Origin: Trichoplax adhaerens
Lineage: Eukaryota > Animalia > Placozoa
DNA length: 64,000 nucleotides
Direction of reading: 5' to 3'
Assembly (NCBI RefSeq): GCF_000150275.1
Contig: NW_002060948.1
Coordinates: 186,001-250,000 of the forward strand
The position numbers were made by a program, and so were the translations under genes. Of the stretch, positions 1 to 64,000 are shown piece by piece. The notes below the pieces were generated by a model. It did not search any database and was not told the origin of the DNA. It saw only the letters and a list, made by a program, of their open reading frames with translations. Numbering within the stretch: the first letter of the stretch is position 1; each line of letters begins with the position of its first letter.

Positions 1-39
1 TACACTTTCATTAATAGCAATATGCCATTATGATAGGCA

Positions 40-545
40 AATGTTACTAGGAAAAGTTAATTTCGGAACAATGATCTAGATTATCTTATTTTTCATAGTG
101 GTAAATTCCTATGCTTCCATTTAAGAGTTACAGAAGGATTACATATTAACATATATAGTATATATATCGTTCATATATTTGCAAATTTCACTAGCTATAT
201 TTAGAACAATGATCTAGGCTATAGTAATTCCATAGTAGTAAATTTTTACGCTTCCACTTTAAGAGTAACAGAAGGATTACTTGTTAACATACACATTGTA
301 CAAGTAAGCATGCATGCAAACTACACTAGCTATATCTAAGGTAATGATCTAGGCTATATTATTTCACATAATAAACTCTTACACATACATATAAAGAATT
401 ACGAAACGGTTACATGTTGGAATTTAAATAATTATACGCGAACTTCACTAGCTATATTTTGGGCTATGATCTAGGCTATGCTGTTTTACATAGTAAATTC
501 TTACACATCCATGTTAAGAGTTTCAGAACAATTTCATATAAATAG
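40..545. repeat. Degenerate intronic tandem repeat, about 4 copies of a ~120-140 bp unit
   Basis: The core ATGATCTAG(A/G)(T/C)TAT...TAAA(T/C)T...TAAGA(G/A)T..C.GAA recurs near 71, 209, 345 and 466. Confidence 0.75.
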
Positions 546-783
546 TATACACTGTTTACCGTACTCATCTAATTTTACCTTGCAATTATAATTACTTATT
601 CTTACAATACTGTGTATATCAGTTACTACAGATATGAACGTTACTATTATCAAGGAGCTAATATTTAAAATCCCCTATTTAAAATATATATATGCGATTA
701 TTGTGAGATATTCTTGGCATTTATGATTATAAAATTTTATTACATTAATTCTATGTTAATGCTTTCGCTCTTATAATCACAAG

Positions 784-3700
784 GTTGTTGGAGTGTTGTG
801 AGTTATTCTTTCGTTAATGAACTTCAAGTCTTCCCTTTTTCCATCAATTCTACTACTGGTAGTATTACTACTACCATGCCATTATCAAGTATATCCAACA
901 CATTCTATCAAGTCAATGCTACCGCTCAAGATTGTACAAATTTAACAGATATTGCCTTAGTGAACATTTCTATTGTCAATACCAATGATTATCCACCTGT
1001 TTTTAATTCCAGTCTCTATCGGCAACTCGTTACAAATACTCTTCCCATAGGATCATCTGTTATACAAGTCATGGCTACAGATAAAGACTTAAATCAGTTT
1101 GGAAAAGTATCTTATTCTATCTTGAATCAGACTAATTTATTTGCTATTCACTCAGCCACTGGTATAATATCCACGGCATCGAGCTTACGATTGATCGTTG
1201 AAAATATCACTCTTACTATTTTAGCACAAGATGGTGGAAGTCCACCCTTCAATACAACTGCTTTAGTCGATCTGGATATATATAATCCATGTCAAGATGT
1301 TTCTTTGTGGATTTTGCCGCCTTATAATACAACATTAGATCCATCTGTTAGTTCTGTTGGTTCGTTAGTAATAGCCATTAACGGCTCTGTTCAAGATCCA
1401 AGACAAAATCAGGCGGTAGACGAGATTATTATGTTCTATCAGATAATGGCTGGTAATAATGATGGTCTTTTTGAGATCAACGGGCAAACCGGTATCGTTC
1501 GATTGGCTAAAGATTTACAGCAATCTGATTTTGGTAAAACTAGAACTTTAACTATCTCGCTTTCCAATAATGGCAGTTGTTCTGTACCTATTACTACGAG
1601 CGATGTTAGTATTAATATTAATTATGAGATTACTACGTCCAAAAACTTTGCTTCATCAGTTCAGCTAGCATTTTCATCGCCTGAAACATCAATCTTGGAC
1701 TCCACAGTTAGCAGTGTGAAACATTCTTCCTTCAACATTCTATCCCCAGAATTATCCCTTCAATTTACTCCCACTTCCATTTCATTCGATATTGCTCTTG
1801 CATCATCGACTACACTTCAAGAATTACTTTCTTCAACACCAATTTTTTACTCCTCAGGCAATAGCATGATATATTCTTCCGATGATAGCTTATTATCAGA
1901 AACATCTTTTCAAGTTAGTTCTACATCGATAGCATCTTCCACACTCGAAATAGAAGCAATACCTTCAAGTCAAAAAATATCTTCGCTGCCATTAGCAAGC
2001 AATGCTTTAGAATCGAACTTACTTTCATCAGATCAAGACCTGGTCAGTTCTTTTAGCAAAGCAATATCATCATCATTTATTGCCAATATAGTATCATCTG
2101 TTAGCTCAAACGAATTGAACGATGTGTCTTTATCGGTTGAGATATCTTCAAAAAATCTAGAAGCTGATGAAAGTGGAACATTTGCCCCTGCTTCGGTGAT
2201 AGACGATAGCAGTCTATCTTTACAAGAACTTTCATCATCATTGCCAACACTTGGTTCAAGTTCATTAAGGCTATCATTGGAGATCTCTACGCTCCAGTCA
2301 GAAATCAAATATTCTATTTCAAGTTCGCTCTTACAGCTTGTGAGCGTAACGGTTTATAATTCATTGCAACCTGACATCCCACAAAGTGAATCTATTAATA
2401 TGAATAGCTCTACTGATGAACTTAATCTTTCCATGCTAAAGACTTCAGAATACCATCCATTGAGTGATGTGCAATCAGATTTATTTGCTAGTGAGATTAC
2501 TCACTCAGTCAAGCCTGAAAATGTCTATAATATAAGCAAAAGCAGTCAAATATTTCAAGAATCTACTCAATTACTTGATATATCAGCTTCGGCAGTGGTG
2601 GGAGAAGATACTAGTGGTATAAGTGATTTAAAGCTATCCAGGATTATATCGTCATCGCTAGACTTTTCGACCTTCAAGCCAGAAAATAAATCCTCTTTTG
2701 CAGATCAAGTTATACAGCCAGTGAGTACAAGTGCTTATAATTTATTACAATCTGAATATTTGCAAAGTGGACCTAACATCGTCAGCTCAAGTAATGAGCT
2801 CGATCTATCTATAATACAATATTCGGAAAGCTTTCAATTAAATTCTCGCTCGCAATCTGATCTATTTGTTAGCGATAATACGTCTTCAGTAGTGACTAGC
2901 TATTTTTATAGTATAAGTAATATTAGTACAACAGTTGAAGAATCTAGTCAACAACTTGATGTGTCAGCGTCGACTGCGGTGGGAGAAAGTATTGGTAGTA
3001 CAAGCGATTTAGATATATCTAGTAAAATATCGTCGTCGTCAGTCTTCTCGGTCTTTACATCTCAAATCGAATCTTCTACAGATCAAATTATACAGCCAGT
3101 AAATAAAACTGTTTATAATCCTACACAATCTAGTATTACAAGCTCAATCGGCGAGCTCGATCAATCTGTACTAAATTCAGAATATATACTGTTAAGCGAT
3201 ATTCTATCTTATCCATTGACTAGTAATATTGCTATCGATATCACATCTTCAATAGCGATTGATAATCTCTCTAGTATAAGCAATAGTAGCCAACTAGTTG
3301 AAGAATCTAGTCAACAACTTGATGTATCAGCGTCGACTGCGGTGGGAGAAAGTATTGGTAGTACAAGCGATTTAGATATATCTAGTAAAATATCGTCGTC
3401 GCCGGTCTTCTCTGTCTTTACATCTCAAATCGAATCTTCTACAGATCAAATTATACAGCCAGTAAATACAACTGATTATAATCCTACACAATCTAGTATT
3501 ACAAGCTTAATCGGCGAACTTGATCAATCTGTAGTTAAAGAATCTAGTCAACAACTTGATGTATTAGCGTCGACTGCGGTGGGAGAAAGTATTGGTAGTA
3601 CAAGCGATTTAGATATATCTAATAAAATATCGTCGTCATCAGTCTTCTCGGTCTTTACATCTCAAATCGAATCTTCTACAGATCAAATTATACAGCCAGT

Positions 3701-6700
3701 AAATACAACTGATTATAATCCTACACAATCTAGTATTACAAGCTCAATCGGCGAGCTCGATCAATCTGTACTAAATTCAGAATATATACCGTTAAGCGAT
3801 ATTCTATCTTATCCATTGACTAGTAATATTGCTATCGATATCACATCTTCAATAGCGATTGATAATCTCTCTAGTATAAGCAATAGTAGCCAACTAGTTG
3901 AAGAATCTAGTCAACAACTTGATGTGTCAGCGTCGACTGCGATGGGAGAAAGTATTGGTAGTACAAGCGATTTAGATATATCTAGTAAAATATCGTCGTC
4001 ATCGTCGGTCTTCTCGACATTTATTACTGAAATTGAATCTTCTATAGATCAAATTATACAGCCAGTAAATACAACTGATTATAATCCTACACAATCTAGT
4101 ATTACAAGCTTAATCGGCGAACTCGATCAATCTGTACTAAATTCAGAATATATACTGTTAAGCGATATTCTATCTTATCCATTGACTAGTAATATTGCTA
4201 TCGATATCACATCTTCAATAGCGATTGATAATCTCTCTAGTATAAGCAATAGTAGCCAACTAGTTGAAGAATCTAGTCAACAACTTGATGTATCAGCGTC
4301 GACTGCGATGGGAGAAAGTATTGGTAGTACAAGCGATTTAGATATATCTATTAAAATATCGTCGTCGTCGGTCTTCTCTGTCTTTACATCTCAAATCGAA
4401 TCTTCTACAGATCAAGTTATACCATCAATGAGTACACATACTAATAATTTATTACAATCTAATAGTTTTCAAGGAGGATCCAACATCATTAGCTTAACTG
4501 ATGATTTATCTATACAAAATTCAGGAAATTTTCTGTTTGATTCACTTACTATCGACAGAACGTATTCAATATTGATCGATAATTCCTACGATATCAGTAA
4601 TAGTAGTCAAATACTTAAAGAATCGAGTCATTCACTTGATATATCAGCTTCAACAGTGGTAATTGAAAGTATTGGTGGCACAAGTGATTTAGATGTCGCT
4701 ATTAACAATTCATCACCGTCAGAAATCTCGACTTTCAAGCCCCAAATCCATTCTTCTGCGATAGATCAAGTTATATTGCCAGTGAGTACAACTATTTATA
4801 GTTTATTGCAATCTAACAGTTTACAAGGTGGATCCAATATCGTTAGCTCACATTACGAGCTCAATCCATCCATGCTCGTAAGTTTAGAAAATGTTCCATT
4901 AAGTGATACTCAATCTGATTTACTTGTTAGTGATATCACATTTCCATTAGTAACTAACAATTCCTACAGTACAAGTAGAATTAATAGTAGTCAAGTATTT
5001 CAAGAATCTAGCCAAATATTTGACAGATCGACTTCGACAGTAGTAGGAGAAAAAAATAATGGTAGTTCAAGTGATTTAAATGTGGCTGTTTATAATTCAT
5101 CATCGTTAGACATCTCAACATTCAAGCCACAAATCAAATCATCTACTGCCTATCAAATCACTCTACCAGTAGCCACTACAACAACGATCATAACTAATTA
5201 TAATTCATTACAATCTGACAGATCGCAACATGAGTCTAGCATCGTTAGCATAACTCAAGACCTTCATCCATCGACATTACCTAACTACTCTCAACTAAGC
5301 GATACTCAAACTAATTTGTATTATAACTCATTACAATCTGACAGACCGCAAACTGAATTTAACGTCGTTAACATTACTGAAGACATCCATTCATCGACAC
5401 TACCTAACAACTTTCAACTAAGCGATACTCAAACTAATTTGTATTACAATTCATTACAATCTGATAGATCACAAAGTGAATCGAACATCGTTAGCATAAC
5501 TGAAGACCTTCATTCATCAACATTGCCTAGTTTAAATTACTTTCAAGTAAGCAATACTCAAACTGATTTGTATTATAATTCATTACAAACTGAGAAATCA
5601 CAAAGTGAATCTAACACCATTAGCACTGCTGCAGACCACTATCCATCAATGTTACCTAATTCAGACTACTTTCAACTAGTTGATACTCAAACTGATTCGT
5701 ATGTTAGTAACATGGAGTATTCATTTAAGACTAGCCATTTATACAGTATAAGTAAGAGCAATCAAATACTTCAAGAATCTAGTCAATCATTTGGCAGTTC
5801 GATGACGATAGTACTGGGAGAAAGTATTGGTAGAACAAGTGATTTAAGTAGGGCCATCTACAAATCATCATCGCCGGAGGTCTCGACTTTCAAGCAACAA
5901 ATCAAATCTTCTACTATGGATCAGTTTATTTCACTAGTGACCATAACACAAACGGTTAAAGCTACTTACAAAACACTACAGTCTGATATTTTACAAAGTA
6001 CATTTGATATTATTAGCTCCACTGATGAGCTAAATCCATCAATATCGCCAAGTTCAGGCAACTATCAATTACTCGTAAGTGATGCTCAATCTAATTTATT
6101 TTCCATTGATATCCAGCATTCCTTAGTGACTAATAGCTTCTATAGTAAAAGTGATAGTATTCAAACATTTAGAGAATCTAGGCCATCATTTAACGTATCG
6201 ACTTCATCAGTGATGGAAGTAAGCACTGGTACTACAAGTGATTCTGATTTAGCTACTAGCAATTCATTATCGTCAGAGATCTCGACTTCAAAGCCACAAA
6301 TCAAATCTTCTACTACAGATCAAATCATCCTGCCAGCGACCACAACTACTTATAGTGTTATGCAGTTGAATAGTTTACAAGGTGGATCTAACATTATTAG
6401 CTCAGCTGATGAACTTTACGCATCTATATTGCTAAATTCAGACAACTTCCAAGTTAGCGATATTCAATCTGATTTGCAAGTTGGTCGTATCACACACTCA
6501 CTATTAACTAGCTATTTCCATAGTACAAACAAGAATAATCAAATAGTTCAAGAATCTAGTCAATCATTTAACATATCAGCTTCATCAGTGATGGAAGAAA
6601 GTATTGGTAGTACAAGCGATTTAGATATAGCTACTAATAAATCATCATCGTCAGACATCTCGACTTCCAAGCCACAGATCAAATCTTCTTCTACAGATCA

Positions 6701-9700
6701 AATCATCCTGCCTGCGACAACAACTACGTATAATGTTATGCAATCTAATAGTCTACGAGATGAATTTAACATTATTAGCTCAGCTGATGAGTTCAACCAA
6801 TCTATATTGCAAAATTCGGAAAACTTTCAATTAAGCGATATTCAATCTAATTTACAAGTTAGTAGCATCACACACTCACTATTGACTAGCCATTTTTATA
6901 GTACAAACAAGGATAATCAAATAGTTCAAGAATCTCGTCAATCTTTGAGCATAACAGCTTCATCAGTGATGGGAGAAAATGTCGGTAGTACAAGTGGTTT
7001 AGCCATTAACAACTCATCATCGTCAGGGATCTCGACTTTCAAGTCATACTTAAAATCTTCTAATATAGATCAAGATACTCCGCCAGCAACCATGACTACT
7101 TATAATTCATTACAATCTGACATCGTTAACTCAACTGATAACCTTGATCTGTCGAGATTAGCTGATTCAAGTAACTTTCATTTAAGCGATACTCTATCTA
7201 GGTTGTATGTCAGTAGCATAGCACAATCATCTGTGATCAGAAATTCCGATAGGATAGGTAATAGTGATCAAATATTTAGAGAGTCTATTCAATCATTCGA
7301 CTTCTTGACTACGTCAGTGGTGATAGAGAATATTGGTTGGACAAGTAATTTAGGTGTAGTCATGAATAACTCATCGCCAAAAGTATCAACTTTCAAGCAA
7401 ACATTCAAATCCTTTACTACAGATCAAGTCCTTCCACCAGCAATCACCACAATTTATAATTCATGGCAATCTGATATCATTAAGTCAACTGACAGTCTTG
7501 GTTCATTGATACTGACTAATTCAAATAACTTTCAATTGAGCGATACTCAATCTAGTTTGTACCTTAGTAACATGGTGCAATCAGTGACTAGCGATTTCCA
7601 TAGCATAAGGAATAGTATCCACATATTTACAGAATCTGGTCAATCATTTGGCATATCGGCTTCATCAGTGATGGGAGAAAGTATTGGTAGCTCAACTGAT
7701 TTAGATATAGCTGTTAATAATTCATCACCGTCAGGGATCTCGACTTTCAAACAACACATGAAATCTTCGATAGATCAAGTCATTCCATCGACGGTCACGG
7801 CTGCTTATAACTTATTGCAATCTAACATCGTAAATTCAATAATTGACAATCTTGATCCATTATTTAATTCAAACAATTTTCAATTAAGCAGTACTCAATC
7901 TAGCTTTTATGTTAATAACATGGTGCAATCATCCGTGACTAGCAATTTTTACAGTATAAGTAATAATGATCTAATTTCTAGTGAATCTATTTATTCACTG
8001 GACATATCGACTTCACCAGTGATGAGAAAAAGTATTGTTAGAACAAGTAATTTAGATATCACCAATTACAATTCATCATCGCCAGAAATCTCGACTTTTA
8101 AGCCACATATAAAATCTTCTACAGATCAAGTCATTCCACTTGCAACCACAACTATTTACAATGCTAGGCAAACTAATAGTTTACAAGGTGGACTCAACAT
8201 CATTAGTTCAGTTGATGAGTCTAATCCATCCATTCTATCAAATTCAAAACACTTTCAATCAAGCTATACTCAATCTGATTTGTATATTAGTAATGTCGTG
8301 CATTCGCCAGTAACTAATAATTTATACAGTATCAATAGCAGTAAATCAATATTTAGAGAATCCATTCTGTCATTTGACATATCGACTTCATCAGTGATGA
8401 GAGAAAATATCGGTAGTACAAGCGATTTAACCATTAACAACTCGTCATCGTCTGAAATCTCTACTTCCAAGGTACTCATAAAATCTTCTGCTACAGATCA
8501 AATCATCTCGACAGCGACAACAACTACTTATAACGTAGCACAATCTGATAATTTACAAAATGGATCTAACATTGTTAGCTCAATTTATGAGCTCAATCCA
8601 TCTATTTCACCAAATTCAGACAATATTCAATTAAGCGATACTCTATCTTATTTACAGGTTAGTAGTATCACATACTCGCTAACAACTAGCAATTTCTATA
8701 GTGCAAGTAAAAACAATCCAATAGTTCAAGAATCTAGTAAATCATTTGTGATAATGACTTCATCAGTGATATGAGAGAATATCGGTAGTACAAGCGATTT
8801 AGCTATTAACAACCCGTCATCGTCTGAAATCTTTACTTCCAAGGTACACATAAAATCTTCTACTATAGATCAAACCATCTCATCATCAATCAAAACTACG
8901 TATAACACAGTGCTATCTGACAATTCACAAGGTGAATTTAGTATTATTAGTTCAATTTATGAGTTGAATCCATCTATATTACTACATTCAGACAATATTC
9001 AATTAAGCGATGCTCAATCTAATTTGTAAATTAGTACTGTTACGTATTCGTTAGCGACTAGCAATTTCTTTAGTACAAACAAGAATAATTCAGCAGTTCA
9101 AGAGTCTGATTAATCATTTGATATTCGGTTCATCATTGATCGGAGAAAATATCGGTATTACAAGCAATTTAACCACTAAAAACTCATCATTAAGGATTTC
9201 AACTTTCAAGACATAAATTAAATCTTCTAGAACAGATCAAATTTTCCCTTCAGCGATTATAATTGCTTATAATACAATAAAATCCGATAATTTACAAAGT
9301 AGATCTAGCTTCAGTAGTTTATCTGTTAAGCTCAATCCATCTATATTGCCAAATTCAGACAGCTTTCAATTAAGCGATTCTCAATCTGACTCACAAGATA
9401 GTGATATTGTGCACACATTAACGACTAGCGATTTCTATAGTATAAGCAGAATCAAATAATTCAAGAATCTAGTTAATAATTTGACATATTGACTTCATCA
9501 GTGATAGGAGAAAATACTGGTAGTACAAACGATTTAGCCATTAATATCTCATCACCGTTAGAGATCTCGACTATTAAGCTACATATAAAATCTTCTACTA
9601 CAGATCAATCAATTCATCTCGCCAGCAACTACAAACACTTATAGCATAGTACAATCTGACAATTTACAAAATGGACCCAATATCATTAGGTCGACCGCCA

Positions 9701-12700
9701 AGCTCAACCCATCTACTTGTATTAGAGAACCAAATCTATTTCTTTCATCTAGCATTGAATTCTTTACAACTTGACTTGTTAGCAAGTTTGACGGATAAAT
9801 ATGCTATTGCAATACTCTCTAGCCAATTACTGTCAGTTTCTACTTCTGTAATCCTTCGCGAATTTATCGACGGTATGACTACTTATGACATCACTCTTAG
9901 CGATAGAATTGTAGCATCAGCAGTTTATCACTCAAATATATTTATAGCACAACATTCACTATAGAAAATCAAAATTTTAATCCCAGATCTTCCTTTAGCT
10001 TGCAATACAAGCTATTTCTGTTCGGGCTGTTTCGGTTTCCTATACTTCAGTAATAGCTAGCGATATTTTAGTATCAGACAAACAGTATTTATCGATAGGA
10101 TCATCGCATTTAACTACGTCTAGCGGCATAGCTAAGTCATTATCATTTATAAATCAATCTAGTCTTCAATTAACTATGATTTAAGATAAAAATTCTATCT
10201 AAAACACTAATTCTTCAACTCTATTTCAGTCTATTCCATCCGGGGTGACTTCATCCATCGATATTGCCGCGACTCAAGCGGATACAACAGCACCCTATAT
10301 ATCTTCGCTGGATGCAAGTACAAATAGCAACATGGGGCAAAAATCAACTGGCTATTCGATGATATCTCCTCAATTAGAATCCTCTACAGATTTATACACA
10401 CATATAGGGGAAACAAGCGATCAGCTTTCTACAACATACTTCATCCCTACGGAAGGAATAGGATATAGCTTAAGCGATGGATTTACATTTGTAACCGTAG
10501 CTAGTAGCCAAAATCGTAACCCAATTAGCATATCGAATACTAATAGTGAGCAAAATTCAATCGAATATCCAACGATATCTCTTCTATCACAATCATCTGC
10601 GAATTTACAAACATTTACTGGAAAGATAAGCAATCAGCTTTCTACAACATACTCCAGCTCTGCAGAAGGATTAGGATATAGCTTAAGCGATGGATTTACA
10701 TTTGTAACCGTAGCTAGTAGCCAAAATCGTAACCCAATTAGCATATCGAATACTAATAGTGAGCAAAATTCAATCGAATATCCAACGATATCTCTTCTAT
10801 CACAATCATCTGCGAATTTACAAACATTTACTGGAAAGACAAGCAATCAGCTTTCTACAACATACTCCAGCTCTGCAGAAGGATTAGGATATAGCTTAAG
10901 CGATGGATTTACATTTGTAACCGTGGCTAGTAGCCAAAATCGTAACCCAATTAGCAAATCGAATACTAATAGTGAGCAAAATTCAATCGAATATCCAACG
11001 ATATCTCTTCTATCACAATCATCTGCGAATTTACAAACATTTACTGGAAAGACAAGCAATCAGCTTTCTACAACATACTCCAGCTCTGCAGAAGGATTAG
11101 GATATAGCTTAAGCGATGGATTTACATTTGTAACCGTAGCTAGTAGCCAAAATCGTAACCCAATTAGCATATCGAATACTAATAGTGAGCAAAATTCAAT
11201 CGAATATCCAACTATATCTCTTCTATCACAATCATCTGCGAATTTACAAACATTTACTGGAAAGACAAGCAATCAGCTTTCTACAACATACTCCAGCTCT
11301 GCAGAAGGATTAGGATATAGCTTAAGCGATGGATTTACATTTGTAACCGTAGCTAGTAGCCAAAATCGTAACCCAATTAGCATATCGAATACTAATAGTG
11401 AGCAAAATTCAATCGAATATCCAACGATATCTCTTCTATCACAATCATCTGCGAATTTACAAACATTTACTGGAAAGACAAGCAATCAGCTTTCTACAAC
11501 ATACTCCAGCTCTGCAGAAGGATTAGGATATAGCTTAAGCGATGGATTTACATTTGTAACCGTAGCTAGTAGCCAAAATCGTAACCCAATTAGCATATCG
11601 AATACTAATAGTGAGCAAAATTCAATCGAATATCCAACTATATCTCTTCTATCACAATCATCTGCGAATTTACAAACATTTACTGGAAAGACAAGCAATC
11701 AGCTTTCTACAACATACTCCAGCTCTGCAGAAGGATTAGGATATAGCTCAAGCGAGGAAACTGTATTCCTAACAGTAACCAGTAGCCAAAACCGTTATTC
11801 AACTAGCGCGTTATTCAGTATAATGGATTCGCATTCAGTAAACTCATTTTTGATACCTGAGCAAACTGGCTCAACAGCAATACAGGAGATATTAACATCT
11901 ACAAAGAATGCACTACTAAATCCAACCGATAGCGGCAGCATCTATACTTCTATACTAAGTGTAAAATCAATTCCAACGTTATCTTCTACCTCAAGTCCCT
12001 CTATATCTGTTCATACTTTAAATGATCAATTCACAATTGATTATGCTAGCTCGATTGAGGCTACTTCTGCTACTCCCAACTACTTTCATGATTCATCATC
12101 AGCCTTTAACAATAGCCAAACGACTATTTATCCGACAAATTCAACATTAGTCACACCATCTGTTATTAATACTACTTCAATAGCAATCACGATTGAATTA
12201 CCAGCTACCTTTAACGCTAATAATATTCAGCTTATAGTCATCCTATGCTCAGGTACTTCCAATAATCCATCGCAAAATCAACCATGTCAAGGCACGAATA
12301 TTTCGACGACTGTGCAATTTCAAATCTTACCTAATCAAGTTATACAAATTAATAATTTAAATCCAAACACGGTTTACAGCATTCAAGTACGCTCTGGCCA
12401 ACATGTCACAGCATGGCTAGTTCGTAGAACATTAGGCTCTGGTAAGTTTAAATATAGGATGATAATTTTATAAGTATCAATTTCGCTCAATATACGCAAT
12501 ATACACTAAACAATGTCCTGTGTTTTGTGACATAATCTAGCCCCAGCTGGAATTTCATTACCCACTTGGCGAGCTGATTTCAGCAGTCAATGTATCCAAT
12601 TTAACTGGACTCAGCCGCGTGAATCTGGGGACGATACGGTTTCTTATAGATTGAATATTAATGGTCTAGAAACCTCACTTTTGACTCAAAAATATTATCA

Positions 12701-15700
12701 ATATTGCAGCCAGTTCGGAGACAAAATTATTTATTATTTAACGGCTCTAAACAGGTATAGTAACAAATAGTAAGATGAAGTGGATGGTATGTTCGAATAT
12801 TTAAAATGTTGAAGTATTCTAGTTTTCATTTAAACGGCTCTATAAGGATAAGAAGGTTAATGCTTAAGTTGAAATTTTTTCTCCATTTTTCTTACTGATT
12901 TCTATTCACAGATTTGGTAATACTGATAGTTCCATCGCCATAATTTATATTCCAGGTCAGTATTATCGTACATGAACGATTAGTAAACAGCATCAATTAT
13001 ATTAGCATACGTCCTTATTTATAATGGTATAATGGATAAAAAGTATCATAATGAGTAAAAGTTTTTGTTTCGTAAGCATAAAGAAAGATTATAAAGCGTG
13101 TATAGATTGAATTTACAGCATTGTAATAAATTCTTGCTTGGTCATAATATACGGTACCCACAGAAAAGTTGCATGAATAATGATTACGATTCTACAATAA
13201 ATTTTAGCAAAGTACAAAACTGTAATAACATTCGTCGTAATTTTCTTACCGTAAAATGCGTAGAACTAAACCAATAAATACATTACTATATAGTTTATGT
13301 AGATAGTAGTAAGGTATTAACAACTTTAATAATTAATTTGTAAAAACATTTCCAATAATAATCCTGATAGTAGATTAAGGATACGTATTGTTTATTATAA
13401 TACGTATAATTTCTAACAGTATCATTCCATAAGCATAGAGGACTAGACGGCGATAATTTTATCTTGATAAACATAATCTATATTGGACCTTTTGACACAA
13501 CATTAACTGTCTTATTAATATCTCGATATAGCTGTAACTAATGCCTCTAGGGTATAATCCAACTTTAACTTAGTTTTTATCGTTATAAATCTATTCATTC
13601 CAATAGGTCTTAGTATAATAACATTTAGTAGTAATCCTACATCAACGTTTCTATAAAGGAATTTACATCACTAATCTTACAGATTTCAGTAAGGCTATAA
13701 AACATTATTATCAAACCTTTATAGGGTTTAAAATCAAAGATATCTCATTTTTTCTCTCTCTTTAGTATAAGTAAATCGAATTATTTTTGATTCCTTCTTA
13801 TTGTCCATAATATGCATACAGGCTCATTCACTGAATACACATAAACAAAAGTCTCCCTTATTTCCCTGACATAAGTTATCATAACCGTCTTTAATATAAC
13901 ATTATTTATTTAGTTTCTACGGCAATTAATTATTTAAAACTAATCAATGTAAATCACTTTGTAAGTAATAATCATAACAAAGATTGTATATCAGCCATGA
14001 ATAATATTGTAAAACTCTCATTATGGTTTCGATCCTTGTCTTGACACTTCTTCGTAAAAGTGCTAATATTTACTGCGAATCTATGGTTACGGTAGTTTAT
14101 CCTTTCTAGCGTATATTAACCACCTGAATAGGATCATGAATTTTAAGATACAATTTCGTAACAGCGTTTACTATTGACAATATGTTCTATCAATATGTTC
14201 CAAACTCATTACGGCCAACAATATCTAGACAAATTTTCAATATTTATCTTAATTTACAAGTGCAATACGTCGTGGATCATTTACAATAATCTAATCACCC
14301 ATATCGAGCAGTGCATTAATTTATACATGTGCCAATATTGAGTAGGCATGGAAAAACTTTACTTGAAAACATTCGTTTTTAGTTACCATTTAAACTTCGC
14401 CCAAGTGTGCCATGTACTAATTTGTTAATTATTAACTGTAAATACACAACATATATAACTTGTTAGTTATCAAGTATACGTTACCTAAACTCAGGGCTCT
14501 GATCGATTTTATATAAAAGGTTAAGTATACAATAGAGCATTTTTTGTACGTAGATATATCATTAATACTTTTGAAAAGGCTTGTACGCTTGCTTCTAGAC
14601 TTTATTAATATCACTGACGGAATATTTGCTTTGACATTAAGCGCTACGAATAGTACGCTAAAATCAATTTAAAATACGCATATTAGCAATTTGCCATACA
14701 CACCACGGTTATATCACTAGGATACATAAAAACATTTTCAAATGTTTGTTTTTGGCATTGGAATGCCATTGATGGTACTGATTCATTATAACCATTCATT
14801 CAACCTCGATCGAATTTTTCGTTAACAACTTTTTGCTATAGTTACAATAATACAAAAGTTCTGGAAATACGCTAGAGAACAATCAACATTTTGGTTCTAT
14901 TCATGTATCACCGTTTCACAAATCATTGCCTAGCCATAATAGTAAAAGCGTTCCATCCGTTCATTTTTCTACCCAATTAGAGCTCTAATCTGTCGCTCAG
15001 TATATATTTATAATCATCGTTATCAATCGTGGATTACGGCCATACCAGGCTTCAAGTACGGTATAAACTATAGAGCTATAAACGCTTTCTTATTCATAGA
15101 CTAATATAGAAAGCAATGATTGTCACGTTTTCAAGTTATCTTGTTGTCATTAATTCCATAAAAGTTTAATTTTTATATACATCATACATGTTATAATTAT
15201 GTATTTCGTTATAATATAAACAAACATAACACCATTTCCGCTATCTTATCATGTCCTATTAATTTAATATTGAACTAACACTTCTATGACGTTCACTACG
15301 GTGCTTTTTGAATACTTCTATTTTTATCCTCTTATTGTAATAATTTGAATCTTTTATGAGTGTAGAGAATCAACTAATTCTTGAAAATTGTGTTTATCTC
15401 GCATTTATTAACCTTCACCTTTTCTCATATCGTGTGAAATAGTATAGTAATTTAGGAAGATAACGTCACAAGTTAAATGATGGCAATCGTGTTGATGCAA
15501 AAATGTATTTACAACATTTAAATTTATCAACAACAAAATTGGGTGTAGCAAAATGAAATTAAATTTGATTTAAATGACGACATAATATGAATGATGACAG
15601 AATGTGAACTCTATGAATCGATTTTATACATTGACTCAGTTAATAAATTGATCAATGATGATGTATCACGAGATTGATTGAATTAATCCTATGTTCTATT

Positions 15701-17143
15701 TAAATTGATTAGCTTCAGCGTCCTTCCAACCCAGGCTAATTTCATCCAATACTAGCTGTGGGTATATAGGTTGGCCAACTCTTCAACAACCCAGTGATAC
15801 TAGCAATCAAGGCGTGTACTACCAATTAATAGATCCTACTAGGGGTCAAGTCCGTTATAACGGCACCATGACAACTACAGTGCTATGCATCGACAACAGA
15901 CGTAATGCCGCTATTTTCAACTTGCAATTAATTGCTATACTGACGTAAGTTGCATCATGAATAATTCATAACTACATTCTAGTAAGAATGCAACAATATT
16001 ATAACAATGCTATTTTGAATAGTGAATAAACTACGTAATGATAGAACAAGAATATGCTTATAATGATATTTCGTTCATGAATAATCGACCTAAGAATTGT
16101 GTAAAATCAACAATACGTTAATCTGATCGTCGATGAAAGCATAACAATGAATTAATAGTTGAATTTTTAATTATGATATGTTATCGATTGGCCACAGTAA
16201 CGGAGTATTTATAAGCAACACGACAAGCTTTCAGCTAGCAGAAACAGTTGCAGCGCTTGCTGTGTTGACAACGCTTGAAATTGCTGGAATTGTATGTGGT
16301 ATTCTTTTACTCCTTGTCATGGCTGTATGTGCAGTATACGTTTATCGTAAGATCCACTTAAATCATCAAATCAACCAACCACTTTCTACACGTAAACTTT
16401 ATGTTGATGTAAGTATCATTAGTAAGATAACACAATTAATTTATTATTTGATGCAATGATAATATTGGGTAGATAATGTAGTGGTGTATGATAGCCAAAG
16501 CTATTCATCTAGTGGATAAGTTAATATCGTATTATTGAATTTATTTCGGGTAGGATATTCCATTGGTTGAGGCACAAGAAACGGCTATTAATTTCTCACT
16601 ATTTTCCCATCGAGCTCGGAGTAACAATGTATCATTAGAGCCGATTAAAGAAAGTGGAGAAGATATCGGTCCGACTGAATATGGTAGTGATGATAACGAT
16701 ATTGATGAAAATAGTGATTCTTTTGATACACCTCCAGAAGTTGTGGAAGAAATTATTGCTCCAGTCTCTAGTAATCGAAATAGTCAACCACCCAGTCGTT
16801 CAGCATCTATAGGATCCAAGTTATCAAAAAAAAGTGTAAATTTCAATGTAAGGCTATATTGTAATATTAATCCTATTATGGATCATCTTTCAATTTTATC
16901 TTAACTTAATATCGTTTCATTTTCCTATAGGAGGAAATAAGAGGTAACGTTACAGTCACTACTGTAGAAATGAATGGTGAACTTTACGAAATCCATGAAG
17001 GAGAATTTTCCTTTGATCCAAATTGTTCAAATGGAGATGATAACATCGTTGGAAGGCCAAGAAGTAGCTCCATCATCATTGATGATATGCCTCCGACTTT
17101 GTTGCAATCTTCTAAATCGGCAACAGAAACATCTCCAACTTAA
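784..17143 (+). CDS. Giant cadherin-related mucin-like single-pass membrane protein, 5'-partial. Inferred exons 784-8657, 10230-12441, 12541-12754, 12912-12955, 15713-15944, 16198-16408, 16554-16847, 16931-17143
   Basis: Cadherin motifs NTNDYPPVF, VMATDKD, GKVSYSI, LFAIHSATGII, AQDGGSPP, GLFEINGQTGIV; long Ser/Thr repeats; FN3-like segments (NNLNPNTVYSIQV, IQFNWTQP..VSYRL, YIGWP..VYYQL); TM IAGIVCGILLLLVMAVCAVYVY followed by RK. All introns are GT-AG with compatible phases. The first exon opens in phase 1 after AG at 782-783, so upstream exons lie outside the window. Confidence 0.8.
2300..9720 (+). repeat. Coding tandem array of ~120-aa (~360 nt) Ser/Thr-rich units. Near-identical copies at 2941-4410; ~41-43-aa sub-repeats at ~5200-5700; decayed copies beyond 8774
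   Basis: AATCTAGTCAACAACTTGAT starts at 2941, 3304, 3541, 3904 and 4270 (spacings 363, 237, 363, 366). The motifs ESSQ.FDIS.S.V.GE.IGSTSDL and STFKP.IKSS.DQ recur throughout. Confidence 0.9.
10421..11760 (+). repeat. Six near-identical 213-bp (71-aa) coding tandem repeats plus a partial seventh
   Basis: The unit NQLSTTYSSSAEGLGYSLSDGFTFVTVASSQNRNPISISNTNSEQNSIEYPTISLLSQSSANLQTFTGKTS has a period of exactly 213 nt. Confidence 0.97.
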
Positions 17144-17760
17144 TCACCGACGGCCTCACCAATACTTGTGTCGCCAGTATCGTCATCAACATCGTCGTCG
17201 CCATCCAACTCACCACCATCATCTCCAGTCACCAAGCCCTTACCAGAGTTTCAACCATGATCGGCAACATCTGCATCGTCATCCATTAATGAAGATTTAT
17301 CCAAGTCACAAATTTCATCAGAGAAGATATCTTCATCACAATCACCAACTTCGGTATTGGAAGGTAAAGATTTACCTGAGTCTCCATCTCAATTATAAAA
17401 GATATCGTCAATGCAATCATCATCACTTACCCAAGAAGATATATCATTATCTTTGCCAAGGCCGACATCAAATCTTCCAGAGCCACCTTCTTCTTCAGTG
17501 GAAGCGATATTACCATCTCCACTACCATCACCGACTATGCGATCAATACCACAGCCACCCTCTCCATCAGCATCATTGCAACATTGCCATTATCAGAGTC
17601 ACCTTCATCAAATAATAAGACTGTAGAAACTACTTCGGAATCACCTACTGAATCGACAGATTCTGCATTATCGTCTGCGCCTTTGTTACAACATCAATCT
17701 GCATCCGAATAATCTTCTCTTCCTGCTTTGCCGTTACTATCTTCAGAGATATACATGACT

Positions 17761-17860
17761 ATATAATGAGAAAAATGGTTTATATCAGAATTGCTTATAA
17801 TGAGAAAAATGTATATAATATAATAATATAATGAGAAAAATGGTTTACGCCACAATTGCT
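17761..17860. repeat. Short direct repeat TATAATGAGAAAAATG x3 in the 3' region
   Basis: Copies near 17762, 17796 and 17828. Confidence 0.7.
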
Positions 17861-18669
17861 TACATCAATATCTTTATCTAGAGCAAAATGTATGCATACT
17901 AATTAAAAAATTTTCATTCTAGAGTTACCTAAGGCAAATTTTAAAAAATTAATCATTATCGTTTGTTAATGTAAATTATATTTCACTGCCTGACTTCAGG
18001 TGATTGTTGTTACTAAAGAATATGGAGTTCTATAAACAGAAATTTTTCACTCGGACTAGGATAAACTCATTAACTATAAGTTAATTGAAAGATTATCGAC
18101 TTAGTATTTCTTTATAAGATTTATTAGCCATATACGATTAGAAAATACCGTAGAATAAAATCAGAAAATAATTTTCTGAGATTTCTTAAGACCCGTTCAA
18201 CTAAAAATTGTATAAAGTATAGTAGGAATTTTATAAAATATGAAGTATAATGAGAAAAAATAAAATTTCAAGTTATGTTACTTCTTCTTTCATAATATAG
18301 TACTGTATTGCCAATTAATTATATGAAATATTTATTATCTGTTTACAAATTCTATAAGAATAGCTTAAAATTTCAGCATGAACGTCTTGTTTCGTTGTCC
18401 AAGGCTAAATCACCTTAAATCATTTTAAATGTTAAAATATTCAACCGTGTGTCTACTATGTCTAATTGTAAATTGAGATGGATCTGATGTATCTTTTTAC
18501 TGCTTATTGCTTTCTAATTTAACCAAATATCATTATAATTTGCTAACAAGTACAAAAAATTGAAAGTTTTATTGTCATTTTTAAACAACTGTTAGAGAAA
18601 AAATTATTGAATTAATAAATTAAGTCAATCGTTATTACCAAAAGTAATACCTTGTCAATGCGTATTCAT

Positions 18670-21600
18670 ATAGTGACGACCACCTATCTTGCAGTAGATT
18701 GCAGCCGTAATCTAACATCTGATTTAGTATAGATGCTGGAATACAGTACCCTGATCAATCTGATGACTTTTGGTCTAAACAGTGAAGAGAATATTACATA
18801 GTATAAATGTTTAAATATTTATCGTAATAGACTATCATCTCAATAGGTACGGTAGAGATAAAATATTCTGCTTAGTGTGTCAACATCAAAGTTTTCATTT
18901 CTATGGCTATTTCATAGAGGAGGAGTCAGCATAATTATAAGTTTTCCTCCATTAAAATATTTGGAGTCCTCAAGTAAGATTTATTCTTTAATATTAAAGA
19001 TTTGAAGTATGGCTGCAATCGTTGCATTAATTATTGTCTATCATCAGATTTGCTTTCGCAGTGACATGCTATATATAGTCAAAATCGATAATGAATTAGA
19101 ACGTTTCGATATTAATTTGCTTTAATGATCTGCATGTCTTCTAAATAAGGTAAAAGTTATAAATTTAACTTGCTAGCACTAGAATCAAAATGATAATTAT
19201 TGAATTTTATTTTATAATTTTAATCTCGTTCACACCTCCTTTTCGAGTAAAATTACAAAACTCACGTCTTAGTCACCGATGCGAACAAATTATTAAATAG
19301 AGCTTTACATTTATCTTGTATATTATTATAATTAGTAATTATAATCTTTGTAAAAAGTGGAACGTTTCAACAACTTCCATGCAGGAATTTAAAATAGCTC
19401 TACAATTAGAATGAATATTTTTACTAGCGGGAAACTTATAAACAATTTACTGAATTCAGGTAAATATGCGAACTAGAATTTATTTTATTAGAATGTAGTA
19501 TTATATACGCATAGTGCAGTACAATATAAATAGCTACAGTAGCTATGAAAATTAAGCTCTGATGCGATTGTATCTTAGAGATTTAAATTAAATAATTTCA
19601 AATTGAAATACTACTGATAGGCAAGTTGAATGTTTAAGATCATTTTTTTAGGGATTATTTATTCAACGTAGAATATATTATCAACTATTCGCGATAGCTA
19701 CAAAGATAGCATGACTTTAGACTTGCTGGTATTGTCTTTCAATAATAGTTTTAGAATATTTACAGTTAGCGTAAACTAGCATAATAACAGATGGTGAATT
19801 AATTGCTTCCAGATCTAAAAAATAAATATTAAATACTATTATTTAAATTGTTCCTTGTTTAATGTAATAAATATTGCATGAACGCTATATTGATCAAGAG
19901 AGAAAAGAATGTTAAAAATATTCCAGAAATTCAAAATTTTTCAAACAAAGAGTACTACCAAGATAGCTTGTCGATTCCAACAATTTTTGCATTCTGCCAT
20001 ACCTTTGTGAATATACTCTGGGCTATCCTTTATACAATTAAGGATTGAATTATATTGGTAATATGTTTCAAATCTGTATAATAAACAAATCTTTGATCAG
20101 AGATTCTATATTGATACTACAGAGTAGGACCCAATATTATTCTCGTTAATGTAATAATGAATACAAATCGATTCTGATAAAGATTATCTGTATCGTTTCC
20201 TAATAACAAGATTTCTATAAGAATAAAATAATGACTTAATAACATAGACTTCTGACATATATCATCCAATATAATCTAGGCTATCTCAGTAGCACCCACC
20301 TACAAGAAAAATGGATATTAGGTACGTTTTACAATGTTTACTTTTGCTCTTTCTGTAGGTAGATTTCTATTGATACCTTATAAAAACAGTGGCAGATTTT
20401 CTTGAATGCTTTGCTTACCTAGTTCTGAAGACAGGGTTCCAATTAATACGCTAATGATAGCAAGGACGTTTAGGAAATATATTTTAAAGCCAAGAATTTA
20501 CTTCTTATCACTTATTCCTTTCTATAATTAGCTATTTTTCACAAACTAAATACAATCTATGCTTCCTACAAGTGTTAACTGATATTGTATCTTTCATCTG
20601 CTAATATGTGCGTACTATATATCTATGCCGCACGAATTCTTAAATCATCTTGACTTCTCTGCTTATCGGTATACTTGTATTACAAGTCATCAAATGTTAT
20701 AACAGAAGTATTTCAGTTATTTTCATCATAATCCATATTCTTAGTCGAGCCTTCGATAATTCATTAAGTTAGTGGCTTGATCAGTTACTTCCTATAAAAG
20801 ATTTCGAAAATCATTTGTTTCGAAGACGATCACAATATCAATAATCTATTCAATAAGGTCTTCTAATGATATATTAATAGAGAATTGAAGTAGATAATTA
20901 AATTCATTTTATTAAGCCTTCTGTAAATCTTTATGAAAGAATCAGTAGCTTATCGAAGGTAAATGTTAATCATTTTTCTTATACCAGCACTTCCTACTAG
21001 ATCCTCTCTTGCATTAGAAGAAGTTCTTTCATCGTAAATAAATATCTGAATGAAAACTCAAATTCCTTAATGATGCCGATGCTTCCTAGTATGCCTTGCA
21101 TTAATAGTATATTAGCAGTATCACGTGTACTCTTAAGCATTATAACTATTCATCTATTTATCTAAAATTTTAGACAGTTTTCATCAAATCTACAATTCAA
21201 TCCTAGCTGTGTCTTACAGAAACAAGCAAGGTAAAATTAATACTAACAAATACAAGGGTTACATCCGCGATATGTATTTGTGTATTGAACATTAAATATT
21301 TTTAATTTACTTTGGGCCAATGAAAGAACAACTGTAAGAAGTTTTTATTTCATCCCGCACCGGATACCTTTTTTCATTTTATATCATACTGTTTATTACT
21401 TTCGCAATCTATTTTCTGTATGATTTAATTTCCCTATCTACCTGATTATCAAATTGGCCTTACACTGTATTCAGTTATTCGGATTATCTTTTTCTTTAAA
21501 TATTCAGCATATCAAGCTCCAGAAGTAATGTACGGTGATTATATGAATTTATGAGATTTGTTAAGATTTTTTATCACTATAGCACTTTGTTGCGATGACA

Positions 21601-23927
21601 TATCCATAGGAAGATAAATTCACTCGGAGCTAAATAATGATGCAAAATTATTAGAAATTTCCTAATCCCTCATAGCCAATGTAATATACCGCTACGGGGT
21701 TAGATTACAGTGAACTCTCTCTATATACATTGTATTGGTTGTTATACAGTAGATAACTTGCTATCGAGGTTATAGAATTATAAAACTAATTCATATTTTA
21801 GTAAGGACAAATAAATTAGTTAGATATCTAATTCATTAGGGGCCGCAAAGGTCAAACCGTTTTCTGATCGTGATTAATCTCGTGATTAATCTCTTATTTC
21901 ACTTGTTTATTAATTTATACGATGTAGTAGCATAGATTAAAAAAAATCATTAATGCATTAATAGGGTGATTGATCTGCTATCATTAAGCTAATTAACAAT
22001 TGTTGTTTATTTGGCGACTTATTTTCATCTGATTGTGATCGACTACAGTAGAATGGCCTAATATTTGCAAATTTTATAATTGATTTATGATGAATAAAAT
22101 ATTAAACGAAGATTTTAATAAAAGTGATAAATCTATTAGCAATCAACATTTTCTAGGCATCTATTAACCATATTATCGTCAGTGATAGTGTTTATTGTAT
22201 TCATCAATCATATTGTAGTCAAATATCGGGATCATGGATTGTTGACCATAGTGAATAGACTATCGTCATTAAATACAACTAAAAGCTGATATCAAACAAA
22301 TTAATTAAAATATGTAAAGGGAGGGACTAGAGGTTATTTGGACTGCTTACAATATAAAATGCTGTAACCTTCTGCTGGGTTAAGATGGAAGTCAAGTGGG
22401 CATTGCCATGGTTGTTGCCACAAGAGAACTGGTTAGATCTTCATCATGACATTAAACAGTAGTTATAGTTGGTCTGGCTATATCAATAGGAAGTGAGAGA
22501 AGCTTTACCGACCTTCCTAACCAACAATGCACATGGTCTGGTAAAGAAAGGCATTCTGTGGTTTATTGATAACATCCTGCACTATCGTGAAAAAGAAAAT
22601 AAGCAATAACTTATGATTTATTTAAATTAATAGTTATCTTTGGTCTAGGAATACTACTACTATTCAGTCCACTTCTATTCATCATTAGAAATTACCTAGA
22701 TATTATACCGACTGACTCGTTTTTTGGGCCGATACCCTAACGGATGATTGGGACTATATATTACAATCTACTCGATCGTAACCGAATTGCAATCTATGCT
22801 CATAATAGACGTACTAAACGTGTTGGAATTGATTTCCAATACCTCAAGCTTGTAGCTACGACAAGGTTGCGTTAGTTAGTTAGTTAGTTAAATTGTATAA
22901 AAATATTAATCTTATAAATTCTAGTCGATGAATGTCTTAGAATATATCAACCGGTAAAGTGTTTAGATTAGTTGTGAACAGCCAAAACTAAATCTAAAAA
23001 TATTATAGTATCTTTAGCGATAAAACGTTAGTAGGGAAATTGCAAAATTTTGAAAAAGCTACTCTTGTTCCTGCTTTGAGCCTTAGGGGATTGATAGTAG
23101 TCGTTTCTTGCAGTACCATATTACTGCTATTATTACTAATCCTGATATTCCTAGCGTGCAAACGAAGATTGAATATTATTTAAAGTCAATATCATACTCA
23201 AGCAGAAAATTAACTTAATTTATTATAGCAATCTTTATTTATCACTCTTATAGCCGTAAATGCAGCTAGCTAAATAAACTTCTTAGTAACTAATGGTATT
23301 TCTTACTATTAAAATCTACAGTATATCTGTATCACCATAGCTAATTCATTTTGTTAAAGTTATTATGTTTACCTAGTCCACTCCAGATAAACTCATTAAT
23401 GCAATTTTATCTCTTAATTTTTATAGCCTTTAGGTACGTCCGATAATTTAAATATGCAAAATTTAGATTTGCAAGTATATAGAACCGAATTTGATGATGT
23501 TCCTACTCTGGAAACTAACGGATTAACTAAACACGATGCCGAACATCATGATGGATACGAGGGAGGGCTACAATTAATGGCATTCCTGCCAAAAAGTTCA
23601 CAATTGAGGTAATCGTTTGCAAGACAGTAAATATTATTTGATATGAATGCTGGAACTGTTACATTAGCCTTAATCTTGAAGCTCAGTTCCAAATTGTAAT
23701 TATCTAGTCGAAAGCTGTAATAAATACTCAGAGTCTCTATTGTATTTTTGTAGTATATGTAAGTCTAACAGAGCTGTGAAATATGAGACTATTAACATAT
23801 TGTATATCTGATCTGATTTATTTAGGGTGAGCTTCGAGATACGTCGTACGATACGTTGGGTGTACTAATTGATGGAGTTCCATACACTAGAGTTGAAGGA
23901 TATTTTGAATTTTCTGAAGAATTATAG
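18670..23927 (+). pseudogene. Decayed tandem paralog of the cadherin-mucin-FN3-TM gene. Clearest exons 22649-22865 (FN3), 23018-23183 (TM), 23467-23608 and 23826-23927 (cytoplasmic)
   Basis: Exon 22649-22865 reads ..FSPLLF..GTIYYNLLD..YLKLVATT against ..FQPRLI..GVYYQLID..NLQLIAILT in the intact gene, with the same 1/2 phases and an in-frame TAA at 22738. The next phase-2 exon gives TM GLIVVVSCSTILLLLLLILIFLAC-KRR. The last exon VLIDGVPYTRVEGYFEF matches VEMNGELYEIHEGEFSF. Weaker upstream traces at ~18690 (AVDCSRNLT), ~20080 (NKQIFDQRFY) and ~21445 (SNWPYTVFS). The 5' boundary is uncertain. Confidence 0.65.
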
Positions 23928-26110
23928 TCCTTCAAGTAATAAAAAATTACGTAGTTACGGTAAATACGAGCTGACTCCGTTCGATATTGGCTAAAATTTC
24001 AGTTCAATATAATTATTTATTAATTATAACTAAAAAATATACTTAAAACCTTTATAGATAATTATCCTTTGTACATATCTCACATGTAAACATAGAATTT
24101 ATCATTGTCACTTATTACATACTTATAATACTTTCTATACAGTAAGAAAAAGAATTTTAATTTCACCTACCCAATCTTAATTGTAACTTAGCAAATTAGA
24201 TATGAAATCATCTATGCATTTCAATTTTTTTAAAATATACGTATATATGACAAGATTAAAGCGACTGATACTATTATCTTATTAGTCAACCAACATGAAA
24301 TTATGATTGTAAAAGTTTGTAAACTAAATGAAATTAGATATTGTTTTTTAATACTTACCGTAGCTACTGTATTCGCAATTTACTGTGGTTAAAGTACGTA
24401 AATAAGTTTTCGATGCGATACGATTAAATAAAGATTGTGATGTTTTAAATTTACTCAGTTATTGCTGCGTAAAGTCGATGATCTATCATTGTCCTGTTAT
24501 TATTTATGATGTTAATATCCATCTTCAATGGATAAAATATATTTGAGGTATATTGTACTTTGCAGCATGAGTATGATTGGGATTAAGATTTTTCGTTTAG
24601 ATTCATTTTTAATCACTTAGTATCATATGAATTTTAAATACATAACTTAAATTTGTCAGTAAGAGTAAGACCTATGACGAAAGTTGGCTACATTAATTCT
24701 AATCTTTAGAACTACTCATATTACTGATTATATGAACTATAGATTATGAATCAGCAGTCTTATAGATCGAATACAGTGTACATCGAGAGTCGTTGAATAC
24801 TACCGTATGCGTACAACCATATATTATAGTAATAAATGATACATCGTATCGAAGATCGGGCCAGAAATTTCAAGGGGGAGAAACTGTTAGCAAGATTAAA
24901 TTTAGGCTTTAGCTAATACGATCACATTCAAGACTTTCATAATGTCGAAATTAATGTGAACTATGAATTGATATCATGAATCAATTCATTGCAATATTGC
25001 ATAGTAGTTTCAGCTCTTTTAGCGAGTCTATATCCAATTTACAATTGATGAAAAACTGTATAATCTAATTGTTTAGTGCCACCATAATTAGTAATAAACT
25101 AGCCGTATAGTTAACAATTAATTAAGCGTAGATTAAAGAGTTGGTCTATTAATATCGTAACTATTATAAATATTCGTATTTTAAATATAATTGAACGCCT
25201 CTAGGATTGAGAAGTTTATATAAAAAGTAATAGCAAAGATTCAAATCACTACACTACAATTATATAAGAGCATTTCTGAAGTTTAACATTTGAAACCTTA
25301 TGGGATCAAATTAATAAAAATAAGTAATCTACTATAGTTACTTCAGCTAGAATTATAGCGAGGAGAGTTTTCGTTAGATAAAGGGTTTTAGAATAGTAAT
25401 TTACTTTCATCATGCAAGAACCTAGCTAAAATGTGAAATAGTAAGTAGTTTAATTAAAATTTGTGTGCTGTAGCAGTGTATGTCTTAAGAAGCTAGAATC
25501 TAGCATTTACGAGTATTTCAAATCAGAGCTAATAAGATATGATTAGGCCAAAAATTTTCGTTTATTCTTAAACGAACTACTAATAATTATTATAATGATT
25601 AAAAATATACAGAAGCCGTAAGATTTTGGAAATCAACGTCACCTAAATTTACCATTATTTCATATTTTAAAACAATGATTTACAGTAAGCTATGAGTAGT
25701 TGGTATTGAGTAGGGTTGTATATAAAGTACAACGGTAATAATATGTTGACAATCAATATGCATGAAAATATGTTAACAGTTACTTATCGGCTATCCAGTT
25801 ACATAACTGTTTATAATAATCGAAATAAGAACAATAGCTGGAACAGAATAATACATAGAGCATGCATGGAAACATCCGTTCGACAGGAATGATTACTAAC
25901 TTTGGTAAATGTTAGTTAATATATCATAACAATTGAATACACCAGACAAACGAGCACTTTCAATAATTAAAATCAATTACGAAATATCGAGGGAGCTACT
26001 AGATTTGGCGGAAGTATTCTACTAGACAATTTCGTGATTACTACTATTTACCATACACTTGTCCTTAGTGGATCGAATTAGTAGTGTAAACTTTCATTTG
26101 CAGTTCCAAT

Positions 26111-28106
26111 TTATCGTCCTGCTTGACTTCTTAACATGTCATATATCTTCTCCTTAATCGAATCCTTATTCAACGGTGAGTAAGCGTAAGCATTCTTCTG
26201 CAGCCTGTCATATTTCAACATTTAATAAAAAAAAAGCGATAGGCAAAAAAGCAATTGAAGCGTCATTTCAATCATATTTTATCTCTGAGGCAAATCATGT
26301 TGGTAAATTAAGTGCCTTATACATGGTTATTAAGTGAAACACTGCGTCAATATTATCGAACTACGCAAACATCTTAATCGCTACGCTGTTCTATATTGAT
26401 TCGCTAGTTATTACTATTGCATGAAATCTATTTTGAACCAATTGGAGACTGAGGTCATTTTACCAATGGAGTAAGTGTAAGCTACAGATACAACCTTAGA
26501 ATTAATCAATCGAGTTTTTATTACTACAAGCAGATTATAATGGTACACTAAACAGGTGAGGTCAGGGAAGTCATCAATGAAGTCAAACAAATTGCTGATA
26601 TCGTAAGTTATGGACGGCTTAGAAGGATTCAATTTCTTTAAATGTTCTTCAAACATCTTACAAATAGCTGTGAAGAAAAAGCGATAATAAGTATCGGACT
26701 AGTTAGAATGAATACACAGTGATGACAAAATCTTTAATTACATCATTTACTGTACAGAGCAAGATTTTATTATACGCGTATAATATTACAAATAGTCAAA
26801 TTCTATCAAGAAAATACTCGTATACATTATACAAATAGTAAAATACACTCAAGCGAAAAGTGGTCAGTAAATAAAGGATACTAAGATTACATAATTAAAA
26901 ATGACATTTCTTGTAATTATTAAACTCTTACCTTCCAAACATTCCTTCAAAGAATTGTAATCCGAGTACGTACGACTTTCGTTTTTCGGAGATGGTTGTA
27001 TCAATAAGATTGTATGCGACTACCAACCCATCATGGTAGGTGTAGTTATGATCATAACGGAATAGATAAGAAGATAACGAGTTAAAAGACATTTTATTGT
27101 ATAAATCTAGCAGTCACTATCATTGTTAGTACGGGTGTTCAGTGTAGTTGTGATTGTGTCCTGTAGCAGATATATTACACAATATCCTTGCAAGACTCAA
27201 GCCACTGGTGTTTAACTTGAGTATCTAGCACTTAATCTATTGTAGGCTAGAGCGTGTATCAAGCCCAATAAATAAATTAATTAATCAACAAAAATGCAGA
27301 TATTCATAGCTAGACACACATACGCCCAATTGTTGTTCTATTGCAACCTTGAAATAAAGCATTCATCAAGTCTTTATTTCGACAGCAGTCTATTATCGTA
27401 GTAGATTTTCTATCTTGTTCTTGTATCAGACAGAAATGCATATTATTAAAGCATTGCACAGATGCACTTGCATAGTGTATTGATCTTGAGTTAAGAGAAA
27501 AGTGTAACTTCATTACTGCAGAAACACTAGAACTGCAGTCATCCATCGCTTTAGCTTCACTTGGATATTCTCAACTCTACAGTATCCTACTTAAACGCAT
27601 TCTAAGATACGATGAAAGCTACAGTTTCCTTCTCATCAATTCATTCAGTCATCATTCTCATCATTGGAGTTACCTTGCAACTCAATACGTGAGTACAAGT
27701 TGCCTGCCACAAGGTGCAGCTTGCGCTCATGGAATGCACTGTAAATATCACCTTTTTTTTAATGAAAGGGAGTCATTTCCTTGATAGACTTTCAATGGTA
27801 CTGATTCTGTTGTTTACTACACGCAACAGAACTTGTTCTACAGATTCAGTTCTGTAATCCACAGAAAAGAATTGCGATTTATGGTCAATTAATTCATGGA
27901 AAATAACTGTTTCAGAACATGCAGACTTGGCAGGCGACATCGTTGATCTATTACGTTGACATTGATACTGTAGACTGTACAGTACTGTAGAATCGAGTGC
28001 TTTATCCATACAGAACACTACAGTGGAGTAGAGTGCATGGTACTGTATTGGAATGTACAGTACAACTAACAACGATTGTAGCCTACGAGAGATGAAAACT
28101 TACCAT
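26111..28106 (-). CDS. ERH: Enhancer of rudimentary homolog. Exons 28106-28104 (ATG only), 27019-26932, 26667-26547, 26204-26111
   Basis: Spliced translation [101 protein letters not shown], a clear ERH sequence. Confidence 0.97.
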
Positions 28107-28699
28107 ATTGAAAACTTGTTGATAGCTCTTGCCTTGTTTCTATTCCTCGCTTCTAAACTATATTAGGCGATAATCACGATTCAGTACAGTCAGAAAATGT
28201 TGTTGTATAAAAATGATTGTACAAATAGCGCAATAGAAGCCAACTTGAATGAAGGCTTTGCAAGCTCGCTTAATCGACGCACTTACCGAAAATATTCTCA
28301 CGGTTCACTGTTGACAATTAGAATAGAATTAGAATTAATTAATCATACTCGTGAATAGTCGTGATGGTATGATACTAACAATAGTAATTTTACGGATTAG
28401 GAGGGTACAGACAGATGTGCAGACGCAAAACTGGAGAGTCGGTACACTTGACTTGCGTCACTCAGTGATGTGCTGTCATGCTCATGCTCAGATCAAGCTA
28501 CATCGCATCTTATGGTCTTCTAGTATATTAAACTTACTGTAAACTTTCCCTTCTCTCTCGCATTGCGAAGCCTTGATTTCTATCATACCTGCAGTAGGCA
28601 GAAATGGAATGCTGTACAATATTCGACTCAAGTTTCAAGCGATTTCATTCAGATTTTTCTTGTGCGCTTTACTGAAACGCAGCAACTGTTATGTACAGT

Positions 28700-29160
28700 T
28701 TTAGAGTGTTCACTGACAGTGAACCCTGTTTAGTCAAATCCAGAACATTGGTATACAGTATCGTATCTAGTAGTCCATGGTACAGTAAGGTACAGTAACA
28801 CTGTAACAATAGTGTTAGGATCAAAGCTAGCCAATCGCCAATCGGGGCTCGGACTGTGGTTCGGACCGACTTCTAATACTGTACAATAACATGTTCGGAC
28901 TCGACTGACAGTACTGTACACTGTATTGTACAGTGTACAGTCTCCGCAGCCACGAAATGCAAGTACTGTAAACACTCCTGACCAATCATACAACAGCTTG
29001 GTCGTAAGCGGTAACTCCATTGGTTCAAATCGTATTGCAAATGCAATCCAGCATTGTTCCACACCGCCATCCCCAATTTTTTTTTGGGGGGGCCAATACA
29101 GTATTACGTCAATATATCCAAAATGCAAACTCGGAATTTGCAGTAAACTGTAGTAGATGC
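28700..29160. promoter_or_regulatory. Probable bidirectional promoter between ERH and CDKN3
   Basis: Lies between divergent genes. Several CCAAT boxes (28831, 28838, 28982, ATTGG ~29019, 29093), TTCAAA at ~29025 and dense TACTGTA/TACAGTA words. Confidence 0.55.
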
Positions 29161-29901
29161 TTTTTGCTGTAGGATCATCACGTTATCAACTATATACTGT
29201 ACTATACATTAATAGGCTGGCCTAACGTTAAAAGTCAAGGCAAGAAGTGAGAAAGATATTTCGGTACGGTTAGGACGCTCCATAATTGCTTCAGGAAATA
29301 CAAAAGTGGAATTTAAATTGCATTCGAGGTATGTGCCACTATCTCTCACTCAAGTAGTACCACAACTGTTGCTTCTAGCTCGAAACCTAGTACTGTATGT
29401 ATGGTTGTTATCCTTCTTGTTGTTCGTTAAAGCGTAATTCTGAAATGAGTTAACAGTACATACTTGCATAAATAGAGTAGACAAGACTACTGGACCCGGG
29501 ACTTTTAAGAGAATTTCTCTTAAAAATCCTTAATATGGTGGACATGATTTTTATTGATTGTGCTGTATACTGTAATAGTATGTTACTAGAATACTGTATA
29601 TGCTTACAATACAGTATGTTAAACTTCGGCAAAACATCTCACTAGATAGAATGTACTCAAATGCTATATTTGCAGTTGCAATTCATTGTTTTGGAATACT
29701 GTAAACAGTAATGATTTTAACCTCAGAAGACATCATAAGAAAAAAAACAACGTATTTACAGTATATTTAATGGTGTATCATACGAGTATAAACATACTAT
29801 GCTGTCTTTACTTTGATTCACAGTTACATTCCATACAACTACTGTGCATCTTTTACAATATTCATTGGCGATATTCTTAAAGGGGAACACTATCGGAGCA
29901 A

Positions 29902-32270
29902 ATGGTCAAGGTATAGTAACATGCTATAGCAGTAAATAAACACTGCCAATCTATTACATGCTCTCAAATTGCATCAACGTTCAGTATGACGAAAATGATC
30001 TAATAAAATTAAAATAATATTGTCAAAGTTATTTTTAACCACTTTTATTATTATTATAAGAAATTGGATCCCATTACCCACTATCACAAAGAGTGTAAAT
30101 ACGCATATTTTAATTATTGATATCAAGTAATACTCATTCCCATTCCATACTAATCAACGCTACTTTATGCTAGCGTATTTCTGTGTAAAATTTTATATTC
30201 TGTCTACGATAGTCTTCTATGCACTACGCGACTCTAGTATTCGAATTTAATGTCAAAAATTGGTGCAATGGTAAACCTACGTTGGATAAAGTACATGTCA
30301 ATTCTACTTGCAATTCTAGGATTATCGTGAATTAAACTTGATTTCTACTTCAAGAAATCAAGTATATGATTCTTCGTCCGACGATGAATCAAATGACGAT
30401 CAGCAAGCTCGATCTTTATCAATATCTTGGTATGCAAATAGTTACTATAATTACTATAATACGTTATACTACTCAGAATGTAATTGATCTATAATTGTAA
30501 AACTACCCTATTTATAGAAATGCTCTAGTCTAGTACTGTAGCTAACTACAAGAAATTTCATGATTATATCAACTTTACATCGAATAAAATTACTCCACTA
30601 CAGAATATGAAATGAAGCTATGTATTCATAGCTGCCTATGTTTATAGCTGTAATTCAATATACGCGTAATTGCTGCCTTATTATACACGTAATTCTATAG
30701 GATTAAACCGGAGTATTTACAAATCGATAACGAGAGAGCACTTATAGGAATTAGTGAGCTTCCCGGTAAGTTAGGCGATTGCTTAGAACTGCCTTAGCTA
30801 TGAGTTGGAAAATGAACATTCTTCTATTTATTATCTGTATCGCAATCAAATGAACGATTTTAATCTAATGGCGATCTAAATGCAATATCAACTGTTTCGT
30901 ACTTACGTATGCGAATATAATATTAGGTCTTATCAAATCTACGTAGTTAAAACAATCAAATAAAACTAGTCTTCGCTTATATTTTCTATTACGGACTCTC
31001 TTCTTCTACTAGGGTGTAGATATAGCATTGTTCGCCGAAGCATTGAAGATGATATTGGTTTGTAATGTGAAATTAATCTAGTAAACCTACATTTGGCAAC
31101 TACTTGTAATATCTTCGTACGCTGAAATTGTACAGTCAATTTTTGGATCTCGGGATAAATATAAATATTTTTATGATAGTAAATACTCTTCTGACAATAA
31201 ATTAATTATACCATCGTTTAAAGTATGTATAGCAGCTCTGTATGCTGTAATATCTTCGTGCGCTGAAATTTTGTAAAGTCAATTTTAAATCTCACGATAG
31301 ATATAAATATTTTTGTGATAGTAAATTCTCTTCTTTATTTAATGATCTACTGTGCAGATACCATAAAACGATGGAAGATTGAAGACGTTTTCGTCTTTTG
31401 TACAAGAAATGAACTATCGGCGTAAGTTATTAATACGAAATTAGACTAATAAGGGCTACCAAAATTTACGGTAACACAATCACTTTAGTTTCTAGTACCT
31501 AGAAACTTATACGCTTTAGATGCAATAAAGTCAGTCGTGACATATAATCTTCATTTAACTGATATCACGGTATTCTTTCGATGCAGCTGTAGGATATCGG
31601 ATTTATGTCAACAATACGTTCATGAAGGCATAAATTCTCATCATTATCCAATGGAAGTGGCACAAAGAATGAGTATCAGAGAGTTGAGGAATATCATTGA
31701 TGACATTCGCAGATGCATCGAAAGAGGAAGAAATATTTTATTACAGTATGTTACTATACTCTTTATTGAAGCCTGCTTTTGTTGAGCCATTTCAAATAAC
31801 GAAATTCTTGTTCTTTGTCATCGATACGGGTAAATGCTAAAGCTGTGTAAACGGATATTGTCGATCCTGCGTAGGTTAGCATTTGCATTCTTAACTGTTT
31901 ATTCAAGCTCCTTAATAATACTAACGATTAATCTTTACTTTTAAATTATTCTGGCATTTACTATTAAACATTAACACGACCAGTTGCCTGTGCTTTATTA
32001 CTGGAAATGAACCCACTTCTAAGTGCTGAAGAAGCAATACAAGTAGTTAGAGATATACGTGGCAATGCGGCTATACAAACCGTTGCTGTAAGTTGAGGAT
32101 TATTTGGCGCAAAACTAATCGTTGCATTAACACTATCTTAATTTTGAACTATATAATAGCAATATAACTTCTTGATGGAATACAAAACGGAAGCCACAAG
32201 TGGGCCGGGCCCTACTGGCTCTATGATAGATCCTAGACCAAGCGACACCTGGCAGTCAGTTATTAGATAG
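29902..32270 (+). CDS. CDKN3: Cyclin-dependent kinase inhibitor 3 / KAP dual-specificity phosphatase. Exons 29902-29910, 30320-30429, 30701-30765, 31013-31057, 31358-31421, 31587-31745, 31843-31874, 31984-32087, 32160-32270
   Basis: Spliced protein contains YDSSSDDE..SISW, ISELPGCRY..RRSIEDD, DVFVFCTRNEL, HHYP, LLHCVNGYCRSCVVACALL (CX5R) and EEAIQVVRDIRGNAAIQTVAQYNFL, collinear with KAP. Confidence 0.92.
31105..31334. repeat. Intronic direct duplication of ~88 bp (31105-31191 and 31246-31334)
   Basis: TGTAATATCTTCGT(A/G)CGCTGAAATT...ATAAATATTTTT(A/G)TGATAGTAAAT(A/T)CTCTTCT occurs twice. Confidence 0.85.
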
Positions 32271-33098
32271 TGCTATTGTTTTACGAGTATATACACTTAA
32301 ATTCTTGAAAATTCATATGACTAGATTTCAATCTTGAACTGGTATAGTGATTAGTAGTTAAAATTAAAATTTTTATCGTTTGTAGTTGCTACGGAATTTT
32401 TGATATGTCTGATCTAGTTTACAGAAAATTGCATTACTCTTATTTATGATATGTAATTGCTACTAGAACTAACGATAGTAGCCGCACCTATTTGTACTTT
32501 TATTATCCTATATAAATATTGAATTCTACAGTTCCCGACACAATTTGATCACAGCTCGAGACCTACTATTTTGAAATAGCGTATTATAATTTACTCCGCT
32601 GATATTGCAATACCAAAGTTTATTTCCGAAAATAAAAATGTACTCCATCAATACCTTCGTAGTGAGAATAACTTATTACTTATTGCTAATGAACCGTAAA
32701 CAGATCAGATAAACCAACTGTAGTGACTTCGATAATGGAATTTCAAGTAGTCACTGCTTTATGACTTGGTGCAGCTTATAATATAAAATAGCGCTTTTCG
32801 TGTATTTACGACACATTTTTATATCTAATTTCATGATTACTACTTATTGAAAACAGCCCCTTTAATGCTTGCATTATTGCTAGTACAGAATACTATACGC
32901 CTATCTCAGCAGTCCGCATCTTGCATATAAGTTTTGGTAAAACATTAGAAAAGTTTTTTAACATGATGAGCTTATTTGCTTACAGCAATTGCAGTAGAAT
33001 TACTTTAATCATCAACGCTGCGTTAATTAGCAGCATTGTATAATTAATTTGAGAGAAAAAGACTTGTGGCAATAAAGCAACTGAATATATCAAACAGA

Positions 33099-34582
33099 TT
33101 AGTTCTCTTTTCGTTTCCATATAGTGCAATGAGCGACTGACCATTGATTCTTATGTGCAGTTTCTCGAATAAAAAATTGCATATTCTCATCATCGATAAG
33201 ATCAAAATGTGTACCAAGTATCGATTTCAACGTATCGAAACCTGTAACTGGTTTGCCATCTTTGTCCAAATAACCACCAATCCATTTATCCTACAACGCA
33301 GATAGATAAATTCGTACGATCATCAATTGATATTACTGAACCGTAGTACAGAATATCAATAGTAATTAGTATTATATTATTATTATTAGTGATCCCTGTG
33401 TAACTGACACTAGCTATGCCAGGGATGTGATAGTAAGTAAATTCGTACGCCTACTGTATGTACATGTACAGTACCTTGATCAACTAAATCAAGATCACAG
33501 AAATTTCTTAAAAATAGCTACAAACCTTAGGTGTAAACTGTTCCAACCACGTATACGGCGACGTAATTACTAAAATACCTCCTGCAGCTACCAATGACGG
33601 AAGACGGTATAGAAATGCACGTGTATCTGGTAATCGGCAAATCAAATTTGCTGCCAGGACGCAGCCAAATTGTCCAAGATTTGTTGGTAAATTGCATGCA
33701 TCACCGCATTGAAAGTGTACGCGAGATCGATCCTATATTATTATTAAATATGCAATACCACCAATGCTTATTAATATCACACTATATGTGGTATCATAAT
33801 TAAAAGGTATATGGTTAATCAAGACCTATTACAGTATGATGAAAACACTTTCACATCACTGTAACAAAATAAGCACATGGTGCTACTCTTACAGCAATGC
33901 AAGTATAGATTACTGTAGATAATATTGCAGCTGATAAACATGTATACGCGTTCTTACAATATCAGCTGGAATTTCTGCAGTGCAAGGTTTAGTAAGGTCT
34001 CCTTCATTGATAATAGAATAGTCCATTCGACCCTTTTTTTTTAATTCATTGCAAGCATTAATAAAAGATTGCGAATAATCAATGCCAACAACTTCATCAA
34101 AACATCGTGCTAAGTCGAAAGAAGACGCTCCCACTGCACAGCCAATATCTAAAGCACGGCGAGGTGTGGTATTCTAACGGATGTACCGTAAATCAAAACA
34201 TGTACAAATCAGCAGCTAGATAAACAAAAGAAGATTACAAGCTCTAAAAAGTCACTGTATAATAGTGTATATATATAAATATATCTATATGTTTGATTAC
34301 TTGATAGTGCTTGATGCACTGGTCAGCACAGCGCTGGGGGAATTCTAATGCTTGTGCAGGAAAGAACTTATACTGCAGTAGATCAAGTTCCTTGCCAAAA
34401 TGCATGGCCAAGTATTCATCTAGTAGCTTTCGGGTTTCATAGTAATCAGTTTCCTTGCTCTTACTAGCACTACTACTACAGAATACTAATCGACTTAGCA
34501 AGTATCCTATAGTTAAACCAGTTCCTGCAGCAAGAGCATATTTAGAAAAGCTGCTATCAAGATTTGCAATTAACTTGGACAT
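33099..34582 (-). CDS. Class I SAM methyltransferase resembling the OvoA C-terminal (mercaptohistidine N-methyltransferase) domain. Exons 34582-34301, 34173-33958, 33732-33526, 33290-33099
   Basis: [122 protein letters not shown]. All introns are phase 0 GT-AG. Confidence 0.88.
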
Positions 34583-34689
34583 TTTTTTTTCTCTATCCAC
34601 CACGATCAGTATCCACGAGGTCTTCACTATGCTGGTGTAGCGCTAGTGCGCTACTCTATGTAGCAGTAGTAACAGGAATAACCATTGGT

Positions 34690-35200
34690 TGATTAGTAAA
34701 TCATACCGCAAACGGGGTACAGTACTAAGAGTGTACTGTGCAATATACTGTACACTGTGCAGTAATGTACTGTACTGTAGCCACCTCCCCCCGTTCCAGT
34801 ACTGTACAATACAATACGCCACAGTACGATGTACTGTAGTGGATAGTACTGTACACTGTACCGTACAGTACAGTAATTCGTGGTTAAGCGGTAGGCTAGA
34901 ATAAGCAAACTTAAAGCGTACACTGGACAGTAATTCAATGGAAGTGGGTAAAAATCGACTCGATCTCAGGTCGATTATGCTTACTATTTTACCTATTATT
35001 CGACCGAAAGTACTGTTATACTGTTGTGGTCGATGAGTCCATTAGTATTAGATTGTACAGTACTGTAGATTTATTTTGCAGTCCATGAATGATAACTGTA
35101 CAGTTTAACAGAGATCATACTAGAGACTTTCGAGTGGATAGAGAGGGAAGCAGAGCTGATAGTTAGTCACTTTATACGTTACCATAACAACGGAGACCAA
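34690..35200. promoter_or_regulatory. Probable bidirectional promoter of the methyltransferase and F-box/WD40 genes, with an X-box-like site at 35178-35191
   Basis: Divergent genes, a TACTGTAC/GTACAGTA cluster at 34715-34875, and GTTACCATAACAAC. Confidence 0.5.
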
Positions 35201-35883
35201 CAATAATAGCAGCACCATGATCTTCTGCGTTGGATAGTACATCTTTGATTAGAGAGAACAGTATATAAGGATTACTGAGAGTTGTGGGATGCTTTTTAGA
35301 AATCGGGTACTTCGACCTCGATTTATGAATAGTTTATGAATAAATCATAATAATTAATTTACCCTGTGTATGCTACAGTAGAAGATTTAGAAATGAGGCA
35401 TTAACAACCTCTCAACCTAATTCAACTAGCACATTAATACGTACGGGTATATAACTGCAACTATCGTATATTCAACGTATTTCAAAGAGTAGTTACATAG
35501 TTACTGTATAGCGTGCGGTTTACTGATCTGCATTGTACAATAAATAGATACAGAAGGTTATAATTACTTAGAGTACGAATCCCTAATCATAACCGTATTG
35601 TAGCTCGTAAAGATTTCAGTAACACTAAAGCAACATCAAGAATAATTGTATTATTTCAAAATCAAACAAGACGAATTTCTCTTATGAATTATCGATAACA
35701 AGAAAACACCTCCTGTCTTACTAGTTATTATTATAAAAAATACACAGCTAAACAAGTAATTATTATGGTATTCTACGTACTGAATATTATTATTGCAACG
35801 TTTTACTGACTGAAATAATTCACTTATGCTGTGATTATCCAATTTCGTAAAAGAGACCAACAGCACCTTTCAGCAGTTAAAGT

Positions 35884-38800
35884 ATGGATGATGAAAAGCA
35901 AATTGAAGAAGAAAATACAAACTTTTTTCAACTTCCAAGCTTACCAAATTACAGGAAAACGGGAGCTAGCTTGTCTTTCATACCTTCTTTAAAACAAAAT
36001 CGAATTTTACATGATACGAAGGTGAAACCATTACTGAATTTTGACGATAAAGCAATCTTACCCAATGTGAATGGCCAAAAGCTAGAGATTGATATATTAT
36101 CCGAATCAATAAGTTTAAATAGAATTTGTTTTAAGATTTGCCGTTGGTTTTCGATGTGGAATATATGCCAGCAAAAAATTTTCATTTCTAGTTTGGTCGA
36201 AAAATGTTCTGAAAATGTCTTAGTACAACTCGATTCAACCCTTGAACCAGTATATCATCACGATTTTAAAATTCAATTGACACATAGACGAAGCAAGAGC
36301 AGTCCTATACCAAATACGATTGCTAGTAGGAGTACTAGTGGTAAATCGGATATCAACAGCTACAGTGATGCTACAATGAACTCATCGGAGGCACAAAGTA
36401 GTGAAACACTAAGAAATTCCTTACGATCTTATGATTTTAGAAATAGTGATTACTGGACGAACGAAAAATATTCGTCGTCTCAACGGCCTGCACTGACAAT
36501 TACGAAACGTCTTAAATCTACCAGCTTAAGAAATACCACACATCAAGATGTTGCAACAATAACGAAAAACTCTGAAAATGAATTTAAAGATCAACTAAAA
36601 CACGTCCTGAAAGTAAAATTAGTCTATTTTACTATTTCATGGCTAACCTTACCTTATCCTTAAGTCTTTATTTATAGCTTAAATCTTTCATTTTTTCAAT
36701 CATCAAATAGAGAATCGATCACTGGTCTGAGGGAAAAACCGAAGTACTTCTAATGACAATTGCTAAGGAAGCAACACCATCAGTATTACAATACCTAGCT
36801 AATTGCGTGAATCAACGGTGAATTGACCATGTTACTATTGCCTTAAATTTTTTTGTCCAATTCTTATGAGAAATATAATTTATCAAATAGTTTGGATCAT
36901 CGCCTTAATATAAACTGCCTAACAGATAAAATACTATTAACTATTTTCTCCAATCTGGATCCCCAAAGCATTTGTCGTTGCGCTCAAGTATGTATCTACT
37001 ATGCATAGTAATCAATATTCAAGTATCGATATAGTATTAAATTATTAATATTCTGTAGTAGCTGATTAGATCGATATTTCTGTTTTTGTTTAATATAGAC
37101 TTGCCAGCGATGGAGGTATCTTACTAAAGATAATTCATTATGGTATTCTAAATGCGATGAATTAAGTGAGTACCTATCTTCATAATTAAGTTGTTTTACA
37201 TCTGAATATTACTTAATAACATAAAATATGAATGCACCTCATCAATATATCATCAGCTGACGAAGTTGAGGCGCAAGACTTGATGGATGTTATAGAAGAA
37301 TCTGCCAAAGAACATGATGTAAGCATCGATTGGAAACTGGCATATCAAGAATTACTCAATATCGTTAACAATAATTTAACAAGCGAATACTCCGCCAATA
37401 TTTCCCGGGAAAGCTTATTTACCGAGCACTACGGTACTATAGCTTCTAGACTAATTATTAAATTTTGTTTTTTTCAGTCTTGATATTGATAAATATACGA
37501 TACATATAATGCTATGAATTGTAAAGCAAATTCTTGATATTAATGCATCGGCATTTATTTTCATTAGGCATCAAATTTCTAGAGGATATTAACAATACTA
37601 TTGAAAAGGAATATGCTAACTTACGTATGAAAACGAATTGTTAAATTTCTTAATTAGCCTGTGTATATTAAAAGTTAAGGTACTCGTAATCATACTATTT
37701 TTAATTAATAGTAAATAGGAAAACACCAGAGATACGTATTGGTAGAGCGTTCGGTAAATAAGACGGAGATATAATCAGTCTTTTAAATCATAATTATGTA
37801 CTTTATAGGCATTTTCATGGCCAAATTTTTAACTGCTCTACTGATAGATATACACCATGAAGCTGAATGTCAAACTATAGCCGATACTAGAACAGAAGAA
37901 GATCCTTACTATGACGATGATTCAATAGATTCTTTTCACAATTTGGTAAAGATTTAGATTAAGAATTTATGTGCTGTGCTGCACTGATATGAAGCCTTTA
38001 TCATAATTTTTGAAATAACGATACGCGTAATTTAAAACCATGGCGCGGTAATTTCTGATAAATCAATCATGCCACATCAATTTAGCTGAATAACATTATT
38101 TGATTCTTCTTGACGTACTAGAACCTTGGAACACTCGCAAAAGTTGTGCATTTCACTTCAAAACTAGCAAATGAAAGAAATGCAGTCCGTTCAGGAATTG
38201 TTAGGCCTTTAAAGCACGTTTTCCGGCTGCAAGTAAGTCTGATGTTATCTACAATAAAATTTATTATACGTTGAAATATTATTATCTTATTGTAGGGACA
38301 TCTTGAAGCGGTCATGTGCCTACAATTCGATAAATGTAAAATTATTTCGGGATCCGCAGATCGTACTTTAAGGTATGATTGTTGTAAAGTGAAAAAAATC
38401 TTTGAAATTTATAGCTGCCACTAAAGCATCCATTTTCATAGAACTGAGGCAAATTAATTTTGTTGCAATTTATGTCAATACTTACTAGACTATGGGATAT
38501 TCGAAGTGGTAGACCCGTCAAAGTAGTTCATCACCATAAGGCATGTTTGAAAAACAGGATAAAATTTAACGACAATACCTGCGATCAGTTTAATAACAAC
38601 CATTGACCAATTTTTTACTTACCAGGGAGGAATTAGATGTCTTCAGTATGATGATAATATCATTGTTACTGGCTCATGGGATGCCACTGTTCGAGTATGA
38701 AACACTTAATTTTTTGATAAAATTAGAATCTACATTTATTTTCATATGTTACTACGCTTCCTTAGAGTACAATCTGAATTCCAGACTAACAAAATTGATA

Positions 38801-40865
38801 CTATAAAGAACTACGTATGTAATAAATCTATACACTTTCAATTAGGTATGGGACATCATACAATATAAAACATTAAACATATTGTATAAGCATCGAGATT
38901 GTGTTTCCTGTCTGCAGTTTACTGAAGAGAAACTGTAAGAAAGAACTAGGCAACTTAATCTTAATATTATTGATACAATACAATGTTAAATCATTTAGGA
39001 TTGATAACTATCATTTTGATCTATCTAGTGTTACTGGTAGCTATGATAGCACTTTATGTGTATGGAATATGAAGAATTGGGAATGTAAAGGTGTTTTTAA
39101 GGGCCATACCGGTCAGTTATTAACACTTTAGTAATTAATGATTAGAAATAAATTAACATTAAGATAAAAAAATTAAAGATGGTCCAACTTTCTATTCAGA
39201 TTCAGTAAATTGTCTTCACTTCGATGGACGAATGGTATTGAGTGGCTCTACAGATAAGTAAGTTATTTTGTAAGATTACCGTAGAAACGTAATTCGGATA
39301 TTATAATTTCTTTCATAAACTCATATGCCAATTGGATATCTTCTACTTGATATAGGACACTATTATACTGGAACTGTGAAACATTAGAGTGCCTCCATAG
39401 GTTTACAGGCCATACTGATGCAGTATTGTCTTTAGAGGTTAATATTATAGTATAAGGAATTCAGTTGTATACTATTTAAAGTTACAAGTAATGAGCATTA
39501 TAGCTGAATAATGCTTATTGATAATATTGCAATATTGATAACTAAGATCGCTACTATATTGCGGTTTTTTGTAGGTTCGCAGTGGATTAGCTGCAAGCGG
39601 TTCTGCTGATGGTAAAATTATGTTTTGGAATTTAAAGCATAAATTTCATGAAGCAACGGTAGCTATTCATAAGATTCCAGTGAGATCAATCCGGTTTATG
39701 GGTTTAAGATTCTTCGCAGGATTAGAGTATGTGAATATTTGCTTCTACACCTATGATTTTATACTCGTATCATACTTTATCAAAATTTATTAATCGTAGA
39801 ATTGAGGAACAACTACATAGTATAAGCAAGCGATGAATGCAAAATTCTCGCTGTTATCAGTTTAAAAGTTTCTTGGCACCATTAGCCCGAAAGATTTTAA
39901 ATCAAAGCTACGATATGTACTAATATAGTTGTTGAGCCTCTATAGTACTTACTTCTATAGATGTCGTATTTCAGGTTGATCTATTACTTACCGCATTACT
40001 ATGTTAGAATGTGCTACGTAATACAAAAATGTATCGTACTGATTCATTCTCTTATTAATTTTACAGTGATGGCAATATTAAAGAATTTGATCTAAGAACT
40101 GGCATTTACATTCGAACCCTTAGTGGTCATTTTGGTCCCGTTCAGTGCTTACAGGTAAGCTACTCAACATTTTACCTTAGTTACAGCGTGAGAAAAGTAA
40201 ATTTAAGGTATAGCTATGTTTTAAGCTTAATATGTACAGTATATGTTGGTTAACACCAAGATATTTTACTATGATTTAAAATAATCTTTCAATATTAAGA
40301 TTGCCCCATGAAGTATTTCGTTTTAAGCATTAAAATGAATAAATCTTAAAACCACATCGTACTTTAAATTACGTACAAACTAGATTCAAAAGAAAAGAAT
40401 GATATCATCATCAGATGATGGCTCAATTCGGATCTGGGATATGAAAGAAGCTCCCCTACAAGTAAGTTAATTCATGACGTCTGCCGCCTATAGTATACCC
40501 ACGGTAGCCATTATAGTTTAGCTTGCAGTACTAAGAATTTGCCATAAAAGAACTTTTGGATATCGGAGATAACTTTAAATTAATAAAATTTTATTAAAGT
40601 AATTTGTAGTCGATAGATTACAGATAAAACCTGTAACTTTGACCGTTAGTAAATATATCAATGTAGTATTCATTAGAATTTAAACATGCCATATTTATCC
40701 ATCATTCTGCAGCCTCACATTAGGTGCAAGATATTTCTAGAGGTATTGATACGAAATAATGTATTTTCCTAGGTTGGTAATAAATCCTATCCACGTTTAC
40801 TAAATAAAATAGTCCTACCTCCAAATGTAATTACTGAAGAATTGATGGAATTACAATTTAATTAG
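35884..40865 (+). CDS. F-box/WD40-repeat protein (FBXW family), about 20 short exons
   Basis: F-box INCLTDKILLTIFSNLDPQSICRCAQ-TCQRWRYLTKDNSLW (36891-37165). WD40 repeats [120 protein letters not shown]. Last exon 40773-40865. Exons around 37.5-37.95 kb and the true start are less certain. Confidence 0.88.
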
Positions 40866-43800
40866 ACTTTTTGAATATGCACCCTGCTTAGACCGAAATT
40901 CTTTAAATAATCGATAGCACTGAAATAAGTTAAAGTAATAAAGAGAGTAAATTTTATCGGCAGATGATTTACTATATTCCATGTGGAGTACAATTTATGG
41001 AAGCTTATTCATTAACCACGGTTTAAGAAAAATGCTACTTGAAGTAGATAAATTTTGCTACTATGTGATAGATCGCTAATCATAATATAATTTATATCCA
41101 CTAAAGTTTACTATATCATTATATTAGTTCTTGAAACGAATTTCAGCTAATGTTATAGCAACAAACTAACTAAATCTTTATTTCAACTGCTTTTGTACCG
41201 TGATAAAGCTACGAGATGCAAAATGTCCATGAAAATTTTTTTAACTTATTGATATTGTAAAAATTATTGCATTAACAGAAGATGATGATTGAACGACAAC
41301 ATTATGCTCATTGATTTTTGTAACATATTACCTTTGTTCACCGCAATGGCAGTTGTAAAAATATATCTAGTACGATCTTATGTGTTATTCTGCTTTCCCT
41401 TTGCTACAAGGAAGTGAAATCAGAATCTCAATCAATTTTGTCTTTTACGATATATGTTACCAATATTTTTCTGCTATTTCTACATTATAACTCATTTATT
41501 TACGAAAATGTATGATCGACTATCTGAAGAAGCTTGATCACTTAATTTCCATTAAGTCGATGTCTGTAATTACAAAATGTTATATTTTTATTTGCCATAT
41601 ATTTTCCTTATCGGGTTAATGTTATTATTGCATGACGAATGAACGTGTAATGAAATAGCAAGTTACATTTATACTTGATATATTATATCAATACACAGGT
41701 AACCCAACTGAGATTGACCTTTTAGTTGAAGTAGAGAGATTAATCTTGAATTCTATCCCAATAAAGTGATTACTACATCAATGAATTATTAATCTAAAGG
41801 AGGCGAAGTTATTATTTTTCAAAATTGAATAAATTATAATACCTACAAATAAGTGATTTCCTTTGTTATCCGTTTTCACGCATCAAATCGGAGATTATAA
41901 TTATGACCGAATCTTAGCTTTAATAATAGTAATTGTATTTACTTGCTGGAAAATTCTCTTTGATATTAGATAAATTGACTAGTTGCCAATGTTGTTATTA
42001 ATCCTAAGCTATGTGCTGTTCAAGGGCGCAATTTGAATAGCATCAATGTTATTTGTAACTATAGTAAAAGATATCCATAGTACTCAATAGGTGTTCAACC
42101 AAATTGAATATACGTATTAATATTTAACACCGATGATATTCATCTATTGTCATTAAATTTATTAGAATTTGCACGATAGTGTTATCTTTCAGTGATGCGT
42201 TATCAATCATATCAAAATACATCAAAGGAACTACCAGAAAAAATTAAAATAAATGAAAGATTAATATTAATCATTTTTAATCCGCTATTGACATTATAGC
42301 CCTTTCCTATTTTCTGCTTATTCAGTATATCGGATCTTGTTTTCTTGCAGATGAGACATTGATGGCATTCAAATGATTTCTTTGACTAAATCAGCTCAAT
42401 TATGTCATAATACAGAATTATAGCTATTTCTAGCCATGTCAGTATATATGATAGTGTAGTTACTAGATTTTCTTTTAAAAGATTTAGTCTCTACTACGAT
42501 CGAGTTTACTGGATAGAGTTTCAGTCTAAATAAATAAAAGTCAATTATCATTACATTTCTACTTGTAGAGTAAGAATTATCTGGAGAAATCTGTGTGCTG
42601 AGGTTACTATTTAGCTCATAAATCGTAGAATCTTGTATTCAAAACTAATACACTCTTACGGATTTTAGATGAAAGTTCCATTATTACGCGTTTAAAATAA
42701 GAATACAAATATGAACACGGATATTTATTCATTTATAAAAGAGTATATTTATAGTCATGAGCAATTGTAATAGATTTAAGAAGATATTCAAGTTACAACG
42801 AGGGTATCAGGCATAAAATACCAACTCATTACAGTGTCTCAAACAATAACTTGGTTAATTCCATTCACTTAAACTGTACTGTATCACAAATTTTAGTATA
42901 TGTGAAGCTCAAGGATCAGCCCTTGCATCAGACTCTGAAACACGATGCATTTTCATAACTGAAATTTATCCGTAGTGGATACTGCGAGAGTAATAAAATT
43001 GATATTAATATCTTATAAATTTGCTTTCACCCAACTGACTCTACTGTTGATATTTTAATCTAACAGCTAATTAGATCCCAGTTTATGGCAGAAGTGCACC
43101 AGTCCAATAGACAATATCTATTAGCTCTACAGCAGTAGCAGATCCTAAAATTATAATACAACGTCTTCCTAAAAATGGCATCGGAAACTTTTATTTAAAG
43201 AATGGTATTAATATACTTACAAACCGATATTTGTGTATTTGGCTGCATCTTAGTGCTTAGTGCGTTGTTTTACTTAATTCAGAAAGAATCTTTCATTTAT
43301 GAATTGTGATAAACCTTTTCAGTTACAGTCCCAACTTTAATTAATCAATCTCTTATATGTCTGCTACTGAATCTACCTAACAATATTTTCGTGCCATTAG
43401 TATACTGAGACTACGCTCTCATTTAAAACAAAGCAGTAGTGCATAAGAAATTTAGCGATCGAAATCTTATAGATTTACCTCCATATTCCCTGGTGGACAT
43501 TAAAAGCTATTTGGCGTATTTATATGTTTTACTACTACAGCTATTATGGTAGTGCTAAATATTAAAGCTACGATGGAATTATGTTTCGATACTGTTGTAC
43601 TGTAGTACATGCAATACAGTATAGTAGATAGATTGGATAATGTAAAATGACGATGTTATATTAGCGGTATGCGCACTAATCTTTCTCCAAGACTGAACCA
43701 AAGATGACAGGATATATCCTATACAGCGCACAGTAAAAGGTACCTCGACATTTATAACCCCAGTCGTTTATACAGAGTAATAATAACTAAGTTTACCTAA

Positions 43801-46800
43801 TGTAGATAGTAAAACACTAGGTCTAACCATTTCTTTATTTTAGCTTTATTTCATTCCTCTACTTTTATCTAGTTCTCATATAAATCTCTTTACATGCTTC
43901 AAATGTCCCCTTCTCCTTCCTATATTCTTGTTGAATCTACTGTTGCTAATAGCTTCTCTTCGTAGGTCTATTTGGTTAAGATGGTATTGTCCTCCAATAA
44001 GTAAGTCATACTATTCCTATAACTTAATTGCATTCTTAAATGGTAAAATAGTTAATAAAAAAGTGTGCATCCCATGATATACATAACTTAATATCTGTAT
44101 CGCACCAGGACCAATTCTAATAAAGTTGCGTAGTCCGATCCTTATATTATAACTGATAATAGGAGCTAACTTTCATGAGCGGAAGGTGCCGAAATTATTA
44201 GTTGGGTAGGACTTCACTGTAACATTAATATTATATTGTTTTGCCATTATTTAATTCGCTATTACGTTCACGTATCGTATCATCATAGTCGAATAACTCG
44301 CATGTATGACAGTAAATGTATAAAATAATGATAACGTCTTTCTGCTTGATTTAAGCGACAATGTGCGAAATTTTAGTCTTCATAATGCGCGTGAATAATT
44401 CATCCTAGATCATGTGCCTGAGATTTATGCTTAGAATGCTTGCAGCTTAAAATGTGACTATGCAATGCAGTCTTAAACTAGATAATACTTATACTCATAT
44501 AGGTTCGATTTTAAGATTGTACACAAGTGTCTATTTTCACAGTGGAGACATCGAGGTCGATCATTTTATTAAAAGAGCTAAATCATATATTATACGGTAT
44601 AGTGGAGTTAAACAAGAAGTTAAAGTTCCCGTCATCTTATTTTGAGACACTTTGTTACAGGCTTACAACTGCATTGAGCTAAGTTTTAAAGACAGTACCG
44701 TTACGAGGCAGAGCACTGCATAGTTGAATATTGACAGAGTATTACCAAAATGCTATCCAAGAATAACATAAAATCATGGCAAGAACAGTCATGAAATGAA
44801 TTGAAATGGTTTCTGATGCATATGAAAAAATAAGTATGGAAATTCAGGATAAGTGAAGACCTTGTAAATTAATAGACAAAATTTAATCGCTGTAATAAGA
44901 ATAATTCAATTATCTAAGGAGTAAATGTCATTTTTTGCCAATAAAGATGGTGTGGATTTTAATTTAGTAGTTGTGTAATAAAATTTCAAACATTGAACTT
45001 ATGGTAGTACCGTATTATCACGTGAATACTTACATAACTGGTAGAAGGGAGGAGACTCATATTTACAACGTATCTTCTACTTGAAACGTTCCATATTAAA
45101 ATTTTAAGTGTATTTAATGAAAATGCTGTATGCTTAAAATATCTAGAGGTCAAACAAGCCTCAAAAGCTTACTTTTCTGCTAAACCGGCAGGATTTACTA
45201 CACGAAGACTTTTTATCATCGCGTAGTAATTATTAGATTTTATTGAGAATTCTGTTGAACATAAATTGAAATCTCCTACAGATTTGGAGCAAATTACTAG
45301 AAAATATCATGACATCGATTTGGTGTTATTACAAGAATCGTAAAAGAAATAAAAATAACAATGTATAGAAATTCTACCATATTTTTATTTTATCCTACAA
45401 AGAATTTCCTAGGCTTTTCTGATCTGTTTTGAATATACACGCAGGTCAAAAAGCCCATAACTGATGTCTCATCATTCCAGTTTTGCTAATGGCGTTGCAT
45501 GTACATGTATAAAATAAACACTTTCCGTATTATAACTTTCTGATTGCATCCACGTGTGTTGCTGCTGTCAATTAAACCCATTTCCAATAAAAATCCGCCA
45601 ACTTGCAATGCAGGTGGGAGGCGTAATAATATACTACTGCGATCTATTCCCCGAAGTCAAGGTGAACCTTGGAACGTGCTAAAATTATTTAATCGCCCCT
45701 ATCTTGACTTTCGTTGCCTTTCAAGCTATTTCATCCTGAAGTTCAATACTTCTAGTAAAGTGCAAGTAAACACAAGTAAAGGAACCGTTATTACTCGCGA
45801 AGAAATTAAAGGTATGAAGAGCTAGTTAATTTATAATATGCTACCAAATACTTTGTAACGTTAGTGACAGATCTGAGATTTTCATTTTTTCCGCTACTCT
45901 GTGGCTTATCCTTGGCATTTTATATTTTAAGAACAGTTTGCGTAGTATTTTAAATACCGCTAATGTAACTTGCATATTAAATTACAAATATTGATCAGGG
46001 CGCGCCTATACAATGCTAAATTTGAGTGTTAAAAAAGACGATTAGTGATAGCTTAGCATAATTTGATTTGTTGGCCAATTTTTCTCTAGATTTTGCAGTG
46101 AAATTTTCATATGGGTTATGTCGGAATTAGAACCATTTTTGTTGTTGAGGACTTAAATTATATTATCAAAGTTTTTCTAAGTGATGCGCTTGTCATAATA
46201 ATCAAGCGGATTAACACATGATATCAGGATGGGATCCTACGTGACCTTCGCCTAGAATAGACTACTCGTAAATATCGATGATTGCACAGCTTACATTTAT
46301 ATTATGAACCTGCTTGCGATAATTTGATATCCTACAAGAAATTAGCATATACTCACTAATTTTAACCCTGGGTTTGACTATTTATCTGTCAATGGCTTAA
46401 GCTATCTCTAAATTACAAACACTGTATGCCATAACTTGACCTTTGTGATCAATGACTAGTAAAAACGTATATTGTACTGTGACGCATAAATATGAATAAA
46501 GAGATTTAACTAGTATCTCAATTATTAAGTATCAACTATGAATTAAAATAACATGACAGTTACTGCAAAGTTGCTCTCATTTACTACTTCCTAGTAAGCT
46601 GTCTTATACACATTTTCGTTAACCAGCCGAATTAGTAGTTAGGACTAGTACATGGTACGATACTGTCGTATAATTGCAAGTTATATATCAAATGAGCTAG
46701 TCTTAGCTTAATTTAGTATAAATCTAAATACTACATTACCAAATAATATCCTGGTATAAATGGACCTCAGATTTTATCTGTTAAGTAGATTTGAAATATT

Positions 46801-49800
46801 ATGAATTACTCGTATAATTTGGTAACAACACGTAATAACTTGGGTTTGCCATTATTTGTGCATGCAATGCACCCACGACCCCTGATGTTTTTGGCGTAAA
46901 TATTGGGGCATGATCTTTTGGGTGGTAACTGGTGTAGTTTTCTCAAAACATAATTGTCCGGTACGTGAGCTAAGCAGAGAGATAGATTCCATTTAGTAGG
47001 AACATTAGCGCAAAATTTAAATTTTATAACGCCATATCCAGAATTATAAACGAGACTTTTCCGTCACGCATTTAGATGTACCTTTATAAGTAAGCCTATA
47101 AATAGGTACGATTCGCTTTAATAGCCTTATCTGTAGTTAAATGAAAGACGGGAATAAAAATCGTTCAAATTATTTGTTTAGATGGAATTTATCGTAAATG
47201 TAAATTATACCTTACGCGATTGAGTCACTAACATGCAGTGGGATTTAATATCTTACTATCACGATAGTGATTCCAGCTGTCAATACACGTATGTTTGAAT
47301 TTGAACTTTTCATTTTAATGTTGTTATATGCTGCATTATAAAATAGAGCATTTTTCATATAGCAAACTAATTTAGCTTAGTGTTTGACTCAGAGTGTAAT
47401 AAAAAATCCTGTAGTTTACTATTTAATGCCACAAAATGGAGACTGCATTCTTTCTGTCACTATTATTGACCACATATTGTGGATATATCAGAATAACAAG
47501 GGTATGCAGTCTCCTTACGTAAACGCTGAAACAGAAAGCCCAGACAGAAGTTCTCTATACATATTAGCATACTGTAGTACTGAGCACGTAGAACTATGTA
47601 TAGTGCATTAAATCTTTGTAAATGCAATAGCATTAATATCATGCATATTGTAGTCAGTCTATAGCCATCACATTAATGGAAGATATGGGATTGCTGTATT
47701 AGTAAATGTTAGGTTTATTGGCTGTTGCAAGACAGAAACACTTTTTACGATTCAATTCTGTTTTGAGGCATGTTGAGCAGCAAAATTTTAGCAAGCGGGA
47801 AATGATAGATTGTTTAACAATTTAATTTGTTTTATTATCATACCAAAAGTTAAAAAATTTATCGAGGTCAGGAAGTTCTCAGATCTCAAAAATTGAGTTC
47901 AAAAAATTTCTTGTAAAAATTATGAAAATTTGTTACGTAAGCAAATTGGGTAGGAGTTCTATACTTTACGTCATAGTGCAGCATGATGTTAATTATTCCT
48001 TTTTATTTATACAGTCATCGTTACATGAATGCGATGGCTCCCGGTGCTACAATCTATCTAACCTCTCATTAAATGTGCAGTAATGGCACTGTATGGAAGC
48101 ATACTCAATGCACTTATGTACAGTATATATCTAAAAGCGTATGTACTGTCTATATCTATACCATGTCGACGTATATTGGTAAATATATAGATGCACGTAG
48201 TTATTTTTGGTCCTACATCATTCTACATCATTCGTGCCCTACATAGTTTATATAAATAAATATTCGTATGTGTATATAGATGCGGAGGTGTACGAAACTC
48301 AGAAAATCAAATTTAAACCCACTTACCGGTAGCTAAATCAGATCGTCTAATCAACGAAATGTACCGCATGTTCATGATGATTTTATGTGAGGGGTGGAGA
48401 TAAAAAAGAGCGTGACGAAAAAAATTTGCATATACAATTATGTGGGCAGGTTATTAGCATCATGCCGTTGGTAGAAATAACTTGTGCACAATAGTGTCGC
48501 TTGTATACAGTAGTTCATGTGTTGCACCAGTTTACTAATCCGCGCAACATGCATATACAATATATTGCATAGGAATCGATCTTTTGCGTAATTTATACCT
48601 TACCATATATCCTAGTATGCAGGAATGTGGAAAAACGCCGAGCTTACAAATATCTATACGTATATCTTTCATTCTACAATAATTTGAGTATTGTATTATA
48701 TTATTATCCACTCAATAGCGCCAGTTAACTTTCGGCAAGATCTAAAACTCATCAAGTAACTACTGCTTAAATTTGAAAAATTTTTGAGCATTAAGATGAA
48801 ATATTATATAATGTAATGTCTCGTGCAAACTTACATAGAATCAATTGGTCATAATGTCAATGATCTGACGTCAGACACGGCACAGCTAGGACTCTAACCT
48901 ATAGTCCATAATTAAGATGCACTTATTGTGTTCTACAGTCTGGAATTGATATGATTCATATAGTCGCGATCAAATAAATTCCGTGATAGATTTTCATCTA
49001 TGCAAGCACATAATCTAAGTCAATATTTTTTCTTGAGTAACAAAAATGGAAGCGTAATAAATAATATCTTATAAGATGATGTCAAAAAATTATATAATCT
49101 GAAAATATTAACATAAAATTATTACGATAAAGTAATTGAGAGTTTATTGTTACAGTTATTTCCTGTAATTAACTAATGTTCACGATTGCCTGATTATTAA
49201 TATCGCAATCTATTATTATTATGATAATGACAAGCGAGTTAATCATGCATGTGATGATCATCTTGAATACAGATCTAATCAAGGGGTGATTACAAAAAAA
49301 GCTATGATCTATTTTGTATTCATGCCTTGATGTATATAACATATCCATCATATAGTTACAACTAGAGCATGATGGATGCTCTTATAGAAATTATCATGTA
49401 GTTGTGAACAAATTACGGTACTGACCTAGAGAACAGTGCTCATCTTTGTCATGATGGTACAGCTTGATTTAACTATTGCAGTTTAAGATTAACCTGTAAA
49501 ATTGAAAAATGTCATTTGAAAATAATTTTACCTTGTAGAATAGATACACATATGAAATAAAAGATGATCAAAGTTAATGAGCTACCGTTTGCAATCGATG
49601 TCAACTTCGCGTTAATCGATAGTTCTATCATATCAGAAAGAATTGAGTCATGAATAGCATTGCATCAAGTATAACTTTAAATAACGCTATCATTATCAAT
49701 ATCATGGTGGGTGTAATCGTTGTATACCATGGTAGAAAGAAACAAGTTTGACCGTAGTCATCACTCTTGGAGGATAATGCTATTTATATTCGAGTAGGAT

Positions 49801-51573
49801 ATTATTGAGGTTACGGATTGACCGTGCATAGTCAATGTTGTGTTAATGAAGGTCCGCTTTGATCACTGTTATAATGTTAAGAGGGTTTATTTTGACAGTG
49901 CATTTTTGCTTGCTTATTAACATGAAAATAATAGAAGGAAGATTAAAATAAACTCGACTAGCAACAAAGGCAAAACCCTTTTTAAGTGCATAAAAAGTGT
50001 TCATGCTGTGATTAAATTGAAATCATCATACCATCAAGAGGCAAGTTCATACGATACATGCCTATCTTAACGTTCAACTCTATGCCATACTAGCATAAAG
50101 TAGAACATTAGTCCACTTTTCAACTTGCTGCTAACAACAAAAATGGCCACCAATTGATTTGGAGGCTATTGTTACCGTTAGGGGGTTGGTAGATAGGGCT
50201 AAAATTCAAAAGATTTACGTGAACAATGGCGAGTTGAAAGACATCTTCCAAGGGTAAACAACAATTATTTAATCAAGAGAATATATTAACGAGTCTTGTC
50301 CAATTTTTTTTCCTCTTTTCACTCTACTTCTACGATACACAAGTATATGATTTAGCGCTCTTCTTCAGCACTATTGATACTAGTTGACTAGCACTACTTA
50401 AATGCACTTATTCTATAATACTAAATAGTGTTGCAAAACTTTCTTCTGGCATCCACCAGCCCTACGCAGACGTTATACGATTTGGCTAACTTTTTCCATT
50501 ACATCCTCTTATTTGACCTTAACAACTGTACTATGCTAATATTGCACAACGACAGGAGTTATCGCAGGATCCTTGTGCCCGTTACAACAATGCATAAATT
50601 TTAAACTTGGACTTTCTGTAATGCGGTCGTTATTATTTTCAAGTATAATCACGAATCAGAAAGCAATTAGTATTATTTCCAAGCTAAACATTGTCTCATT
50701 TTCCAAAGAAATACCACTAAAAGAGTAAAAAAATCAAGAAAAAGATTAGGTGAACTTACAAGAAGAGGAAAAAAATCCAATTATCATCTACATTGTAAGC
50801 TCTATCATCATTCTACCTAGTGCTAGTTACCTCCTGTTAACAGGCTACATTTGATTATAATTATTATTCTCCATGAAATAATCTGTTAATTTTAGAGTAC
50901 TAGTGGAGGTTTTTTTCTTCCTTCTTTTTGTTTTTCTATCTTAATATGATTGCATCGATAAGATAGTATTATGCTTTGGTAGCACCGATGACTGATATCG
51001 TTTAAATATTAACTATTTTAGCAAGATAGAAAGCGATAAAGATAAAAAGGAAGAAAAATTCAACATTAAACGAGTAGAAAAGATTTACCGATTATCTACT
51101 TTCCATCCTATTTGTATAAGTAGATTAGACAGCACAATTGATATAGTTATATGGTATTAAACCATCGAAAGAAAATTTTTCCTCGAAGACCAGATTAACC
51201 GAAATCAACCTTTTCAGCAAGACATTCTTGACTTATCTTATCTATGCTTTTTTTCTTGGATCATTACTAGAAATACGATATTTCTCAATATTACCATACA
51301 AGTACTTAACGGAAAGGTTTATTTGATCGAAAAAGTTGAAAAGAAAAAAAGGTAGAACCCTACCGCTACTCGTACTGACAAATATAAAAGCAACGTCCTA
51401 GTGGTCGTTTTTTTCTTTTTGATATCATTGCATAAGGATTACCCTCTAATTATTGACAGAGGGGAGAAAAAGTTAGTCAAAGGCCGATAACGTGATTCCT
51501 CAATCTCATCGCCAGCATTGAGGCTAAATACGTCCATTTTTTTTCCAATACTAGTAACAAGAAAAGCTTGATC

Positions 51574-54500
51574 ATGACGAAATCGAACAGGATATTCAAG
51601 TGTATTATCTACGTGGTATTACTAAGTCATAGTCTGAATTGGCAATTGGTCACTGGCTTTCCCAAACCACCTGTGGATAATATGATGATCTCATCATGGA
51701 ATCGTCGGCTAAGTGAGGATAATCATTATCATGGCGATAGTGATGAAGAATTCAGCAAACGCTTAGAAAGCCAATTATTATATCACATTGAACGACAAGA
51801 TCGACGTCAACATCGTCAAAAAGTACCCCAATTAATGCATGATTTATATCATATAAGAGCCGAGCAACATCAGCAACAAATGAGCCAAGAAGAGGAAGAA
51901 AATTATCTTCCTATCCAACATAATTATATGGATATACCATTTGTCAGTAAAATGGCTATTAATAGCGTAGTCAGAAATTTCCATCATCAAGGTAAGACAG
52001 CTAGCTTACTTGATTCTTAACTTCTTGCTTGAAAGTAGTTAAAATAATTTAGCTTTCCTTGATATTAGGACAATAAAGAGCTTGTATACTTAAAGTATGA
52101 CAATAGGGGAGAATAATAAATTGAAATTATAGTTTACTTCAGAATGAATTTAAAGTCAATGCTTGTATATTTTTTAGCCGAAATCTACTTTCAATATCAT
52201 AACCTTAATGACCTACTCTATCACTAGAATCAGTGACTTAAAATTTGATTGCCCGACAACGAATTTGTTCACTTGTCGTCCTCCAATATATCACAACTTT
52301 ATTACTATCTTGACTGTAGTTTGTACTTTTCTAAAATGTCCTAATAGTTATGATCGAGTTAATATCATGATAGACAAACTCTTCACATAAGACTTGACAG
52401 TATTGCATTATGGCGATGGGGAATGTGTCCAAAGCAAGTGTGCATTTACTTCTTAACCTGTATCTCTGCCATTATTGTACTACCGGTGATTTTAGACTGA
52501 TTACAGTTGTTAACTGAAACTTGTCGTTTGGATGAAGAGGGATTACTTAAAGCATAATTCGCTCTATTCTTTCTGTTATCAGCTTCCCTAGTATATTATT
52601 ATTAATAACGATTCATAGCATTTACCTCGACTCCATATAGAACATCCTTTTCAAATACGACAGCTAGAATAATTTACACAGTACTGTATTCCATTAATGC
52701 CGACTACTATGATTAGTTCTAGGATAAATGACCTACTTTATCAAACTACAGTATCTTTTATAGCTTTTAAATCCGTAATAGTGTAAAGAGGTTCAATAGC
52801 TTGGCGCTATAAGATCGTTGGGTTCACTTCATAGTTTTCCCTCCATTAACTACCGTAGCTTACGTCTAAAGATAGAATGTTCACTACAGAAATAGACGAC
52901 TATTTTCTATGCCTTAAAAAACTAATCCATGGTTTGCTTTAACAAGAAAATATGCTTAAAATTTAATAAAAAATATAAGTGCTATCGTCAATTAATCTAT
53001 TGCTCATAAACAAACGCTTTACTACCGCCATCCTTATTATGGCACTATTTATGTATAGAATAATTGAACACTAGAGCATAAAATTGCTACCTATCGATAA
53101 AATTTCTATCCCAATCGAAAAATCAATGCACAAAATCGATTTATTCCCGTCGAATTGCTTAATATTAGCTTTTAATGGTTATTACAATATCAAATGTTTT
53201 GCGAATTTATTTTGCAACATTTGTAATTATGAAGGATTGGCTGCATCATGCTTTTTCAGAACTTAGCTTATATTGTTGATACAATGGGCAATCTTATCCA
53301 GCAGAGCAAAAAACTTTATTGTTCACTATTGTCGTAAAAAATACAGACGGTAGAAAAAGTTGTAGTAGAATAACTCCGTCTCAATCGATTTAGAATCATC
53401 TTCAAGTCTACTTAAATCACAATATCAACATTGTCTTGATATCAATTCTGTCTACACTACTACAATAATATTTTGTTGGCCCATAAGAAATTGGTTATAA
53501 GGCAACTATTGTAAGTTACATAAGATGACCAAAGGACACCTATTTAGTTTCCTTTGTCTCATAGTATAGTAGAAGATATTGTTATGTGAGCAAAGTATTT
53601 CACCACGGCAATTACACTACATAATTTACTCCTATCGGTGCCACCTTGTTGACCTTGCAAATTTCAAAATATAGTAGAGTAAAAGGGATAGATTGAAGTA
53701 GGGTTAGAATGAACGTGTTTTCATGATAGGTCATCATTAAAGTAGAATGGATAAAATAGTGAATATAATTTACATGTACTATGGAATAGTAGACGATTGA
53801 AAGATGATGATGCATAAGCTGTATATTCTGATATCTGACTGTATTTAAGATTAAAAAAGTGAGTAGTTATAATGTAAAATATAGTAAAGAGGGAAGAATT
53901 GTAGCTTTTTTTACTAATAAAAGTAATGGCTAATTTTTAAATTATACATTTTAACTCTTAAAACTAATCTTTATCGATCATGAAGGTGGGAATTGAAATT
54001 ACATTTCATGGTAAATGACCGTTAATCAACTGAACAATATCTATACAATAGCGTCGAGACTGTATAGAATAATTGAAAACTTTAAATTTCAAGTATTAAA
54101 GTCTTCAATATTCTCTAAGTTATAGAGTAGTATATAATTTATTTAAACTGAATCGTAACTAAGCCAACAAATTTCATTGAAATTTAAAACATAACAGATA
54201 AAATTGCTGACAGAATTACCTCCAAATTTTTCTCATAAAAATATTTAATTTTTTCCCCATTCGATTAACGAAGATAAAAGTAATGATAAATTTATATTAC
54301 TGTTCCTAAGTATTATTAATAAAACTTGTTGCGAACAATAAATGTTCGAATAGTAGTAGCAATCGACTAGTTCACTCGTATCACCGGTATAATTAATCAA
54401 CAGTACTCTATACAAATTCAAGATATGTAAACTTTTAAATATTCAGTATTCCTCCCCATCGAACTTTCAAGTTCAATAATCCAGATAAATCATCCGTGAT

Positions 54501-56002
54501 AATCTAAATTCAAATTGAATAGTCATAATGTGCGATTTCATTTTTTAATTACTGAAGATTTAATCTATCGGAAAGAATAATTAATGAAGCAATTTTTGTT
54601 TATTTATATAGTGTTATAGATCACTATAAACATAGTCCTGGGGTTACTAGAATAGCTTAATATTCTCCATTTTTCCGTAGTAAGATAACTATTGAAAGTA
54701 CTCTTCGATCATTTGTATTACTTAACATACAATATTTTTCTTTGAAATCCATTATCTATAACATAATTTCCAATAGATGAAAACGTTAAGCAAGATTCCT
54801 AGTATTGTTAATTTTTGCCTTTCCTTGACTACTGATACAACTTGAGATTTGATCGATTACTATTATTGATTAAAAATGTTCTAATTTACGCACCTACAGT
54901 TAACCAACTATAACCGTCAGTTATCAAGTCTTTTTACCTTTAAATACACCTAATTTGTTGGTTAACGTACTGATTTTCATTGCATGCTTCCATCAATCTT
55001 TTTACGTCAATTATTCGATCATAAATATTTACCTATAGCAAAGCATATTTTTCTTCTACTACAATATCTTATTTAAGCCTAGATCAATATTGATTAAAAT
55101 TTTTTTTCTATATATTTTAATCAACTAAAGGAGAACTAAATGATAAAGGAATTGTCAATGATAATATCTTATACTTCGATTTATCATCGGAGAATCCTGA
55201 TGAAGAAATCCTCGATCAAGCCATCTTACGCATTCATTACCATGGTCAATCTCCTCACGATAATGCTTTCGGAGCAAGTATTGTACGAGTTTATATCGTT
55301 ACAACTCATCAATCTCGAATGGATTACAAATTAATTAACGAAGAAAAGCTGGCAAGTAATGCTTCCAAATGGATCTCCATCGATGTTACACAAGCCGTCA
55401 AAAATTGGCTTACTAAAAGTCATCCTAATCTAGGCTTGAAAGTCGAAGTAGTGAACCTTCATTCTGTTCCTAGTAAATCCAACAGGCAACTTCCGAGTGA
55501 ATTGGTGAATAATAACCGAAAGTCAAATCATCGCTTACGCCTTAGGCGCGGTCTAAATCATTTAGAAAATCAGGATCAATGGAATCAACAGCGCCCTATT
55601 TTGTTAATCCATAGCCATGATAAGACAATTGTTCATCAACGACGTAAAAGAGCAACTACGAGTACGACAACAAGCACCAAATCAAAGAAAGGCTGCAAAC
55701 GGCATAAGTTAAAGGTTAATTTTGCCGCAGTGGGATGGAATGATTGGATAATTGCGCCTAAAGATTACGATGCTTACTTGTGTAAAGGGCGCTGCAAATT
55801 TCCTCTTAGTCAACACATGAATGCAACTAATCATGCTATCATACAAACCGTAGCCAATCAACATTCACCAGATGAAGTTCCATTACCGTGCTGTGTACCA
55901 ACTGAACTAGATCCAATTCCGTTGTTGTACATTAATGCTAGAGGTAAAAGTGTTTTAAAAAGTTATAGAGACATGGTTGTAAGGCAGTGTGGTTGTCGAT
56001 AA
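51574..56002 (+). CDS. BMP2/4: BMP2/4 (decapentaplegic) precursor, ~429 aa. Exons 51574-51991 and 55131-56002
   Basis: Signal peptide, prodomain (VPQLMHDLY, NSVVRNFHH, WISIDVTQAVKNW, QQRPILL), furin site RRKR, and mature domain CKRHKLKVNFAAVGWNDWIIAP..YLCKGRCKFPLSQHMNATNHAIIQT..CCVPTEL..DMVVRQCGCR with 7 Cys. Phase-1 GT-AG intron. Confidence 0.95.
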
Positions 56003-56271
56003 ATTATGTGTGTTCTAGCATGGCTATGGAGCCAGAATCAAAATCAATTCCATCACATCTACAAAAATATTTCTATCTATAGATAAAAATCTATCTATAT
56101 ATATTATATATATATATATTATATTTATAATAATAATTATAAGTAAACATAAATCTATAAATGACCTTGCGGGGAAGTGACCAGATGAATATAGGATTAT
56201 GTGGCGTTTTCAAATCATTATTAGACATGTGGACGCAAACCCAAATATACGTACAGATACATATACTCAAA

Positions 56272-56340
56272 GTAAGAGACTAAGACAGAGAGAGAAAGAG
56301 AGAAGAGAGAGAGGAGAAAAAGAGAAAGAGCGACTGAGAT
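56272..56340. repeat. Purine (AG)-rich simple repeat downstream of BMP2/4, with a TA-rich tract at ~56090-56135
   Basis: AGAGAGAGAAAGAGAGAAGAGAGAGAGGAGAAAAAGAGAAAGAG. Confidence 0.8.
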
Positions 56341-59300
56341 ATTTAAATGTACGATTGACATTTATTGTAGCAGTCAAGTTGGAAATTATTTATTAAATAA
56401 TAATGTAAAAGATATTTTTTATCTAGAGACCGTTAGAAGAAAATGCAAATTTTTAAATTTGCAATTATATTACATTTTCCTTGATCCATAAGTAAGGCAA
56501 CTAATCAAACATTACGGTAAAAAGTTTCTATCCTAGATCTAGGAGATGATATCTACTTAACATACAAAGACATAACTATTTTATGTACATGTAAATATAT
56601 ACTTTACTGCTTTTTATTATCGATTTTTAAAATAGTTAAATAGTTATTTAGTGTTTCTAATCGTCAATACATGGAATATTAACCCAATAGTATGATGCAA
56701 TACAATTGACAAGCCTCAAATCTCAATCTCAATTAATCTTCCTCTTTCTCTTACATCTACTATATTAGAAACTACTCCAGTTTCATCTTAATAAACATAC
56801 TACGACATAAATTGGTTCGTTTTATATACATTTATCATTACTTGTCCTACTTTAATATTCTTTTAAGAAAAATTCCTTCATGTAGTATTTATATAGAAAA
56901 ATGGAGGAATACAAACCTGAACCTCGTCAATATTATCATTTTAACTGTTACTACATCCTTAAATAGAATTAATAATACGCTATCACTACGGATACAAGGT
57001 TAAATCTTAATATCTTAATAATATTATTATATCTATTAATACCTACATTCACTATGCTATTTTAAATTTTTATTTCGTAAATTATCCATAATCCTGTCTA
57101 TCTGATCGTTCTCAACAACACTGATCACATGCTCTCTTACTCTCTCTTTCAATTCATCTTTTAAGCACATATTCATCATACAAACTATCTCCTTTCTATC
57201 ATCTAGCTATAAAGTAATATTTTTTTCTAACGATATAATTCTTGATGGCTATATTGGTATCGTTAGTATCGATAAGTCGATACTTCATTCTTTCTTTCTG
57301 TTATATGATAATTTATCATGTATACATTCTTTATAATGCTTATGCATAATTTTTGTATTTTGCATTCATTGAATATGCTGACAAGAAGTAAAATGATAGC
57401 CAAAGAGAAAAATAAAATAATGAAACAATATAGTAAATTAGGACGAAAATTAGTCAATCGGCACCATATTAACGATAAATAACCTTAATGTACGCTGTAG
57501 ATACTAAAATTTCATACTAATATTACTTACTATGTTAAGAATGAATTTTATTTTTAATAATATCTTGCACTGGTAACAATAATAAAGAAATTTAGCTATT
57601 ATCATTCTATGCCTAAGTTTAATGAACTCCTAGCCAAGATTGATCGAACATTAATTATGACAATGTATAGTCTTATTAACTTGGTAACTTATAATTTCAA
57701 CTACATTTTTACTACAACATATTTTACCCCTAGGCTAATATATTGGGATATAATATTTATCCGAGTATCGATTCATAGCGACCTTGAAGTACGATTTATT
57801 ATAATTTTTAATTATTTTCATATTCAAAATCAATTTTCAAAAATGTATCTGTATTCTAGGATGTTGAGAGTTACCGATTATATTCAGCTAGCTATCAGAA
57901 ATGAAACTTTTTTACGAGATGATCATTCATATTGCTATACAAATATAGTTATGCTTGGTGATATCTTTACTCAAGCATTGACTACTTCAACTGCATCATC
58001 AGTCATATAAATGATCGTATGATATGCGTATATTATGCCAAATATACTGTAGTCTTATTCAGTAATCCAAACGAGATATTCTAGCTTTAAAATATGCCCG
58101 TACCTAAATGTGAAAGTAAAAGCAACTGCTACCTGGAACAAATTCAAAGTGAAATACATGAATCAGGTTTAATATATAGGTAACATACATACATCAACAG
58201 GTAGTTTTATCTAGAGATACTATATATATCATGCTACTGATACTTAGATATATTACAGGCATAGGATGATTTCTAAAGGCATTAGTTGTTCATAGAGTTG
58301 CAGATTGCAGAAATAATCCGATCATTAATTTTAAATATAACATAATTGTATTTTAATTCCGATTTTAATAACCATCTAGGCAAATTTAAATCTTTACTCT
58401 GCGGTTGTTATATATAGTGAGAGTGTATAGATATTTTATAGATAAAATAATGAATTATTCTTTTGAATAATACAATTTTCAGCACTCAAATCTAGCATCT
58501 GCTACTATAATTATAAAAATAGAGCAATATATTCATTGTAATAGGCTTAGCTAGTAGATGATAAGAATTAGAACAGATAAAATAAGATTCTGTACTGTAC
58601 TTAAGTTTTCAGTACCATCATTATAATAACCTTATAGTTGTACCTTATAGTTGTTAGGTGAGAAAGAAAAATTTGTTCACTTATAGTTAATCCAATATTT
58701 ACGGCGGGGTCTTCACTATGCGTTTTAGATACTGTATATAATTTATACCTTTTACAATCAGATAATCAGATCAATGCGTATACCGTTCTCTCCATTACAA
58801 TAAGTATATTATCAAGGTAATTTCAAGTTTTTGTTCCAGCACCATAGCGTCTTTTCACTAAGCTAATTTCGGCTGTTATCTTTTACCAATTATTACCCAA
58901 CTTAATTATTCAATTGCTCTGGACTAGTTATTCACACTATATTGGTATATATAAATATGTTTACAGTACTATGTTTGAATAATTAGCTAATAGAAAACTA
59001 CTTTTGTAAAGCGTTTTATACGTTTATAACACTGCATTCCTTTCCTATACAAATATGTAATTATTTATTTTAGTCTAATTCAGATAATGCCGGTTATTAT
59101 TACCATATTGAAACTTTACTTTCTAATTAAATTATATATAAAAACTTAATACAGCGCCAATTAATGAAGTTTCACAAGTTTATTTCGTAGTTACGCCTGT
59201 ATTAGCGCCATGCGATATATAAACGGATATTTTCTTCATCAATCTAGCGAAGCTGTAGCCGCGTAATGAAGGATACTAGCTACTGTATGACTGTTACTAA

Positions 59301-61179
59301 TGAAAGTCAATCTAACAAGTTATTTAAGCAACCATTTTTTAATACGTCAAAAACAATAACCATTGTCGTTGGTAAGTAATATAATTACCATTTCTTAGCT
59401 TAGCAACAAATACGTCGGATTTATTGTTATAACTTTGATTTATGTTTTTTTTAAGAGACATACGTATCTCTTTGATAGAAGGTACACACTGAAATATTTT
59501 GATTTTCTCTTTAACTCGTTGTCAAACGTTACTATTATGAAATTTACTTTAGTAGAGAATTTAAAAATTAGCTATATTATAGTGAGAATGATTATCGAAG
59601 ATTTTACTGCTGCATAAATCGATTTATTTCTTCCAATTAATCTTGTTTACGATATCATCAAATCTAATTAACAATGTAATAATGTTATTGATAACTTAAC
59701 TATAGTTCATGAATTAATTATGAGAAATATATGGGCAGCTACCTAATAGTATAATATAAACCCTTCGATATTATAAGCACTACAAGTAGATTCCCTTAAT
59801 TTTTTATCATAATTACGACAACATGATACACATAGATCACCACGTTAGTGCAACTTATTGGAGTCGCAATTTATCACGCTTTCCGCCGGGCATTGAATTA
59901 TATATAATGAGCTGCTACCGTATATTCAAACAAATAATATTACATTAAACATTCAATTTCTATACAGTATAAAGACGATTGTTTTGGATACAAAATATCA
60001 ATTCTTTAGCCGCAATAATAAGGGGTGAAAGGCCAACCAATAAAATCACTACTAGCTACCAGGATGATTATGCAAATAGACTTATTTGAGCATCGGCCGA
60101 TTTGATAAATAAAATATTACTTGACAATAATATAAATAACAACGTGCGCTAGTGTTACTGGCTTTGTCATGAAAGATATCAATAGTTGATTCGATGAATT
60201 ACGGCTATTTGCATCACGTTAATGTACGTAAATCATATTGTTACAGCTGTTTAGAATAGAAGCAAATGTCTTGGCTGGTAATTTGATTTCAAAGATGACA
60301 GATTTTATATAGATTTATGATTCAGACCACGGTAAGTTAATGCAAGTAACTTCAATACTTACATTGCATAAAATTTTACGATGGACATTAGGGGAACAAT
60401 GTTTAGATTGACTACAGAATCACTACGTAAATCATTGGACAAAAAGCGTTGAGTATAAAGCTTCCAATGGCCAGACTGGATATATAGTAAACTATAACAA
60501 ATTTAGCGCATTTTATATATTTTAGCCCCAGATTCTATGTACTACAGATCTATTACGGCCACTCCCGGGAATGAACATATTTTCAACAATTTTATGATTC
60601 GCTGAATACTTTGAGAATTATTTTAATCCTTGATTTTGATTATGGATATTTAAGCTAGAATAAATAGCAAATACACGGAAACTAAAATGATTTTATGAAG
60701 TTTTATTTAACTAAATCTAGGAAAAGCCAGTAGATAGACTATAGCTTTGATATAAACATTTACAAGTAAAACAGCTCATAAATTATAACACATGTTTCGC
60801 AAAACAGCGAAGACCGTGTAAAATCTCCTTTAATGATACTGAATAGGTATTTATGTATTGTGTGTTCATAGGATTATAAGGCGTTTAGATATGAAAGTAA
60901 TAATAAACAAGATTCATTCGTAATTTCAATGTAATGTATATATTACTTGGTTTTTCATCAATTTACGGATTGTGCTGTTGGAGTATCAGTAAATAATGGC
61001 AGATCTTACAATAAAAATTGTCAACTTACTAACAAAAAAATTTTTACTCTTCTCAATGTATCATATACGCGCAATATATAAAATATAAATTATGTTACGC
61101 TAGATTATTAAGTTCGATTAGCTAAAATTCTGATAGGCATTAATTAATAAAATAAGAACAACAATTTGATCGACAACTC

Positions 61180-63953
61180 TTAATTTTCAATAAGAATTGA
61201 TTGCTTTTCAATTAGCTTCTTAAATACACCATTTTCCAATTGCATTAAATCATTATAGTTGCCCCTTTCAACAATTTTGCCTTCATTAAGGACCACAATC
61301 TGATCCGCGTGTTTAATTGTGGATAGTCGATGAGCGATTGTAATAACTGTTCTATTTACCATCAGCCTTTGCAAAGCGTCTTGAACCAAGTACTCGCTCT
61401 CCGCATCTAATGCGCTATTTATGATATTGATACCATTAATAAATCAACAAAGTAAATAGAAATTAACCAATTTTATTCCTTATATATGCATATGGAATTC
61501 TATCTCTTATGATACGATTACACAGAATTAATTATATTATTCAATAGTGTAATGGAGGAGAGGGTAGACTTTATTTTCGGTAAATTAAGTGTGATAATGT
61601 ATAGACTTGGTAAGATTTTAACTTTAATGAAATAATAATTTTAATTTTACCTCGTAGCCTCATCCAATATTAAGATTTGTGGATTCTAATGATAAAAAAA
61701 TGTTAGTACAAGCAAATAGTGAATAATTTATTTAATAATTTAATACTAAAGTATAAATGCAGGAAGTATGTACAATACTATAAGGTTAATCTTATACTTT
61801 TACAGGATTTTATACCTTAATGAGTGCCCTGGCAATTGCAATTCGCTGCCTTTGACCACCTATAGGTTCATTATTATTTTCCTTCAGTATGAATTATTCG
61901 CATAGAGAACTAATAGCATAATGATACGAATAAAAATATTATCACCTGAAAGAGATTGACCTCTTTCACCAACAACAGTTTGTAACCCGTCTGGAAATCG
62001 ATCTATAAATTGCATAGCATTAGCTTGCTTGGCAGCATATATTATTTCTTCAGCAGTGATCGACTTGGCATCCTGGGTACCGTAAGCAATATTTTCATAG
62101 ATTGTTGTAGAAAATAAGATTGGATTCTACAATGATGATAAATCAATATATTAGTCACGCGTTAAACTAGTTTATTTGTAATAATTTATATTATTTTCAT
62201 TAGTATATAATAAAAGATGCACATTTCTGATCTTTCTAACCTGACTAACTAAGCCTACATTACTACGAATCCAACCAGGATTGATTGACCTTATATCTTC
62301 ACCATTTATCAATACTTGTCCGATATCTGGATCATAAAATCGTAGCAACAGCGATGATAATGTGCTCTTTCCACTTCCACTAGCACCAACAACTGCAGTT
62401 ATAGAACCAGCTGGAACGTTGAGAGTCAAATTTTTAAATATTACATCATTTGATCTTGAGGGATAGGAAAAGCCAATATTCTTAAAATCGATATCTCCGT
62501 TAAGGATTGAAATATCCGGTATAATTCCGGCTAAATTATAATTATTGATATGATTTGATTTAGTACTGTGGCAATAATTACTTGTAGTTTCAGACGACAA
62601 AACCTTCATTAATAAAGCGATAATTTTGTTATTACTGACCATCAATGGGAATTTTGGGTTTGCGATCAATAATCTGCCATAATCTAGTACTGGCACCGAC
62701 TCCTCTCATAAGTTCAGAATAAAATGAGCTCATTCCTAACAATAATTGTAAAATAGACAATTTAGAGCCAGCAATATTGTAACCTAAATCAAAACTACTT
62801 CAAATTCTTAAAATGGCTTACCTGCTATCGCAATACCAACATAGCCGGAATATAATAAGAAGGATGTCAATTGGCCGACAGTTAATTGCGCTTGCGACAT
62901 CATCATTCCCCCATTCCATAGTACAGCTAATAGTAGAAGGTTACCGGAAAATCCAGTCTAAAATGACATTCATTTAATTTTCCGCTTTAGTGGTATCATA
63001 TTATAATTTATCGATAGTACATACTTTTCTAGTTAAATTACAATACAGTACTTACAAAGCCAAAAAAAGTACCATTTACAAAAGCCTGTTTATTGCCAAG
63101 ATGAAGAACTTTGTCGATTTTTTCTCCATATCTGTTTATTATCATAAATTTAACGTCAAGATATCTTTTACTTTTGTTAATAATGCGCAATCTTTTAATC
63201 GTCACGGCTTCAAATGTACATTCAAACCTTGTCAATTCCTTCATTTCATTCGCAAATGCTCGCACAGTAGTGAAATTGCTAATTTTTTCCTCGGCAATCT
63301 AATATGATGTGTTAAGAACAATTTCCTTCTTTATCGATTCAATAGTTATAATGTAACATTGCGCCAATATTTAATAAGCTGCTGCAATATTATAGTTACC
63401 TTACTCTAACTGCAGGAAATTATTTTGATAGTCAATATCACTTTACATACGGTACTCGACTGTGAATAGGATCAGTTTATATTTATGCGTTACCTCAGTT
63501 GATGCAGCTAAAGCATTTTGGGTTTTCTCGGATAAAGTTTTTAAATATCTTCCGTATAAGATGAGAACAATTGATAATGGCGCAACCATCCCAATACCAA
63601 CAGTAGCTAGGTAAGGTGATACGTAAATCTAATCCATTTCAAGAATATAAAGTGTACATGACCATTAGTAAGTATTTAGCATCGAATTAATATCGTAGAG
63701 AGGGGAATATGATTACGATAAAATTGATGTATAAAACAGCAGTCAATTACCATCATTGAAGCTCCAATGCTAACTTGCATAAGCGCTCTTAAGCCGTCTG
63801 AGAGATTATTGGTAATTGATAAGCCGACCACTGATGTATCTGTAGACATTCTGTTAATTAATTCCCCTGTACGAGTTTTATCGAAAAATGCAATCTCTTG
63901 CTTTACAACAGAACCAAAAAGTGATTGCCTAATATTTCTTACGATGCGTTGAC
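61180..63953 (-). CDS. ABCB10: Mitochondrial ABC half-transporter ABCB10, 5'-partial, about 11 exons in the window
   Basis: [80 protein letters not shown], Walker [56 protein letters not shown]. Confidence 0.93.
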
Positions 63954-64000
63954 CTGCAAAAAATAGTGAGCTCGAGGTCAGGTTTATTGAGTTTTTTCAA

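What the first reader, a model, noticed from the sequence alone, without database searches (positions are those of the whole stretch)
784..17143. Giant cadherin-mucin-FN3 single-pass receptor with an architecture I cannot match to a named family
Seen: the separate ORFs at 798, 10245, 16178 and 16563, plus small unlisted exons, splice into one protein of >3700 aa. Domain order is cadherin repeats, ~3000 aa of Ser/Thr repeats of two unrelated unit types, three FN3-like modules, TM and a ~200-aa tail. Known: vertebrate CDHR5 (mu-protocadherin) combines cadherin repeats with a short mucin region and links microvilli, but has no FN3 modules and no stalk of this size. Inference: a long-range adhesion or glycocalyx tether that holds cadherin domains far from the membrane, possibly for microvilli, cilia, mucus or substrate adhesion.
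Basis: partly seen in the sequence, partly recalled or inferred. Interest (0 to 1): 0.85.

Follow-up and report, generated by a model that had tools for sequence, protein, structure and literature searches.

The report
Giant placozoan cadherin on serine-rich stalk
Four separately annotated Trichoplax gene models are very probably one gene for a membrane protein of about 4,400 residues: a laminin-like and cadherin head on a stalk of about 3,000 serine-rich residues, an architecture seen so far only in placozoans.

Summary
The window is Trichoplax adhaerens scaffold C1409:186001-250000.

- **Splice evidence.** RNA-run contigs splice 8657|10230 (GT..AG, phase 0/0) across 1,572 bases of decayed repeat units. 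A second in-frame donor, 4781, uses the same acceptor.
- **C-terminal exons.** These exons (10230-17143) match a public 5'-partial Trichoplax sp. H2 model that starts exactly at 10230. Their order, splice sites and a 44-nt mini-exon are conserved in a second placozoan.

- The gene starts about 4.5 kb upstream of the window. That part encodes a signal peptide, a Laminin_N domain, a LamG-like domain, EC1 and half of EC2. The total is about 4,388 aa.
- There are four cadherin repeats.
- The stalk is Ser-rich, Pro-poor, Cys-free and acidic. It gives no confident fold. That makes it mucin-like in role at best, not a classic Pro/Thr/Ser (PTS) mucin.
- Only two of the three membrane-proximal modules show a weak, in-register FN3 signal.
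- The 190-aa tail is cut short by a stop codon relative to the other placozoan.

No relatives of the C-terminal half were found outside placozoans, and no named family fits. The tether or adhesion function is inference.

The parts
784..8657 (+). Giant exon. It encodes the C-terminal half of EC2, then EC3, EC4, a non-repeat Ser-rich linker and stalk 1. The acceptor AG is at 782-783 and the donor is CAG|GTTAGT at 8657|8658.
   Evidence: The H2 model P0122 uses the same acceptor and donor. In RNA run X6, contig record 10 ends exactly at 8657.
784..1690 (+). Cadherin repeats: EC2 C-terminal half, EC3 and a degenerate EC4. The EC2-EC3 linker has a canonical NDxxPxF-type motif. DxD motifs are present.
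   Evidence: Pfam Cadherin E 6.8e-26, 3 stretches; motif listing.
2232..8657 (+). Stalk 1: 20 tandem copies (16 near full length) of a unit of about 125 aa. Composition is S 24%, T 8.5%, P 2.9%, no Cys, net charge -155.
   Evidence: jackhmmer self-search; composition; alignment A1; AlphaFold2 with a 16-unit alignment gives pLDDT 43 and pTM 0.10.
4781..4782 (+). Internal alternative donor (CCA|GTGAGT, phase 0). It is spliced to the acceptor at 10230, which removes 5,448 nt: 1,292 stalk codons plus the intron.
   Evidence: Run X14 has a 318-nt contig, 210 + 108 nt, depth 15.5, GT..AG, with no shared letters at the joint. Sequence context.
8658..10229 (+). Intron of 1,572 nt, GT..AG, phase 0/0. 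Its first ~1 kb is a decayed continuation of the 372-bp stalk repeat, with 3 in-frame stops and 3 frameshifts.
   Evidence: Frames; TRF array 8370-9675; RNA joint in run X6 and no coverage of 8828-10220 in run X14. The same state is present in H2.
10230..12441 (+). Exon with stalk 2 (71-aa unit x 6.3 at 10413-11755), a unique Ser/Thr-rich stretch and FN3-like module 1 (12171-12437).
   Evidence: P0123 starts exactly at 10230. hhalign against 20 Trichoplax FN3 domains gives P 1e-4, in register.
12541..12754 (+). Exon with FN3-like module 2, strands A to F.
   Evidence: Boundaries. The only PDB hit of its profile is an FN3 domain, 1x4x, E 0.005. hhalign P 0.005, in register. It is 71% identical in the other placozoan.
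12912..12955 (+). Mini-exon of 44 nt that completes module 2. It restores a Y-x-L-x-A-x-N-x-x-G type F-strand/FG-loop motif across the junction.
   Evidence: The same mini-exon with AG/GT sites is present in ortholog contig L019.
15713..15944 (+). Exon with membrane-proximal module 3, about 77 aa, fold unknown.
   Evidence: boundaries; no FN3 signal (hhalign P 0.09); no H1/H2 substitutions.
16198..16408 (+). Exon with the juxtamembrane stretch, the single TM helix and the basic stop-transfer residues.
   Evidence: The model has a helix at 914-959. Ortholog P0127 is 71% identical.
16554..16847 (+). Cytoplasmic tail exon 1.
   Evidence: 60% identity to ortholog P0125.
16931..17143 (+). Cytoplasmic tail exon 2. 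It carries the conserved V-E-M-N-G-x-x-Y-E-I-H-E-G-E-F-S-F motif and the TAA stop at 17141.
17144..17712 (+). Former distal tail, now behind the stop. It is a Ser/Pro-rich sequence homologous to the open tail ORF of another placozoan, here with stops at 17141, 17258 and 17396 and a frameshift near 17590. It is probably 3' UTR.

Best explanation
One Trichoplax adhaerens gene spans about C1409:181,460-203,140. That is from about 4.5 kb upstream of the window to window position 17143. It encodes a type I membrane protein of about 4,388 aa.

Domain order, N to C:
1. signal peptide;
2. a Laminin_N (galactose-binding-like) domain, interrupted or preceded by a LamG/ConA-like domain;
3. four cadherin repeats;
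4. about 2,970 aa of acidic, Cys-free, Ser-rich, probably disordered and probably O-glycosylated stalk, in two unrelated repeat types;
5. two weakly FN3-like modules and a third beta-rich module;
6. one TM helix;
7. a 190-aa tail.

Shown here: the splice that links the cadherin/stalk exon to the C-terminal exons; a second in-frame splice that shortens the stalk by 1,292 aa; the cadherin and Laminin_N domains; and the conserved C-terminal exon order in another placozoan.

Inferred: the stalk holds a LamNT/LamG/cadherin binding head far from the membrane, so the protein acts as a long-reach tether (to substrate, matrix, glycocalyx or another cell). Stalk length would be adjustable by donor choice. 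The tail would couple it to the cell through a conserved motif that has no known partner.
For: - **Splice, run X6.** Declared RNA. The joint is equivalent to 8657|10230 and skips 1,572 nt, GT..AG. Contigs break exactly at 8657 and at 10230.
- **Splice, run X14.** From an independent study. Joint 4781|10230, in frame, on a 318-nt contig, with no coverage of the intron.
- **Frame and splice sites.** The join is phase 0/0 with good splice consensus.
- **ORF2 cannot stand alone.** It has no start codon with a signal peptide, yet it precedes an ectodomain and a TM segment.
- **H2 model.** The public 'partial' model P0123 begins exactly at the acceptor and runs to 17143. My exon coordinates reproduce it with 8 aa differences.
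- **EC2.** It is split across the intron that ends at 783. This ties the upstream exons to the first ORF.
- **Pfam.** Cadherin x4 (E 5e-42) and Laminin_N (E 3.9e-13). The LamG_3 exon scores E 3e-4, and 19 of the 30 nearest Atlas clusters are LamG_3.
- **Second placozoan.** The Ser-rich ORF, module 1, module 2 and the mini-exon lie on one contig in that order. The TM and tail exons lie on another.
- **Constraint.** C-terminal exons show 2 substitutions in 1,770 bp between H1 and H2, against 29 in 3,450 bp of intron (Fisher p 5e-4). pN/pS is 0.42 for the first ORF and 0.53 for ORF2.
Against: - No single read or contig spans the whole gene. The joins downstream of 12441 rest on a gene model, splice-site and frame logic and comparative conservation, not on reads laid here.
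- The X6 joint has only a 27-nt anchor on its short side. X6 also holds the unspliced intron at about half the exon depth, so a TM-less product ending at the TGA at 8772 may coexist.
- Both public annotations split the locus.
- The FN3 calls are weak, and the single-sequence AlphaFold2 model is uninformative (pLDDT 36).
- The decayed repeat units and the truncated tail hint at relaxed constraint.
- Glycosylation, extension and binding of the protein are untested.
Confidence: 0.75

Rival explanations
1. There are two products. One is a secreted LamNT-cadherin-stalk protein that ends in the repeat-derived region, either by intron retention to the TGA at 8772 or by the H2 model's exon 9055-9214. 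The other is a separate membrane protein from 10230 onward. The observed joints would be minor forms.
For: - The H2 annotation has two models, P0122 ending at 9214 and P0123.
- Run X6 has contigs that run through the donor and across the whole intron at depth 7-9.5, against 16-25 in the exons.
- Run X14 has a contig at 8566-8759 that crosses the donor unspliced.
Against: - No joint 8657|9055 was seen in any of the four runs.
- P0123 is flagged partial and has no start codon or signal peptide.
- Two different donors in two studies use the 10230 acceptor, both in frame.
- In X14 the joined contig is the deepest at the locus (15.5 against 2-6.5), although contig depth is a poor measure.
Confidence: 0.12
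2. The locus is a decaying gene in the Trichoplax H1/H2 lineage. It is still transcribed and spliced but no longer makes a functional receptor.
For: - Repeat units with 3 stops and 3 frameshifts sit at 8658-9700.
- The distal tail is interrupted by 3 stops and a frameshift relative to the open ORF of another placozoan.
- pN/pS of 0.42-0.53 is fairly relaxed.
Against: - Open frames of 2,620 and 737 codons persist in 35% GC DNA in both H1 and H2.
- The defects lie where splicing or the stop codon removes them from the product.
- The C-terminal exons are depleted of substitutions (p 5e-4).
- Nonsynonymous changes are fewer than neutral expectation (32 of 54 changes, although nonsynonymous sites are 78% of all sites).
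- The locus is expressed in several RNA runs.
Confidence: 0.06
3. The same gene, but the Ser-rich region is not an extended glycosylated spacer. It would be a cohesive or adhesive material (a sericin-like or beta-rich glue, or a matrix component), possibly shed from the membrane, that sticks the animal to surfaces.
For: - The composition (24% Ser, 27% I/L/V/F, 3% Pro, acidic, no Cys) is unlike PTS mucins.
- The low-confidence model of the 71-aa array is all beta-strand.
- The same composition, but not the sequence, is kept in the other placozoan.
Against: - No confident fold for either unit.
- The conserved TM segment and tail argue for a membrane-anchored receptor.
- No cleavage module such as SEA was found.
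Confidence: 0.07

Closest known systems
CDHR5 (mu-protocadherin, mucin-like protocadherin) of vertebrates
   Same: It is a type I membrane protein with four cadherin repeats followed by a Ser/Thr-rich repeat region, a TM segment and a short tail. The idea of cadherin domains displayed on a glycosylated stalk is shared.
   Different: - The stalk here is about 3,000 aa rather than a few hundred, and it is Pro-poor.
- This protein has a Laminin_N/LamG-like head and membrane-proximal beta modules.
- No PDZ-binding C-terminus is evident.
- There is no sequence relation beyond generic cadherin repeats: the best database hits are FAT, Dachsous and CDH23-like proteins at 25-39% identity.
Usherin (USH2A)
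   Same: It has a LamG-like plus Laminin_N head at the N-terminus of a very long single-pass ectodomain, with FN3-type modules next to the membrane. This description of usherin is from my own knowledge, not tested here.
   Different: - No laminin-EGF repeats and no long FN3 array were detected.
- This protein has cadherin repeats and a disordered stalk instead.
- Trichoplax has only four Laminin_N loci, and this one is the most divergent.
Lefftyrin-type cadherins of sponges and choanoflagellates (Nichols et al. 2012, recalled from memory)
   Same: Cadherin repeats are combined with LamG-type and FN3 modules in a single-pass protein of an early-branching lineage.
   Different: - No EGF and no cytoplasmic tyrosine-phosphatase domain were found.
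- Domain order differs.
- Lefftyrins have no Ser-rich stalk.
Membrane-tethered mucins (MUC1, MUC4, MUC16 type)
   Same: They have a huge tandem-repeat Ser/Thr-rich ectodomain on a single TM anchor, and the repeat arrays turn over quickly.
   Different: No SEA, NIDO, AMOP or vWD module was found. Pro is only 3%. This protein carries a folded binding head at the distal end.

Membership tests
Cadherin superfamily | Two or more consecutive extracellular cadherin repeats recognised by the Cadherin profile | tested here: met
   Pfam PF00028: 4 stretches, E 5.4e-42 on P0122; 3 stretches, E 6.8e-26 on window:798-1700.
Cadherin superfamily | Calcium-binding linker motifs between repeats (DxD, DxNDN-type) | tested here: inconclusive
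   DxD is present in EC1-EC3. The EC2-EC3 linker is canonical (N-T-N-D-Y-P-P-V-F). The EC1-EC2 and EC3-EC4 linkers are non-canonical.
Classical cadherins | Cytoplasmic catenin-binding domain (Cadherin_C) | tested here: not met
   No Pfam family at E <= 0.1 in the tail of P0123 or in the tail exons.
CDHR5 / mucin-like protocadherin | Orthology to CDHR5, and a Pro/Thr/Ser-rich mucin repeat | tested here: not met
   The stalk has 2.9-3.0% Pro. The C-terminal half has only placozoan relatives among 1.84 billion representative proteins. The cadherin part hits FAT, Dachsous and CDH23-like proteins, not CDHR5.
Usherin | Laminin_N head | tested here: met
   PF00055, E 3.9e-13, 49.9 bits against a cut-off of 25.9.
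Usherin | Laminin-type EGF repeats and long FN3 arrays | tested here: not met
   Neither family was reported by Pfam on P0122 or P0123.
Fibronectin type III domain (modules 1-3) | Match to the fn3 profile or to the FN3 fold | tested here: inconclusive
   - Pfam fn3 gives E 0.09 and related families 0.02-0.03, all below cut-off.
- Module 2's only PDB hit is an FN3 domain (E 0.005).
- Module 1's only PDB hit is the Tie2 FN3 region (E 2.4).
- hhalign against 20 Trichoplax FN3 domains gives P 1e-4 (module 1), 0.005 (module 2) and 0.09 (module 3), against 0.6 for a stalk-unit control.
- The structure model is too poor to use.
Mucin domain | Dense O-glycosylation of Pro/Thr/Ser tandem repeats | not testable with these tools
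   Only composition (S+T 33-36%, P 3%) and the lack of a predicted fold are available.
Lefftyrin cadherins | Cytoplasmic protein tyrosine phosphatase domain | tested here: not met
   No phosphatase family was found in P0123. The family definition is recalled from memory.

The most novel reading that the evidence does not exclude
Stalk length of a giant adhesion receptor is set by splicing inside its own coding repeats.
- Val-Ser codon pairs (GTN AGT) create phase-0 donor-like sites throughout the giant exon (13 by a simple scan, 12 of them in phase 0).
- At least two of them (4781 and 8657) are spliced in frame to the single acceptor at 10230.
- The intron itself was born from repeat units that decayed after they began to be skipped.

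The result would be a placozoan-specific LamNT/LamG/cadherin head displayed at variable distances from the membrane.
Probability: 0.35. Interest if true: 0.7.

Novelty: new variant of a known kind. Interest (0 to 1): 0.55.

Why it matters
Placozoans are among the simplest animals, and their adhesion toolkit is used to reconstruct early animal cell adhesion. This locus adds a cadherin-superfamily architecture that public annotation hides by splitting it into fragments: TRIADDRAFT_57049, 57050 and 57052, and RDD44919 plus RDD44914 in H2.

- A correct merged model is needed before single-cell atlases, proteomics or cadherin inventories can see the gene.
- The locus is a clean case of in-frame alternative splicing inside a giant repeat exon.
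- It is also a clean case of an intron made of the gene's own decayed coding repeats.

Tried and rejected
- **Word-index search, N-terminal head** (P0122 residues 30-500): no hit at E <= 0.001, not even the query itself. This is uninformative.
- **Word-index search, cadherin region:** swamped by many-repeat FAT and Dachsous proteins.
- **Nematostella 'cadherin-23-like' and a eukprot protein** with F5/8-C or LamG_3: these domains sit in the middle of 36 cadherin repeats, so the architecture differs.
- **The 4,647-aa open frame at C1407 with cadherin hits:** it is an IPT/TIG protein with S+T of 18%, not a paralog.
- **Paralogs of the C-terminal half in the genome:** none at E <= 0.001. tblastn over the rest of the window also found nothing significant.
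- **AlphaFold2 on P0123 without an alignment:** mean pLDDT 36. The model is unusable, so no fold search was run.
- **Literature searches** for the locus tags, accessions, 'Trichoplax + cadherin + laminin N-terminal' and 'mucin-like': no paper describes this gene. Hulpiau and van Roy 2011 is not held.
- **Run X13:** no contigs could be laid on this stretch.
- **Joined model left out.** Exons were searched by reference, and the public H2 proteins by id. The join of the N-terminal part to the C-terminal part was left out; only lengths were added. One local script concatenated the C-terminal exons solely to fix their coordinates against P0123.
Full report
**Identity of the window**

A search of the window's own assembly places it at G000:C1409:186001-250000, in a 105.6-Mb genome of 1,414 contigs. 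Proteins encoded here carry Trichoplax adhaerens accessions. The locus is 99.3% identical and collinear with Trichoplax sp. H2 contig NOWV01000021.

**The observation**

The first, 798-8774, opens with cadherin repeats (Pfam Cadherin, E 6.8e-26). It then runs into a Ser-rich region.

Position 784 is a splice acceptor, not a gene start. The stretch just upstream of the window (L011) holds six further exons:
- a signal peptide followed by a Cys-containing start that weakly matches Laminin_N positions 6-53;
- three exons of a LamG/ConA-like domain (Laminin_G_3, E 3e-4; 19 of the 30 nearest Atlas clusters are Laminin_G_3);
- the rest of Laminin_N (E 4e-10 on the exon, 3.9e-13 on the H2 protein);
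- EC1 and the first half of EC2.

EC2 is split by the intron that ends at 783. This ties the upstream exons to the giant ORF. Pfam counts four cadherin stretches in total. Their calcium-site motifs are only partly canonical.

**The stalk**

- Residues 479-2620 of the first ORF are 20 tandem copies of a unit of about 125 aa (alignment A1).
- The second ORF carries 6.3 copies of a 71-aa unit that are 98% identical.
- The two unit types are unrelated (hhalign P 0.81).
- Composition is S 23-24%, T 8.5-13% and P 3%. Stalk 1 has no Cys and a net charge of -155.
- AlphaFold2 with the 16 units as an alignment gives pLDDT 43 and pTM 0.10, so no fold is predicted.

I read this as a disordered, probably O-glycosylated spacer. 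It is not a classic Pro/Thr/Ser mucin, and glycosylation is untested.

In a second placozoan the equivalent region keeps the same composition (S 24.5%) but shows no detectable internal repeats. It is only 32% identical overall. The arrays therefore turn over quickly.

**The critical link, 8658-10229**

After the stop at 8772 the 372-bp repeat continues for about 1 kb, with three in-frame stops and three frameshifts. These defects are also present in H2, so they are not assembly errors.

A donor CAG|GTTAGT at 8657|8658 and an acceptor TTTCAG| at 10229|10230 are both in phase 0.

Contigs of four public runs were laid on 4450-10410:
- **X6** (declared RNA) has a joint equivalent to 8657|10230 that skips 1,572 nt, GT..AG. 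Separate contigs end exactly at 8657 and start exactly at 10230. The short side of the joint is only 27 nt. X6 also holds the unspliced intron at lower depth.
- **X14** (another study) has no coverage of 8828-10220. A 318-nt contig joins 4781 to 10230 (210 + 108 nt, GT..AG, no shared letters at the joint). This join is in frame and removes 1,292 stalk codons.
- **X7** covers the intron like the exons and may be DNA.
- **X13** gave nothing.

No run supports the H2 model's acceptor near 9055. The cadherin/stalk exon and the second ORF are therefore joined in RNA, by at least two donors.

A scan shows that GTN-AGT (Val-Ser) codon pairs create 13 donor-like hexamers in the giant exon, 12 of them in phase 0. 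Only two are shown to be used.

**The C-terminal exons**

The public H2 protein RDD44914.1 (P0123, 'partial', 1,139 aa) starts exactly at the 10230 acceptor and ends at the TAA at 17141. A local search over AG/GT sites reproduces it with 8 aa differences. The exons are 10230-12441, 12541-12754, 12912-12955, 15713-15944, 16198-16408, 16554-16847 and 16931-17143.

Their support is indirect:
- All splice sites are canonical and the frame is continuous.
- The 44-nt mini-exon completes an FN3-type F-strand/FG-loop motif across the junction.
- Logan contigs from a second placozoan (66-71% aa identity) carry a long open Ser-rich ORF, module 1, an intron, module 2, an intron and the same mini-exon with AG/GT sites, all in that order (L019). 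The TM and tail exons lie on another contig, L018.
- Between H1 and H2 the C-terminal exons have 2 substitutions in 1,770 bp, against 29 in 3,450 bp of intron (p 5e-4).
- Likely RNA runs hold 0.45-0.46 of the sampled words of 8000-17700. This is close to the exonic share of about 0.48.

**FN3 modules**

Pfam does not call fn3. The best values are fn3 E 0.09, Pur_ac_phosph_N 0.02 and Fn3_Dep-1_3rd 0.027.

| Module | Only PDB hit of the two-species profile | hhalign vs 20 Trichoplax FN3 domains (A4) |
|---|---|---|
| 1 | Tie2 FN3 region, E 2.4, not significant | P 1e-4, probability 57%, E-F strands in register |
| 2 | FN3 domain 1x4x, E 0.005 | P 0.005, B-C strands in register |
| 3 | not searched against the PDB | P 0.09 |
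| Stalk-unit control | not searched against the PDB | P 0.6 |

The single-sequence AlphaFold2 model of P0123 is unusable (pLDDT 36). Two modules are plausibly divergent FN3. The third is of unknown fold.

**Tail**

The TM helix is followed by basic residues and 190 aa with no Pfam family.

In the other placozoan the tail ORF runs about 195 aa further through Ser/Pro-rich sequence. In H1 and H2 the homologous DNA follows the TAA at 17141. It carries further stops at 17258 and 17396 and a frameshift near 17590. The Trichoplax tail is therefore truncated. The JGI model TRIADDRAFT_57052 skips these stops with an unsupported intron.

**Relatives and family**

- A full HMMER scan of 1.84 billion representative proteins with P0123 found four proteins. 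All are placozoan fragments or models.
- The genome holds no paralog of the C-terminal half.
- The cadherin part resembles FAT, Dachsous and CDH23-like repeats only generically (25-39% identity).
- No catenin-binding domain, laminin-EGF, SEA or phosphatase domain was found.

The protein is a member of the cadherin superfamily. It belongs to no named subfamily that I could test. It resembles CDHR5 in principle (four cadherin repeats on a Ser/Thr stalk). It resembles usherin in its head (LamG-like plus Laminin_N) and its membrane-proximal FN3-type modules. The comparisons with usherin and with the lefftyrin cadherins rest on my own knowledge.

**Mechanism**

Shown: one spliced gene, an in-frame alternative splice that shortens the stalk, a folded N-terminal head, a long unstructured acidic Ser-rich region, and a conserved TM segment and proximal tail.

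Inferred: the head binds a matrix, glycan or cadherin partner at a distance from the membrane set by the stalk. Donor choice varies that distance. The conserved tail motif links the protein to intracellular partners.

Rivals:
- two separate products;
- a decaying gene;
- an adhesive-material role for the stalk.

**Constraints observed**

The N-terminal and C-terminal parts were never joined; only their lengths were added (3,249 + 1,139 = 4,388).

Noticed in passing
window 17144-17712: The DNA after the stop codon is still recognisably the distal cytoplasmic tail of the ortholog in another placozoan, whose ORF is open to the end. Here it is broken by stops at 17258 and 17396 and a frameshift near 17590. 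JGI model TRIADDRAFT_57052 bridges it with an unsupported intron.
   Followed up: yes
window 22998-23991 (+): Small exons encode a TM segment (22998-23180), an acidic stretch (23427-23609) and a second copy of the tail motif (V-L-I-D-G-V-P-Y-T-R-V-E-G-Y-F-E-F, near 23868). This is a possible small paralog or relic that shares only the TM and tail module with the giant gene.
   Followed up: partly
L013:452-6056 (= about C1409:171,700-177,300, upstream of the window): The gene immediately upstream encodes a 545-aa protein with Glycos_transf_2, Glyco_transf_7C and Ricin_B_lectin. From my own knowledge, this is the architecture of polypeptide GalNAc-transferases, which start mucin-type O-glycosylation. 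It is a notable neighbour for a Ser/Thr-rich stalk gene.
   Followed up: no
window 428-625 and 67-370: A dispersed element of about 190 bp has at least 38 further copies (69-89% identity) across the genome. It sits in the intron upstream of exon 784, next to a 138-bp tandem repeat.
   Followed up: no
window 798-8657: Val-Ser codon pairs (GTN AGT) create 13 donor-like hexamers inside the giant exon, 12 of them in phase 0. Two (4781 and 8657) are seen spliced.
   Followed up: partly
window 55319-56002 (+): This ORF ends in a cystine-knot pattern typical of TGF-beta/BMP ligands, with an RRKR-type cleavage site before the mature part.
   Followed up: no
G000:C1407:111078-125018 (L014-L016): A single open frame of 4,647 aa begins with IPT/TIG-like repeats and contains three cadherin repeats. 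It is another giant single-exon ectodomain gene, unrelated to this one.
   Followed up: partly
L011:5462-9117: The Laminin_N profile matches in two pieces, positions 6-53 in the first exon and positions 51-213 four exons later. The LamG-like domain lies between them. This suggests a LamG-like domain nested in, or inserted near the start of, the Laminin_N domain.
   Followed up: partly

What the first reader, a model, noticed from the sequence alone, without database searches (positions are those of the whole stretch)
8658..10229. Intron apparently born from the gene's own coding repeats (intronization)
Seen: the 2658-aa ORF stops at 8772, but the ~360-nt repeat continues with stops and indels to ~9720, and Ser/Thr-rich in-frame text persists to ~10180. 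A strong phase-0 donor CAG|GTTAGT sits at 8657/8658, whereas the homologous position in an earlier unit (~6855) is CAA GTTAGT. A phase-0 acceptor TTTCAG|TCT at 10229, with a branch-like CACTAAT ~20 nt upstream, reads in frame as NTNSSTLFQ, i.e. ex-coding. The 1572-nt intron is 3n and all lesions fall inside it. Inference: cryptic splice sites excised part of the stalk, which then decayed.
Basis: partly seen in the sequence, partly recalled or inferred. Interest (0 to 1): 0.85.

Follow-up and report, generated by a model that had tools for sequence, protein, structure and literature searches.

The report
Decayed coding repeats inside a probable intron
In a giant Trichoplax cadherin-mucin gene, about 1.5 kb of broken copies of the gene's own coding repeat separates two long reading frames that share one frame. 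Strong splice signals sit at both edges, so this is probably an intron made from former coding sequence, but no RNA data could be obtained to prove the splice.

Summary
The window is Trichoplax adhaerens. ORF A (798-8774; TRIADDRAFT_57050) and ORF B (10245-12473) share one frame. Between them lie the tail of the last intact 372-nt repeat unit and 2.55 further units (8781-9718). These carry six stops in the units' own frames and three frameshifts.

CAG|GTTAGT at 8657|8658 is the best donor-like site of 394 GT in the whole 8-kb exon. TTTCAG| at 10229 is the first AG after the last in-frame stop.

Trichoplax sp. H2, an independent assembly 99.3% identical, shares all lesions but one, so they are not assembly errors. 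Between H1 and H2 the gap gains and loses stops and has a 1-nt indel. Both flanking ORFs stay open, and exon A is under constraint (dN/dS about 0.4).

ORF B belongs to a model that GenBank labels 'partial'. It starts exactly at 10230, lacks a start codon and signal peptide, and carries the only transmembrane helix. ORF A's gene has the only signal peptide. One gene spliced across the gap is therefore the best reading.

Public models do not contain this intron. The reading fits the known intronization model, so I call it a probable new member of a known kind. Whether the intron is wholly new or an older small intron that grew outward is open.

The parts
784..8657 (+). Giant exon A. It holds the last cadherin domains and then the Ser/Thr-rich stalk of ~350-380-nt tandem units. 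It is exon 10 of the H2 model RDD44919.1.
   Evidence: Exact mapping of P0003 on L018 gives exon 15532-23402, which equals window 784-8657. Pfam Cadherin E 7e-26. H1-H2 changes are 22 synonymous and 32 non-synonymous, dN/dS ~0.4, p=0.002.
8655..8663 (+). Proposed 5' splice site CAG|GTTAGT. The intron starts at 8658, in phase 0.
   Evidence: It ranks 1 of 394 GT in 790-8774 by a matrix built from 15 introns of this locus: 9.6 bits, next best 7.7, best true donor 8.7 when left out of the matrix. It matches MAG|GTRAGT at 8 of 9 positions. Both public models use it as a donor.
8658..8780 (+). 3' third of the last otherwise intact repeat unit (unit starting at 8409). It is still open until TGA at 8772-8774.
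   Evidence: Unit alignment and translation.
8781..9150 (+). Decayed repeat unit 1. It has TAA at 9027 (the very codon that is CAG at the donor of the previous unit), TAA at 9111, and a 2-nt deletion after 9121.
   Evidence: nhmmer E 7e-84, unit alignment, translations.
9151..9515 (+). Decayed repeat unit 2. It has TAA at 9214 in its own frame, an in-frame 3-nt deletion, a 4-nt deletion after 9449, and TAA TAA at 9474-9479.
   Evidence: nhmmer E 8e-75, translations. In H2 the 9474 TAA reads AAA.
9516..9718 (+). Decayed partial repeat unit 3, with a 4-nt insertion at 9607-9610. Recognisable repeat homology ends at 9718.
   Evidence: nhmmer E 1.5e-42, profile positions 2-205 of 377.
9719..9998 (+). 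Core of the gap with no detectable ancestry. It overlaps a 104-codon open stretch (9653-9964) in another frame. This could be the remnant of an older, smaller intron or a fully decayed linker.
   Evidence: Local alignment to the unit consensus is no better than shuffles, P 0.2-0.8. The longest open stretch has P=0.017 against shuffles. H2 carries three amino-acid changes and a frameshift in that stretch.
9999..10181 (+). Fossil coding segment in the gene's own frame: 61 open codons with 31% Ser+Thr. TAA at 10182 and TAA at 10200 cut it off from exon B.
   Evidence: 0 of 5024 intron windows of this locus reach 31% S+T (mean 13.7%, maximum 26%).
10205..10229 (+). Proposed 3' splice region: branch-like CACTAAT (10205-10211), a pyrimidine-rich tract, and TTTCAG ending at 10229.
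   Evidence: Sequence. It is the first AG after the last in-frame stop, in phase 0, with 75% pyrimidines in -20..-3. The H2 model TrispH2_002388 starts exactly at 10230.
10230..12441 (+). Exon B: a unique 61-aa start, then 6.3 copies of a 213-nt unit at 98% identity, then a unique Ser/Thr-rich part. It is followed by six more exons to 17143 that include the transmembrane helix and the cytoplasmic tail.
   Evidence: Exact mapping of P0123 on L018. The only transmembrane helix lies at residues 917-954 of P0123.
9055..9216 (+). Terminal exon of the public models (JGI TRIADDRAFT_57050 and H2 RDD44919.1). It reads decayed unit 2 in its shifted frame up to the TAA at 9214. It is probably a gene-prediction artefact or at most a minor isoform.
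   Evidence: The H2 annotation used T. adhaerens UniProt proteins as evidence (PMC6057997), so the two models are not independent.

Best explanation
ORF A and ORF B are two exons of one gene. The gene encodes a single-pass surface protein: signal peptide, laminin-N-like domain, cadherin domains, a long Ser/Thr-rich repeat stalk, a juxtamembrane part, a transmembrane helix and a cytoplasmic tail.

The 1572 nt between the exons (8658-10229) are removed as a GT-AG intron. About 1060 nt at the intron's 5' side are former stalk repeats (the tail of one unit plus 2.55 units). About 230 nt at its 3' side are former coding sequence in the gene's own frame.

The likely history is inferred, not shown. 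The stalk tolerates loss of whole units. One or more nonsense or frameshift mutations hit the last units. Transcripts that used a latent in-frame donor inside the preceding unit escaped the stops. That donor (GTTAGT, encoding Val-Ser) recurs in several units, and only here does a synonymous CAA-to-CAG change bring it to the consensus. The skipped sequence then decayed freely.

This is the intronization route proposed by Catania and Lynch (PMC2586383): a stop-containing exonic stretch, a latent 5' splice site, a 3n length, and a dispensable part of the protein.
For: Shown:
- Repeat homology of 8781-9718, with nine lesions in the units' own frames.
- The same lesions in the independent H2 assembly, except the TAA at 9474, and no indel in 8658-9900.
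- The gap evolves without coding constraint. Of 8 H1-H2 substitutions, 3 make stops and 1 removes a stop in the gene's frame, and there is a 1-nt indel.
- The flanks are kept open. At the gap's lesion density, about 29 lesions would be expected in the 3.4-kb coding sequence of B and about 67 in exon A; none is seen. Exon A has dN/dS ~0.4, p=0.002.
- The donor at 8658 ranks first of 394 GT and lies only 114 nt before the first stop.
- The acceptor at 10229 is the first usable AG and is phase-compatible with the donor.
- The B model is 'partial'. It starts at 10230 with no start codon.
- The only signal-like segment is at the N-terminus of A. The only transmembrane helix is in B, followed by RK.
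- No plausible start exon with a signal peptide lies in the gap.
- Introns of 1168 and 2757 nt occur in the same locus.
- 9999-10181 has exon-level Ser/Thr content in the gene's frame.

Inferred: the order of events, and the role of the CAA-to-CAG change.
Against:
- Both public annotations split the locus. They end gene A through a different junction (8657^9055) at the stop at 9214-9216. The H2 annotation had RNA-seq assemblies as evidence and still did not join A and B.
- No protein in the searched collections spans the junction.
- The decayed units are no more diverged from the unit consensus than intact ones (77-80% against 78-84%), so relaxed constraint shows only in stops and indels.
- The small acceptor matrix does not single out 10229 (rank 34 of 95).
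- 9719-9998 has no demonstrable coding ancestry.
Confidence: 0.55

Rival explanations
1. One gene and one intron here, but the intron is not new. An older, small intron lay roughly within 9719-9998. It grew outward when lesions in the flanking coding sequence forced the use of an upstream donor (8658) and a downstream acceptor (10229). This would be splice-site migration rather than intron birth.
For: - Repeat homology stops abruptly at 9718, and 9719-9998 has no detectable coding ancestry.
- The only decent donor-like site inside the gap is at 9873 (6.8 bits, phase 0).
- A pyrimidine-rich phase-0 acceptor lies at 9998|9999, exactly where the Ser/Thr-rich fossil frame begins. The pair would give a 126-nt intron, typical for this locus (83-157 nt).
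Against: - The 104-codon open stretch at 9653-9964 runs across much of that core (P=0.017), which hints at coding ancestry there too.
- Weak blastx matches of that stretch to the unit motif fall in register but have E of 1 or more.
- The frames of the supposed old donor and the upstream unit do not fit without assuming further indels.
Confidence: 0.2
2. There are two transcription units, as annotated. Gene A ends at 8772 or, after the 8657^9055 splice, at 9214-9216, and makes a secreted laminin-N/cadherin/mucin protein. Gene B is expressed from its own promoter or is a stranded remnant of a gene fission.
For: - The JGI and MAKER models are built this way.
- ATTAAA at 9217 and AATAAA at 9276 follow the annotated stop.
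- RNA-seq-informed MAKER did not join the two models.
Against: - B has no start codon (GenBank labels it 'partial'), no signal peptide and no candidate first exon in the gap. Yet its topology (a long N-terminal part, a transmembrane helix, then RK) needs a signal peptide.
- The reading frame of B and its six introns are intact in both genomes, although the adjacent gap collected nine lesions per kb.
- A and B are in the same frame.
- The 3' end of the H2 model of A copies the JGI protein that was fed in as evidence.
- Poly(A)-like hexamers are common in 32% GC DNA.
Confidence: 0.17
3. The whole locus, or its 3' half, is a recently dead gene. The open frames are leftovers and the splice-like sites are coincidence.
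For: - Stops and frameshifts sit in the middle of a would-be coding region.
- The stalk evolves fast.
- No Pfam domain was found in B.
Against: - 2620 and 737 open codons flank the gap in DNA where stops arise about every 13 codons. The lesions predate the H1-H2 split, yet none lies outside the gap.
- There is an excess of synonymous changes in exon A (p=0.002).
- The splice sites of all 15 other introns are intact in H2.
Confidence: 0.05
4. The lesions are assembly or sequencing errors, and the region is ordinary coding sequence.
For: Tandem repeats are error-prone in assemblies.
Against: - The Sanger assembly of H1 and the Illumina/MaSuRCA assembly of H2 (PMC6057997) agree on every frameshift and on five of the six own-frame stops.
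- The units are only 66-85% alike, so they assemble unambiguously.
Confidence: 0.02

Closest known systems
Intronization of exonic sequence (Catania and Lynch 2008, PMC2586383; reviewed in PMC3443670 and PMC9612004, the last two seen by title and abstract only)
   Same: A stop-containing stretch inside a very long coding exon. A latent 5' splice site upstream of the first stop. A length that is a multiple of three in this genome. A location in a repetitive stalk whose shortening should matter little. Decay confined to the skipped part.
   Different: Here the skipped sequence consists of recognisable tandem copies of the neighbouring coding repeat, so its coding origin can be read directly from one genome. 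Splicing itself is not shown. An outgroup with the unspliced state is missing. The middle 280 nt may be an older intron.
Exitrons: 3n introns inside protein-coding exons whose retained form is coding (PMC4484396, title and abstract only)
   Same: The position inside a coding exon, the phase-0/phase-0 sites and the 3n length (in H1) fit an exitron as a possible earlier stage.
   Different: The retained form now carries 35 in-frame stops, and in H2 the length is 3n+1. At best it is a fossilised exitron.
Intron gain by tandem duplication of an exonic AGGT segment, and intron sliding (PMC2891723, title and abstract only)
   Same: Tandemly duplicated exon sequence lies inside the intron. The donor motif recurs at the homologous place of several units (CAA|GTTAGT at 6858).
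   Different: The acceptor is not in a repeat unit and is not homologous to the donor site. The homologous donor positions of the units inside the intron are mutated (ATTAGT, GATAGT). The classic duplication model therefore does not fit. Sliding of both ends remains a rival.
Public gene models TRIADDRAFT_57049/57050 (JGI) and RDD44919.1 plus TrispH2_002388 (H2)
   Same: Same locus, same donor at 8657|8658, same exon start at 10230.
   Different: The public models end A in the decayed repeat and leave B as a start-less partial gene. The reading here joins them.

Membership tests
U2-type GT-AG spliceosomal intron | 5' site matching the local donor consensus | tested here: met
   CAG|GTTAGT scores 9.6 bits, first of 394 GT in exon A and above all 15 reference donors.
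U2-type GT-AG spliceosomal intron | 3' site with a pyrimidine tract, YAG and a branch-like motif | tested here: inconclusive
   TTTCAG with 75% pyrimidines, CACTAAT 19 nt upstream, and the first AG after the last stop. But a 15-intron acceptor matrix ranks it only 34 of 95.
U2-type GT-AG spliceosomal intron | Junction present in RNA | not testable with these tools
No transcript-derived protein of this gene is in the protein collection.
U2-type GT-AG spliceosomal intron | Removal restores one continuous reading frame | tested here: met
   Both sites are in phase 0, both ORFs are in the frame of position 798, and all stops lie between 8772 and 10202.
Intronization (exon turned into intron) | Intron sequence homologous to coding sequence | tested here: met
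   8658-9718 aligns in register with intact coding units (E 1e-42 to 1e-84). 9999-10181 has exon-like composition in frame. 9719-9998 does not.
Intronization (exon turned into intron) | Flanking sequence under coding constraint, the intron itself not | tested here: met
   H1-H2 comparison: the flanks have no lesion and an excess of synonymous changes. The gap gains and loses stops and has an indel.
Intronization (exon turned into intron) | A related lineage keeps the stretch as uninterrupted exon | not testable with these tools
   H2 already has the decayed state. No Hoilungia or other placozoan ortholog was found.
Exitron | The retained isoform stays translatable | tested here: not met
   35 stops in frame in H1 and 38 in H2. 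The length is 1573 nt in H2.
Intron gain by tandem duplication (AGGT model) | Donor and acceptor are homologous sites in two copies of the duplicated segment | tested here: not met
   The acceptor at 10229 lies 511 nt beyond the last recognisable unit.

The most novel reading that the evidence does not exclude
A spliceosomal intron arose entirely inside an 11.6-kb coding exon of an early-branching animal. Its raw material, tandem coding repeats, is still legible. The same Val-Ser-encoding GTTAGT recurs once per 3n-long repeat unit, which gives a periodic set of in-frame latent donors. A damaged stalk could then be trimmed by whole units without loss of frame. This would be a built-in rescue route for mucin-like genes and a clean single-genome example of the stop-codon-driven intronization model.
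Probability: 0.3. Interest if true: 0.6.

Novelty: new member of a known kind. Interest (0 to 1): 0.42.

Why it matters
Convincing cases of introns born from exon sequence are few. Most rest on comparing annotations between species. Here the coding origin of most of the intron can be read from the sequence itself, because the intact sister repeats sit next to it.

If RNA confirms the junction, three things follow:
- Two public gene models, one of them a start-less 'partial' protein, become one receptor-like protein.
- Placozoans gain a documented intronization event older than the H1-H2 split.
- Repeat stalks would be seen to carry periodic latent donors that can absorb nonsense mutations.

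If RNA does not confirm it, the locus is a gene fission or a dying gene, which is ordinary.

Tried and rejected
- RNA test. The look-up of sequencing runs was asked for 7200-13100. After I saw that other agents had RNA results on this genome, I asked once more for 8200-10420. Between the two refusals I had sent parts of the stretch to other search tools.
- Representative-library search with exon B: 0 hits, although the 90%-cluster search later found the H2 protein. The blank therefore means nothing.
- Outgroup ortholog. Searches with the C-terminal stalk and with the N-terminal 900 aa of the H2 protein found only generic FAT/dachsous-type cadherins at 24-32% identity. No Hoilungia ortholog appeared.
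- The look-up of encoding contigs for the T. adhaerens protein itself gave nothing.
- Own-genome DNA search: no second copy, haplotig or retrocopy of 9714-10337 that could have shown a spliced junction.
- Paralog in the window: tblastx of 10230-17200 against the rest of the window found nothing.
- Alternative first exon for B inside the gap: no start codon followed by a hydrophobic peptide and a phase-compatible donor.
- Excess divergence of the decayed units: none.
- Repeat ancestry of 9719-10229 at DNA level: not significant. blastx hits had E of 1 or more.
- Literature. No paper names TRIADDRAFT_57050, B3S0H5, RDD44919 or TrispH2_002387/8. The supplements of PMC6057997 do not list them. The Trichoplax proteome paper is not held.
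- The joined exon A plus exon B protein was deliberately never built, searched or folded.


Full report
**Identity of the locus.** The window is G000:C1409:186001-250000 of a 105.6-Mb, 1414-contig genome. The long ORF is TRIADDRAFT_57050 of Trichoplax adhaerens (P0001, 100% identical). Its 90% cluster also holds TRIADDRAFT_57049 (P0002) and the Trichoplax sp. H2 protein RDD44919.1, 'Protocadherin-23' (P0003, 3302 aa). The H2 locus was fetched as L018. It aligns to window 1-19214 at 99.33% identity, and window position p corresponds to about L018 position p+14745 across the gap.

**The observation.**
- ORF A runs 798-8774 and ORF B 10245-12473. Both are in the frame of position 798.
- The stalk consists of ~350-380-nt units. 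The last ones start at 8034, 8409, 8781, 9151 and 9516.
- A profile of eight intact units finds 8781-9149, 9152-9514 and 9517-9718 with E-values of 7e-84, 8e-75 and 1.5e-42, and nothing beyond 9718.
- Read in each unit's own frame, there are six stops: TGA at 8772, and TAA at 9027, 9111, 9214, 9474 and 9477. There are three frameshifts: -2 after 9121, -4 after 9449 and +4 at 9607-9610.
- The TAA at 9027 hits the same codon that is CAG at the donor one unit upstream.

**The lesions are real and old.** The H2 genome was sequenced and assembled independently (Illumina, MaSuRCA; PMC6057997). It has no indel against H1 between 8658 and 9900, and it shares every stop in the units' own frames except the TAA at 9474. 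The decay therefore predates the H1-H2 split, and assembly error is excluded.

**Selection.**
- Between H1 and H2 the gap has 8 substitutions. In the gene's frame three create stops and one removes a stop. There is also a 1-nt insertion near 9918, which makes the H2 gap 1573 nt.
- Exon A has 22 synonymous and 32 non-synonymous changes on 1760 and 6100 sites. That gives dN/dS of about 0.4, with an excess of synonymous changes at p=0.002.
- Exon B has 4 synonymous and 7 non-synonymous changes, which is not significant.
- At the lesion density of the repeat-derived part (9 per 1061 nt), exon A would be expected to carry about 67 lesions and the coding sequence of B about 29. Both carry none.
- The flanks have therefore been kept open while the gap decayed.
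- Nucleotide divergence does not separate decayed from intact units: 77-80% against 78-84% identity to a leave-one-out consensus. The stalk is constrained mainly for an open frame and its composition.

**Splice signals.** I mapped the two H2 proteins exactly onto L018 and obtained 15 reference introns of 83-2757 nt. A donor matrix from these ranks 8658 (cag|GTTAGTA, 9.6 bits) first among all 394 GT between 790 and 8774. It scores above every reference donor when each is left out of the matrix in turn (maximum 8.7). The site lies 114 nt before the first stop. The homologous sites of other units are CAA|GTTAGT (6858, 6.6 bits), CAA|GTTGGT, TAT|GTCAGT and similar. Inside the gap they have lost the GT (TAA ATTAGT, CAA GATAGT). 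The final G of CAG, a synonymous change, is what lifts this copy to the top.

On the 3' side, every AG from 9900 to 10186 is followed by an in-frame stop. 10229 is the first AG that opens into exon B. It is in phase 0 and follows 75% pyrimidines and a CACTAAT. My small acceptor matrix is too noisy to add anything.

**What public annotation does.** The JGI model and the H2 MAKER model both leave exon A at 8657|8658, re-enter at 9054|9055, and end at the TAA at 9214-9216 inside decayed unit 2. They are not independent, because MAKER was given T. adhaerens UniProt proteins as evidence (PMC6057997). The next H2 model, TrispH2_002388 (P0123, 1139 aa), is labelled 'partial'. It begins with SIPSGV, exactly at window 10230, and runs through six further introns to 17143. 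No T. adhaerens model contains exon B.

**Why one gene.** The H2 protein of A has one signal-like hydrophobic segment at residues 26-44 and no transmembrane helix. P0123 has no start codon and no N-terminal hydrophobic segment. It has a single strong transmembrane helix at 917-954, followed by RKIH. A protein with more than 900 residues N-terminal of its only helix and a positive C-terminal flank needs a signal peptide; this rests on general knowledge of membrane-protein topology. A scan of the gap for a start codon with a hydrophobic peptide and a phase-compatible donor found nothing credible. Pfam gives Laminin_N and Cadherin in A and nothing in B. The FN3-like look of the exons after 12441 is my reading by eye only.

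**How much of the gap was once coding.**
- 8658-9718 (1061 nt) certainly was.
- 9999-10181 is open for 61 codons in the gene's own frame with 31% Ser+Thr, the level of exons A and B (32% and 35%). None of 5024 windows in 7.1 kb of this locus's introns exceeds 26%. Two TAA codons (10182, 10200) separate it from exon B.
- 9719-9998 has no significant similarity to the repeat. It overlaps a 104-codon open stretch in another frame (P=0.017 against shuffles) that is not conserved as coding in H2.

At least about 80% of the gap is therefore ex-coding. The middle may be the remnant of an older small intron. A candidate pair is a donor-like site at 9873 and an acceptor-like site at 9998, which would give 126 nt. 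That sub-scenario is splice-site migration outward rather than intron birth, and I cannot separate the two.

**Comparison with what is known.** The pattern matches the intronization hypothesis point by point: a stop-containing exonic stretch, activation of a latent 5' splice site, a length that is a multiple of three, and a location in a protein segment of little structural consequence (PMC2586383). It is not an exitron now, because the retained form is full of stops and the H2 length is not 3n. It does not fit the AGGT tandem-duplication model, because the acceptor is outside the repeats. Earlier first-reader notes of this scan describe other Trichoplax introns filled with decayed copies of neighbouring exons (s1-739471, s1-753030). 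I did not test them.

**Limits.**
- No outgroup beyond H2 was reachable.

**Verdict.** The single-gene, intron-over-decayed-repeats reading is the best explanation, at about 0.55 for the exact sites and about 0.75 for A and B being spliced together in some way. Its origin from former coding sequence is well supported for most of its length. It is a probable new member of a known kind, of moderate interest until RNA confirms it.

Noticed in passing
window 784 and upstream; L018:10001-15531: The H2 model merges JGI models TRIADDRAFT_57049 and 57050. It adds nine upstream exons with a signal-like start and a Laminin_N-like domain before the cadherin domains. The JGI start 'MPLSSISN' at about window 876 is therefore internal. 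Laminin_N followed by cadherin domains is an unusual combination.
   Followed up: partly
window 10413-11755: Exon B holds 6.3 copies of a 213-nt (71-aa) unit at 98% identity. Six of the seven non-synonymous H1-H2 differences there toggle the same few codons (I/T/K, V/A) in different copies. This suggests ongoing gene conversion or unequal exchange rather than independent mutation.
   Followed up: no
window 4001-4045: A cluster of H1-H2 mismatches and small indels, with a net 3-nt difference, lies inside the 93-95% identical 366-nt units. It is probably a repeat-register or conversion difference between the two lineages or assemblies. The frame is kept.
   Followed up: no
window 67-370: A 138-nt tandem repeat (2.2 copies, 76% matches) with further related copies up to about 520 lies in the 983-nt intron upstream of the giant exon. 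It looks like a small dispersed or satellite-like element.
   Followed up: no
window 9653-9964; L018 equivalent: A 104-codon open stretch lies in the gap, in a frame other than the gene's. In H2 the 1-nt insertion near 9918 lengthens it to 134 codons. All three substitutions in it change the amino acid, so it is probably not coding.
   Followed up: partly
window 5197-5702: A separate 123-nt sub-repeat (about 4 copies, 80-83% matches; 'YYNSLQSD...LSDTQTNL') is embedded in the stalk between the ~370-nt units.
   Followed up: no
tool behaviour: The every-protein HMMER search of cluster representatives returned nothing for exon B. Yet a 99% identical 1139-aa NCBI protein exists in the 90%-cluster collection.
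   Followed up: partly
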